From the NCBI GenBank assembly GCA_002269645.1, contig NIVC01002165.1, forward strand, positions 62,001 to 126,000: 64,000 nt of DNA, given 5' to 3'. Below the pieces are notes generated by a model. That model worked only from the letters and a program-made list of their open reading frames with translations, was not told the origin of the DNA and made no database searches. Shown piece after piece: positions 1 through 64,000 of this stretch. Numbering within the stretch: position 1 is the first letter of the stretch; each line of letters begins with the position of its first letter. The position numbers and the translations under genes are program-made. This DNA comes from Macrostomum lignano (lineage: Eukaryota).

Positions 1-1231
1 CCAAGGCTGAGCGGTCCGGCTTCCCTGGCGACAAGTCCAAGAACGCCGCGGCGCCTGCCGCCAACGATGACGACGACGACGTTGACCTGTTTGGTAGCGA
101 CGATGAGAACGACGCCGAAGCTGAGCGCATCAAGCAGGTGAAATCTCATTCGGTGTATGTACGCAGCTTAGGCATCTTGCAGACCGTGTCTAGGGTACGG
201 GGAGCTTCAAGGATATTGAAGGCCGTGCTTAGAGTACGGGGAGCTTCAATGATATTGAAGGCCGTGCTTAGAGTACGGGGAGCTTCAATGATATTGAAGG
301 CCGTGCTTAGAGTACTGGGAGCTTCAATGATATTGAAGGCCGTGCTTAGAGTACGGGGAGCTTCAATGATATTGAAGGCCGTGCTTAGAGTACTGGGAGC
401 TTCAATGATATTGAAGGCCGTGCTTAGAGTACTGGGAGCTTCAATGATATTGAAGGCCGTGCTTAGAGTACTGGGAGCTTCAATGATATTGAAGGCCGTG
501 CTTAGAGTACTGGGAGCTTCAATGATATTGAAGGCCGTGCTTAGAGTACTGGGAGCTTCAAGGATATTGAAGGCCGTGCTTAGAGTACTGGGAGCTTCAA
601 TGATATTGAAGGCCGTGCTTAGAGTACTGGGAGCTTCAATGATATTGAAGGCCGTGCTTAGAGTACTGGGAGCTTCAATGATATTGAAGGCCGTGCTTAG
701 AGTACTGGGAGCTTCAATGATATTGAAGGCCGTGCTTAAAGTACGGGGAGCTTCAAGGATATTGAAGGCCGTGCTTAGAGTACTGGGAGCTTCAATGATA
801 TTGAAGGCCGTGCTTAGAGTACGGGGAGCTTCAATGATATTGAAGGCCTGGATTAGAGTATTGTGAGCTTAAAAATCTCAGCGATTTAACGCGTTAACCT
901 TGGCATCCTTCAGGAGCGCCTGCAAGCCTACCAGGAGAAGAAGGCCAAGAAGCCCGCCCTCGTTGCCAAGAGCAGCATCGTGCTAGACGTGAAGCCGTGG
1001 GACGATGAGACTGACATGGCGGAGATGGAGCGCTGCGTTCGCAGCATCGCCACCGACGGCCTCCTGTGGGGCGCCAGCAAGCTGGTGCCGGTTGGCTACG
1101 GCATCAAGAAGCTGCAGATTGGCTGCGTTGTTGAAGACGACAAAGTTGGCACCGACTTCCTAGAGGAGGAGATCACCAAGTTCGAAGACTTGGTCCAATC
1201 TGTGGACGTGGCCGCTTTCCAGAAGATCTGA
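1..1231 (+). CDS. EEF1B2: Elongation factor 1-beta (eEF1B-alpha), 3' part; exons <1-137 and 914-1231
   Basis: Exon 1-137 reads [13 protein letters not shown]...[26 protein letters not shown] donor at 138, AG acceptor at 912-913, phase 0. The next exon reads [34 protein letters not shown]...[14 protein letters not shown]...[11 protein letters not shown], the EF1B GEF domain. AATAAA at 1316-1321. Confidence 0.93.
184..866. repeat. Intronic 39-bp minisatellite (~17 copies), GGGAGCTTCAATGATATTGAAGGCCGTGCTTAGAGTACT
   Basis: Direct tandem copies fill the EF1-beta intron. Most units contain the 7-bp inverted repeat CTTCAAT-gat-ATTGAAG. Confidence 0.97.
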
Positions 1232-2097
1232 GCGAGCCACCTTAGCCCTGGGAGACTGTGCGTTTTGTTTTCAAGTTATTCTTGGCAATCTAAAAAATCA
1301 AATAATTATTCATAAAAATAAACTGTCAGCGACCAAATTTATGCGAATGGTGACAGGCCAATCACTGCCAGATTGATGCATGCTGCCGCTTACAGTGGAC
1401 ACGACAGCTTTGTTGGACTTTAAAATGGATAAATTTAAGTGCCTATCGATGCGCTTTGGTCTTTTTTGCCTTGTCTTTGCTTTCTTCTGTATTACTAAGA
1501 ATTCAGGTGAAATATCTAGGTTAGTTAGAAACAGTAAAAAAAGCGTTTCGGTAATTTTACGCGGCCTACGAAGCCTCTCTATCCGGTTCTTCAGGTCGTT
1601 TGAAACTTTACAATAACAATCCGCCCGTTGAAAAGCGTTACCGTAATCAGAATCATTAAGTGACGCAACTCAGCGATTCTACAGCGACTAGCCAGATACG
1701 ACTATTCGGCCCCAAAGTCATTATCGTAGAAGCGCCCCAGAGTCGCAGACAATAAAACATCTCAAATTTACTCATAGGTGACTCTTAAGCGGACCGGTCC
1801 GATGAAGACGGTCGCGGTAAAATTAAGGTTTATGTGACTCCTCTCATCTGACCCTTGAAGTAAAAAAAGTTAGCCGACCCCAATACTACTGAATAAGTAG
1901 CTTATGAGTGAACAGAAGAATTTCATCCAACCAACAGGGTGATCATTTGCACACGTGTGTACCACAGTTTTCCGCTCTGGGTTTCTCAATTAACCCTTAG
2001 AAATCATTACAGAACAGAGACAATGCATCCTAATGTCCTTTTTAACCTGTGTTCTTGCTGCACATTGACGTTGTTTTAAAGGTTTTGACAAGAAGTC

Positions 2098-4961
2098 ATG
2101 ACCTCGGCGGCGACCCCAGACTCGGCCGCTGCCTCCGTCGACATCAAAGTGGTGCTGCTTGGTCAGCGATACGTTGGCAAGACCGCCCTGATGGAGAGGT
2201 TCCTTCACGACCGATTCCTATCAGCCGATGGCTACCTGACCACCATTGGTGCCGCCTATGGATCTAAGAGACTCATGTTGCAAGCTCCGTCGAATAGATC
2301 CGTGGTGCTTGGAGTCTGGGACACAGCGGGCGGGGAGGAATACCACTCACTGACTCGAATCTACTACAGGGGCTCCAGGGCTGCCGTTCTGTGTTACGAT
2401 GTCACCACCGCCGACAGCTTGGAAAGAGCCAAGTTCTGGGCCGGCGAGCTGGCCAAGCATGAGCCCGACTGTCGGGTGTATCTCTGCGGCTGCAAACTCG
2501 ACCTGGCCACTGAGGACCCGGCCGCCCGGACCGTGTCACCTGCCGCCGTCAAGAAGTTTGCTAATGGTGAGCTGTTAGGGCGATCGGCTGTGAATCACTT
2601 TGCTGATTCAGTTCTTGCCAGTGACTCACTTTGCTGATTGAGTCTTGTCAGTGACTCACTTTGCTGATTGAGTCTTGCCAGTGACTCACTTTGCTGATTG
2701 AGTTCTTGCCAGTGACTCACTTTGCTGATTGAGTCTTGTCAGTGACTCACTTTGCTGATTGAGTTCTTGTCAGTGACTCACTTTGCTGATTGAGTTCTTG
2801 TCAGTGACTCACTTTGCTGATTGAGTTCTTGTCAGTGACTCACTTTGCTGATTGAGTTCTTGTCAGTGACTCACTTTGCTGATTGAGTTTTTGCCAGTGA
2901 CTCACTTTGCTGATTGAGTTCTTGTCAGTGACTCACTTTGCTGATTGAGTTCTTGTCAGTGACTCACTTTGCTGATTGAGTTTTTGCCAGTGACTCACTT
3001 TGCTGATTGAGTTTTTGCCAGTGACTCACTTTGCTGATTGAGTTCTTGCCAGTGACTCACTTTGCTGATTGAGTCTTGTCAGTGACTCACTTTGCTGATT
3101 GAGTTCTTGTCAGTGACTCACTTTGCTGATTGAGTCTTGTCAGTGACTCACTTTGCTGATTGAGTTCTTGCCAGTGACTCACTTTGCTGATTGAGTTCTT
3201 GCCAGTGACTCACTTTGCTGATTGAGTTCTTGTCAGTGACTCACTTTGCTGATTGAGTTCTTGTCAGTGACTCACTTTGCTGATTGAGTTCTTGCCAGTG
3301 ACTCACTTTGCTGATTGAGTTCTTGCCAGTGACTCACTTTGCTGATTGAGTTCTTGCCAGTGACTCACTTTGCTGATTGAGTTCTTGTCAGTGACTCACT
3401 TTGCTGATTGAGTTTTTGCCAGTGACTCACTTTGCTGATTGAGTTTTTGCCAGTGACTCACTTTGCTGATTGAGTTCTTGCCAGTGACTCACTTTGCTGA
3501 TTGAGTTCTTGCCAGTGACTCACTTTGCTGATTGAGTTCTTGCCAGTGACTCACTTTGCTGATTGAGTTCTTGTCAGTGACTCACTTTGCTGATTGAGTT
3601 TTTGCCAGTGACTCACTTTGCTGATTGAGTTTTTGCCAGTGACTCACTTTGCTGATTGAGTTCTTGCCAGTGACTCACTTTGCTGATTGAGTCTTGTCAG
3701 TGACTCACTTTGCTGATTGAGTTCTTGTCAGTGACTCACTTTGCTGATTGAGTTTTTGCCAGTGACTCACTTTGCTGATTGAGTTCTTGCCAGTGACTCA
3801 CTTTGCTGATTGAGTTCTTGTCAGTGACTCACTTTGCTGATTGAGTTCTTGTCAGTGACTCACTTTGCTGATTGAGTTCTTGCCAGTGACTCACTTTGCT
3901 GATTGAGTTCTTGCCAGTGACTCACTTTGCTGATTGAGTTCTTGCCAGTGACTCACTTTGCTGATTGAGTTCTTGTCAGTGACTCACTTTGCTGATTGAG
4001 TTTTTGCCAGTGACTCACTTTGCTGATTGAGTTTTTGCCAGTGACTCACTTTGCTGATTGAGTTCTTGCCAGTGACTCACTTTGCTGATTGAGTCTTGTC
4101 AGTGACTCACTTTGCTGATTGAGTTCTTGTCAGTGACTCACTTTGCTGATTGAGTCTTGTCAGTGACTCACTTTGCTGATTGAGTTCTTGCCAGTGACTC
4201 ACTTTGCTGATTGAGTTCTTGCCAGTGACTCACTTTGCTGATTGAGTTCTTGTCAGTGACTCACTTTGCTGATTGAGTTCTTGTCAGTGACTCACTTTGC
4301 TGATTGAGTTCTTGCCAGTGACTCACTTTGCTGATTGAGTTCTTGCCAGTGACTCACTTTGCTGATTGAGTTCTTGCCAGTGACTCACTTTGCTGATTGA
4401 GTTCTTGTCAGTGACTCACTTTGCTGATTGAGTTCTTGTCAGTGACTCACTTTGCTGATTGAGTTCTTGCCAGTGACTCACTTTGCTGATTGAGTTCTTG
4501 CCAGTGACTCACTTTGCTGATTGAGTTCTTGCCAGTGACTCACTTTGCTGATTGAGTTCTTGTCAGTGACTCACTTTGCTGATTGAGTTCTTGTCAGTGA
4601 CTCACTTTGCTGATTGAGTTCTTGTCAGTGACTCACTTTGCTGATTGAGTTCTGATTAATGTCGCCAAAGACGTTGCGCCAGGATGGCCGCAAACACCCT
4701 ATCAGAATATTCAATATTTATGTTATTTGCAATGACCGGTCAGTGTGACTGCCCCCACCGCAACCCGCAGATCTGGGCGCTTCAATATTCGAAACTTCAA
4801 GCAAAACAGGCGAAAATGTTGCCGAACTGTTTGCCGCAATTGCCCAAGATTTTGTCCGAGGTTCCTCTGGCGACTCAGCTGCTGAGGCGTCTGGCACAGT
4901 TTCGCTAAGCAGAAACGCCAACCAGCAACAACAGCAGCAGAAGAAGCAGTGTGGCTGCTAG
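2098..4961 (+). CDS. RAB24: Rab24-like small GTPase; exons 2098-2566 and 4771-4961
   Basis: VDIKVVLLGQRYVGKT (P-loop), TIGAA, WDTAG, RIYYRG, ERAKFW and YLCGCK match Rab24. Donor GTGAG at 2567, acceptor CAG at 4768-4770, phase 1. Exon 2 reads (D)LGASIFETSSKTGENVAELF...KKQCGC*, with the G5 motif and a CXC prenylation site. Confidence 0.9.
2595..4652. repeat. Intronic 31-bp minisatellite (~66 copies), GTTCTTGYCAGTGACTCACTTTGCTGATTGA
   Basis: Tandem copies with 30/31-bp variants fill about 93% of the Rab24 intron. Confidence 0.97.
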
Positions 4962-5756
4962 GCTTACAAATTTACATTAATAATAATTACGCTATGAATA
5001 AGCTGTTGACTAATACTTTTATTAGTTCAATACTCACTTATCCAATGACACGTGGCTTCATCAGCATACTACTCGCTAGTAGGCATGTCGCACATTAATC
5101 TATCCGATTGCAACCCCCACGGGCTAAGAAAAACGAATCAGATTTAAAGGGTTTAAATTGGCACGTCTTTCACAGCTTTAATTGTTGTAAAAAAATTAAA
5201 TTATTGATTGGAATTTTGCGTCATTAATTTTGATTTCATTTGCCAAGTCGGGTTTTATTCTTTTATCCACTATATTTGCTTTCCAGAGTGCCTTAAGCCT
5301 TCAAGTTGCGCCTTTGCACCGTCGTTTTTATCATATTGTGAGATATTGTTTACTTTTTAATCCACTATGCTGATACACTCTATAATCAAAATATACGCTA
5401 TATACAATTGGCTTTTGTATGCTAAAACTTTTTCTTGCTCCGCCTACGTACTTGTAATACTCGTAAGACTATCTATATTTAAACCAGAATTTGTTCAGAT
5501 TTTTTTCACATTTTATTGGGCCACCGAACCTACAAAGTATGGGCTAGATGGTTTTAAGAATGTGCTGAACGGTCTTGACATCGGCATCTTAAATTTTAGT
5601 ATCCTCACATTGAGTCTGAAAGTGTCGCAATGTCATGAGATCGTGAGCGCCAGTGCAACTTCGCAAATTTCTGTAGTTATGCATCATTTTTAATTAGTCT
5701 GCGCGCGTTGTGCAATGCACTGCAGCCCTCCCATTTAGAATGTCTATGGCCAAGAG

Positions 5757-6531
5757 GCTGGTAGGTGCCCCTGTCTCTTGGTGGGCGCCCCTGTCTCTTG
5801 GTGGGCGCCCCTGTCTCTTGGTGGGCGCCCCTGTCTCTTGGTTGGCGCCCCTGTCTCTCTGGGTGGGCGCCCCTGTCTCTTGGTTGGCGCCCCTGTCTCT
5901 TGGTGGGCGCCCCCGTCTCTTGGTGGGCGCCCCTGTCTCTTGGTTGGCGCCTCTGTCTCTCTGGGTGGGCGCCCCTGTCTCTTGGTTGGCGCCCCTGTCT
6001 CTTGGTGGGCGCCCCCGTCTCTTGGTGGGCGCCCCTGTCTCTCTGGGTGGGCGCCCCTGTCTCTTGGTTGGCGCCTCTGTCTCTCTGGGTGGGCGCCCCT
6101 GTCTCTTGGTTGGCGCCCCTGTCTCTTGGTGGGCGCCCCCGTCTCTTGGTGGGCGCCCCTGTCTCTTGGTTGGCGCCTCTGTCTCTCTGGGTGGGCGCCC
6201 CTGTCTCTTGGTTGGCGCTTCTGTCTCTCTGGGTGGCCGCCCCTGTCTCTTGGTGGGCGCCCCCGTCTCTTGGTGGGCGCCCCTGTCTCTTGGTTGGCGC
6301 CTCTGTCTCTCTGGGTGGGCGCCCCTGTCTCTTGGTGGGCGCCTCTGTCTCTCTTGGTGGGCGCCTCTGTCTCTTGGTGGGCGCCTCTGTCTCTCTTGGT
6401 TGGCGCCCCTGTCTCTTGGTGGGCGACCCTGTCTCTTGGTGGCCGCCCCTGTCTCTTGGTTGGCGCCCCTGTCTCTTGGTGGGAGCCCCTGTCTCTTGGT
6501 GGCCGCCCCTGTCTCTTGGTGGGAGCCCCTA
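5757..6531. repeat. ~20-bp GC-rich minisatellite, GGTGGGCGCCCCTGTCTCTT (19-22-bp variants)
   Basis: Direct tandem repeats. The overlapping long ORFs in several frames are repeat artefacts. Confidence 0.95.
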
Positions 6532-8144
6532 CCCCTACGTGTCCCCCCCCTACAATAATATACATGCGCACTTATATTCTAGGCTGTTGGATACCGTTGT
6601 CCAAGAGTTGACAAAAGTTAAGCTATTCATGGAGCTGCGTTACATGTGTAGCTATGTCTTATTTAGTGGCAATTTGTGGTGGTTCCACTTGATGTTGACT
6701 ACTCTAGTTTAGCCCAAGGGCACTAATATTCTTATCTCTTGTATCGCTTGATTTCAAAACCAGCTAGCTAGTCTATTTTAACTAATAAAAAAAGGTCTCC
6801 ATGTCCTTAAATATGGAACTGAAATTCGAAGTTTCCAAAAAGGACAAAAATCAGTGGTCGCTGCGTCCCAACCGCATGGACTTGTCCGTACCATTCTGGG
6901 GTCACCATTGATGTCTGCCGCCAACTTGAATCTTTAATTTGATTCTTCAAGGTGCAGAAAATTTTTTGCTTGAGAACTTTGCTAGTGAATGACGGCGCCG
7001 GCGTACAATCTGTGATGGCAGGCTTTGTGCCTAGCTAGTTCCTTAGTTACTAGGGCCTGATATGCATAAGGGATCTCTCGATTGCCAATCAATTCTCGAG
7101 GCGTTGCCTCCCAAGGCAGGCCGAATATTTTAGTCCCACTTGAGCGCGCGCTGCACTTCTCAAAGCCGGGCCACTTCGTCGGGACGGGGAGCAGATGAGG
7201 GAGACGAAAGTGGGAAGAGTGCTTGGAATTGGAGTCTCCCTTTAGCAACTAAACTGCCTAGCTCTCACTCTCATTTCCCATTCCTTCATTCATCCTCATT
7301 CTCTCTCGCTCCTTGACGCTTGCCCGGCGCATGTGATGCAAATAGAGCTCGCCTGAGCATCCGATATATTAAATAACGAATGCGCGAATTGAATCTTGCA
7401 ATTTTTGGTTGAACATCGGAAGTGATTAAACATTGGTATGGCATCGCATCTCTTGGCTTTCATTGCGAATTGTGGTAGAACTATTTGAGCACTGGCCCAG
7501 TTTTTGTACCTGGGCCGTTATTGCGTGTTCGATAATTTTTTAGCGAATATTAAGTTGCACATCACCATTTCACAATGATTTATCACATTGCTTTTGCTCA
7601 AACTGTCCCAATTTCTGCCGCCTCATGCAGACGATGCGGGCCAAGCAACTGGGGGATTCTGGACCACTAGGACTGGCCTCTGGAATGAGGATTAAGCAAC
7701 CGGCCGGGCGAGGGAGCAGAGTGCCTCTCGCCTCTCCGATTTCCCTGACGCAGCCTCCTTATAGCGCGTCGCCCGAGGGACCCGCGCCGCTGAAGGGCTG
7801 GGCAGCGCTGGCTAGAAACTGCCCCCCATCCAGGGCCAAACTCGTCCCCAACTTTTCTGGTCCACAACCAGCCGCGCCTCCCATTTCCCCTGTTCTCTCC
7901 GGCCTCCTTCGCCTACTCAGCCTGAGCCTCTGAGTAGCCCAGGCTTCTCCAGCCGGCCAACCCCCCTGGGGAACACGGCGCTCCTCCTCCCTCCGCTGAG
8001 ATCCCACCAGTCTGATGAGGGCTTAGAGGAGCAAGCCGGGATAGCAAACTCTTTCTTTACCCCCGCCCCCATTCCCACTCTTTTAATCCCCCATCTTGTA
8101 GTCTTATATATAGTGCTTCCCCAGCCTAGTACTAGCACTCTAAT

Positions 8145-8145
<1 letters not shown>

Positions 8146-8175
<30 letters not shown>
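8146..8175. repeat. (CT)n microsatellite
   Basis: Perfect dinucleotide run within a GC-rich region upstream of the KIAA0513-like gene. Confidence 0.9.
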
Positions 8176-8179
<4 letters not shown>

Positions 8180-10821
8180 CGCAGGCGCACACTCTAGGCT
8201 GCAAAGAAGGTAAAACGCTCAGTGTGCGCATTGCGGTTTGGACAGCAGCAGAGCGGAGGTTGGGAGAGGAGGCTGGCAGGGGAGATAAGATGGGGAAGGG
8301 GCCTCCATCCCGCCTTTCCTCTTCCGTATCGACCAAGCGGGGCGGAGGTGGGAGGCGGCGGAGAAGGGGGAGAGAGTAGGAGAGAAGGAATGGACAGGCT
8401 GGGCGAGTATTGCGGGATAGCAAAGCCCGACGCTCAGGCGCCCCCTCCTCCGGCACGGCCGTCCCATCCCAGCTCCTTCGCTTAGCCTCAAAAGAGTTTT
8501 CCAAAACGGCACTGCAGGCCTTTCCTCCCCCTTTACTCCCCAATCCGGGCAGCCTACTTTAGTCTAAAAAAGCCGGTCGCGCAGGCTAGTTTGCCCCTCC
8601 CCCACCACCCCGGGATTTTCAACTTTATTCAAATAATCAACTTTGTTTTAACCGGTCGTGCTGTCCCCCCCCCTCCATTAAATTCCGTGGCATCAAACGA
8701 CCCGAAGGCAGAGCAACAGGACGCTTCAAATGTGACCCGTGAGCAGAATAATTGCCAGTCGGACAGTCAAACAGCAAATATTAGAGTTTATAAAAAAGCT
8801 CCCGAGAGTCAGCACTTGGCCAGCTCTGAAAAAGCCACAGGTGAGACAATTTCTTTCTCTGAGATGTTCCTACGCTCATTGCCGCTGGACATAAAAAGTA
8901 AAGACTTATTGACCACAATAATAAGTCACTCCTAAAAACCCCTTCTCTCAAACTCAACTCGACAGCCCTGCTCAATCTGCCCCTCTACGTACTCAAAAAC
9001 CCTTTATCGCTATCGAGCCCAGCTGATCCCAGGCATCGCTTTCATCTTTAATGAGCTTCTACTCCAACCAGACCTGAAAAGTTGGCCGCAGCATCAAACT
9101 TTGCAACAAGTTGATGCGGCATCTAGATGGGGAACGGTTTCTCGGCGCATTAGATCTGATGGGATCCGACAAGATCCGCTCCCCCCCCTAGCCTTCCCGT
9201 GGGACTCAGCCTGTATTGAAGCTTGTAGATGTTGCTAGCAGCATCTGCCTCCCCGAGGCCTCAAAGTTTTCTTTCCACTTCTTTGAGTTCATCTCGGTTG
9301 AAAAAGGCATCAAAACCTGCAGAGCCTTGGTGTTTATATTTACTCGGCGACTATACTCGCCAGTGCTCAACCCACCGCAAAGTTGAGTTCAGTAGACAAA
9401 ACTATAAAAGACGAGATATTGGACTGATAAAGACTCGCTCAAATTTCACTTCTAAGATGCCTTCAAATGGGAAGTTGATAGTATTTTTTACATAATTTTT
9501 TATGTTTACTTTGTACTCTGCTTTTACCAAACATTAAATGTGTTACAGACATGGAGCACTGCTGGCTTCGAGAAAGGAAAGTGTTGTATATCACAGACGC
9601 TTGGGCATAAAGCTCTATAATCTTGCACAGGGGGGGGGAATAAGTCTTGGCGTGACAGGAAATCAAGCCAGCCCTCCGACTCTTAAACCCCACCGCAGTG
9701 GTCGAATCAACTTTGCCCGACCTTTGAGTTGTTTTATTTCACCCGCAAGGCAATCAGAACAAAGTGCAACCCCAGTCTAGAATGGACTTGCTGGCCTCAC
9801 TTTGGTTTCCCGCCTGTCGGCTCTTGAAGCAGAATGCTACTGCGCAGTCTGGAATGAAGCCTTCATTCGAGATTGCCGTCCACCAACTGCTTCTTCTGCT
9901 TCAATATGTTCTTTCTCGGTCTCTTCCCTGGTGCGGACTCTCGTCTCTCCCACACTGCCTCTCAAAGCTAGCCAAGAGTAGCCAGAAACAACAGCAGGTA
10001 AAATTTATTTGCTCCTATTGATTTAACGACACCCGACCCGTCCGCTAGCAGCGCTTTTCCTATAAGCCAGCCCCCCCCCTCATTTTCTGTTGCCGAATTC
10101 CTGCAGGGGAGATGGACCAGGGATTTCTGCACACACGCACAGCCTCGAGCGCCTCGCAAATAGCAGCAATCGAGCTTTGCTGTGCCCGCCCAGCTCCCGG
10201 GCTCAATTAGGGCGGTTCTCACGTCTGCAAGTCTAGCTCTCTATCCTGTTGTGTTCCCCTTCGCATTACTGAGGACTGTTTAGCCGGCTCCTAATTCATT
10301 CAGATTGATTGCCATTCTCCACTGTTTGCCTGCGCTGAGCTGCAGTAGATAGGACGGTTAGAAGGGTTTGTTAGAGCAGCAGCTCATCGCATCCTTCTCG
10401 ACTCATTCTCATCGCTATGGTTTCTGCTTAAAGATGCACCGTCTGAATCTAGAGTAAGCCGTCCTTGTCGCCGCAGAAATCAGAAGGGTAAAAACGGCTA
10501 CTTGAATTGGAAATGACAGCCTGAAACTAAGTGGAGAAAATAGGAAAATTTTTATCAGACACCAATGTGCTTGGGATATGAGAGATGGAGCTTTCCAGCT
10601 GCACCATCCTGTAAAGCCCAATCAACATGCTTCTCTCTTGAGACCTACTCGAAATCTGCTTATGAAATGGAGGAAGTTTCGATTTCTATTAGAGGGTTCA
10701 GACTTCGGATCAGAGGCCCAGGGGCCCAGTGCACCGAGTGCTCCATTGGAATTAAGAATATTTGGAATGGCGCGTCTGGTCTCACTGCCACCTTATCTAT
10801 TCGGTTAGGCCGTCAGTCGCC

Positions 10822-13800
10822 ATGTTCGGCAGTCTATTTGGCGGTGCCAGCAAGCTGCTGGGCTCCGTTGCCGACACCGTTACCATGGCGGTGACGGGTG
10901 ACACGCAGCAGCAGCCAAGTCAACAGAACCAGCAAGCAGCTGGTCGAGGGACAGCACTGTCGCAGCAGCAGCAGCAGCCTCCGCGTCCGCAGCAGCCCGC
11001 AAACAGCTTCTTTCAGAACCGCGGACCCGGGTCCGGTTTTCAGCAGCAGCAGCAGCCTGCGCCGCCCCAGCAGCAGCAACAACAACAGCCACGACTTCAA
11101 CAGCAGCCACAGCAGCAGCAGCAGCAGCAACAACAGCAGCAAAAGCAAATGCAACACTATCAGAATCAGCCACAACAGCAGTTTCAGCAGCAACAGCAAC
11201 TGTCCCAACAACAGCAGCGACTCCAACAACAACAGACTCAACCGTCGTTACAGCAGAGCACTCAGCAGTTTCAGCAGCAACAGCAACCACAGACACAGCA
11301 GCAAACGACGCAGTCGCAGTCACGTCAGCAGCAACAGGTTAATCACCAACAAATTTCAAAACCGCAGCCGCAGCAGCCGCAACAACCCCAACAACCTCAT
11401 CAGCAGACACTGAATCATCAAGCACAGCCACATTATCAGCAGGTCAATCAGCCATTGTTAGAAAATCAGCACCATCGAAGTTCCCAATATCAACAGCAGC
11501 AAAACTCTCCAAGCCAGCAACAGCAACAGCAGAATCCCACGAATCCTCAAGTAAAATCCCAATATAACCAGCAACAGAACCAGCCTTCGTATCAACAGCA
11601 GCAGCTGCAAAACCAATCACATCAACAGCAGCCACAGCAGTCACAGCAAGCAGCGCAGTACCAACCCCAGCAACTGCAGCAACAATCAATGAAACAACAA
11701 CCAATGCAACAACAACCAATGAAACAACAACCAATGCAGCAACAACCAATACCGCAACAACCAATGCAACAACAACCAATGAAACAACAACCAATGCAGC
11801 AACAACCAATACCGCAACAACCAATGCAGCAACAACCAATACCGCAACAACCAATGCAACAACAACCAATGAAACAACAACCAATGCAGCAACAACCAAT
11901 GCCGCAACAAACAATACCGCAACACCCAATGCCGCAGCAACCAATGCAGCAACAACCAATGCAGCAACAACCAATACCGCAACAACCAATACCGCAACAA
12001 CCAATGCCGCAACAACCAATGCCGCAACAACCAATGCCGCAGCAGTCGCTGCCTTCGCAAGCGCAACAGCAGCAGTATCAGCAGCAGTCGTGGCAGCCGT
12101 CCCAGCTTCAGCAGCAGCAGCCTCTGCAACAGCAGCCACAGTACTATCAACAACAGCAGTATCCACAGCAGTTGCAACAGCCTCCAGCACCACAGCAGCC
12201 TCAACAGCCTCCGCCACAGCAGCATCACGATGGTCTCTTTGGAGGCCTGACTTCAAAGATCGCTGAGCTCACTCGGAAAGCTTCCTCTCACGGCAATAGT
12301 ACTGACCACTCAAGTCAGCCACAGCAACAGCAACAGCAGCTAAATCAACAAAACCAATGGCAACAGCCGCAACCTCCTCAATGGCAGCATTCGTCGATGG
12401 CGAACAATCACGGCTACGCTGGTCAGACAGTCAATCAGTTCAGTTTTACGGCTGGTCAAACTGGACAGCAGCAGAATGCTGCCTGGATGAGTTCCGGCGA
12501 CTTCGCTAGCGGCTCTGTCGGGTGGCAACAAAACATTCAACAGCCCCAGACAGCTACAGGCTACGGCTACGAGTGTGCCCAGGCAGCTGCAGGCTCCGCA
12601 CCGACATCGCTTTGGTTTGGTCAATCGGCCGCGACAAATGCGACTTCAAGTGAATACTGGCAGCAGCAGCAACCGCAGCCGCCACTGCTAAATGCCGACA
12701 GTCAGAGCAGCGAGATAGGCGGGATCTATAGCAGCATTAGTATGACCACCGACCCCTACATCAGGGCCGCCATGCGAGGCGAGATGCTTCCCGACGCGCC
12801 CTGCTTTACTGGCGGCAACCGGACCGGCGGAAACTCTTCGTCTTCCTACTTGGAGAGGCTGCTGGCTGGCCACGACAGCCGGAGTCTGGCTCGCCAGTCC
12901 ACCGACATTCTCGACGATGATGATCCAACGCTGACCGCGGCTGCCCGGCACCGGCGCAGCCGATGGTGGCTCGATTCCACCCGGGATGATCCGGCCACAA
13001 CGTCCGGGCGAGTCCGCGCGGCGAGTCCGGCCGTCATCATTGGCCGACGCGGTGGATCAATTGGCGGCCGCTACGCCGACGAGTTTGGCTTGGAGGATGC
13101 GGACCTTGCCAGACCGGCGTCTGCGTTCCAGCGCTACCGGCCCTGGCGCCAACGTCGGGACTGGGAAGACGATCCTGACGCGGTGAGCAGCCCGGCACCG
13201 GCTGGGCGAAGCCGCGGCTATAGCAGAAGCCACGGCTACGACCAGGGCCACGGCTATGGCTACAGCTTTAGCGAGGCGGAAGGAGAGGCGGAGGCTGACC
13301 CGGATACTGAAGCAGATTATCGACGAAGTCATCAACAGCAGCACAGGCGACGACGTCGGCACGACTCGGCACAGGCAGCGTTTCTAGTCCGCGGTGGCGG
13401 CGGCGGGAGCGGCGGCTATGTCGACGATGACTATTACGGCGCCACGTACTTCGTTGGCGGTCGGCACCGAAGAAGCGCGGGCGCTGCGGTCAGATCTGGG
13501 GGATTGTACGGCGGAGAGCGCCGGCAGCACCGGCAAAGTCGCGGCGTCGTTGGAGGCGCATACGACGACGCTCTGGGCGCTGAGCAAGCGGCGGTAGACG
13601 ATATGAACGACGAGGAAGTCCGCGAGTGTCGGGACTTTATGACTCGATCCGTTGGGAAAATGCTCAACCAGGGGTGAGTGAGGCAGTCGGAGACCTATTC
13701 GTTTTTAACTCTCTTTACGACTGTTCCAGAGCCACTTGATGGCACGCAAAGACATCCTCCTCAGCATATCTTACTTTCCAGATCTGAGGAAAAACTGTCA

Positions 13801-16800
13801 TTCGACGTTGAAATCTTGATGTAGGAAATGATTTGAAAAATTTCTAACCAATCTAAACTCTCGTATTTCAAACCTTCAAACCATGACAATCTTCTATCTA
13901 CATCTATGCACTGATGTCTTATTCCCCAGCATCCGGATTTGCATTCGTATGATTTCAACCCTCATTTTTTATTTTAGAAGCAACATCTCCGCAGAGGACA
14001 AAGCGAAATTCGGCCAGTACTGCCAGGTGAAATTTTCTCTTTGAAGTTCTCTTCGATTCTGTTAATACGAAAAGCTTCCATATTTTATGATGTTTACAGT
14101 CAGTCTCTCTACCAATCTCTACTCTCACCCGCCAATCTCCAATCCCAAACTTCCATTCATCGCTTCGCAGAAGCCAACCGGTCGCATTTGGTTCGCCCGA
14201 TGCGTCGAGGCCCAACGGGGTCGCGCGGAGCGGGTGGAGGAGGACTGCTTCTTCGCTATCGTGCAGGCTCTTGCCATCGCTCTGTACGAGTGCAACGAGG
14301 CAGACGACTGGAGGACCGCCTCCACCCTTATGAACATGTGCTTTACCTACTACTATTCAAGTAGGTTGAAAGCGCTTTTAATGCGCCTGAAGATTTTCAT
14401 TTCTAACTTTTAGAATACTGGCTTTGATATTCTATAAAACTTACCAGTTCAACCGCTCTCTTCCACTCTAGCGACCAACCAGAGCGGCCAGGTCCACAAA
14501 CTCTATCTCTATAATTTTGTTAAGGATCAGCCAATTTGGCAGTCACTGCGATTCTGGAATGCCGCCTTCATCAATTCGATTCACATCGACAAGCAGAGCA
14601 GGTTAGCGTGGGACACAGAATAGCGGGAACGAGGTGCAGGGATTTGAAATGCTAGCCTTAAACTTGCTACGGGACATTAGACAGACAGGATGATAGAGGG
14701 CATGACATTACAGGTTTAAAGGGGGTGAAAGCGTGGATCGATGAGGTAATAATGGGGAGTGAATAGTAGGAATGGAAGTGAATGGCAGGAATGGAAGTGT
14801 GAAGGGCAGGAAGGGAGTGAATGGCAGGAATGGGAGTGAATGGCAATAATGGGAGTGAATGGCAGTAACGGGAGTGAATGGCAGGAACGGGAGTGAATGG
14901 CAGGAACGGGAGTGAATGGCAGGAAGGGAGTGAATGGCAGGAAGGGAGTGAATGGCAGGAAAGGGGAGTGAATGGCAGGAAAGGGGAGTAAATGGTAGGA
15001 AGGGGAGCAAATGACAGGAACAGGAGTGAATGGCAGGAAAGGGGAGTGAATGGTAGGAAGGGAGTGAATGACAGGAACGGGAGTGAATGGCAGGAACGGG
15101 AGAGAATGGCAGGAACGGGAGTGAATGGCAGGAACGGGAGTGAATGGCAGGAACGGGAGTGAATGGCAGGAACGGGAGTGTATGGTAGGAACGGGAGTGA
15201 ATGGCAATAATGGGAGTGAATGGCAGTAACGGGAGTGAATGGCATGAAAGGGAGTGAATGGCAGGAACGGGAGTGAATGGCAAGAACGCGAGAGTGAATG
15301 GCAGGAAGGGGAGTGAATGGCAGGAACGGGGGTGAATGGTAGGAAGGGGAGTGAATGGCAGGAACGGGAGTGAATGGTAGGAAGGGGAGTGAATGGTAGG
15401 AAGGGGAGTGAATGGTAGGAACGGGAGTGAATGGTAGGAACGGGAGTGAATGGTAGGAAGGGGAGTGAATGGTAGGAAGGGGAGTGAATGGTAGGAAGGG
15501 GAGTGAATGGTAGAAAGGGGAGTGAATGGTAGGAAGGGGGGTGAATGGTAGGAAGGGGAGTGAATGGCAGGAACGGGAGTGAATGGTAGGAAGGGGAGTG
15601 AATGGCAGGAAGGGAGTGAATGGTAGGAAGGGAGTGAATGTCAGGAAGGAGCTTAATGAGCCAGATACCTCATCCGCATATCCGCACCCACCAGGGACGG
15701 CTACGAGGTGGTCCGCCGAGACGGTGCGCAGCACACGGGCCACATGACCATGGGCCAGCTCAAGTGAGTGTCCCAGCTCTCATTTCACTCTTGTTGCCAT
15801 CACGTGCCCGGGGTAGGGGCTTTCAGTGAAACTCGGCAAGGATTTGCGGGCATATTTTCTCTTAAGTCTTCAAAAGTGCGACTGGCGGATTTCGGGACTG
15901 AGAATCCTCACCGCCATTAAATTGATTACTCCATCGCCTTCTCCTTATGCACGAACTTATGGCATCCGGATTAGCACTCCCCTTTTCTTTCACTTCATCC
16001 CTTTCTCCCCTTCCCTCCCTCTCTCTCCTTCCCTCCCTCTCTCCCCTTCCCTCCCTCTCTCTCCTTCCCTCCCTCTCTCTCCTTCCCTCCCTCTCTCTCC
16101 TTCCCTCCCTCTCTCCCCTTCCCTCCCTCTCTCTCCTTCCCTCCCTCTCTCCCCTTCCCTCCCTCTCTCTCCTTCCCTCCCTCTCTCCCCTTCCCTCCCT
16201 CTCTCTCCTTCCCTCCCTCTCTCCCCTTCCCTCCCTCTCTCTCCTTCCCTCCCTCTCTCCCCTTCCCTCCCTCTCTCTCCTTCCCTCCCTCTCTCCCCTT
16301 CCCTCCCTCTCTCCCTCCCCTCTCTCTCCCCTTCTCTCCCTCTCTCCTCTTCCCTCCCTCACTCCTCTTCTCTCCCCTTCTCTCCCTCTCTCCCCTTCTC
16401 TCCCTCTCCCCTTCTCTCCCTCTCCCCTTCTCTCTGTAGACTAAGGCAGAGAGGTGCGACTGAGAGTTGACGAAGCCTCTTGGAGTTTATTAGATCGATA
16501 CGCAGATTAAATACAATACAACGATTATTACATAACTGGGTATAAAAGATAGAGACAGGGGTGAGTGGAAAGCACGTACATGCTGTACAAAAGCAACCCC
16601 CAACCCCGCTCTAGCGACTGGCGCATAAAAGTACACTTACAACTCACCACATCTCCCTCTCTCCCCTTCTTTCCATCTTCTCCCCTTCTCACCAACTCTC
16701 CCCTTCTTTCCCTTCTTTCTTACTCCCATCCCTTCGCAATCGCCAATGACGCTGCAAAATCGGCTCTCCCATCGCCTTTACAGCACCTTCATCAGCAACA

Positions 16801-17032
16801 TGAAGTCGTTCGATCTGAGTCGAGAAATGATTAGAGAATTTGTTCGCAAGCAGTGCGAGTTCCTCCATCTGCCTTCAGGTATGTTTGTGTTTTTCAAGCT
16901 TCTGACTCTCAATATTTTTCAACTGCTCTTTAGATACGGAAAACCTCATTCAAAATTTTCGATAAAAAATTGCCTCATTTTGCAGATCAGCGTAAGATGC
17001 TTTTACAGGCAGTCGATAAGAAGCCTCTTTAA
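10822..17032 (+). CDS. KIAA0513: KIAA0513-like (SBF1/SBF2-domain) protein with ~950-aa Gln-rich/disordered N-terminus; exons 10822-13673, 13978-14026, 14171-14360, 14472-14601, 15695-15763 (alternative acceptor 15665), 16784-16878, 16986-17032; ~1143 aa
   Basis: All introns are GT-AG and the phases join into one frame of 3432 nt. The spliced C-terminus reads FMTRSVGKML..ISAEDKAKFGQYCQKPTGRIWFARCVEAQR..FFAIVQALAIALYECNEADDWRTASTLMNMCFTYY..KDQPIWQSLRFWNAAF..MGQLNTFISNMKSFDLSREMIREFVRKQ. From memory this matches the KIAA0513 motifs EEKAKFGEYC, GREWFARYV, QPIWHTLRFWNAAF and FGQLGTFTHNM. Confidence 0.82.
11690..12045 (+). repeat. Coding 15-bp tandem repeat encoding QQPM(Q/K/P) and QQPIP pentapeptides
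   Basis: CAACAACCAATRCMR-type units, about 23 copies, in frame within exon 1. Confidence 0.9.
14752..15652. repeat. Intronic ~19-bp purine-rich minisatellite, GGCAGGAACGGGAGTGAAT and variants
   Basis: Tandem copies fill intron 4 of the KIAA0513-like gene. Confidence 0.95.
16003..16435. repeat. Intronic pure-pyrimidine 18-bp minisatellite, TTCCCTCCCTCTCTCYCC
   Basis: About 430 bp almost free of purines, in intron 5. Confidence 0.95.
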
Positions 17033-17197
17033 GCGAAGCAAAGAAGCAAAGAAATGTCTGCAAAAAATATATTAACAACTAGTTGTATTGCGAATGCCAA
17101 TTTTTATCCTAATGCTATCCCAAAGTACAGGCACCGCTGTTCTGATACAGGCAGTCATATCAATGTGCAAATCATCATTTTGCTGGGCTGCGTTTCT

Positions 17198-17672
17198 CCA
17201 GCCAATCAGAATTCAGGAAACGGGAAGACCAACAACCAGCACCCCAGCAGCCTATTAGAATTTAGACGATGGGAAGGCCAACAACCCCACCAGCACCCCA
17301 GCAGCCAATCAGAATTCAGACGGTAAAAATGCCAACAACCCACCAGCAGCCAATTAGAATTCAGGCAATGAGAAGGCCAACAACCCCGCCAGCAGCCAAT
17401 TAGAATTCAGGCAGTAAGAAGGCCAACAACCCCACCAGCAGCCAATCAGAATTCAGGCAATGAGAAGGCCAACAACCTCACCAGCAGCCAATTAGAATTC
17501 AGGCAATGAATAGGCTAACAACCCCACCAGCAGCCAATTAGAATTCAGACAATGAGAAGACCAACAACCTCACCAGCAGCCAATTAGAATTCAGGCAATG
17601 AATAGGCTAACAACCCCACCAGCAGCCAATTAGATTCAGACAATGAGAAGACCAACAACCCCACCAGCAGCC
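17198..17672. repeat. 46-bp minisatellite (~10 copies), most units carrying AGCCAAT(C/T)AG and GAATTC
   Basis: Unit GGCCAACAACCCCACCAGCAGCCAATTAGAATTCAGGCAATGAGAA, downstream of the KIAA0513-like stop codon. Confidence 0.92.
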
Positions 17673-18460
17673 AATCAAAAGTCCCAGCAATGTACTCAAC
17701 ATAGAATTTTTTTCCGTGTCAGTTACCAAGCGACAGGCAGCAACCACCATGCTACCCGACCAGCAAGCACACTGATAACCAATGTTTATAGTATTTCATA
17801 CGGATGCACCAGTAACAATCCCATCAATTACTCCTTACTGCAAGTTCAAGCCGCTCGTTGGTTAAAAAAACAAAAGTATTTAAGGCATGCAAAATTGAAG
17901 CACATATTTATTATAGTAAATGCTTTTTATCTTGATATTCTTAAATAATAAGAGCAGTTTAAGCCCGTCAATAACACTTGCATAATACAGACATCACTCT
18001 ATTTATTGCTTCCACATTGGCCACGCCTGTTGATAAAGCTGGCCGCAGTTTCATAATAGTACTACATGTAATTTATGGTCATTGCATGACAAATCATACT
18101 CGTAAATCATTGAGAGAGCTTTTCGGCATCAATAACTTCTATCCTAGTTTGCAAAATTTGTTTAAAACTGACTGCTGCCAGTAAGATGTTGTAAAGCCGT
18201 TTTCCTCGCAGCTTATCTCTCTCCACATTTAAACCTTTTTTATCTAGCTACCGCAGTTATTTTTGTTGCTAATTTTTCTACTGTTTAATAAATTTTGCGC
18301 ATGCGCCCGTACCATGCTAATTTAATAGGAATTGAGCGGGCCTTTATAATTAATAATCCAGCTGACTTTTGGATTCCATCTGAGCCTTAGTGACAAAAAG
18401 TGTGCCATGTAAGCGAAACTATACGATTCGTTGCTCTTTAATGAGTGCGAAATTTTCTGT

Positions 18461-18571
18461 AGACAGACAGAAAGACAGACACTAAGACACTAAGACACTA
18501 AGACAGACAGACACTAAGACAGACACTAAGACACTAAGACACTAAGACAGACAGACAGACAGACAGACAGC

Positions 18572-18608
<37 letters not shown>

Positions 18609-18635
18609 CTAAGACAGACACTAAGACAGACACTA

Positions 18636-18672
<37 letters not shown>

Positions 18673-18723
18673 CTAAGACACTAAGACACTAAGACGCTAA
18701 GACACTAAGACAGACAGACACTA

Positions 18724-18808
<85 letters not shown>

Positions 18809-18835
18809 AATAGACAGACAGACAGTCAGTCAGTC
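18461..18835. repeat. Compound microsatellite of (AGAC)n interleaved with ACTAAGAC units
   Basis: Direct reading of the sequence. Confidence 0.92.
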
Positions 18836-18856
18836 ATTTATATTCGGCTTTGTTTC

Positions 18857-21800
18857 TGTCGTGCCGTAGCAATAAAGAGGACTCTTCGGTATAAGAGAGT
18901 GCTTAGTTGAGCAGAAGAAAAGAAATGCGACTTCAAGTGATGGCCAAACCGGCCTTTATACTATTGACAAACCACCAACGGCACGTGCCGCCTATAATAT
19001 AGCTCAGTCAACCATTTCTAACTTTAGCCTAGACAATACGTGCCGCGTGCACGCTACGTACATTGGCAATGTGTAAATATTGCCTACACAACGTAAGTCA
19101 GTGAAAGTCAATGAGCTGAGCCAGGCGGCGCCACATCCCCTCACCACCGAGGAGTGAGCCGCTCGGGAGGAACTCCTTTGTTCCCGCGTTCACTACGCCT
19201 CGGGGCCGCCGGCACCTCGATTGCAGCGTTGGGACTGCCCGGCCTCGGGGTGTCAGGCTCGACCGAGGCCGCCTCAGCCGCTGTCTCTGGTCCGACCGCG
19301 GTCGCTTGCCCCTGCGCGGGCGTGACCATCGTGTCGACCGGCAGCGGCCGAATTTGGTCTCGATGGGCAAGGACCGGCCGACTGTAGTGTTGCTGCCAGT
19401 GTTGCTGCCAGCTTGGACCACAAAGCGCGCGGGCTCGGCCGTTGCACTGGAGCTTGGCTGGTAAACGACCGGGGCGTCAATCTCAAAAGTCATTGTCAGC
19501 GGACTCCTCAGCTGTCGACCCATCAGCGCCAACGGGCTGCCCCGGCCGTCGCTCCTCGCCGTCGACCGGTAATTGAGCAGCAGCTTGGCCAGGTATGCTT
19601 CGAAGGAGCCGCGGTGCGCTGCGAATGCCCGGAGCCCGTGTTTCACCGTCTGGACCATGCACTCAGCACAGCCGTTGGACTGCGGATGGTACGGCGGCGA
19701 GTGCACCAGGTTGCACCCAATGCGCTGCAGCCACTGCTGCAGCTCGCCGTCGCAGAATTCTGGCGCGTTGTCAGATACCATGGTCCGGGGCACGCCTAGC
19801 CTCTAGAAGATCACCCGCAGGACCCACAGCGTCGTTCTGGCCGTCCTGTCGGGCACCAGCACCGCCTCCGGCCACCCTGAGTAGGCGTCCACTGCGATGA
19901 GGAGGGAGCCGGCTCCTTGCACGTGCGCGTGGTCGATGTGCACGCGCTGCCACGCCGTGGTCTCCGCCGGCCAGGTGTGCGTCGTGCGGGCCGGCGGCGT
20001 GCGGATCTCCGCGCACTTCACACACTGCTTGATGTATCGCTCGACGTCGTCGCAGTGGCCCGGCCACCAGGCCTCTCGTTTGAGCCGGTTGCGTATCGCC
20101 AGCGCTCCGCAGTGGGTGTCGCCGTGTTCCGCTTGCAGCAGCTGAGGTCGCAGCACGACTGGCGGCACCACCAGGTCACCCAGGCAGATGACGCCGTTCT
20201 CGACGGGCAGCTGCTGGCGCACGCTCTTAAAGGGACGCTCGGCCGCCGAGCAGTTGCTCCAGACGTTGTCGCGGATCCGGCGTTTGATGCCCAGCAGCAC
20301 TGAGTCGGTCGCCGTTGCCTGCTGGATGTCCTCGAGTTTCAGCACGTCAGTCTCCGTCCAGTGAATGACACTCTCGACCACCTCCGGTTGTTCGGGCTTC
20401 TCCTCCAACTCGAGTCTCGACATCGCGTCGACATGTGGGATGCTTCTTCCGCGGACGTACGCGATATCGTTGTCGAAAGCAGCCAGTTGGATGGCCCACC
20501 GCGTGATTCTCGCAGACGTGACCTTCGGAATCTCCTTGGCTGGGCTGAAAATGAACTCCAGCGGCTGATGGTCGCAGTTCAGGGTGAACTTGGCGCCCAG
20601 CAGAAAGTGTCGTGCTCGCTGAGTCGCCCACACGATGGCGAGGGCCTCTCGCTCGATGTTGGAGTAGTTCTGCTCTGCCGTTGTGAGCCGTCGAGACAGG
20701 TAGATCACCGGGTGCTCGTCTTGAGTCAGGATAGCCGAGATGGCTTTCTCGCTGGCGTCTGTTGTCAGTGTGGTGCTCTTCGAAGCGTCAAAGATGCGCA
20801 CTACTGGATACACTGCCGGAGCCTTCTTGAGGTCGTCGAATGCCATCTGCTGATCCTGGCCCCACTTGAATGGTGTCTGGTTGCTTCTCGGCGCTGTGAG
20901 TGGCTCAACCCGCTCAGCGTAGGCCTGAACGTACCGAGCATAGTAGTTCGTGAGCCCCAGGAAGGATTCGAGCTTCTTGCGGTTCGTCGGTGCACGGGTC
21001 TGCTGAACTTTTTCCACCAGCTTCGAGTCGGGCCGAACACCATCAGCGGAGATCTTGTAACCGAGGAATGAAATTGCGGTGCTCCTGAAGACGCACTTAC
21101 GCTCGTTGATCTGCATTCCGACCGCCTTGAGCTTGCGCAACAGTTTCTCGACCTTTTCGTCCAGCTCGGCCTGGGACCTGGCTCCGACACAGACATCGTC
21201 CTGGTAGATGACCAGGTTCGACACCAGACCACCGATCGTTGCTTCCATGGCCGCCTGGAACTGTGCGCTCGCTGTCTTCACGCCTTAGGGCATCCTTGTC
21301 CAACGTAGCAGTCCAGTCGGGGTGTTGATAGTGAGGATTTCCTTTGAAGCCTCATCCAGCTCGAGCTGATTGTACGCGTCTGCCAGGTCGATGGTGCCGA
21401 AGTATGACATTCCCACAAGCTCGCAGAACGCTGTCTCGATGTTGCGCAGCGGATAGGAATCAGCGCAGATTTTGGGGTTCACCCCGATCTTGTAGTCGGC
21501 GCAGATCCTGATGTCGCGGTTCGGCTTCCTCACGACGACGATCGGAGACGCCCATTGACTGCCTCCTGGCGCGACTGACTCCAGAACACCGCTGTCGATG
21601 AGCTTCCGGAGCTTCGTGATGACCAGTGGCTTCAGGTGAATGGGCACTGGTCTCGCCTCGAAGTAACTCGGCCGGAAATTGTCCCTCAGCAGGATGCGCG
21701 CCTTGAAGTCATTCAGCTTCCCGAGGGGCGTCTCCTGCGCTTGCCCCACGTGGTTGAGGCAGACAGCGTCCAGATCGAACTACAGGAGGTCCGTGCCGAG

Positions 21801-22660
21801 GAGACCGTGGGTCTTGCTGCAGGCCGCGACCGCGACTTCCACGCAGGCAATCTTGTTCTCCAGTTCGACAGCTGCTGTGAAGCTGCCGAGAGTCTTGATG
21901 TTCGAGCCGTCGAACTGGCCTGCGGTGCTACGTGTTGTGCAACCCGCTGACGAGCATCGTCTGCATGAGCTCGTCCTCGGCAGTCTGGTCGCTGTCCTCC
22001 GCATTCAACTTGTCGAACTCGCAGAGGCGGGCGGCATCCCGAAGTCTCTGTGCGAAGGCCTGCACTGACTCGTCAGCTCCTGGCGCCTCGACATGAATTT
22101 CGATCGTTCAGCGATGACGATCTTCTTCTTCAGGAGAGTCTTCTCGATTATCAATTTTCTGATATCTGCAAAGTCCATCTCCTCCAGCTCCTTAGGCTTT
22201 GCCATGACGCTGACGATCCGCATCGCATTCACGCCGGCTTTCGCTAGAAAGACATCAGTGACCTGCCGATTTTCTGCGGTGTCTGTGAGATTCTTGCTGC
22301 GGCTAGGGCCGCTAAGCTTCGTAGCCAAGCTTCCATCATTGCAGGGTCCTTCAGCGGCAGATCGTCTGCTCGCGACGCCATTGTCGTGCCGTAGCAATAA
22401 AGGGGACTCTTCGATATAAGAGAGTGCTTAGTTGAGCACAAGAAAAGAAACCCGACTTCAAGTGATGGCCAAACCGGCCTTTATATTATTGAGAAACCAC
22501 CAACGGCACGTGCCCCTATAATATAGCGCAGTCAACCATTTCTTAACTTTAGCCTAGACACAACGTGCCGCGTGCACGCTACGTACATTGGCAATGAGTA
22601 AATATTGCCTACACAACGTAAGTCAGTGAAAGTCAATGAGCTGAGCCAGGCGGCGCCACA
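18857..22660 (-). mobile_element. Ty3/Gypsy (Mag-like) LTR retrotransposon, internally deleted and defective
   Basis: 279-bp LTRs at 18857-19135 and 22382-22660 (TG...CA), about 95% identical. 5-bp TSD GTTTC at 18852-56 and 22661-65. PPT next to the left LTR and PBS TGGCGTCGCGAGCAG next to the right LTR. Contains gag and protease fragments, RT (YQDD), RNase H and integrase. Confidence 0.95.
19136..22381 (-). pseudogene. gag-pol of the Gypsy element, with nonsense codons and a deletion
   Basis: In-frame stops at RMP*GVKTAS (21282-84) and RVIF*RLG (~19803). Gag is truncated before its zinc knuckles and the protease DTG motif is missing. RT, RNase H and integrase motifs are visible in ORFs 21285-21749, 19803-21281 and 19098-19793. 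Confidence 0.88.
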
Positions 22661-23850
22661 GTTTCATTATTCCACATTAAAGTCATGCCTGGTATCGAGC
22701 CCGGGCCCATTGCACGTATGTGAAAAAACCACAACAAAAAGACAGCGATGTGCTAGCAGCCTGACACGAGCACTACTCCACCATCTGTAAAAATCTGTAA
22801 ATCCTAAATAAATTTTTCAGGTCTTGTGGTTTACTCAATTGAAAATACAACAAAATAAAACTTTAGTTTGTTCCCATATACTGCAGAATGCAGACAGCTT
22901 TGATACAGACAGTTGACTGTCAACTAGACCGCTCTGTTTTTAGACCAAAACGTACATGTACTTCAAGCTTCCTCGCATTCGTTTGCCTGACCGCTCGATC
23001 CATAACATTTAAACCCCTTAGGACAGATAGTCTATGGCTTCCACCCCTCCGGCTCAGGATTTGACTCGAATTCGGCTGAAGGGACAGATCGATCGATAAT
23101 ATTAAAACATCTTTAGAGAAAAGTAGTCTATGGCTTTTCCCCCCACCCCCTAGGGTTGTTAAATAACAGTTTAAAAGAATTAGCCCCGCGCCCCCACTGA
23201 CACGCCTCCATTGACTAAGCTGCAAGGGCATCCAAAAGGATTAGACATAAAACACCAGCCAAACTAATCGGTGAGTAAAGGACTTCTGGATTGTTATGTA
23301 CCAATTATCTAGTGCTAATCATATTGTCACAGCATCTCCGAGTGCTGCTCAGATATACGCTCGTTATAGAAACTATAGCTACTCCTTACTCTCAAAACTA
23401 TAGCTTCCAATTATATCCAACGGTAATTCAAATAATTTTTTCAAGCACTTTTGAAGCAAAGCAACTGTTTTACTTTCCAATCATGATTCATGGCAAATGG
23501 CAATTCTATAGAAGGCCATCAGGCGCGTAGCCAGGATTCACCTCAGAGGGGGGGCAGAGACATCAATCCATCTTTTTATTATATGACATGTAAAAAGGGC
23601 TATCCTATATAGAATCGTTCGTTAAATTATTTTTTCGCTTGAATTCGATTCCTTTCTATTATTTGTGTCTAAAATATGAAACAAGTAAACGAATTAAGTT
23701 TAACATGTACTGGCAGCTAAATTGTTTGTTATAATCAGTTGCCACAAACATCACGACACGGGGGTACTATTTGAACGTTAAACAGGGTAATAGTGTGCAA
23801 CCCAGAAAAGTAAGTTGCCAAAAACTTTATGTGGAAACAGCCGCCTCCAG

Positions 23851-24583
23851 TGGAGTGTTTCATAGACCACTTGTCAGAATTACAAGTGCGACAAGTGACA
23901 AGTGAGTAGTGACAAGTGCTAGTTACAAGCGGTTTGTTTCATAGACATCGCTTCTTGAAGAGTGAGCAGCGTTTGATTTTCGACAAGCTTGAGTAGTCCC
24001 GCGAGATTTGTCGAACTTGTAACTATCAGATTTCGCTTCGCATGGCAACATGTTCGATTCTGATTCGGACTCTTTGGACGAAACTATTGGCCACGTTGCA
24101 TGGGCAAAGAGACCCAAAATTTTTAAACCACGAATAAACTTTCAATTTGAGGATCGAATTGATTCAATTCATTCATAATTATAGAGGAAAATTCTCCAAA
24201 CAACTCGGCCTTTCTCTCGTTAAGCAGACGCAGTATGGCGTTCTTATTTTCAACCGTGAGAGGCATTCTTACGCTTGCCAGTGGGCCAAACGTGTAAGAT
24301 AGACTCTATGCCAAAGATTATAATTAAATATTGATAAATATCGTCTTTCCTCTATTCAGAACTAGATCATATCCAGGGTCCAACGGAGTCGGCTTTGGCT
24401 GCGCCTGGGACGGACTTGATGTTTGGCCCATAGATATCTAGTTCACTACTCCGTCAGCTTGTAACTTGTCACTAGATTTACAAATCAGTCTATGAAACAA
24501 AAATCTGTAGCACTTGTATTTTTTAACTTGTCATCACTTGTTACTATTCACTTGTAGCTTGTCAAATCTATGAAACACCTCCA
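23851..24583 (+). mobile_element. Internally deleted PIF/Harbinger derivative (MITE-like)
   Basis: Imperfect ~16-bp TIRs (GGAGTGTTTCATAGA / TCTATGAAACACCTCC). ACAAGT subterminal repeats on the left are mirrored as ACTTGT on the right. The remnant MFDSDSDS..AKRPKIFKPRINFQF resembles the Harbinger transposase N-terminus at 28199. Exact ends are uncertain. Confidence 0.6.
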
Positions 24584-24723
24584 GGGGTGTTGCATAGAAT
24601 CGATAAGTCGAAGTTGACAAGTGACAAGTTGACAAGTTACAAGTAAGCCGTGAAGTCCGTTGTATAGACGCTTTACAAACGACAAGCATTTGACATGTGA
24701 CAAGTTACAAGTCCCGTTACAAG

Positions 24724-27700
24724 TACAGCGCGCAGGAGCTGCGTGTAAGGGTTAAAAAAATCTAGTACAAAGCGACCTGCTTTATTGTGTTCACCATTAC
24801 TTGGTAAGTATTTTTCTAGAGTTTTTAAAAAATCTGCCGATGTCAAGCTCCACAATCAGTAAATTATTTAATTAGCATTAATTGCATGGCGAAAGGTCTA
24901 AACAAGTCATGATTTTTAACCAAGGACCATTGATTTTTTAAATTAAAGGCAAAATACACACCCATGAGTGCGTACCCCCAAGCCCCAAGGCCCACAGTGT
25001 ACATGCATGACGAATAGCGAAAGCTGAGGCGCCGTACACCCCTAAGTGCGCATGATCAACCTCTATCAGTGTAGCGTCAGTTGCGTCACCGAAAAAATGA
25101 AGTGCATTTAGCGTCACTCTCAGACAGGCAGATTTTTTGTTTTTGAGCTATATAAATGATTAATTTAGCATAAATCAGCTCATCTCAGCATTTAGGAATT
25201 GAAAAGCCTTGAACTGAACACCACCATGCCAAACTACTCAAAATCTCACGAAGAGAACCGGCTGAAGGTCTGCCTTGTGTGCTTTAAGCGCGGGTCAGGC
25301 ATGCAGCGCATTGGCAAAGCAGCTCTACCTCGCATCCAGCGGTACTTTTATGCAAACTACGATTTGAAGAACGAGTTTCTCCCAGCTGCTCTGTGTGCTC
25401 GATGCCAGGGTCTGCTGCTGGATATTGAACGGGGGAATCGAACTTCTGAAGCTCTTCCTGCCCCTTTTGATTTTTCAAAAGTCGTACCGACAAAGGAAAC
25501 AAGGGGCCACCCGAAGTGCAGCTGCTGTCTCTGTGAGATTGCCAGAGAAAGTCCAATCGGCAAAGGACTCGGCACCTGGAAGCCGGAGCCGCATCGCCTT
25601 GGCAGACCGAAAACTGATTCGCCAAACAAGGAGGTGCCACCTGCTCGTCCCATCACCATCTGCCAGAGATGTCACTCCACCATTGGCAGGGGTCTTAGCC
25701 ACACCTGTACGCAATCTCGCTGGCTAAATAACATCTGCTCTGAGCTGTCACGTGATCCGCGTGTTTCAGAAATTCATGCTAGTGACGTCCTCAAAGCCAA
25801 GTTAACAGACGCAGGTGGCGATTCGCCTATTCGGCTGGCAACTCGAGGCCGGCCAATCACGCTAAGCGTGTCCGCTCAGAGTAGCAGGTGCTCCGCGGGT
25901 GCATTTGGTGACATATCAGTGCCGGCTAGTGAGATTGCCAGGATGCAGGATGCAATCGGTTTGAGTGGTCGGCAAACCAGACAGGCGGCCCAGTTCTTCC
26001 GTGAGTGGAAGGGTCGCAGTTCGATCGAGCCAAACCTCCTGCATCGCCTGGCAGAATTGAATAGCGAGTTGGATCCATTTTATGCAACAGAGTCAGTCCA
26101 AGTCCGTTGCAGCACGGGCGAATTTGAAACGCGGACTGTTGTGTTCTGCTCCAACGTCTCTGGCTTGGTGGGCTACGTGCTGGCACGGCGGAGAATGGAT
26201 CCTGATCCTGGCAGCTTCCTGCTTAAGATTGGTATTGATGGAGGACGCGGCTTTTTTAAAGTTTGCATGACATTGGTCCGGTCCGGGGAGCAGTCATCTG
26301 TTCTACTAGGCGGTGTCACCGAGGCCGGCAGCAGCCCTTTTGCCGAAGGTGGTGTAAAGAAGCTATTAATTATCGCAGCAGTTGAAAAAGTACCGGAGTA
26401 CTATGAGAACGTGCAAACTGTGCTCAATCTGCTGAACCTAGAAGACGTGTCTTTCTGCAGCTCCGTGGACATGAAACTTGCAAATGTGCTTCTTGGACTG
26501 CAGAGCGCCAGCAGTGCCCATCCCTGCCCGTGGTGCGAGACGCCTCGAAAAGAGTTCGCCAATCCCCATCGCAGTGTCAGATTGCGGACTTTTGGCTCTA
26601 TTCGCAGCCAAGCTGCCCAGTATCAGCGCATCGAGGGGCAACGAAGCTCAAAGCCATCAGGAGAGCCATTCCACAACTGCATCAGGCAACCACTGCTGAA
26701 TTGGCCAGACAGTTCAAACACGCTAGAAGCTGTGCCACCCATGGAGCTCCACCTGCTGCTAGGCCTTGTCAACAGGCTGTACGACGAGCTTGAGCAGCGC
26801 CTGACAGCATTGGGTCCCGACGGAGTCCGTGCTGCACAGTGGGCTGAGGCTCTTCACGTACGGCGCTCACCGTATCATGGCAGCCAGTTCAATGGCAATG
26901 AGTGCGACCGACTGCTTGGTGGAGTCGACAGCCTGCGCCAGATCCTCGCTGACCACGCTGCCTTCAGCGGAGTGCCTGTCGCCCATGCATTCAGCTGCCT
27001 GCGAGCTGTCCAGCAGAAGTGCTTCGGCCAACAACTGCTTGAAGGCTACGATACAGCAGTCAAAGAGTTCGAGGCGGCATACCACGCTCTGGCCATCAAC
27101 ATCACTCCGAAGGCCCATGCCCTCATTGACCACGTGCCGCAGTTTTTGGAAGCGATGGCAGTACAATATGGGTGTCGCCGAGGCCTTGGGTTTTGGTCTG
27201 AGCAGGCGATGGAGTCGGCACATCGCGACTTCAGCGACATGTGGAGTCAACGCTTCAAGGTGGATGCAACTCATCCGGAGTATGCTCGGCGTTTGCTCAG
27301 GTGCATCACGGTGTACAGCTCGCGGCATCTGTAAAATGGGCTACTGTGCTGTAAGCAGTTCTGTTGAAGGTGCAATAATATCCGAGTTACTTTAAAACCG
27401 ATTGGTGCACCAGAATTCTTGTTTTGACAAATGGAGGACAAATTCAGGTTTTTTGTTTAATTTTTGGTGAGGTTACAGTTGGAGCTCTCTATTTTGAGGT
27501 CTGGTCATAGACAAATCAACCCCTGAAACTTCACAGCAAGGCTTCTCATGTCATGCAGTGTTTTAGACTCTCATGGCACGAAATAGTCTATGGACATTCT
27601 GCCACAAATTTTCTCTCGGCTTTACTCCAACTGTGGCTACACCAAGAACTAAATTAATTTTCTACAATTTGAAAAGACATCTATTACTATGTGTAACTTA

Positions 27701-28049
27701 CTTTCTATTTATTTAACACTATAAATTGTTTCCAATTCTAGGCTATGCACACGAATTTATACAATAAACTGTCACAAAAATTATATAATACACTATACAT
27801 AACATGCATGTAATAGTGCAACGACCCTAGCTTAAAATATCAATGGTCCTTGGATAAAAATCATGACTTGTTTAGACCTTTCGCCATGCAATTAATGCTA
27901 ATTAAATAATTTACTGATTGTGGAGCTTGACATCGGCAGATTTTTTAAAAACTCTAGAAAAATACTTACCAAGTAATGGTGAACACAATAAAGCAGGTCG
28001 CTTTGTACTAGATTTTTTTAACCCTTACACGCAGCTCCTGCGCGCTGTG
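24724..28049 (+). mobile_element. Chapaev/Transib-related (RAG1-core-like) DNA transposon, apparently complete
   Basis: ~218-bp TIRs (24724-~24941 and ~27832-28049) with about 3 mismatches. Right end reads CACAG on the minus strand; left end reads TACAG. 3-bp TSD AAG at 24721-23 and 28050-52. One long intact ORF. Confidence 0.9.
25226..27334 (+). CDS. RAG1-like DDE transposase with N-terminal Chapa-like zinc finger (702 aa)
   Basis: Kozak context CCACCATG at 25226. N-terminus has H-x7-C-x2-C...CxxC...CxCxxC. Core motifs KIGIDGG, VDMKLANVLLGLQSASSAHPCPWC, PPMELHLLLG, FNGNECDRLL, ITPKAHALIDHVP and GFWSEQAMES are co-linear with RAG1 motifs around D600, D708, C727/C730, H937/H942 and E962. Confidence 0.88.
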   Translation: MPNYSKSHEENRLKVCLVCFKRGSGMQRIGKAALPRIQRYFYANYDLKNEFLPAALCARCQGLLLDIERGNRTSEALPAPFDFSKVVPTKETRGHPKCSCCLCEIARESPIGKGLGTWKPEPHRLGRPKTDSPNKEVPPARPITICQRCHSTIGRGLSHTCTQSRWLNNICSELSRDPRVSEIHASDVLKAKLTDAGGDSPIRLATRGRPITLSVSAQSSRCSAGAFGDISVPASEIARMQDAIGLSGRQTRQAAQFFREWKGRSSIEPNLLHRLAELNSELDPFYATESVQVRCSTGEFETRTVVFCSNVSGLVGYVLARRRMDPDPGSFLLKIGIDGGRGFFKVCMTLVRSGEQSSVLLGGVTEAGSSPFAEGGVKKLLIIAAVEKVPEYYENVQTVLNLLNLEDVSFCSSVDMKLANVLLGLQSASSAHPCPWCETPRKEFANPHRSVRLRTFGSIRSQAAQYQRIEGQRSSKPSGEPFHNCIRQPLLNWPDSSNTLEAVPPMELHLLLGLVNRLYDELEQRLTALGPDGVRAAQWAEALHVRRSPYHGSQFNGNECDRLLGGVDSLRQILADHAAFSGVPVAHAFSCLRAVQQKCFGQQLLEGYDTAVKEFEAAYHALAINITPKAHALIDHVPQFLEAMAVQYGCRRGLGFWSEQAMESAHRDFSDMWSQRFKVDATHPEYARRLLRCITVYSSRHL

Positions 28050-28198
28050 AAGGGGTGGTTCGTTGCATAGAATGTATAACTTGAGAAGTTTTCCTGCTAT
28101 TCGCGAGTGACAAGTTGCGTAGTAAAAACTGACCCCGCGAGCTTACTTATAACTTACAAGCTGTCAAAGTCTGGCCCAAGTTTGACTGACTCAGCGTT

Positions 28199-28917
28199 AT
28201 GTTCTATGACGAGTCGTCCGATGAGGATTCCGACGCATCTGCGCCCGGCAATAAACGACCGCGTACATTCAAGTACAGGATCAACTTTGACTTCGATGTG
28301 GCCTATGGTGATCATAAATCTAGGTTTCGACTTCGCGAGGAACACATTGACGAGTTTGCACCCTACTTGGAGCTGACCTCGAACATTCAACGGGTTGTAA
28401 CTTCGCCCTGACTCCGTCGCAGCAGATCCGAGTTGCGCTCCGTTATCTCGCCACAGGGGCGAATTTCTCTGCGATTGGCGACGCTCATGGTGTGCACAAG
28501 TCAACTGTGAGTAAGGCTCTGCATCGTTTTGTCTCTTTTCCAAACCTGGTGAAGTGGCCGGAAGATCAAGCTCAGATGCTGCAGTTGACACACGAGTTCC
28601 GAGACATTGCCCAGATGCTATGTGTTGTCGGCTGCATTGACGGCACGCACGTCAGGATACGCAAGCCACACGAGAACCCGGACCAGTTCATCAACCGTCA
28701 CGGCTACGCGTCGATCAACGCCATGCTTACTTGCGAATGCGATGCTCGCTACCGTTTTCTGTACGTGTCGGCCAAATGTCCGGGTGCCGTCAACGACGCC
28801 CGGGTGTTTCGTATGAGCTCACTTCAAGATCTGCTTGCTGCGGGTTGGCGCCCGTTCCCTAACGGATATCTCCTCGGCGACAGTGGCTACCCGAATAGAA
28901 ACTATATACTGTTGTGA
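28199..28917 (+). pseudogene. Harbinger (HARBI1-like) transposase, frameshifted and 3'-truncated
   Basis: QIRVALRYLATG..DAHGVHKSTVS, GCIDGTHVRI, INAMLTCECD, PGAVNDARVF and LLGDSGYP are spread over more than one frame. Confidence 0.85.
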
Positions 28918-28953
28918 GCCCCGTCCTCCGGAGCAACGCCTACAGCTTTAACC

Positions 28954-31940
28954 TGTCGGGAAGCTGCGACCCCCAGGTTCCCAGTCAGAGCTCCCGTCCC
29001 GCGCCCTAGGGAGAAGCAGAAAAAGGACAGTAACTCGCGAACACGAACTTACACACCGTAGCCGATGCAGTTCGCCGTGCACTTTTTATGGTAGATCGAC
29101 GAGTCGTTTTATTCAATAGCCAACAGAGGCGGACCAACGCGCGCAAGGGAGGAGTCTGCCCTCCAGACAGCGACTATATATTTTTCATTGGTCCTACGCG
29201 TACATGAATATACCTTAAAAACAAATGTACGGTACAGCAGGGGAGGTGGGGCGGGGTGGCGTGATCGGCGTACGCATTGATTATTGATTGGAGGTGTGGG
29301 GCAGACTGGAGGGTTGGGGCGGGGCAGGAGGGCGAGAAAGGGCACGATTGCACAACATCCTCCCCTCCTTAAAAAAGGCGAGTCACAAGAACAAAGACTG
29401 AATGGAGACAAAGACAGGATTCGATGAGTTGGACAGATACGACGGCGCAATGAGGATAAACGCGAATAATTTATAGCACGACAACGAGATTTATGACGAA
29501 CAGTCTTAGCGTTAGCAACATTCGAATAATGAAAACACGAGTTTGACGCATAAGAAAAATGTAAGAGTGTTGAGGAAACGCATTTTGGACGATAAATGTT
29601 AGAGAAATACGAGTAAACCCAAATAAATTTGGTGCTCATGTGCTTCATAAATCCAGCTAACCAGTTGATTCCCCGCACTTGTGTAGCGGAGAAGCGAATG
29701 TCTCCTGATTGACCGATTACGATTTTTCTCTATGGAAAATTTAACAGATTAAGCGTTGTTTACTGTGTCAAAAAACAGCGCCTTTATCCGTTACTTCAAC
29801 GATTTCAGCACGCTCCATGAAGCCACCATTGAGCTGAATGCATTTCTCGAATTCTCGTAGCGATCCAGCAAGCTTGTCGACTCCCTCCTCCAAGAAACTT
29901 GCAGGCAGGAAACGGAGACCAGGTTTGGAATTAATCGTGAGAAGAATTTTATTAGGCCTATGAATGACCTCACTTCACTAGAATTTGTAGTTCCTTTAAA
30001 AGTTCCAATGGCCTGCGCTTTCGCGTCTCCAATCTGCAGTTCCTTGCGTGTCAGGAGCATACCCATGAATGTTATATTGTAGCGAAACTACAAGTAACTT
30101 ATTTTTTAATAAATCAAAGTTCAATAGCCATCTATTCAGTGAGTAAACGATGAAAAGGATTGAGGCACCTAATAACTGCGAGAACGAACTGTAAAAGGAA
30201 ATTAGTCTATGAAAGATAATGACAAACTGAGTCGCAAATAAAAAGTACAACAAAATATCCATATGACTCCTCCCTCAAATTGCGGAGCACAGGAAAAGAG
30301 ACTGAAAGACTGAAGGCTAAAATGGTGGGATAGCTCATACGATCAAAACGAAGCGGGTGATAATACAATTGAAATAAATTGTTTATGAGAGGTCGAATAT
30401 TAAGAAATATTGAGAACAACGGTCAGTAAACGTTACATTGTTTTGCTTTTGTTAATAATAAATTCAATGTGCATAAAAAGGTGAGTGAAGCGAAATGAGC
30501 GAGTGGGGGGAAACGGTGACATGGAATGAAATGCCTGCGGGGTGCTACTGGGCTGTTCTGCTGGACGCATTATTGTCTGTGGAAGTGGAAAAGCTTCCTT
30601 GTTGCTTGATTGTGCTGGCAGCGCCACGCTCGTGTCCTCAACTATGATGCTCTATCGGCAGTTTGTCGGCCCGACGAAATCGATCTACTGGATGATGCCG
30701 GGGATGCAGTCAGACAACACCCCTAGCAAATGGTACCACGGATTGTGGCGGATAGTCGCTTTGCGGTCGGGACATCCAGCTGAAGCACACGAGGTGGGCG
30801 ATGATGATTAGGTGTTGAGCGGGTTTGCGGTGTCCGGAATTTTCGAGGTAATCCCTGCGATGCTTCGGAAAGGCGGATTGTCGCGTGACCAGCGTGAACT
30901 GCTTAAGATGCCGAGTGCAGAAAGATGACGAGAAGAATTGAGCGACGACTGACGTGGAACGTCGCTCTGCGGCTGAGGCAATGCAGGTGGAACGCGCGAG
31001 GAGGACTAAAGGCTGCTGCTGCGGCCGGCCGTAATGCACCGTCGGACTTTCATTAACCTCGTGGCAGGCTCCTTTTTTGGCGACTCACCGACGGTGCTGG
31101 CCGGGACTGGCGATTCGGCGGAATGGTAGTGGTGCTGCTGGCAACGGAAACTCGATCGAAGACTTTGATGAACCCGTGTAGGCGCGTAGAATTGGTCATC
31201 GATGAGCTCCGTGGCAGACGTCCTGGTTGAACTACCAGTAACTCTCTGGTTGCTATGGTGATGCTGCCTGGATCAGCTGTTGACGGGTTGATAGCGCATG
31301 GCCGATAGCGATGGCATGGGCAGTGCAGCTGAGGATGATGACGCCGTGGTAAAGACGCTATGTACGAGTACAGTGCATGTCGATATGGCGATTGGAGTAG
31401 CCCCCTGACAGAGGCGCGGTTGGATCTAACGGCACCTCACCGGACCAATTTGTAGCGAAACTACAAGTAACTTTTAGTTGAATTAGTCAAAGTTAAATAG
31501 CGATCTATTTAGTGAGTAAACGATGAAAAGGATTGGGGCACCTAATACAAGCGTAACTGCGAGAACGAACTGTAAAAGGAAAATCTTATCCACTGAAAAC
31601 TCGCACTTTTCCTTGCCAATTGTTGCTGTTTTCCTACAATCTTTGCAGAACTTCCTTTGGGCGGTTGTAGTGCTCCTCGAAGGTACTACCATACACTTCA
31701 ATGTCGTCCTAAATGTTTAGTACTCCTGAGATACCCGCTAGAACTCGTTGCATGTTTGACTGCAGTGCGAAGGATGAGTTTACCCAGCCCATTTCAAGTT
31801 GCTTGTATCTCATTAGTGGCCAATCTTTCAAGCCTGTAGAGAATGTTGTGAACGTCCTGGAGTCCTCATGTAATTCCAGTTCAATTCCAGAGACAGAATT
31901 AGAGACTAATGTATATTCCGTAAGATAGGCCGGCCTCACA
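28954..31940 (-). mobile_element. Degraded Gypsy element: 3' LTR 28954-29357, PPT 29358-29370, RT fragments 29791-30077 and 31582-31940
   Basis: The LTR candidate starts TGTCG and ends CAACA, with TATA-like and AATAAA signals on the minus strand. The reversed PPT TCCTCCCCTCCTT abuts it. RT remnants read ELHEDSRTFTTF..LMRYKQLEMG..KEKCEFSVDK / ITFMG..EVRSFIGLIKFFSRLIPNL. Confidence 0.7.
30078..31581 (-). mobile_element. Small non-autonomous LTR-like element inserted into the Gypsy RT
   Basis: ~125-bp direct repeats start TGTAGCGAAAC at 30078 and 31451. The left copy plausibly extends to ...CGTTACA at 30437. A PBS-like TGGTCCGGTGAG lies next to the right copy. The insert splits the RT motif between FSVDK and ITFMG. 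Confidence 0.5.
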
Positions 31941-32032
31941 TCCTAAAATCTGTTGTCCTAATTTCCAACAATAGTGCGCATGAGCACAACAGAACAGAAA
32001 AGAAAGTAACCGCATGCAGAAACTTGAACAGT

Positions 32033-33130
32033 CTAGAGGAAGTTCCTAAGCTTTGGCTGCTTCGGCAGTTCATTCATCGACTCATTCAGTCGCCGTGGAT
32101 TGGCACATGTGCCAGGCATCTTGGCACATATGAGAAGCAGTGGGTTTACCATTCTTGGCGTTTTTCTTCTGTGCCACAACGCCCACGGTGATATCTGCCA
32201 TGCGCGCGAGTTCGTCTCGCCGATACTGCACCAGTGTTCGGCCAGCGCGGGCCTCCACGGTTGGGTTGATGAAGACGTCGCAATCTTCACCAAGTTCTTG
32301 CTTAATTGCCGCTTTCCATCGCGAGATGGCACTTTCAACTGGCAGGAAAGGATTGTAGCGAGGGAGCCGCCGGAATTCAGCAATACCAATATCCTCATTC
32401 AGCTCAGCGTCGTTATGGCTGCTCACGTTGTCAAAGACCAGATAGACCACTTGCCCTGGGCAAGCTGCCTGCACGATTTGATGATTCGTGATTTGCAAAT
32501 ACTCTGCAAACCGATCCTTGGTCATGCCGCTGGTATAGACCTGATAGTGGACAAAACCAAGTTGAGGAGACATAGCTAGACAAATGGTGATGCGTGTGCC
32601 CTTCTGGTTTGCGATTCGTCGATACGCTCTTTGACCTTGAACAGCCCGTCCCTGCTGCCGCCGCATCCAACTGTCAAAACCAAACTCATCAATGTACACC
32701 TTTGGCGTATTGACAATTTCGGGGGAGCACCACCAGTGGCGATAGGCCTCTCTCTCCGCTAGAATAGCCGATGAGTTTTTCTCGGCCGGAGCATCACGAA
32801 CTAGCTTTAAAAAATACAAGATACCTTCAAGAGGTCGACTTAATGTTGACAAGCCACCAATTGGCTTGTTAAGAAGCCGTGCTTGCAAACGAGCATTGAT
32901 GTTCTCCAATATCAGTTGCCTTCCCGCAACACACAGCAGTACTGTCCCATCTCAACGTCAAGCTTTGTATATGTCCTACCGCCTCTCGTCCTCTTCTCAC
33001 GCCAGCCTGTTCCAATTAATGATTGAGTATGCGTCGTCCTTTTGATATTCCTCAGAAATTGTCAGAAACAGAAGCATGAGTTGACAAATTCAACAGTTGT
33101 GAATTTTTTCGTGACGCATTGGAATCGCGT
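32033..33130 (-). pseudogene. IS630/Tc1-mariner transposase remnant
   Basis: VYIDEFGFDSWMRR..GRA..KGTRITICLA, VFDNVSSH and LPRYNPFL-PVE. The N-terminus is disrupted. Related to the intact copy at 42216. Confidence 0.85.
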
Positions 33131-33291
33131 CCCGCCTCCATGAAAATGCGACCAACACGCTTGACTGATGCTCACATCCAATCGCCAACTAATCTAGCTA
33201 ATCTCTCATCCATAGTTTTATTGGTTCGAGTCGTTCTCACCCAAATTCGAGCAGCATCTAGAGCCTTTGTGAGCGAGCAGCCTCGGATTCA

Positions 33292-34160
33292 TTAACGAGG
33301 ACTCTTCACATCTCCGGCTGCTTGCAGCATTGGCTCAGGCAGAACCCTCACAAAGTCTTCCTTTCCTTGGTTGTACTGACCTTGCAAGGTTCGTAGAACT
33401 TGCCGCTGTCTCCCTGTAGATAACAAGCTTGCAGCAGGCATCTGGCTTCCTCCCGATCGGTACGTCGTCTTTTGTTCAATGAATGCAGCTGAACAGTGCA
33501 GATTAGCCTCACCGTCGTTTTCGCATATTGTTGCAACTTTCACGGCAAGCGCGTCACCCACTTTCCAAGTGGCAACCGACATAGCGCCGATCCCCAAAAG
33601 GTGCCCCACACCGACACGGCACTTTCATCAATCAATATGACCTTGGCCCGAAGGATGGTGCTGCCGGCTTTTTTATTTCACTTGGTAATTGGTGCCTCTA
33701 TATTGGCAATAACACCCAGTGCATCCACGACACTACACTCTAGAAAAGAAAGACGGGTAAGCATCTGAATACAAAATAACAACAATTAATTATAAAGACA
33801 CGCCGATTTAGACGTACGTTTTTGGCTTTAAATTCAGCCAAATTATTCAATTCGTGCAGCTGTTTGAACGTAAAGGCAATCGGCTTCTCCATAATGGCTT
33901 AATCTGAGCTCTCCACCGAGCCTAAATTGTCCACGTAGACTTGGGCATCCATTGCGTGATCAGTGGTGTTGAATTTTTGGTTCGCAGGTTTGATATGCAC
34001 TCTAGCAAGCTGAACTGTAGATCCGTTGCTCCAACGTTTCCAGCGATTTTTTAAGCTGTTCCCTTCGGCCTCCCACGTAGTTGTTAAACCGTAAAGCAAT
34101 TGCCAAGCTGTACAATAGCGACCCGCAGTATTATAGCACGACACAACTGAGTTCAGCACT
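33292..34160 (-). pseudogene. RPA70-like tandem OB-fold (ssDNA-binding) gene remnant, probably Helitron-borne
   Basis: GSTVQLARVHIKPANQKFNTTDH resembles DBD-A. VVDALGVIANIEAPITK*..KVILIDESAVSVWGTFWG, continuing after a frameshift as GDALAVKVATICENDG, resembles DBD-B. Recognised by eye. Confidence 0.55.
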
Positions 34161-34799
34161 AAATTTCACTTGAAATGTCACGTCACGCTACTAACGTCAG
34201 TTCGCATCAGGACGCCTACTAACTAGCCAGCTGAGCAATATCTGTTTTTTAATTCTCCTTTCTTATTTTCAAATATTCTAACTTATAATTGTTGTGAACG
34301 CTTGACGGAAAGTCACTCAAAGATGCATAGCATCGCAGCAGAAGACTGTCTGTTAAGCGGCTGGTGCGCAACATCACTGACATAAACCATAGACGTTCCG
34401 AAAAATGATTGAACTTTCCAGACTAATTTTAGCCATTGTACGCTCGTAGAAAATGTGATAACATGCGAGTACTTCGTTTTATTTGCGCTTGAATATTTGC
34501 CTTCTGAAGTTGCCACTTTGTGTACTTTTTAACTATTAATGCACAACGATTAAATTAACCAAAACTTTTCCCCAGTGTGCGAATGATAGTAACAATGGCT
34601 TCGTAATAATGGGTCTGGGTCCAAGAAAGTTAATAATAATAATTATAAGAATTCCGAAATAATATTAATATTATCTAATATTATCATATAATAATATTAG
34701 GTGATGACGAGTTCAAGAAATGCTACATTGTATGATTACTCACATTGTCAGTCGCTAGTGAGCACCTCGGGTTAGACAACATTCTTTGTGCTGCCTTAA

Positions 34800-35880
34800 G
34801 ACTGTCAGACGCGCACATTGGCGGCATCCTTGGTCCGCAGCGCAGTGTAGAGCTGACCGTGCATAAAGCAGTCGACGGTGAGTTCAATGCCGACAGTCTT
34901 TAGTGTCTGACTTTGCGACTTGTGGATCATGAGTCGTGCGATCCTTGCAGAAGCTTGGCCTCACCGGGAACTGAAGTCGCTTGAACACCACAGGTCCAGG
35001 TTGCTGGGGGTCAGCAGCACTTGGTCGCCCTTGAACTGTCCGGCAGCCACCTTGCACCGCAGCACATTGTCAGTCACGGCCATCACAATGAGACTAGTGG
35101 TTTTGCACAAACGGGGCGGGTTGATATTGCGAAGCAGCATCACCCCGATGCCAAGATTAAACACCAGCCGGTGCTTTGGCAGGTTGGGCGCGTCAAGACT
35201 ATTCAGCAGCTCCGGAGGGAAGTGCGTAGCACTATCCTCTTCAGGGACCGTGTCAATTGGATCGATACTAGCGAGCGCGTCCTGGGAAGAGCATCAGACA
35301 CTCCTCGTTGATCCTGTTGACCATCTCGTTGTACGGCGCAAGGATCGCACGACTCGCAGAGTACTCGTTCCGGTCAGCTGACTCGTCAAAGGAAAAGGTA
35401 GACGAACCGGACCAACCGGACCAAATGAGAGAAATTCATCCTTCAGAATCCTCTGGAACGGATCCTGATCCGATCTGAAGAAGGAACTGTGCATACTTCC
35501 GACACAGACCGTCGTCAGGGCCTCCAGTCAGACGAATATTATGGCATAGGCAATGTCTGCGGAACTTAGGCCATAAACAGATCCTGTTGACGTATGTCAG
35601 GACGTTTTTGGCCCGAGTCCCGTGCTGCACTACTGGCAGTAGCTGACGGAAGTCCCCGGCAAAGACGACAGCAGCTCCTCCAAAGGGTGCGTCAATCTTT
35701 TGAATGTCTCGCAGACTCCGATCATGGACACTTCATCCCAGACGATGAGACGCATTTCTCGAAGGACGTCAGCCTGGCTGGATTGTACGCCAATTGAGCA
35801 GATGCCCTTGTCCTTGCACCCCCTGCACCCCCGCTCGCACTCCACCATCCTCTTGCTTCAACTATTGAAAGGCATACCGA
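34800..35880 (-). pseudogene. Helitron PIF1-family helicase remnant
   Basis: LIVWDEVSM, LWPKF..NIRL..FLLQIGSG, RAILAPYNEMV..IN, PPELLNSLDAPNLPKH..VMLLRNINPPRLC, FKRLQFPVR and IHKSQSQTL..HGQLYTAL, with stops and frameshifts. Confidence 0.88.
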
Positions 35881-37605
35881 TAGGCCAGTCCTGACTTTTT
35901 CGCTTTGGTTTCCTTTTCTAGCAGTGTCTTCAGGTCTTCGCAAGACTTATCTTCTGGATTTTCCGGAAAAAAACGCATCGGCGAGCAGTTTAAAGGCCTT
36001 CTTCCCGAGTTTTGCGATGAACGCGTACTTTAGCAAATCCTCCGCCCATTTTTTGACTTTCGCGGTAGCATCGAAGCGTTGGAGCCATCGGGTCACTCCA
36101 TCTGTTTCTAGGGGTTCTATCGGAATCGTCGCCAGTGTTACGTATCGAAGAAGTCGGAGATTAACACTTTATTTATACTTAGTACCTATAAAAGTATTTT
36201 TATAGGTATTTTTAATACCGATCGAGCTATATGCTCACTTAGATACAACTGTAAGATCGGCCATAGACCATTGCTATGCACTTTTGGTGACAATAACACG
36301 CGCGTGGGATGCGTGTTAATGTCATTTTGGACATTAACACGCAACGGCAATTTAAACAATAACAAAGGGTAAATTTTATTTTTTTATGTTAGAAAAACAT
36401 CAAAAACTGTTCAACAAAGAAATCGTATGTGAATCAGTTAATACCAGGCCTACACCGAAACGTCACTCAAAAAGAATATCGATCAGATTGCGACTGCCGC
36501 CAATGGTCACTTTCATCTTCGTTGACGGAGCAGCCTGCACACGTAGTGCGCCGTCGGTCTGGACAGGCTCTTGATAAACATCCGCCACATTTCTCCATCG
36601 TAGCCTCGCTTATTGTGATTGGATTTTGGACGAGCTAGCTTAACGATCTTATTATTGACATTAGTTTCGGAAACTGTATGATTCAGCGCCTGATCCACAG
36701 CCAGAGATGCCCTATACAAACTGCGATCACGTCGCCTCGATAAGTAGCACTTAACAGTTCGCTCACACTTTCGCCCAGTGATGAGCAAGATCTCCTGGAT
36801 AGTCTGGCCACAGGCATCCAGGTGGCACGCTCTCGTTACTCTGCAGTTTAAGAAAAGTTGGCAACTGATTTGTCTAGATTCAAATGTGTTCACAGAGACA
36901 CATGAATATGGTGGGCAAAAGTACAGGTCAAACTACCTACCATATGCAGCGGTCGGTGTACACCTTAGTAAGGCCGCCTGCTTTCTCACTGACGTTCTTC
37001 ATAAACTCAAGAAGATAGCGAAAGCCTCTAGCAGCTTTTCTCGGAGAATCTATAGCGGTTCGCTGCATCTCGACTGTCTAATGACCTTGGGCATGATCGA
37101 ATGACGTGCAAATCAAGTCGAACTCGCCGGATGTTACTCCTGAAATCTCACCATTCGGCATAGCTCCGTAGTTAAATAGAGGAGGCAGAACTTCTGCCAT
37201 TGTAGTTGGCTCTGCGTCAGCCATTTCGATTTTGTTTGCGTAAATGAAAGATGCAAGCAATCAAATCTGCTGTCTTTCTACTCAGCTCTCTTAAACCTTC
37301 TGTCTCCCTCTTTATGGGATCAAAAAACTACAGTGCATGTTAATGAGCCGTATGCAGAAAGCTCTGTCTAGGGTAGTCCGGTCTTGAAAAGCTAGTCTGG
37401 ACTCGGATTTGGTATGCAGAAACACAAATTTAGACCGGTCTAGCATAGACAAAACTACCCTAGTTCTGTCTATGGTAGTTTAGTCTTACTTTGGTATGCA
37501 TAAAAGCTTTGACTAGTTAGTCTGGACTAGACAAAACCTAGCCTGCTCTAGAGCTGTCTTGATAGCTAATTTTGTATTGCCTTCGCCCTTAGACGATTGA
37601 AAGAA

Positions 37606-38658
37606 ATGAATATTTTGGTTGCGATAGATTTAGTTCAGCGAGACCTCCATCGACAACGCATATTTCGTGATCGGTTGGAACCACTTTAGCAATTCTCGGA
37701 GGTTGAAATTAAAAGACTGTTTCGGTTCGAACCTAGATCACTTCTATCACTTGTGGAGCTTGTCGAGACAGATTTCGAACGGACGACAATGCGTAACAGA
37801 AGCCTGACTCCCATGCTACAGCTGTGCCTGACACTATCTTATCTCGGCACTGGAAGCTTTCAGCAGAACCTGTCTGCTCTTGGAGGTATCGACCAAAGCA
37901 CCATGTCCCGCTGCTACTGGAGAGTGGTCAGGATACTGAATCTCCGCTTGAATAACATCCGCTATCCAGAGCCAGGTGTTGAGCGGACTCGAGTGTCAAC
38001 GGGGTTTAATCAAATTGGTCAACTGGCAGATGTAATCGGTGCTATCGACTGGACGCATGTACGAATTCAAAGGCCATCTAATGATAACTTTCCAGATGAA
38101 TTCATTAATCGTAAAAACTACCACTCTATTAACGTCCAAGCAGTCTGCGATGCGAGATACTTCTTTCTCGAAATAACTGCTCAATGGCCTGGTTCAGTCC
38201 ATGACTCGAGAATATTTCGCAACAGTTTTCTTTTTGGATCGCTTCTAGACGCCCAATAGGAGGGCTATCTTGTCGGAGATTCTTGATACCGACTCTGCGA
38301 TTTTCTACTCACTCCATATCAAAACCCAGATGGCCGGCAGAGAATATTCAATCGCGAACTCAGCCGAACGAGAGTTCGAATCGAGCAGATATTCGGAATT
38401 TTAAAGCGCCGTTTCAACTGCGTTGGTTGCATCCTACGCGTACCACTAGACCGTGTACCAACATTAATTGTGACCTGTTGTAAGCTACACAATTTCGCTC
38501 GCACCCAGAACGATCCTCATGATGATCTTCCTGAGCATCTCGCAGCAGAATGGGATGATCCGGAGCCAGAAGTAGTTAATTACAACGCCAATCAACGGGA
38601 ACAGCAAAGACAAAGGAGAGGCCATCAACTTCGAGACCAAATCAGCAATGCAATGTAA
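37606..38658 (+). pseudogene. Harbinger transposase with premature stops and a frameshift
   Basis: RQRIFRDRLEPL*, LSYLGTGSFQ, GAIDWTHVRI, INVQAVCD, WPGSVHDSRIF, AQ*EGYLVGDS*, CCKLHNF. Confidence 0.88.
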
Positions 38659-38887
38659 TTTATTTATTGATTAACACAAAGTATGACAACGTTATGCGAA
38701 ATTAAGAAAAACCTAGGGAACCCATTTTGACCATGTGCAATTGCTAACCTGAACCATCTAATCATTTAATAGTAAATAGTTACCGTTTTAACAGTTATTC
38801 ACTGTAACAGCTTCAGTTTTTGCAGTGAAATATTGTCAGTAACTCATACGCGACTGCTTTTATCCGAGCTAAAAATAAACCGAGTAC

Positions 38888-39610
38888 TCAAAAAAGACCA
38901 AAAAACTTTTGCTCGGAGTCTTTTGTCTTGTCCTTGGCACATCGTAACAGATCTCGAATCTCCTTCAAAACGTCGATCTTCTCCCGTTCTAGGGCTAGCT
39001 TCTCTTCCTTGAGTTTTAGCTTCTTATGCTCAAACTCGATGAGCTCGTCAGAAAAGTTTTTTTCTTAGACTTTCTTCTTTCGCTGATGGCTGACTTCGCC
39101 CGAAGCCAGTGATTGTCGAGACGGATTCACAGGGACAGCATTGTCTGACTCCGATTGAGTGGTAGAGCCGCTAATTTGCAACGTCGATTGATCTTGTTGA
39201 CTAGCGTTCGCGGATGCCCCAGATAGTGCCTGTGTCCTGGATGCATCAAAATGTTCCTTTTCAGTCAGGCCAACGCTCAATCCAAATGACAAGGTGTTAG
39301 GCGCGGGTTGTCCCCACCAATTACCTCCAACACCTTGAAGTCATTAGAGGACATTTTTTGGAGCTGGCCCGCCTCCAGTCTTCTTCGTAGTTTTTTCCTT
39401 AACTGGTTGCAAGATGTTTTTCCATTTTTTCTTCACCTGGTCGACCGTGTAATTGGTCTTGAAGTGGTCGTTTACTTGAGATGTTACGCCTTCCCAAGCG
39501 TTTGCCCTTCTTCGCCTGAATGCAGGCGTTTGGCCCTTCGACAAAATTGAAGCCGAATGTCTTTGTAGAATGTCAAGAAGAACTGTTTCGTAGTCTGTTG
39601 TCGCTGACAT
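38888..39610 (-). pseudogene. Harbinger Myb/SANT-like DNA-binding accessory gene, frameshifted
   Basis: RRANAWEGVTSQVN..TVDQVKKKWKNI..KTGGGP, then VLEVIGGDNP, then a C-terminal coiled coil (KLKLKEEKLALEREKIDVLKEI). Confidence 0.75.
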
Positions 39611-41905
39611 TTCAGAAGTATACGCAAATGCACAGAGAACCAGTATAGGAACGGTTAAGTTAGCGACCCAGTATTTAAACAGAAAGCATTTACAGGGGTT
39701 TGGGCCATAGAACTAAAAAAATCATTAAAACTAGGCGCTAAAGTTGGGCGCTCTGTCTAGCTTAGACTAGTCTAGCCTAGACGAATCTCGATAGTCGCGA
39801 CTAGCTTTTGTGCATACCGATTTTAAGACCATAGACAGAACTACCCAGTCCGGACTAGCTAGTCTGGACTAAGCTTTCTGCATACGGCCCAATGTCGATG
39901 TGGGCCATAGACTAAAATTTATTTAAATTTCATTGTAGAAAGTGGGGGCTACGCCCCCACACCCCCATTCTCACTCTCCCCCCTCCTCGACTCCTTCCGG
40001 CGCCAACTAATGCCATAGACGAAAGCGCATACTTTCGCTGACATTAGCATGCACGTCGGTTGCGAACTAATGTCACTTTTGACATTAACACGCAGATAAA
40101 GAAACATGAAAAAACTGTTTATTTATACTTAGAAAACTAACACGTTGGACACTGATTGAATATTATTGGTCATTTAAAACCAGGCCATAGTACACAGTGT
40201 TTTCATCCAAACATTAACATCGATTAGAATGCTACTACGCTCGCACCGTCAATGCTCACTCTCATCTTCTTTGATGGGACAGCCTGAACACGCAATATGC
40301 TGTCGATCATGACAGACTCTTGACAGACACTGACAGACTGTGACAGTGTCGCCTCGCTACTTGAAATCTGACGATCCGGCTCAACAGTCCCACCAGATGC
40401 GGAGGCATCGCGATTCAGCGCCTTTTCCGCGGCCAGGGACGCTCTCTATACACAAACTCCGGTCACGCCTCGACAGAAAGCGCTTGACAGGTTGATAGTT
40501 CAATTTAACTCATTTGTTAAACTCTCGAAATTCTCGATTGTCAGTGCTGGCATCGTTAATGAAAATCTTCGCTTCCGTTAATGGTAAAAGCTTTGTAGTG
40601 CTTGAGACTACAGAGACTACTGTAGTGCTTGAGTGCTGGAGAAACTATATGCGAGTTGCAACCACGAGCACAACAACACCTCGAGTTTAAAATTGAGCTG
40701 CTCGTATTTTTCTGTCTCTAATATTACTGATACACAATGTTTGAACATATCTACTCTTACATAAAATCCGATTGGTCATTTAATTGACGTTTAATGGGCG
40801 CGTTCGCAGCAAGGAATCAGTAGTCTATGGTACAAATACGCTCGTACTTCTATACCGAGACCAATAAATCATTTAATGGTCTTCAAACGGAGCCCATTAA
40901 ATGATTTAATGGTCTCAGAAAGACTAGTTCTACCATACGAGCGTAGATTAATAAACAATTAATGTGTATCTGATGTCGCAAATAGAAAACGAGAAAAAAT
41001 AGAATACGAATAATGCATAACTCATGCTTCTTCTCAATAGTTTTCCATGCTAGCTTCAAAAAGGCTGCACGCACCCAACAGGATTTCCTTTTTATAGGAC
41101 CGTCAATGACGATAGACTTCACTCCGTGTGCATTAGAGGACTCACAAGACTCATCAGAAGCGACAAGCTCACCGATGGGACCGTTGCTCGGGTTTGCTTC
41201 TGGAACAGAGATGCCTTGTAAAGCACTGGACACAATCCTAGCCACCTTAGCAGAGGGACCGATGATTCTCAGACATCCTGTGCCCCAAGTCGGTCGAATC
41301 AAGCAACTCACCCACACGGCTTGTCGAAGGTAAAGATTAACGCACCGCATCAGCTGCAGGTGGATTCTCAAATGTGTTGAAGAAATCAGAGAATTCGACG
41401 TCTTCCTCAGCGCCAGCCATAGCAAATTTAACAGCACGAATCCTCGGTAAAGTAGTTAGACTGATTTTGTCGCACTCGCTTCTTTCCTCTTTAGAACTTC
41501 TTTCACTTGCTGACTGTCTTAAGAAAATTCCTACTAAAGTATTGTCTATGGCCCGGGAGAAATATTTAAGACTGTGTGAGAATTATAAAATGTTTTGAGA
41601 AATTCTACATATAAGTTTGTCACCCCTAAAACAACAGTCTGCAGGATTTTTTTAAAATAAATACTCCTAAAGACGCGAGATTGTGTACTTGTAGTAGCGA
41701 ATACAGCATACACATCTTATTTTTTAACTTCAGAATTACGAAAGTATGCGCTTCGTCACAGGTTGTTGCTCAACCTTTTAAAAAATATGATTTAAAAATA
41801 TCTTTCGAGATTGGCAACGCTTAAAATACAGTGATGCTTTCCAAACGGATTTCGCAAAATTTGATCACCATGGTTTCACCATAGACAAATTCGGTCGATT
41901 TCTCA

Positions 41906-41928
41906 GGGACCGATTTCATGAAGCACTG
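41906..41928. mobile_element. Harbinger-type terminal inverted repeat, possibly the 3' end of the minus-strand Harbinger starting at 55823
   Basis: GGGACCGATTTCATGAAGCACTG is 22/23 identical to the reverse complement of 55801-55823. No matching TSD was found. Confidence 0.5.
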
Positions 41929-41939
41929 GTAAGCTAGTA

Positions 41940-43704
41940 TTGGTTTTGTCAGCCTAACTGAGAATAAAGCCATCCAAAGTGAGAATCCTGCCTACGCTGA
42001 CTGCGAAGGGCCTGGCTGCGTGCAGCCTTAGTCTATGGGCCATAGACTATAAAGGATAAGCAAAGTGATAAAAGCCATCCAATGTGAGAATCGATTGGTC
42101 TATGCGTCGTATTCTTTTATTTTTATACCTTCTGAGCCATATGACTAGCCAATAGCTTGAACGGAATAACGGAAACAGGAACACACTGGATGATACAGTA
42201 CAGTAAAGTAAAGAGTTAAAATAGCCGTCCCTCAATGCACTGCCCAAAGAGTCGTCTGCAATGCAGGTCCCACGCGGCAGCCTTCCCAGCAGTGACTGTG
42301 TCGTCAATCGCTTCGCGCGCCTCCCTCTCTAACAGCATGAATCGCCACTCCTCTTGGTTGACGCCATCTGGAGCAACGGCCTCCTCGTTGACTAGTCCAG
42401 CGTCTGCCAGGCGGCTTTTGATCCGTGCCTTCAGCGCACTGTTGGCCAGTTCCGATGGGTTGAGGAAGGGTGAGTATGGCGGCAGGATGCGAATCGAGAT
42501 CTTCTCTTGTAGTTGCTCCGGCACCCTGGCTCCCCTGTGGAAGTGCGGGCCGTCCATCACAACCAGCCAGCTTCCATCGGCATCGAGCTCATTGCATCGC
42601 TCTGCCAAGAAGTTGATGAACTCCTGGAAGCGAACCAGCGTCTGACCACCCCGCTGCACGGTCGAGTGCACCAGGCCAAACTCTGCGCAGATAGCCATGC
42701 AGACGGTCACGTTTGGGCCTCTTTGTGTCGTCACAGTCCGCTTAACAGGGCGACCCCTGATAGCACGGCCTTGCGATCGCCGTAGCCACAAGTTTAATCC
42801 AGTTTCGTCCAAATAGACGATGTGTACGGAGGCGTCAAGGTGCAGCATGAAGTTGGCATATTCTCTCCGGGCCTCGATGTTTTCAGGCAGATTGCAGCTC
42901 GCTCTGGTGTCACTGCCCTTCGTTCCGAGCTTCAGGGTGTATAGCATCCCTTGGAGCATCCGATCGACCGTCTTGTACCCCACTTGAGGCTTCTCCGGAA
43001 ACTGTGCAGCCATGCAGTTGGCCATCTCTTTTAACGTTAGGAAGGGGTTCTCTTGCAGCTTCTGGTTCAGAAATTGCCGCATTTCATCATCAACTTTAAG
43101 AAGTCGTTGACCACCGCGAGGAAGCGCATTAGTTCTTCCTTCTAGGCGATGCTGACGGGCAATTCTATAGGCAGTTGAGACAGGCAGTTGCAGGACGGCT
43201 GCTGCTTCCCTTAGTGAGCTTCCATTTTCAATGGCCGCAATGAGTCGCTGGCGGTCCACAGATGAGGCGGGCATTTTTATTGCAGTGGTGAAGACTGAAC
43301 TCTGTTAATTCTAAGTGTTGGATAAATAGGCAAGAAAGCAACGAGACTGTGGGTGATGGAGTAAGCAGTGATGGAGGAGTTGCGCTTGGATGAGTGGAGA
43401 GAGCTGGGGGAAAGAGAAAAAGCGATCGATTCTCACATTGGATGCCTTTTTAAAACTTTGCTTGTCCTTTATAGTCTATTGATTTTTATAGTTAGAGATG
43501 GCTCATAGACTAGGCTGGACGCAGCTAGGCCCTTCGTATTCAGCGTAGGCAGGATTCTCACATTGGATGGCTTTTTCACTTTGCTTATCCTTTATAGTCT
43601 ATGGCCCATATACTAAGGCTGCACGCAGCCAGGCCCTTCGCAGTCAGCGTAGGCAGGATTCTCACTTTGGATGGCTTTATTCTCAGTTAGGCTGACAAAA
43701 CCAA
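41940..43704 (-). mobile_element. IS630/Tc1-mariner transposon with long IR/DR-type TIRs, apparently intact
   Basis: TA TSD at 41938-39 and 43705-06. ~152-bp TIRs at 41940-42092 and 43553-43704 are nearly identical. Internal direct repeats AAGCCATCCAAWGTGAGAATC. Confidence 0.93.
42216..43274 (-). CDS. IS630/Tc1-family transposase (352 aa, DD33E)
   Basis: N-terminal HTH (SSLREAAAVLQLPVSTAYRI), then VYLDETG, VVMDGPHFH and LPPYSPFLNPSE. Uninterrupted ORF. Confidence 0.92.
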   Translation of the reverse strand: MPASSVDRQRLIAAIENGSSLREAAAVLQLPVSTAYRIARQHRLEGRTNALPRGGQRLLKVDDEMRQFLNQKLQENPFLTLKEMANCMAAQFPEKPQVGYKTVDRMLQGMLYTLKLGTKGSDTRASCNLPENIEARREYANFMLHLDASVHIVYLDETGLNLWLRRSQGRAIRGRPVKRTVTTQRGPNVTVCMAICAEFGLVHSTVQRGGQTLVRFQEFINFLAERCNELDADGSWLVVMDGPHFHRGARVPEQLQEKISIRILPPYSPFLNPSELANSALKARIKSRLADAGLVNEEAVAPDGVNQEEWRFMLLEREAREAIDDTVTAGKAAAWDLHCRRLFGQCIEGRLF

Positions 43705-43839
43705 TAGCAGCGACATTGACCGCGGATATTTAACAGTCTGCTAAAATTTGGTTATATAAAAAACAGATGAATATCCGCTGTTAAATTTCCGCAGCTGCTA
43801 CTCTGCTAAGCAGTAGTCTCAAGATGTGCCATAGACAAT

Positions 43840-45370
43840 TCTTTTGGAATGAAAAGAGAGGTCGTAGACCGAAATAGTGCTTTGTATACACAACTACGAG
43901 TATATTCTAGTGATAGATTTGTTGTTACAAAGTTTCTACTGCCAAGCAGAAGCTTTTGTTTTTGATATAGTATGGCTAGCGAATCCCAGTAGCTAGCGAC
44001 TTGTCTATGTGCCAATCTGCAGTTTCGCCCCCGCGTCTCTGCTTGTCCTCTGTTTATCGTTGATGCTGACCTGCTTCTCCGCAAGTCTAGTCTTAACGGT
44101 ACGGAGTCTTTTTTGCAGCGACTCTGGATTTTCGGTAGAATTTTCTCCATTGTCCTCTGGAAAATGAATAAGGCATTTGTCTTTTAACGCGGAATAGGCA
44201 TTTTGACGTTGTAATGATCGACAAATTATGGGCCGCTTCGTCCAATCCAATCTGCCAGTAAGCAGATCGCAGGTCAACACTGGCGAACCTCTTCGCATTA
44301 TTGAGCTTTGCAAGTAAGCATTCCACGCTAAGAATTGGATAATCCTCAGACCGGATTTGGCATTCACATGCACACTGTAGTCAGCACACATCCTCAAAGT
44401 GCCATCTTTCTTTTTCACCCAAACCACTAGGGAAGAGTTACTCACCGGGCCGTCAACTGGCTCGATCACGCCCAGCTTCTGCAACCTGTCCAGCTCAGCG
44501 TTGACAGCATGCTCGAGAGCTATTGCTACAGGACTGGCGCCCTTGATGAGCATCATCTTAGCCTTGACGCCCTACATTATCGGTAGAGTCTTCACTGGTG
44601 GCCTGGCTGCGGCGCTGGCTGAGGTCACATTAAAGAGCTGGTCAGATTCCAGCAGGTCCCTACCCAGAAGTCCAAACGACTTTGACGCACGTACAAAAGT
44701 CAGGTCTGCGGGATGCAGTCAACCACAAAACTCAATGACGGTGGAGCGCGTACCTAACACCTTCAGCTGGTGGCCATCATAGGCGTAAAGGCGGCGGTGG
44801 AACAACTTAAGCGCCGGACGCTTGAGCGAGTCCCAAATGCTTGTCAAGATGATTCTGACGGATGCACCGGTTTCCAGCTGCATCGGCACGAAAACCCCGT
44901 CAATGGAAATTTTTTCCAGACCTGGTCTCTATCAAGTTGATTGCATCTGCGTCAGATAGATGTAGAATATCGGTGCTCTTGTCGTTGCTTGGTCTCTCAG
45001 TGGTGTCGGACCATGTCCCTTCCACATTGTGCACGGGCTTTGATCGGGTGGAACGACATACGAAAGCGAAATGGTCGAGCTTGCTAGATTTGCAGCACCG
45101 CTGTCGGAAGGCCGAGCATTTTCCAGCGGCGTGGGTCTTTCCACAGTAGCGACAATAGTGATGCGAGCTTTGGTGCTTGTGGTCACCGTGGTGGATTTCA
45201 GCATGCGACTCGCAAGCACCGCTTGAAGTGGTCGTAGACAGGCTGCCTGCGGACTTTACGACTGAAGCCTGACCTGCAACGAAGTCCTTTACTTGTCCGA
45301 TTTGGCTTGTCAGGTCAACAATATCCACAGTACTGAGTTATTTTGCCTGCATCGCTTCGAGCACTCTCTG
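43840..45370 (-). pseudogene. Degraded Mag-like Gypsy gag-pro-RT fragment without LTRs
   Basis: Zinc knuckles CRYCGKTH..C..CCKSSKLDHFAFVC, protease QLETGASV..LLGRDLL, and RT ELDRLQKLGVIEPV..KKKDGTLRMCADY..VDLRSAYWQI, with many lesions. Confidence 0.85.
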
Positions 45371-46704
45371 TTGCCTTCGTGGGCAAATGAAGCTGCATGT
45401 AAGTGAATAAAAATAATGTTAGCAACAGTTCGATTACAGTTTCAGCAAAACGCCAGCAATCAGTTAGTCGAGTGCCACTCAAAGAAACACGGCTCCAGGC
45501 AAAGCCCAGGCTGACCGTCACAGCCTTGGCTGAAGTAGACGGTCCGCTTTTTCAGTCTGCGCTGGTAACAAACTCGGCAACGCTTGGTAGGCCGTTCTTG
45601 TGCCGCTGTAGCGGGTAGCTTTTCCAGCCGGTGATGGATGTCGCCTGGCTGACGGGGAAGAGCCGGACGCTGAACTCTGGATCGACCATTCCCACTGCTT
45701 TCAATCAAGTGCTTTACACACCTTTCAGTGTAGTTGAGAAAGCTCATGGATCCACCTAGATGTCGGTACACAATCCAGGAGTTGCGAAACAGTTGCTGTA
45801 GCAGAAACACCGCCAGCTTTACGAACCATTTATGTGTTCGGCGACATGCGGATGTAAGGCTCGGCTGCATCCGATCCACACCTCTCATGTTCTGATTATA
45901 TTGCAACACCGAGTTGGGCTTCAGCAGCTGCTGCTCCACACCACCGCGTAGTACCCGGCTAACTAAAGAGCTGGCAGCTGTTGAAGAGGAGTCCAACAGA
46001 TAGACAGTCTTTGTTCCTGAGCTTCGCCTGTCAACCAGCTTCACAGTGAGGATATCACCATGTCGGGCAAAGGAATCACTCTGTGGTTGCAAGAGCATAT
46101 CTCGCAGTGTTATGTCCTGAAGAAGCCACACACGATGATTGTAGCGATGGTATGCGAGTCTGGCTCGTCTTAAATATGATCAGCTCTGATCTTTCTCGTT
46201 TTATTATCCCCAAGCTCATCGACTTGGATTGCTTCACGACCTGTAGCCATAGCTTTTCATTAGAGTCTATGGCTCGACATGGCTATTCGTACGTAGCAAT
46301 AATAGTAAATAAAACTCTGCCTTTATACTTAAGGCTAGTATGTAACACCTCCCTTCTTTTAAAAAATGAACTTGCACACTCTAACAGTTCAGATGTACTC
46401 GCAAGTTCACTCCTTGTAGTTGACGCTGGACTTCCCACACAGACGGCGACTTCTCCTGAGGCCCAACTCCTCAGGGGCCGATTTCACGAAACACTGCTAA
46501 CAGCTATTTAGCCACTGCTAACTGCTAAAAGCAGTGGCTGGGTTTCTCAAAGTGACTGCTAAGTAGCAGCGTCTAGCTGTCTATGGCTAGCAGGTCAGAT
46601 CGGGTGCCGAGGGTGGGAGAGTTGATTTCACGAAGCTAGCAGACGTCGACTAGCAAGGCTAAACTAGCAGCTGCTTTTCAGCCAGCCTCAACCCTGGTTA
46701 GTCA

Positions 46705-47757
46705 ATGAATTTCCTCTATCTTCATAACCTCCTACAAGACGGTCCGCATCGGGAGCCACGAGTTTACCTCGATAGACGGAATTTCGCTGTCAGTGCTGAA
46801 TTCACACAAAGATTCCGACTGAGTCCAGCTACTGCGGAGCATCTTGTGCAAAGAATTGATCCTCAGCTGGTGCCTTCTACGCAGCGAAGTTGTGCTCTGT
46901 CCCCACGGGAACAAGTCTTGACTGCTCTGCGCTTCTACGCAACGAATAGCTTTTATCACGTGCTACGGGATGCGCATGGCCCATCGACTGCATCCGTCTG
47001 CCGTGCAGTGCGCAATGTGTCACAGGCTGTGAATGAGCAGCTCTTCCAGGAGCAGGTGCGCTGGCCCGAGGATTCGCACCGAATCGGCCGTGACTTTTTT
47101 CGAGTCGCTCGCATGCCATCCGTGTGCGGCCTGGTGGATGGAACGTTGGTCCCAATCATTGCCCCAAGAGTCAATGAGGAGCAATTTGTGGACTGTAAGG
47201 GCCAACACTCATTGAACGTGATGCTCGTGTCAGGTCCCCAACACCAATTCCTGGCATGTAACGCGTCCTGGCCGGGAAGTGTGAACGACGTTCGCGTGCT
47301 GCGTAATAGCAGCGTGTATGATGCGTTCGAGAACGCAGGATTTCGACCATTTCACGATGCAGTCTTATTGGGAGACTCAATCTACCGATGCCTTGAATGG
47401 CTGGTCCCACCTGTCCACGGTGACAATCTCCCGGTTGCATCTCGGCGGTTCAACCGGGCACATCGAGTGACGCGCTCCTCGGTCGAGCGGAGCATTGGCC
47501 TACTGAAGCTAAGGTTTCCGTGTCTGCGGATGCTGCGCGTGGCAACCCCCGAGTTGGCTGGTGAGATTGTGAAGACCTGCGTCACACTACACAATCTCTG
47601 CATAAGCATCGAGGGAGAAGTTGACGACAACATCGTTCAGAAATACAACATCACGGAGGAAGAAGACGCTGGAGGACATCATGCCGTGGCAGCTCACGTT
47701 GCTCCTCACGGAGCTCGCCGACGGGACAGGCTTGTGGCCGGTTTCGCGGCACAATGA
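46705..47757 (+). CDS. Harbinger (HARBI1-like) DDE transposase, 350 aa
   Basis: RFRLS..LRFYATNSF, GLVDGTLVPI, SLNVMLV, WPGSVND, LLGDSIY, RSSVERSIGLLKLRF, LHNLCI. No stops. Confidence 0.93.
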   Translation: MNFLYLHNLLQDGPHREPRVYLDRRNFAVSAEFTQRFRLSPATAEHLVQRIDPQLVPSTQRSCALSPREQVLTALRFYATNSFYHVLRDAHGPSTASVCRAVRNVSQAVNEQLFQEQVRWPEDSHRIGRDFFRVARMPSVCGLVDGTLVPIIAPRVNEEQFVDCKGQHSLNVMLVSGPQHQFLACNASWPGSVNDVRVLRNSSVYDAFENAGFRPFHDAVLLGDSIYRCLEWLVPPVHGDNLPVASRRFNRAHRVTRSSVERSIGLLKLRFPCLRMLRVATPELAGEIVKTCVTLHNLCISIEGEVDDNIVQKYNITEEEDAGGHHAVAAHVAPHGARRRDRLVAGFAAQ

Positions 47758-48130
47758 GTGGCGCTTTTGTGGTCTACACTGTGGTTGTCGTTTGTCAGTG
47801 GTAACAAACCATTGCTACTTTACATGCGATAGTTGTGTCCAAATTTGTGTCGAAAGTTTGTTTTGGGTGTTCATGTTTTTGGAAGGAAGTGGTCACTGTA
47901 TTACTACATGTACCTTCGGCATATGAAAGCAAAATGGATAAGGCCAAACAGCCCCCTGTCAATTGTCAACGCTTCAATAAACGCATATTATCCATTGTGT
48001 ATTTCCAGCACGATACTATGATGTACTTTTCGTGAAAAACGATCGTAACATCGACATACATGTACTGAAATGTAACAACAGTAGCAGTAACAACAAACCT
48101 TGAGCAGCTAAAGGCACCATACTGCAAGGC

Positions 48131-48816
48131 TTAAATACTATCATGCACCGACCTCGTCTTCAACTCTCGGATCTCGAGCTTCAGCTTTTCGTTTCGCAAC
48201 CGTAAATTTTCGAGCAGCAACTCTTCCTTCTCGTCGTATATCTTGCGCTTCAGCTGCTTCCTTGGAGTATCAGGTTCTGGATCTCGAATTGGACTATGTG
48301 CTTCAGCTAGCAGTTCTATCATCGAAGGCCCGCCAGATTTGCAACGCGAGTGAGCGTCCGATGGTCCACCAGTCTCACTCTCGACTTGTGTCGATCGAAG
48401 AACGGCCATCTCCATGCCTTTCCCAAACAGCTAGAAGACTTCGATTGCGCTTCACCATTCAAAACGTTTGAGTCTTCAACACTCAGTCCGACGACACTGG
48501 CACTCTTCCTTCCGATGATCTGCAGCACGAGATCGTCCAGTTCGGTGATTTTACGCTCAACGCCCCCATCGCTTCCCGTCTTTCTTCTTTCATCGTTCTT
48601 CTTAATTGCTCCCAGCCTCAGATTTTTCCAGAGCGTGTCTCTCAGCTGCGTCACCGATTTGTCTACACCGTGAGCCACCATGATGCTTTGCACTTCGTTC
48701 CATGCTTGCAGCTTTCTCTTCTTACCGTCCGCATAGTCGTCGAATTTTCCCATAAGGACATCCTTCCGTCGTAGCATCTCAAGCAGAAACAGCTTCTTTT
48801 TCTCGTTCGACACCAT
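48131..48816 (-). CDS. Harbinger Myb/SANT-like accessory protein (two frames, joined by a possible 35-nt intron or a frameshift)
   Basis: KKRKLQAWNEVQSIM..SVTQLRDTLWKNLR..RKTGSDGG..ITELDDLVLQIIG, followed by the coiled-coil tail LLLENLRLRNEKLKLEIRELK in the neighbouring frame. Confidence 0.7.
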
Positions 48817-49193
48817 GGCAGAATAGTCACAGACGGGCCGATCCAGCGACAACCAGAGAATGATGTACGCGTCTCCTTTGGTATGTTTATTACAAAAAGA
48901 ACTTTTTTTGTTCTTTTAGAGTTTAGAACTTCTGCTTCAATAAAGCGGGCGCGAGACACGATAAAGTATGAAGTAGGGCTTTCCTGACGCAGAAAAGGCA
49001 CAAATCAATAATCGTCTTAGTGACGCCTCATGTCTATGGCAGAGACCCACGCTAGCATGCTTTTAGCCACGGCTTACTAGCCGTTGCTTTTTAGCATGGT
49101 GTTGTGAAAACACTTTTTCAGACGCGTCTAAATAGCACGGCTAAACTAGCTGCTGCTAACTGCTAACTGCTAGCTGTTTCGTGAAATCGGCCC

Positions 49194-52100
49194 CAGGCGT
49201 CAGCAGCTGTTGATGCTGCTGTGAGGGCTGTGTTCCGGAGTCCTCGGGGGGTGGTGGTAGCGGCTGTAAGTCTTCAGAAATGACACAGGAACTTCTGCCG
49301 ACGTTCTGACTGCTGTCCGACGCTCGCGCCCCGGCGGCTTGGTCTGCGTCAGCCTCGGTGTTGATCTCTGCTGCTTCACTATCGACTTGCATGGGACTAT
49401 GCCTCTGGAGTTCATCCAGGTGGGCCTTCTTGTACAGATCGGGCCCCACCTTGATAGTGGCCATGTTTGAACCCGTTGGGCAAACTAGTGAAGCTTCTTG
49501 AGCCCGTCGGCCGGCTTTGTAGATTAGATGCTCGCCGGGTGCCCAGTTTGGCCTATTGGAGAGCAGTGGTGCTCGGATCTTTCTGCCGAACAGCAGTTCT
49601 GCGGGTGATGCTCTGCTCTTCCCACCAGATGCTCGATAGAACAACAGGTAGCGATCGATAACTGCTTGACTGAGTCCGTTTGCTTTGATGGCCTCCTTAA
49701 TTGTCCGCACGAAACGTTCCGCCAAACCATTACTTTGAGGGTGGTACGCCGGCGTTGTGATCAAGTTGCCACCGACCTTTGTCAGCCATTGACGGGTCTC
49801 ATCACTGACGAAGCTCGGGCCGTTGTCTGACACCAGCTGATTTGGTACCCCTAGTTGAGAGAACGTTCGTCGCAGCCTACTCACAACTGTTGATGATAGC
49901 ATGTCTTTCGTCAGGTGTACCTCCGGATAGCCCGAGTAAGCATCCACCAGTATCAGAAGATAACTTCCTTCAATGGGTCCTGCGAAATCCATATGCACTC
50001 TCGTCCATGGTCCTTCCGGTTCGGGCCACGAGGTCCTGAAATTTCTGTTCTGAGGCTTGGCCATTTTACAAACACTGCAGCTCCCGACCTGCAGTTCCAC
50101 CATTTTGTCCATGCCTGGCCACCAGTAGCTCTCCCGAAGCAACGACTTGGTTCGTGCAATGCCGAGGTGCGCACTGTGTGCTGCAGAGACCGCTCTACTC
50201 CTCAGCGTCACGGGGACAACCAGCTTGTTTCCTCGAATTACTAAGCCGTCCTGGGTAGAAAGTTCACCAGCTAAAGGTTTGTATGCTCTGACCTCATCTG
50301 TACGGAAACGTCCTGTCTGGATAGCGTCAACTAGTTTCGTTAGTTCTTGACACTTCCGGCTGTGACACCTTAACTCCTGTAGACTCAGCAGAGTTCCTTC
50401 GCAGACAGGGGCGTGTCCGTCATGGTGAGTGGTCGCTGTGTTCGTCGGTTTAACCAATCTCGATAGTGCTTCGGATTTCATCTCGGCCGTGATGGTGTAA
50501 CTGTATCCAGAGAGCGTGATAGCCCACCTCTAAAGACGCGCCGACACACGCTCTGGTAGCTGGCTGTCGTGGCCGAAGATGAAGGTGAGAGGCCTGTGAT
50601 CCGTCACCAGCGAAAACTCGCGTCCGAATAGAAACCGGTGACAACGACGGACCGCCCACACGATAGCCAGAGCCTCTCGCTCGATCTGCAAATACTTCTT
50701 TTCTGCTGGTGACAGAACCTTGCTGACGAATATTATTGGCACGCCTTCTTGACTAAGAACTGCTCCGATTGCGACTTGTGACGCATCACACTCAAGTTCA
50801 AGCTGCTTACTTGGGTCATAGGTCGCCAGCATGGTTTCTTCAGTCAGGGCCGCCTTGATCCTTTGGAAGGCGGATTCTTCTGCGTTAGTCCACACGAACT
50901 CGCTATCCTTCCGCCTCAGCCTTGATAAAGGCTCGATCAGTTCAGCCAGATTTCTAATGAATCGACCGGAGGAGTTTATCATTCCTAGAAACGATTCCAG
51001 TTCGGCGATGCTTTTCGGAGCTGTCATCTCCCGGATGGCTCGAACTTTCTCCTCACTTGGCTTTATTACGCTAGATTCTAAGATGAAGCCGAGAAAGTGC
51101 ACGCGGTTCTTCGCAAACTGGCATTAGACTCGTTGATCTTGAGCTTGTAGCATGCCAGCTGCTTTCTGACCGCCGACTCTCGTTGACTGAGCTCTTGCTT
51201 CGTTCGGCCGCCAATCAGGATATCGTCGACATACGCCACGGCCCCGAGATGCCTAGAATCACCTCGGAGATAAACCGCTGGAAAATTGATGGCGCTGTTT
51301 TGATCCCGAAGACTAACCGATTGAAGCGAAAATTCCCGAACGGGGTGGCCATCACTGTCAACACCTTTGATGTTTCATCCAGCTCTATTTGATGGTACGC
51401 CTTCTTCAGGTCCAAAATAGAGTAGAAATGACAACCGGTGACAGCTGAAAAAGCCTCTCTGGGGTTGGCGATGGGTAACTGTCGTTCACAAGCTGAGGGT
51501 TTACTGTTTGCTTGTAGTCTACGCACAGTCGAATACCGCCATCTGACTTCTGGATGAGTACAATAGGAGACGCCCAGTTAGAAAACTTCACGGGTTCAAT
51601 TATTCCGTCCCTCAGAAGCTCATCAAGTTCTGATCGAAGCTTTTTTTTTAAAGCAAACGGAACTGAGCGTGCTTTCATGTACCTCGGTGTGGCGTCATCG
51701 TTGAGCTGTAGATGCGCCTTGAACCTGGTCTGAGCGTCGATCTCGGGCATCTCCTGTCCGGAATCCAGCACATGTGAGTGCCCAATCGATATTGCCTCCA
51801 GGTCAATGTGCACTACATCTCGCCCCAATAAGGCGAAGCTTCTGTTGGATGCCACAACATGGAACGTGACTTGAATCGGACCACCGTTCCAGACAGCTTG
51901 TAGCTCAAGTTGGCCTAGAAGGTCGAACTTATGGTCGTCCGTGTAGCCAATCAGTACAGCTTCACTGGGTTGCAGCCGCGGCTTACCCAAACTTCTCTAC
52001 AAGCTGCTCGACATGACAGATACAGTGGCCCCCGTATCGATTTGACACTGAATCTGCCTGCTTTTACCCTTGATGGAGCACGGCAGCTGGATGGTCGGAC

Positions 52101-53127
52101 AGGATCCTCCTCTGGTTGAGAGGGTGTTCGCGATCGCCAGGACATCTGCCGTCAGCACGTCTTCAGTCTTCGCTACGTGGTGTTGACTTCCGACTTTGGA
52201 TATGCACTGCTTTTCAAAATGGTTCGGCTTACCGCACTTGCGACAGGTTTTGCCGATGGCTGGACACTCTGATTTATTTTTGTGGTTGCCGCCGCATCTC
52301 GAACACCGGACACTACTAGGAGTAGGAGCGCTGGAAGCATTTGACTTCTTGTCGGTTAGCCTCTTTGGCTTCTGCGGTACTTGTTTTCCGACATTCATTA
52401 CTTGCCCTGTCTGAACTGCCCCAGCCAACTGCATTAATTTCGTCTCTTTCAACGCTAGAATCGCCTCCGCTTATGACACGGCCGTCTTAAAAGTGAGTTC
52501 TTCGTGATCCTTAACTAGCAACTTGGCTATTATTACCTTGTCGTTTAAGCCGAAAATCAACTGATCTCGAAGTCGCTCCTCTCTGTTGGCAAACAGACAC
52601 TTGTCAGATGCTTTTAGCAAGCGCTCTGCAAACGCTCTAACAGATTCCGCCGATTCGCGCTTCAGACTCTGAAAAGTGAAGCGTTCGGCCAAAGTGTATG
52701 TCTGTGGTTGCAAGATCTCCTTCAGTGCTTTTTGCAGTTCGTCGAACGTCTTCGAGCTTGGCGAATCAGGTGACAGATGGTCTGCTAGACTGTCATCCAA
52801 CGCCGGTGATAGCCTCATCAACAAAAATTGGGCCATGTCTTCGCTTGTCCATCTGTAAAATCGAGACGCGATTAAGAAGCGATCAAGCCAACGTTGGAAC
52901 AACCGGCCATCCTCCAACTTCTCGATGTCGGCCATATGAGTAGTCGAACGGTTGTGAAATCCATCGTTGAGCTGGTAGTTTCCAAACAGCTGCTGAATTT
53001 CTATAACCGGTGACTTGGTAGGCGCCTTTACTTTCGAAGCCTTAGAAGGTTCCTTAGTAACGGTCTTGGCAGCTCCCATGGCAGGCGACTTGATGGGCGA
53101 CATGTGGGTACTAGTGTCCTTGCTCAT
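49194..53127 (-). pseudogene. gag-pol of the 46108-53385 Gypsy element
   Basis: ORFs 52471-53127, 51997-52452, 51406-51990, 51215-51526, 50530-51102 and 49156-50481 are co-linear gag, protease, RT, RNase H and integrase pieces. Confidence 0.9.
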
Positions 53128-55084
53128 TGTGTGCTTGCAACGCCACTGTTATGTCTTGAAGAAGCCACACACGATGATTGTAGCGATGGTATGCGAGTCT
53201 GGCTCGTCTTAAATATGATCAGCTCTGATCTTTCTCGTTTTATTATCATAAGCTCATCGACTTGGATTGCTTCACGACCTGTAGCCATAGCTTTTCATTA
53301 GAGTCTATGGCTCGACATGGCTATTCGTACGTAGCAATAATAATAAATAAAACTCTGCCTTTATACTTAAGGCTAGTATGCAACACGCAGAATCGGTGAA
53401 ACGCCTCGGTCTTTGCGAACGGTCCCAGTTAAGGTTGTTCCTCTGGTCAGTAGGAACTTGGCCAGTCGCACTGATGAAAACCAACTGTCCCAAAAGACCC
53501 GAAATCCAAGGTCCAGAATGTCGCGACAAAGTTCTACGACGACTCTCTCACTGATTGAGAGCTGCGGCATATTGTTGCCGAACTGTTCATTCGCAATGGT
53601 TGTTGAATGTATTAGACAGTTCCACATATAGCCTGTAGAAGACTCTGCAAGGCAGTGCATCTTGATGCCAAACTTGGCTCTCTTGTTGGGCATGTACTGC
53701 TTAAAAAGCAGCCTCCCCTTGTAGAGCAGCAGCGCTTCATCAACGGCAATGCTTTGACCGGGCAGGTAGCTGTTCTTGCAAACTGTCCGGATAATGTCTA
53801 GGAACGGCCTGATCTTGCACAAGGGATCATCAGCGTCGAAGTCAATATAGTCATAGCAACGCAGCCATGTAATGATTTGTTGAAACCGCGAGCAGGGGAG
53901 CATCTTCTTGCTTTGAAAGTAGGAATGGAAGTAGAACGGGTCCGTGGACCAGTAAGCCGCCAGCTCCAGTTTCTGTACAACTCCAGTAAACAGTATAACG
54001 CCGATCACCTTTTCATCATCTCCGTGTTCTTCTTGAAACTTGGCAATATCCAGCTGCACTCTCTTTTTTGTCCACATGCACATCTGAAGCAGAAAGTCAT
54101 CGGGTAAAAATTGTTCGAAAATGACTGTCCAGCCGTCGTCAACATCAGCGGGTACAGAGAATCCCGAATTGACTCCGCTTGCCCCGAGAAACTCAGGAAG
54201 AGAATTAGCTCGAGCATCGGTCTCTGGAGTTACTGATCGCCAATCATCGTACATCATTCTCTGATCATCTTTCTCCGGTCCATCGTTGTCTGCTTGATTT
54301 TCGCCACCGTCCTCTTCCTCGCTCTCAGCAGTGACAAATGATTCATCGCTCCACTCATCGCTCGATTCGCTGTCGAGGCCCAAGTTTCGCAAGGCTTGCT
54401 TGGCTGTTTGCCGTCGCTGTCTGACCGCTTGCATTGTAAGATTTGGTAAGCTGGGATGGTGAGCTAAGGAAGCACCAGTAAAAATTCTTGCAGTTGACTT
54501 TTCATGCCTGTATTTTCTCTCTCTTGACTTTTTCTAGCTTGGCCATGCACAATCCTCCAGTCAAAGATGCCACTTTTCCTGTTGAGAAAGTGTTTTCTTG
54601 CTTGTGCATAATAGAGCAACTGTTTTGGAGTTCGATGTGTACAGCGCAGAATCAAAATTGTCTATGGCATGCATTCTTGCCATCTGGTAAGATAGACATG
54701 TGGGGAAGGAGTTCTGTCGTAGACAAGTGGTTAAACTCTGCTCAATGCACGTTAAACATTTTTATTCCCTAGTATATTTCAATCTCGCGGCTTAGTGACT
54801 CGCGAATAGTACACTGTACATGTTGCCATAGACAAATGAATAATTGCTCAGCCGTTGACGGCTCTTTCAAGTAAAAGTTCGTTAAACTAAAAGTTTTTCT
54901 TCAACTCCAACAATTAGTCAGTCTAAACAGGGAAATATGCTGTCACCGAGAAGGACATATCCTGGAAAAGGTCTCCACTGTTCCGTCTGGAATACTGTAA
55001 AAAGACTGCTATTTCACCAAATTCTAGCGTCGCTGACGCTGGCCAGCCATGAGGCGTTGCAATAATATAATTAATTACCTGGGC

Positions 55085-55823
55085 CGCTTACAAGAAGGAA
55101 GTTCAACGAATCAACGAACTGGTTCTCGTGTAGCTTCTTTTCAGTGTCCCGTCAACCAATCCACAAACGAACGGAAGTCCGGCGATGTCATAAAACTTCT
55201 GCGCAACGCCAAGCGGCTCAGGCCATGCAACGAATTTGTGGAAAAACTCGCCGTTGATAGCTGCTGTAACACGCATCACGACGCGCGTCACTGTCGCTTC
55301 AGAAGGCCCATGCGCATCCCGGAGAACGTGATAGAAACTGTTGATTGCATAAAACCTGTGTTTGCTCACGGGCAGTCAGGCTTCCACTTCTCGGGGCGTC
55401 GTATTCCAACTGCGGGCCAATACGCTCCATCGGAAATTCAAAACTTTCTGGATTCACTCGGAAGCGCTGCTTGAGGTCATCACCGGCGGCGTAATTTACG
55501 CGATCATTTTTGAGCTCTCTTGTTGGCCGACGATCATCGACCGGGGTATCAGCTAATTGAAGCGCGTCAAATAGTGGAATATCCATCCCTAGCCGCCTCT
55601 CGAGAATGCTAAACTTTAGCAGTTAAAGTTGTGTCCTTTTAGCAGAACTGAAACCGCGAACTAGCAGTCTGCTAAAACCAAGCCTTTGGACCATAGACAT
55701 CGCTCAGAAACCCCTCTCTTCCGACTGCTAGGCTCGTGAAGCCAAAAGTTAGCAGACTGGCAAAAATCTGTTTGGGACTGCTAGACTAATAAAACCAAAG
55801 CAGTGCTTCATGAAATTGGTCCC
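55085..55823 (-). mobile_element. 5' fragment of a Harbinger element with a frameshifted transposase related to the 46705 copy
   Basis: TIR at 55801-55823. QRFRVNPESF..LTAREQ..RFYAINSFYHVLRDAHGPS..CGLVDGTL, then truncated. Confidence 0.85.
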
Positions 55824-57839
55824 TAGAGAATTGCTGCAAAGTCGCAAAGTTCCACAATTTTGCGGGCCGCACGGCCCTCAGAATCGTCGGTGTCTGCCAG
55901 TGATTTAGTCGATGGCATTTTTATCAAGTGTAGAAAATAATAATTTCAACAGTATAGTTATAACAGTAGAAGTCAGCATAATAACAAAAGAATGTTTATA
56001 AACAGAAGCAGTTAGTTCGCTGTTGCTATGCCAAAAGGCTTTAGTGTTAAAAGTTAGGTTTAGTCTTTGGTTCAAAGTACCGCAATAGTACTTGTAGAGC
56101 TGTAGCTCTGAGACCGTAAGTAAGAACTCAGGCTTCGAGTCCCTAACTCTATTCCTACTGACCTTGAGCTTCTGCTCAAAGTCAGAGAAAATCCTCAAAG
56201 TTTGAGGTGGAACTCGCAAGTTTTTACTCACTTTATTCATAAGGCCTATTGTCCTTTGCATCCATTTTGTGATGAACCGGGGGAAGAATCCCAAGGCTCC
56301 CCCGCCTGACCCGGGTTCGTGTACTGATCCTTAGCGCTACGGTCGTCCAACCTACGCGCGTACGACGCAGAGTCGGTTGGGATCAGGCCAATCGAGCGTA
56401 CGACGCACGGTGGCCTCCAGCTAAGCAGACGACGCTGAGCTGGTTGGGGTGGGAATCGGCGTACGACGCTATCTATCCCGGCTAAGCCCTAAACATGCAA
56501 ACCCCGAAAAGACAAAGACAGAGTGCTCACGTTTCGCTTGCGGAATGGCCCAGGCCAGGCTTGGCTGTTGGCTCGACTCCGAGATGCAGATCGCCACTAT
56601 ATTTGTGCAGTCGCAAAGCAGATACAAACTCAGTCGCAGAGTTGCAACAACAGAGCAGGAGCGAGAGCGAGGAAAACAAGGGCCGCAGAGGCCTCATATG
56701 GGCAGGCATAATACGGGGGGGGGGGAGGCGCCAGACAGAAAAGCCCCGGGGCTTGCAGCCAATCAGAGAGCGCCAACTGGCCTGCCTGCGCCAGGGGGAG
56801 AGTACATTGCAAAGGCTGGGGAGGGGTTGAGAGAAAAACAAGAAACAAGTGGGGCTACTCAGAACGGGTTTCCGCCAATCAGAAGCCGGGGGCTGACGCA
56901 AGCGTCAGGGGGTGGGGCACATAAAAAATAGCGACGGAAAAAGAGAAGGTCAGGGGGCTTGATAGAGTACACAACAGGGAGGGCTTCACAACCAAAAGGG
57001 CAGGCGGGGAGGGGCGCATTCATCACAATTAATTAGCTTAATTTTCAATTCACGCACTTGATAAATTACAAAAGAGCTACAGAGGGAACCAGAATGATCC
57101 TACCTAGAACAAAAAGCACAGATCATACTCTTAGAAAATCACAAACGCGCTGCCAGCAAAGCAAGTATCCATCTGGCGCCTGATCCACTGGGATGTCGGC
57201 TCCGGTGGGCGACGATGAAGGATAAAAAAGCGAGATAGGCCGGCAGCCGGTGGCCGTGCAGGTGGCCGGGGGGGCCGAACCGCCTGTCTGCCTACCCGGA
57301 TCTCCTGCTGCGCGGCTTGGCGCGAGCGGCAGACAATGGGAATGGTGGGGGGTGTGCCGGCAAAAAGCCGGTGCTGCGGGATGAAAGGACTGCAGCTGGG
57401 TGTGGGCAAAAAATCAGACCTTTGATTGCTGCTGAGAAAGTGGTTCTCAGTGCAAATGGATTCGCTTCAGCAGTAAAATTCTGAGTGCTGCAGATTCAAT
57501 GCAGCCCCGCGGGCCTCAAGAGCCGGAGAGAAGGACCCGGACAGTCAGCTGAAAGCTTTGCACGAAACGGCACGTTTGGAACTCCCTTTCCTCACAGATT
57601 TTTGCCTTTCTTCATTTTCCATTTACCGTCAGGCAGGAGACAAAATGGAGGGCGCTGAGACAATGGTCCGATGCGGGAGGGGCGATAGAGAGGAAGCGGC
57701 GGCCGAGCTGAGTGAGCCTTTTGCTCAGAAAAGCCGGCGGGCAAATCGGAAAGCAAAAAAAGCGAATTGAGTTGGGGTTTGGGATTTTCTGACTTGCGAT
57801 GTGGATATGGGCTTGTCTCAGGCTCTGATGGGTCTGTAG

Positions 57840-58780
57840 GGGATCTGGGACTGTGGCTGTCTGTAGGTACAGAATACTCTAGGGATCTGGGACTGTGGCT
57901 GTCTGTAGGTACAGAATACTCTAGGGATCTGGGACTGTGGCTGTCTGTAGGTACAGAATACTCTAGGGATCTGGGACTGTGGCTGTCTGTAGGTACAGAA
58001 TACTCTAGGGATCTGGGACTGTGGCTGTCTGTAGGTACAGAATACTCTAGGGATCTGGGACTGTGGCTGTCTGTAGGTACAGAATACTCTAGGGATCTGG
58101 AACTGTGGCTGTCTGTAGGTACAGAATACTCTAGGGATCTGGGACTGTGGCTGTCTGTAGGTACAGAATGCTCTAGGGATCTGGGACTGTGGCTGTCTGT
58201 AGGTACAGAATACTCTAGGGATCTGGGACTGTGGCTGTCTGTAGGTACAGAATGCTCTAGGGATCTGGGACTGTGGCTGTCTGTAGGTACAGAATACTCT
58301 AGGGATCTGGGACTGTGGCTGTCTGTAGGTACAGAATACTCTAGGGATCTGGGACTGTGGCTGTCTGTAGGTACAGAATACTCTAGGGATCTGGGACTGT
58401 GGCTGTCTGTAGGTACAGAATACTCTAGGGATCTGGAACTGTGGCTGTCTGTAGGTACAGAATACTCTAGGGATCTGGGACTGTGGCTGTCTGTAGGTAC
58501 AGAATGCTCTAGGGATCTGGGACTGTGGCTGTCTGTAGGTACAGAATACTCTAGGGATCTGGGACTGTGGCTGTCTGTAGGTACAGAATGCTCTAGGGAT
58601 CTGGGACTGTAGCTGTCTGTAGGTAATACTCTATCTGGGACTGTGGCTGTCTGTAGGTAATACTCTATCTGGGACTGTGGCTGTCTGTAGGTAATACTCT
58701 ATCTGGGACTGTGGCTGTCTGTAGGTACATAATACTCTAGGGATCTGGGACTGTGAGGTGTCTGTAGGTACAGAATGCTC
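57840..58780. repeat. 42-bp minisatellite (~19 copies, then three 34-bp deletion variants), GGGATCTGGGACTGTGGCTGTCTGTAGGTACAGAATACTCTA
   Basis: Direct tandem repeats. ORF 57767-58612 is the repeat translated. Confidence 0.96.
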
Positions 58781-60035
58781 AAGACGATCTTTCTCAAAGC
58801 AGGTACAGAAATTCAGTTTGCCTGCACCCGGGAACCTGGTGATCTCGTGTACGCCGTTGAAACTCTTCTAGTTTTCAGGTTTGTTGCAAGAAATTTTCAA
58901 GCAAAATATAATAAATGCGATTTAAGTACGTAACAGCTTTCGTAACTGCTTATTTTTATCTAGCCCACAAATAGTTGAGCACAAATGGTCATAGCAGTGT
59001 GATCTAGAGTGTACTATAGTGTAATAATTTGGTTATTCAATTCGAGCAGGCATATATTTTAGGCATCATTAATTAAAATCCAAGCAAGCAGAATTCGAAT
59101 TTTGAACGGAACTGAACAGTTTTTATGGTGCATTGGGCAAAAATTTCCTGACTAGGGGGCCTAAAACAGCAACCACTGCTCAGACTCTTTAGGGCTCGTC
59201 AGTACTCTTTAGACATGGCAAAACTGTCACATTTTGTAACTTGCTGTTACATTTATTTAAAATAGTTTTAGCATTGATAATATTGCTCATCGGCAGTGTC
59301 AGAGAGTGTCTGATGACAGAACCTTAGAACTAGTAAATATCTCAACTGGACTGGCATCATCTGCCCTCTGAGCCTGCCAGAATTATTAAATATTAGAAGC
59401 TTTTCACGGGCACGGGCTTCTGAAAAAAAACAAAGGAAAAGACAAAAAAACACGCACGAAGAATACACAAAAGCGAGTGAGGATGAGTGAGTAGACAAAG
59501 AACAAACATCTATGCTGGTCTGCGGGGTCAAGAGGCTGGTATGCGAGTTCAGAGCGGCAGAGGTGTACAATTAAAAGTACAATAATATCGTATGTACAGT
59601 ATGATGACCCGGCCGTTCCTCATCGTTGACAAAGCGAAGGCCAGAGAATCAAAGCAATCTTCAACACGTGAGGACTTGAAAACAAGTTTGGGATTGAAAT
59701 TCGGGATTAAGAGTAGGATCAGCTGAGTTTAGCTAGCAAGCCACCTGGCTACTCTGAACCACCGGTCGGGATACAAAGGGGCTCAGAGGGGTTCACAGAG
59801 GAATATTCATAGCCAATCAGTGAGGGCCTCAAGGTGGCAGCAAGCCACTTTTCTGAACTCAAACTTGGTTAACGAGTTCATCTGTCTTGACAACAGATGC
59901 CACAGAGCAGGAAATGGCCTCATGCGACTGACAGAGCAGCTCTACATAGCTATAATATGCTGCGTATTCTAGACAATATGTTTTGAGTGAGTCAGTTTTG
60001 AGTCGAGCGTCAATTGAAGAATCGCTGAGCTCCGA

Positions 60036-60612
60036 TCACATGCTGCCGATGGCACTTGAGTGCAGCTCGCCTGGGCTGCCGGGCTCCAGCTGGTGGTGGT
60101 GGCTCTGATGGTGGCCATTGTGCATGCCATAGTGCGCCTGCTGCATGTACATCATGTGCATCTCACCGGACCCAACTGCTGGCGACTCCCGCTGCTGATG
60201 GGGCTGATGATGATGATGCTGGTGATGCTGGACCGGACTAGAACTCGGACTGCCGCACTCCTGTTTGCCAACCAGCAGCTGGTAGACTCCATCACCGCCA
60301 GCCTGCTTCTGCATCTGTCCGCCTCCTCCGCCGTGGTGCTGGCCGCCAACCAGCATGCCGTAGCCGGTGGGCGGAGAACCGGGCGGGTAGCTGCCGTAGA
60401 CAGCGGAGCCACCGCCGCTGTACGGCCCCATGGACTGCTGAAGGTAGCCGCCGTACTGCCCCATGACAGCCTGCTGGTAGTCCGTCGGCCCGCCGTGGTG
60501 CAGGTACTGCTGGGCGGCCATGTAGCCGGCCGGGCCGCTGTACAAATCTCTCGGCAAAGCGGAGTTCGCCGCCGTCATGCCCTGCTGCGGACCTCCACCG
60601 CCGCCGCCGCCG

Positions 60613-60646
<34 letters not shown>

Positions 60647-61028
60647 TGCTGTAGCGGTCCTGCCGTTTCAGCAGGGTTTTGGTCTTGCGCCGCGGCCTGT
60701 ACTTATAGTCCGGATGGTCCTTCATGTGAATGGCGCGCAGCCGCTTGGCCTCGTCGATGAAGGGCCGCTTCTCGGTCTCGCTGAGATTCTTCCACTCGAT
60801 GCCAAGCCGCTTGCTGATCTCCGAGTTGTGCATCTTCGGATTCTCCTGCGCCATCTTGCGGCGCTGGCCCCGGCTCCACACCATGAAGGCGTTCATCGGC
60901 CGCTTCACCCGGTCCTCCTTCTTGCCGCCAACGCCTGCGCCGCCGTGGACTGGAGGTCCTTCATGGTGCTGATGCTGATGCTGGTGATGATGAGGCGGAG
61001 GCGGCTGCTGCTTGTGGCCCGGCGACAT
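60036..61028 (-). CDS. SoxB1: SoxB1-class HMG-box transcription factor (first in-frame ATG 61028; frame open to 61076)
   Basis: [69 protein letters not shown]. The KTKTL tail is B1-type, whereas B2 has RKPK. Poly-Gly and poly-His tracts; no intron in the HMG box. Confidence 0.92.
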
Positions 61029-61189
61029 GACAGATGGTGCGCTGTTGTTATTGCTGCTTCCGGGAGTCACCTTCAATGATTTTTTTAACGGAGAAATCCA
61101 GAGTAAGACGCAGTGAAGAAGACGTAGATTTTAGACTTTAGTTTTTTTATTAATGATCATGGAATATACTAAGCCTTTGTACCTCATTC

Positions 61190-63262
61190 CTGTGAGCAGT
61201 TAGTGCCGCAACCCCCTGTTCCTGTGAGCAGTGAGTGCCGCTACCCCCTGTTCCTGTGAGCAGTGACTGCCGCAACCCCTGTTCCTGTGAGCAGTGAGTG
61301 TCGCTACCCCCTATTCCTTTGAGCAGTGAGTGTCGCTACCCCCTGTTCCTGTGAGCAGTGAGTGTCGCTACCCCCTGTTCCTGTGAGCAGTGAGTGCCGC
61401 AACCCCCTGTTCCTGTGAGCAGTGACTGCCGCAACCCCCTGTTCCTGTGAGCAGTGAGTGTCGCTACCCCCTATTCCTTTGAGCAGTGAGTGTCGCTACC
61501 CCTGTTCCTGTGAGCAGTGAGTGTCGCTACCCCCTATTCCTGTGAGCAGTGAGTGTCGCTACCCCTGTTCCTGTGAGCAGTGAGTGTCGCTACCCCCTAT
61601 TCCTGTGAGCAGTTTGTGCCGCAACCCCTGTTCCTGTGAGCAGTGAGTGTCGCTACCCCCTGTTCCTGTGAGCAGTGAGTGTCGCTACCCCCTGTTCCTG
61701 TGAGCAGTGAGTGTCGCTACCCCCTATTCCTGTGAGCAGTGAGTGTCGCTACCCCCTGTTCCTGTGAGCAGTGAGTGTCGCTACCCCCTGTTCCTGTGAG
61801 CAGTGAGTGCCGCAACCCCCTGTTCCTGTGAGCAGTGACTGGCGCAACCCCCTGTTCCTGTGAGCAGTGACTGCCGCAACCCCCTGTTCCTGTGAGCAGT
61901 GAGTGTCGCTACCCCCTATTCCTTTGAGCAGTGAGTGTCGCTACCCCCTGTTCCTGTGAGCAGTGAGTGTCGCTACCCCCTATTCCTGTGAGCAGTGAGT
62001 GTCGCTACCCCCTGTTCCTGTGAGCAGTGAGTGTCGCTACCCCCTATTCCTGTGAGCAGTTTGTGCCGCAACCCCCTGTTCCTGTGAGCAGTGAGTGTCG
62101 CTACCCCCTGTTCCTGTGAGCAGTGAGTGTCGCTACCCCCTGTTCCTGTGAGCAGTGAGTGTCGCTACCCCCTATTCCTGTGAGCAGTGAGTGTCGCTAC
62201 CCCCTGTTCCTGTGAGCAGTGAGTGTCGCTACCCCCTGTTCCTGTGAGCAGTGAGTGTCGCTACCCCCTATTCCTGTGAGCAGTTAGTGCCGCAACCCCC
62301 CTGTTCCTGTGAGCAGTGAGTGTCGCTACCCCCTATTCCTGTGAGCAGTGAGTGTCGCTACCCCCTGTTCCTGTGAGCAGTGAGTGCCGCAACCCCCTGT
62401 TTCTGTGAGCAGTGAGTGCCGCAACCCCCTGTTCCTGTGAGCAGTGAGTGTCGCTACCCCCTGTTCCTGTGAGCAGTGAGTGTCGCTACCCCCTGTTCCT
62501 GTGAGCAGTGAGTGTCGCTACCCCCTGTTCCTGTGAGCAGTGAGTGTCGCTACCCCCTATTCCTGTGAGCAGTTAGTGCCGCAACCCCCCTGTTCCTGTG
62601 AGCAGTGAGTGTCGCTACCCCCTATTCCTGTGAGCAGTGAGTGTCGCTACCCCCTGTTCCTGTGAGCAGTGAGTGCCGCAACCCCCTGTTTCTGTGAGCA
62701 GTGAGTGCCGCAACCCCCTGTTCCTGTGAGCAGTGACTGCCGCAACCCCCTATTCCTGTGAGCAGTGAGTGTCGCTACCCCCTGTTCCTGTGAGCAGTGA
62801 GTGTCGCTACCCCCTGTTCCTGTGAGCAGTGACTGCCGCAACCCCCTGTTCCTGTGAGCAGCGACTGCCGCAACCCCCTATTCCTGTGAGTAGTGAGTGT
62901 CGCTACCCCCTATTCCTGTGAGCAGTGAGTGTCGCTACCCCCTGTTCCTGTGAGCAGTGAGTGTCGCTACCCCCTATTCCTGTGAGCAGTTTGTGCCGCA
63001 ACCCCCTGTTCCTGTGAGCAGTGACTGCCGCAACCCCCTGTTCCTGTGAGCAGTGACTGCCGCAACCCCCTGTTCCTGTGAGCAGTGAGTGTCGCTACCT
63101 CCTGTTCCTGTGAGCAGTGAGTGCCGCAACCCCCTGTTCCTGTGAGCAGTGACTGCCGCAACCCCCTGTTCCTGTGAGCAGTGAGTGTCGCTACCCCCTG
63201 TTCCTGTGAGCAGTGAGTGCCGCAACCCCCTGTTCCTGTGAGCAGTGACTGCCGCAACCCCA
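61190..63262. repeat. 32-bp minisatellite (~65 copies), CCCCCTGTTCCTGTGAGCAGTGAGTGTCGCTA and variants
   Basis: Direct tandem repeats starting about 160 bp upstream of the first SoxB1 ATG. Confidence 0.97.
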
Positions 63263-64000
63263 AGGTCCTTCAGTGGACTTGGACACCCCCTCTACTTCTT
63301 ATTTTCTCAGTAGGCTCCGCTGCAAGCAAACCGAGTTACGGAGATCTGCTCATATCGACAAAGATAATTAGCAGTCTGTTTAGAATTTATCATATGCGAG
63401 CGCTGAATGTTGATCCACAGGATTTTCTTAATTTGCCGGACTCAGGGACTAACAAGCACACCGGGAGTCGTCCCGGATACCGCGGATCCTTCGCAGCTGC
63501 TGCACCTCCGAAATGTCGCGCTCGCTAGGGGGCTTCGTCAAAGCCCGGTCCTTCACCCCGCGATCCACAGGGGGTCCCCGACCCCGGCCCCTACCTAGCA
63601 CGGCGGGCGGAACACCTGCAAAGTTTTGCTCCGCCTAACGAGGCGTAATTATTTTTTCGGCCGCGTACGGCCCGACCCGGCCAGTGGGTATCCGAGAAGC
63701 TTCGGCGGCGCCTTAGCGACTAATTGTTTCTTAACAGCGACTCAGCGAGTACAGAAAGTGGCTGCTCCCCTCCGCCCCACTTCAGCGGGCTGGCGGGCTT
63801 CGGGGCAAGTGGGAGAGAATAACGAAACGAAAGGTGAAGACGGGCCTCCGCCAATCTACCTTCGTGTTTCCCCTTCCTAGGGGTCGGCCCCTCCATCCCC
63901 TCTCCGGAGCCCCCCCCCCATTCCCGCACCCGCATCTGCCCAACAACGCGAGCGGGGAGTCCGCGAGGTCCCCGATTCTCCCGCGCCACGCAGCTTCCCC

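Follow-up and report, generated by a model that had tools for sequence, protein, structure and literature searches.

The element at positions 24724 to 28049 of the window, the 64,000-nt stretch of Macrostomum lignano DNA analysed here, is very likely a young, single-gene, cut-and-paste transposon of the Chapaev clade, and its 39-bp tips are very likely the recognition and cleavage signal of the transposase, with a bipartite layout of the Transib type. The Chapaev clade lies within the Transib/CMC assemblage, the group ancestral to RAG1 and the RSS. Four features are established directly: the anatomy of this DNA transposon (3.3 kb; 3326 bp) from a flatworm, the DDE/C2C/LH/H4H core of its transposase, the Chapa-type finger, and a heptamer and A-tract that stay conserved where the mid-spacer diverges. 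The element and its ends are arranged as follows.

24724..24941 (+), left terminal inverted repeat (TIR), 218 nt, located by an inverted-repeat search
24724..24730 (+), left heptamer TACAGCG, with T at position 1 as against C in the right arm and all relatives
24731..24753 (+), left spacer CGCAGGAGCTGCGTGTAAGGGTT, 23 nt, the first 9 nt semi-conserved across families and the rest not
24754..24762 (+), left nonamer-like A-tract AAAAAAATC, equal at 9/9 positions to the published Transib consensus nonamer
24827..24838 (+), inner second motif copy AAAAAATCTGCC, at +104 in the left TIR
25127..25138 (-), third copy of AAAAAATCTGCC, inverted, not in the TIR but about 90 bp before the start codon
25226..27334 (+), transposase ORF, 702 aa, intact, introns not required
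27832..28049 (-), right TIR, 218 nt, located by an inverted-repeat search
27935-27946 (-), inner motif of the right TIR, the right-arm counterpart
28011-28019 (-), right nonamer AAAAAAATC, the whole right tip being 28049-28011 (-)
28020-28042 (-), right spacer, 23 nt, identical to the left CGCAGGAGCTGCGTGTAAGGGTT
28043-28049 (-), right heptamer CACAGCG, with C at position 1

The two TIR arms are identical at 215 of 218 positions, the mismatches being positions 1, 196 and 212. The element they bound contains one 702-aa ORF only, the start of which (MPNYSKSHEENR) is kept among homologues; the remaining entries of the ORF list are short overlaps in other frames. No RAG2-like (kelch) gene is found between the TIRs of the 3326-bp element. 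The convergent RAG1-like and RAG2-like genes that characterize RAGL, ProtoRAG and TransibSU elements are absent from this interval. In a protein search, the transposase is 99% identical to the M. lignano protein BOX15_Mlig010790g22. A second genomic copy (L009) with other flanks is 98.9% identical to the window copy and also contains the third, inverted motif copy (25127-25138).

Compared with the RSS consensus (CACAGTG and ACAAAAACC), the right end matches 6/7 heptamer and 7/9 nonamer positions with a spacer of 23 nt, one of the 12/23 spacings of the vertebrate RSS, and it agrees at all universally required positions (heptamer 1-3, nonamer 5-6). The sequence of the ends given in the earlier note (CACAGCG + 23 nt + AAAAAAATC, with T at position 1 on the left) is confirmed, the same scores are obtained at the right end, and its description of a symmetric 23/23 pair also holds, both spacers being 23 nt with no 12-spacer reading at either end. 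The RSS-like layout that it placed at 24724-24762 stands, but 24724-24762 (+) reads TACAGCG and is therefore the left (T) end, the right end being 28049-28011 (-). As position 1 of the left heptamer is T and not C, cleavage of the window copy at its left end is probably crippled. The window contains exactly two copies of the tip 38-mer, with 0 expected. A scan of the whole 64-kb window for RSS-like sites (at least 6/7 and at least 7/9, spacer 12 or 23) gives two, where 0.27 are expected in a shuffled window of this size, so the RSS match alone is only mildly unusual. It goes beyond chance because it is placed at the exact TIR tip and is conserved in relatives. The second of the two sites, at 30471 (-), is unrelated.

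All six related families with verified ends begin with CAC, and an A-run starts at position 28-31 in five of them, including one with only 33% protein identity. The end of the P0009 family reads CACGGTT+23+AAAAAAATG, that of the P0002 family CACACAT+22+AAAATAAAG and that of L047 CACAGGT+22+AAAAAAAT[T/C]; the Uranotaenia lowii element has CACGGTG followed by A9 at positions 28-36. The P0006 family, which consists of marine metagenome contigs with at least six different flanks, reads CACAGTT+23+ACGAATTGT, where the A-tract is absent at +23 and present at +89 and +144. Mean pairwise identity among five families is 0.67 in the heptamer and 0.47 at positions 8-16, falls to 0.25 at positions 17-27 and rises again to 0.60 at positions 31-39. 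The prediction that the A-tract would stay at +23 as the spacer diverges is borne out in five of the six families (28-31) and fails in P0006.

L001-L003 are a single insertion duplicated in the assembly and were therefore counted once. The contigs L020, L021, L022, L024-L027, L029, L036 and L038, short or degraded, do not have both ends. Two of these show a single end, CACAGTG+23+AAAAAATTG in L021 and CACAGCA+23+AAAAACCCT in L020, which were left out of the family counts. The right arm of P0002 has an internal CACAGCA+13+AAAAAAATC, which was considered as a ‘12-RSS’ and rejected; it is missing in the left arm and is treated as chance for this reason.

The A6-7TC tract could instead be a generic subterminal repeat for transposase binding or DNA bending, of the CACTA/En-Spm type, with an unconstrained distance to the heptamer and a superficial likeness to the 23-RSS. 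The motif does recur: each arm has another copy at +104, and an inverted third copy lies at 25127-25138. The inner AAAAAATCTGCC of the left TIR has a homologue in the P0002 family, AAAAAAATCTACCGAG, at about +105. Both the P0002 and U. lowii families retain an inner copy in the region of about +103-113, and the A-tracts of the P0006 family lie only at +89 and +144. As the motif recurs within the TIRs, strict spacing may not be what matters. However, the outer tract starts within the same 4 bp (28-31) in five families with differing tract lengths and unrelated spacers, and the inner copies are far more variable in position (+89 to +144). A generic repeat is thus unlikely, though still worth considering, and the bipartite signal is the preferred reading. 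The transposase expected to act on this signal has the following features.

25247..25546 (+), Chapa/NZD-like two-zinc finger, aa 8-107, identified by BLASTP, hhalign and invariant columns
25601..25612 (+), GRPK, an AT-hook-like motif after the Chapa domain, in a predicted disordered linker
25661..25708 (+), CCHC zinc knuckle CQRCHSTIGRGLSHTC, aa 146-161, with C146, C149, G156, H159 and C161 at least 90% conserved
26237..26239 (+), catalytic D338 in GIDGG, invariant in 71 sequences
26468..26470 (+), catalytic D415 in DMKLAN, opposite the RAG1 ‘YDEK’ aspartate (mouse D708)
26525..26536 (+), C(2)C motif CPWC, C434 and C437, opposite RAG1 CTLC
27116..27133 (+), H(4)H motif HALIDH, H631 and H636, opposite RAG1 H..LAH
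27212..27214 (+), catalytic E663 in EQAMESAH, opposite RAG1 ‘GNES’ (mouse E962)

Single-sequence Pfam and PDB searches with the ORF return no match, and the relationship to RAG1 is therefore revealed only by family profiles and a structure model. RAG1 and RAG1L are the only PDB matches of the family profiles (RAG1 at E=0.023 for profile A1; BbRAGL at 2.2e-4 and RAG1 at 1.3e-3 for profile A3). The profile alignments place D415, CPWC, LH, H(4)H and E663 opposite catalytic or zinc residues of RAG1; the family profile has no match to HzTransib at E<=10. With the AF2 model of the transposase (pLDDT 79), the best 43 Foldseek matches are all RAG1, with E down to 9e-13, followed by BbRAGL (2e-8), HzTransib (1e-4) and Hermes (8e-3). 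D338, D415 and E663 are invariant and L508-H509 (LH motif) is conserved. Together with C(2)C, H(4)H and the Foldseek matches, these residues confirm that RAG1-core motifs are encoded, as had been noted from the sequence. The triad, CPWC (434-437), LH and H631-x4-H636 also make up the Chapaev motif set, in which C(2)C, LH and H(4)H are cited as hallmarks (PMC4079192; motif definition also in PMC12730594). An exhaustive search finds 11,025 clusters at 50% identity that match the profile, mostly unannotated and without a Pfam model, and the size of this family adds to the value of the finding. A word-indexed protein search gave 18-19 matches and missed nearly the entire family.

The N-terminus carries the Chapa domain expected of a Chapaev transposase. 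Its conserved ligands, taken from invariant columns, are H8 with C98/C100/C103, and C16/C19/C57/C60. The finger matches Chapaev-1_HM by BLASTP (E=4e-8) and Chapaev-2_HM by hhalign (E=6.8e-13, 97.8% probability), the reference sequences being those of PMC4411706 Additional file 5, which are OCR-noisy. The Chapa/NZD domain family is aligned with the RAG1 N-terminus in the literature. Compared directly with human RAG1, the N-terminus is only weakly similar (hhalign E=0.004, probability 8%), PDB sequences give no match to it and a fold search gave only non-significant ZAD domains. The N-terminal link to RAG1 therefore runs via the Chapa family, and the RAG1-like finger proposed in the earlier note is supported through its membership of the Chapa/NZD family.

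Following the Chapa domain, aa 111-140 have a pLDDT below 50 in the AF2 model. Of 71 family members, 50 have G, 42 have R and 39 have P in the GRP columns, and the canonical KRGRPR is found in many of them. The GRP or AT-hook motif co-occurs with the +23 A-tract in 5/5 families where both are readable, which suggests the GRPK motif as a candidate reader of the A-tract, similar to the minor-groove reading of the nonamer by RAG1. The GRPR/K motif of RAG1 has a role in nonamer contact (PMC10462144). The suggested link between GRP and A-tract rests on five families, and the motif is predicted to lie in a disordered linker and not to head a helical NBD. Residues 160-230 were also considered as a RAG1-type NBD and rejected. 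RGRP (207-210) precedes the DDBD-like segment by about 30 residues, as against about 80 in RAG1, and the segment is therefore not colinear with the RAG1 NBD.

If the element works like its homologues HzTransib and RAG, a pair of transposase subunits would bring the two identical (23/23) ends together, nick the DNA at the border of flank and heptamer and convert the flank into a hairpin; the blunt ends would then be inserted with a stagger of 3-5 bp. The nick-hairpin mechanism has been demonstrated on HzTransib. Less certainly, the A-tract may be read through the minor groove by the GRP or AT-hook motif after the Chapa domain, a proposed parallel to the GGRPR of the RAG1 nonamer-binding domain, which reads the RSS nonamer. 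The extra A6-7TC copies (at +104 and near the promoter) would be additional binding sites. This offers a simple model in which nonamer recognition possibly came before the RAG1 nonamer-binding domain. It is conceivable, though on balance doubtful, that the Chapaev branch, too, has conserved ends of heptamer, ~23-bp spacer and A-tract together with a GRP(K/R) AT-hook, an arrangement which would then not be confined to Transib ends and RAG/RAGL-A. In that case, GRP nonamer reading, a RAG1-type N-terminal finger and RSS-like ends would already have been combined without RAG2, and the combination would predate the Chapaev/Transib/RAG split or be a striking convergence. In the accessible literature, NBD-GRPR/K with an AT-rich nonamer is treated as a speciality of RAG1/RAGL-A, and no description of Chapaev ends as heptamer-spacer-nonamer was found there.

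Chapaev elements have termini of 5′-CAC ... GTG-3′ and a target-site duplication of 3-4 bp, and a 5-bp duplication is typical of Transib/RAG. The CAC...GTG termini are found here, with CAC at the right end and TAC at the left end of the window copy. With 3-, 4- and 5-bp readings and shifted termini, the flanks of the window copy show only a 3-bp AAG repeat and those of L009 no clean duplication; the terminal bases are altered in both. No 5-bp repeat is present in the flanks of either copy and no empty site lies within the window. Duplications of 4 bp are found in the P0009 family and L047, and of 5 bp in the P0002 family (TCTCC) and the U. lowii element (TAGAG). The 5-bp duplication of a canonical Transib is thus not seen for the element, and its relatives are mixed at 4 or 5 bp.

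These duplications bear on whether the element is a canonical Transib or RAG-like (RAGL) transposon and not a Chapaev, which is quite improbable. The end matches the Transib consensus with a nonamer of 9/9, as would be expected of a canonical RSS-like TIR (CAC, ~22-23 bp spacer, A-rich nonamer), 5-bp duplications typical of Transib/RAG occur in two related families, and the fold is nearer to RAG1 and BbRAGL than to HzTransib. However, the transposase is not core-only but has a Chapa/NZD domain, which canonical Transib transposases lack (PMC4411706; Hong et al. 2026; PMC8355894). Two related families make 4-bp duplications, the profile does not match HzTransib at E<=10, and the single ORF leaves no space for a RAG2-like kelch gene. 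The element is thus filed as Chapaev-clade, an assignment which rests on the N-terminal domain and motifs and not on core phylogeny.

A chance low-complexity run at +23 with a coincidental RSS likeness is barely credible, for although the nonamer is a simple A-run (the reason for which the earlier note had kept chance open) and RSS-like sites arise at ~0.27 per shuffled 64-kb window, with an unrelated second one at 30471 (-), the tract lies at the exact TIR tip in both arms, the A-run starts at 28-31 in five of six related families with positions 17-27 at the random level of 0.25, and 21 Transib families have this very nonamer as their published consensus (PMC1131882). Judged by sequence conservation, the A-tract at ~+23 is not chance, and the chance reading is effectively refuted already.

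RSS-like ends are a known hallmark of the Transib/Chapaev group, published in 2005. The correctly spaced nonamer-like tract, which was expected to be notable, had already appeared in the Transib consensus (PMC1131882). The finding repeats in a flatworm what originally led to the connection of RAG1 and the RSS with Transib transposons; it therefore adds a taxon and a family and no new concept. The young copy with its intact transposase is a convenient RAG2-independent, Chapa-bearing enzyme, with ends that have a heptamer and a clean nonamer.

The closest known systems are compared here by their ends and proteins. The Chapaev subgroup of Chapaev-1/2/5_HM and Chapaev-1_AA (Kapitonov & Jurka 2007; PMC4411706 Additional file 5) shares the Chapa pattern HEENR.KVC..C ... 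P..C..C ... TR...C.C..C..AR and the absence of a RING finger after it, as well as C(2)C, LH, H(4)H, CAC termini and, in part of the family, 3-4 bp duplications. It differs in that two related families of the present element make 5-bp duplications.

The Transib consensus end of Kapitonov & Jurka 2005, from 21 families, is CACAATG + ~23 bp + AAAAAAATC, and most Transib families are 23/23-symmetric (PMC1131882). The CAC heptamer, the variable ~22-23 bp spacer, the nonamer AAAAAAATC at 9/9, two RSS23-like ends and a single-gene transposase are held in common. In contrast, the heptamer here is CACAGCG (5/7 to CACAATG), the nonamer starts at position 31 and not at 30 (the paper's numbering), the TIRs are 218 nt with a second inner motif, a Chapa finger is present and a 5-bp duplication is not seen. 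HzTransib (Helicoverpa zea; PDB 6PQN/6PQY) is likewise a single-protein RAG1-like transposase with CAC heptamer ends, but its fold match (E=1e-4) is much weaker than that of RAG1 and it has no Chapa domain. At the HzTransib ends, similarity to the nonamer is slight or absent (PMC4840297).

PflRAGL-A of Ptychodera flava (family A) resembles the element in its heptamer with an adjoining conserved block, its AT-rich nonamer-like tract and the GRPR/K motif of its transposase; it alone has RAG2L, asymmetric spacers (10-bp difference), 5-bp duplications and a CCGHC C-terminal tail (PMC10462144). Compared with vertebrate RAG1 and the 23-RSS, the element lacks a RAG2 partner, a RING finger and the 12/23 asymmetry, both spacers being 23 bp; its flatworm host has no V(D)J system, so that 12/23 pairing and antigen-receptor use by RAG1/RAG2 do not apply, and its GRP motif, instead of opening a helical NBD, follows the N-terminal finger within a disordered linker. 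Nevertheless, the transposase aligns with RAG1 in core fold, catalytic triad and zinc ligands, and a GRP(K/R) motif accompanies an A-rich nonamer in both.

The element at 24724-28049 is a young Chapaev-clade transposon of Macrostomum lignano, and its ends carry a classical Transib-type signal resembling a vertebrate recombination signal sequence with a 23-nt spacer (RSS23-like). The two ends read as follows:

24724-24762, + strand: left end, TACAGCG, 23 nt CGCAGGAGCTGCGTGTAAGGGTT, AAAAAAATC, read from the sequence
28011-28049, reverse complement: right end, CACAGCG, 23-nt spacer identical to the left one, AAAAAAATC

The observation on these ends in the earlier note is confirmed. Compared with the RSS consensus, the right end again scores 6/7 and 7/9 at 23-bp spacing, the ends are alike except for T at position 1 on the left, and no 12-bp-spacer version is readable at the element ends. 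The interval 24724-24762, assigned there to the right end, is indeed one of the sites; since it reads TACAGCG, it is the left end. A 38-mer of the tips occurs exactly twice in the window (0 in 100 shuffles), and both sites form the outermost part of 218-nt terminal inverted repeats (TIRs) that are identical at 215/218 positions, differing at 1, 196 and 212. A window-wide scan at 6/7 and 7/9 stringency found 2 RSS-like sites against 0.27 expected, so the bare match is only mildly unusual; its weight comes from position and conservation. A second RSS-like string at 30471 (-), CACATTG+12+ACAAAAGCA (6/7 and 7/9), is no more than chance would give (0.27 expected per window) and lies away from any repeat boundary.

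The TIRs enclose 3326 bp with a single long ORF (25226-27334, 702 aa), which is 99% identical to a M. lignano hypothetical protein; the gene for that protein lies in a second copy (L009) at another locus. The two copies are 98.9% identical with different flanks, and the family is therefore young. The ends of L009 (2501-2507 and 5866-5872) read CTCAGCG and TACAGCG. The four ends thus vary at positions 1-2 (TACAGCG, CACAGCG, CTCAGCG, TACAGCG), with CAC kept only by the right end in the window. RAG and Transib both require CAC. The variation could reflect decay, assembly error or something systematic.

Ends were taken as verified if both arms could be located or if more than one copy, each with its own flanks, was available. 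This gave six families, with protein identities relative to the window ORF:

Window family, M. lignano: reference ORF, second copy 99%; CACAGCG+23+AAAAAAATC
P0009, M. lignano, 5 copies: 33%; CACGGTT+23+AAAAAAATG; duplication 4 bp
P0002, M. lignano: 49%; CACACAT+22+AAAATAAAG; duplication TCTCC
Uranotaenia lowii element, mosquito: 31%; CACGGTG, A9 at 28-36 (equivalent +23 AAAAAATTG); duplication TAGAG
L047, metagenome contig: 33%; CACAGGT+22+AAAAAAAT[T/C]; duplication TTAT
P0006, marine metagenome, at least 6 different flanks: 37%; CACAGTT+23+ACGAATTGT

In P0006 the A-tract is missing at +23, and A-tracts lie at +89 and +144 instead. A rival reading is that the spacing of the A-tract from the heptamer is not critical. 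It is favoured by inner motif copies: the element holds three copies of the 12-mer AAAAAATCTGCC, one at +104 of either TIR (24827-24838, +; 27935-27946, -) and a third in inverted orientation some 90 bp ahead of the start codon (25127-25138, -), and both P0002 and U. lowii conserve an inner motif, A7-8TC, at roughly +103-113. The AAAAAATCTGCC copies may be extra transposase-binding or autoregulatory sites. Across five families (L047 left out), pairwise identity averages 0.67 over the heptamer, 0.47 over positions 8-16, 0.25 over 17-27, 0.60 over 31-39 and 0.33 beyond, and the A fraction is 0.64 at 31-39 versus 0.18-0.30 elsewhere. By this comparison a chance origin of the A-tract, which the earlier note had allowed, is excluded. 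The proposal that the tract stays at +23 while the spacer diverges is borne out by this bipartite conservation and fails in P0006, so that the +23 rule is still not universal among families.

The right arm of the P0002-family element on contig L001 (about 6120-6160, viewed on the - strand) also holds an internal '12-RSS-like' string, CACAGCA+13+AAAAAAATC, some 75 bp inward of the true end; as CAC is lacking at this place in the left arm, the string is probably due to chance. L001, L002 and L003 (NIVC01000927, NIVC01002186 and NIVC01003948) carry the same insertion with identical flanks. The M. lignano assembly therefore has duplicated or uncollapsed regions, and its copy counts overstate independent insertions.

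Single-sequence searches of the ORF against Pfam and PDB sequences gave no match. A profile of 18 homologues matched only RAG1 in the PDB (E=0.023), and a 71-sequence profile matched amphioxus RAG1L (6b40, E=2.2e-4) and RAG1 (E=1.3e-3) and nothing else, Helicoverpa zea Transib (HzTransib) being unmatched. The RAG1-core motifs recognized earlier are upheld by the profile alignments, which set D415 (DMKLAN) opposite the RAG1 YDEK aspartate, CPWC opposite CTLC, LH opposite LH, H631-x4-H636 opposite H-x4-H, and which pair E663 with the catalytic glutamate of GNES. All 71 sequences share D338, D415, E663, C437, H509, H631 and H636 without variation. With the AlphaFold2 model (mean pLDDT 79), the top 43 Foldseek hits among PDB structures are without exception RAG1 (E down to 9e-13), followed by BbRAGL (2e-8), HzTransib (1e-4) and the hAT transposase Hermes (8e-3). 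A RAG1L/RAG2L transposon is ruled out, as the element has no second gene. The transposase family is very large and mostly unannotated: an exhaustive HMM search returned 11,025 clusters at E<=1e-3, of which 1,631 pass E<=1e-30, and most of the matches span the full length. DUF1280, a C. elegans Pfam family matched weakly by 2 members of the 18-homologue alignment (E=0.018), might be a domesticated or decayed relative.

The RAG1-N-terminal-like zinc finger also stands. Within aa 8-107, H8, C16, C19, C57, C60, C98, C100 and C103 are invariant or near-invariant. This is the 'Chapa domain' of Kapitonov & Koonin 2015, common to the RAG1 N-terminus, TransibSU, Chapaev and Chapaev3 and missing in canonical Transib (PMC4411706); Hong et al. 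2026 reached the same conclusion for the RAG1 'NZD'. Against the reference sequences printed in PMC4411706 Additional file 5, the ORF N-terminus matched Chapaev-1_HM (BLASTP E=4e-8) and the family profile Chapaev-2_HM (hhalign E=6.8e-13, 97.8% probability). The match to the human RAG1 N-terminus is weak (E=0.004, probability 8%), yet falls on the right cysteines. The isolated N-terminal model retrieved only non-significant ZAD domains from the PDB, 7POK first, the same weak neighbour as reported for the RAG1 NZD (Hong et al. 2026); Pfam zf-AD weakly matched 2 members of the 18-homologue alignment (E=0.04). C(2)C, LH and H(4)H motifs and CAC termini are cited as Chapaev hallmarks (PMC4079192). 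Because of the Chapa-domain matches, these motifs and the termini, we file the element in the Chapaev clade, putatively in the subgroup of Chapaev-1/2/5_HM and Chapaev-1_AA. Between the Chapa domain and the core sits a CCHC zinc knuckle (aa 146-161, window 25661-25708; C-x2-C-x6-G-x2-H-x-C), at least 90% conserved across the 71 members. Its ligand order is reminiscent of the CCGHC DNA clamp in the RAG1L C-terminal tail, but spacing and position differ.

By homology with HzTransib and RAG, a transposase dimer would pair the two identical ends, nick at the border of flank and heptamer, form hairpins on the flanking DNA and insert the blunt ends with a short stagger. Relatives make target-site duplications of 4 or 5 bp, in agreement with a recent report that duplication length is labile in this lineage. 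The candidate reader of the A-tract is GRPK (aa 126-129), in a predicted disordered linker directly after the Chapa domain. Its columns hold G in 50/71, R in 42/71 and P in 39/71 sequences, and classical AT-hooks (KRGRPR or KKGRPRK, for example) are found in many of the 71. The motif in this place is GRPK in the window family, GRPA in P0002, PGRPRK in P0009 and KRGRPR in U. lowii, all with an A-tract at about +23; P0006 has neither. In the five families where both are readable, GRP and the +22/23 A-tract are thus either both present or both absent. Further candidate DNA-binding parts are a second RGRP (207-210), the CCHC knuckle and a helical segment (163-196).

The flanks carry AGGGGTG(GTTC)GTTGCATAGAAT on both sides (24581-24600 and 28051-28075), and the left flank (24600-24723) is rich in (G/T)ACAAGT repeats. 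The insertion site is repetitive DNA, and the element therefore probably inserted into a different repeat or a tandem array. The whole window is transposon-dense, with LTR-retroelement, Tc1/mariner, Harbinger and piggyBac ORFs:

28492-28917, +: Harbinger/PIF-type DDE_Tnp_4 transposase ORF fragment, only 440 bp beyond the element's right end
46705-47757, +: Harbinger/PIF-type DDE_Tnp_4 transposase ORF
19803-21281, 49156-50481, 42216-43274, 32082-32909 and 53373-54434, -: LTR-retroelement pol fragments (RT/RNase H/integrase), 2 Tc1/mariner-like DDE_3 and 1 piggyBac-like DDE_Tnp_1_7

A 971-aa ORF at 10762-13677 (+) has no Pfam match at E<=0.001.

Transib ends have a published consensus of CACAATG, about 23 bp and a nonamer, and most families were reported to have RSS23-like ends on both sides (Kapitonov & Jurka 2005, PMC1131882). 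The nonamer of the present element agrees at 9/9 positions with that published consensus, so a correctly spaced nonamer-like tract is less of a novelty than the earlier note had supposed. The consensus numbering (38 bp, with position 34 as nonamer position 5) corresponds to a spacer of 22 bp, and the 23 bp found here are therefore within +/-1; a later review gives 20-22 bp (PMC8355894). Nonamer resemblance is uneven within the Transib/RAG group, being 'little or none' at HzTransib ends (PMC4840297) and absent from RAGL-B ends (PMC10462144). No description of Chapaev ends as heptamer-spacer-nonamer was found in the accessible literature, which does not include Repbase Reports (primary Chapaev descriptions). 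The earlier interpretation is thus partly supported: the element adds a member to a known kind of transposon, and the RSS-like end layout is itself already known. The nonamer-binding domain of RAG1 touches the A/T part of the nonamer with its GRPR/K motif (PMC10462144). The parallel with GRP and the A-tract here is suggestive (n=5), and the structural context of the motif differs from that in RAG1. It is conceivable, if rather doubtful, that a RAG2-less transposon of Chapaev type, with RSS-like ends and a RAG1-type N-terminal finger, already recognized its nonamer through a GRP motif.
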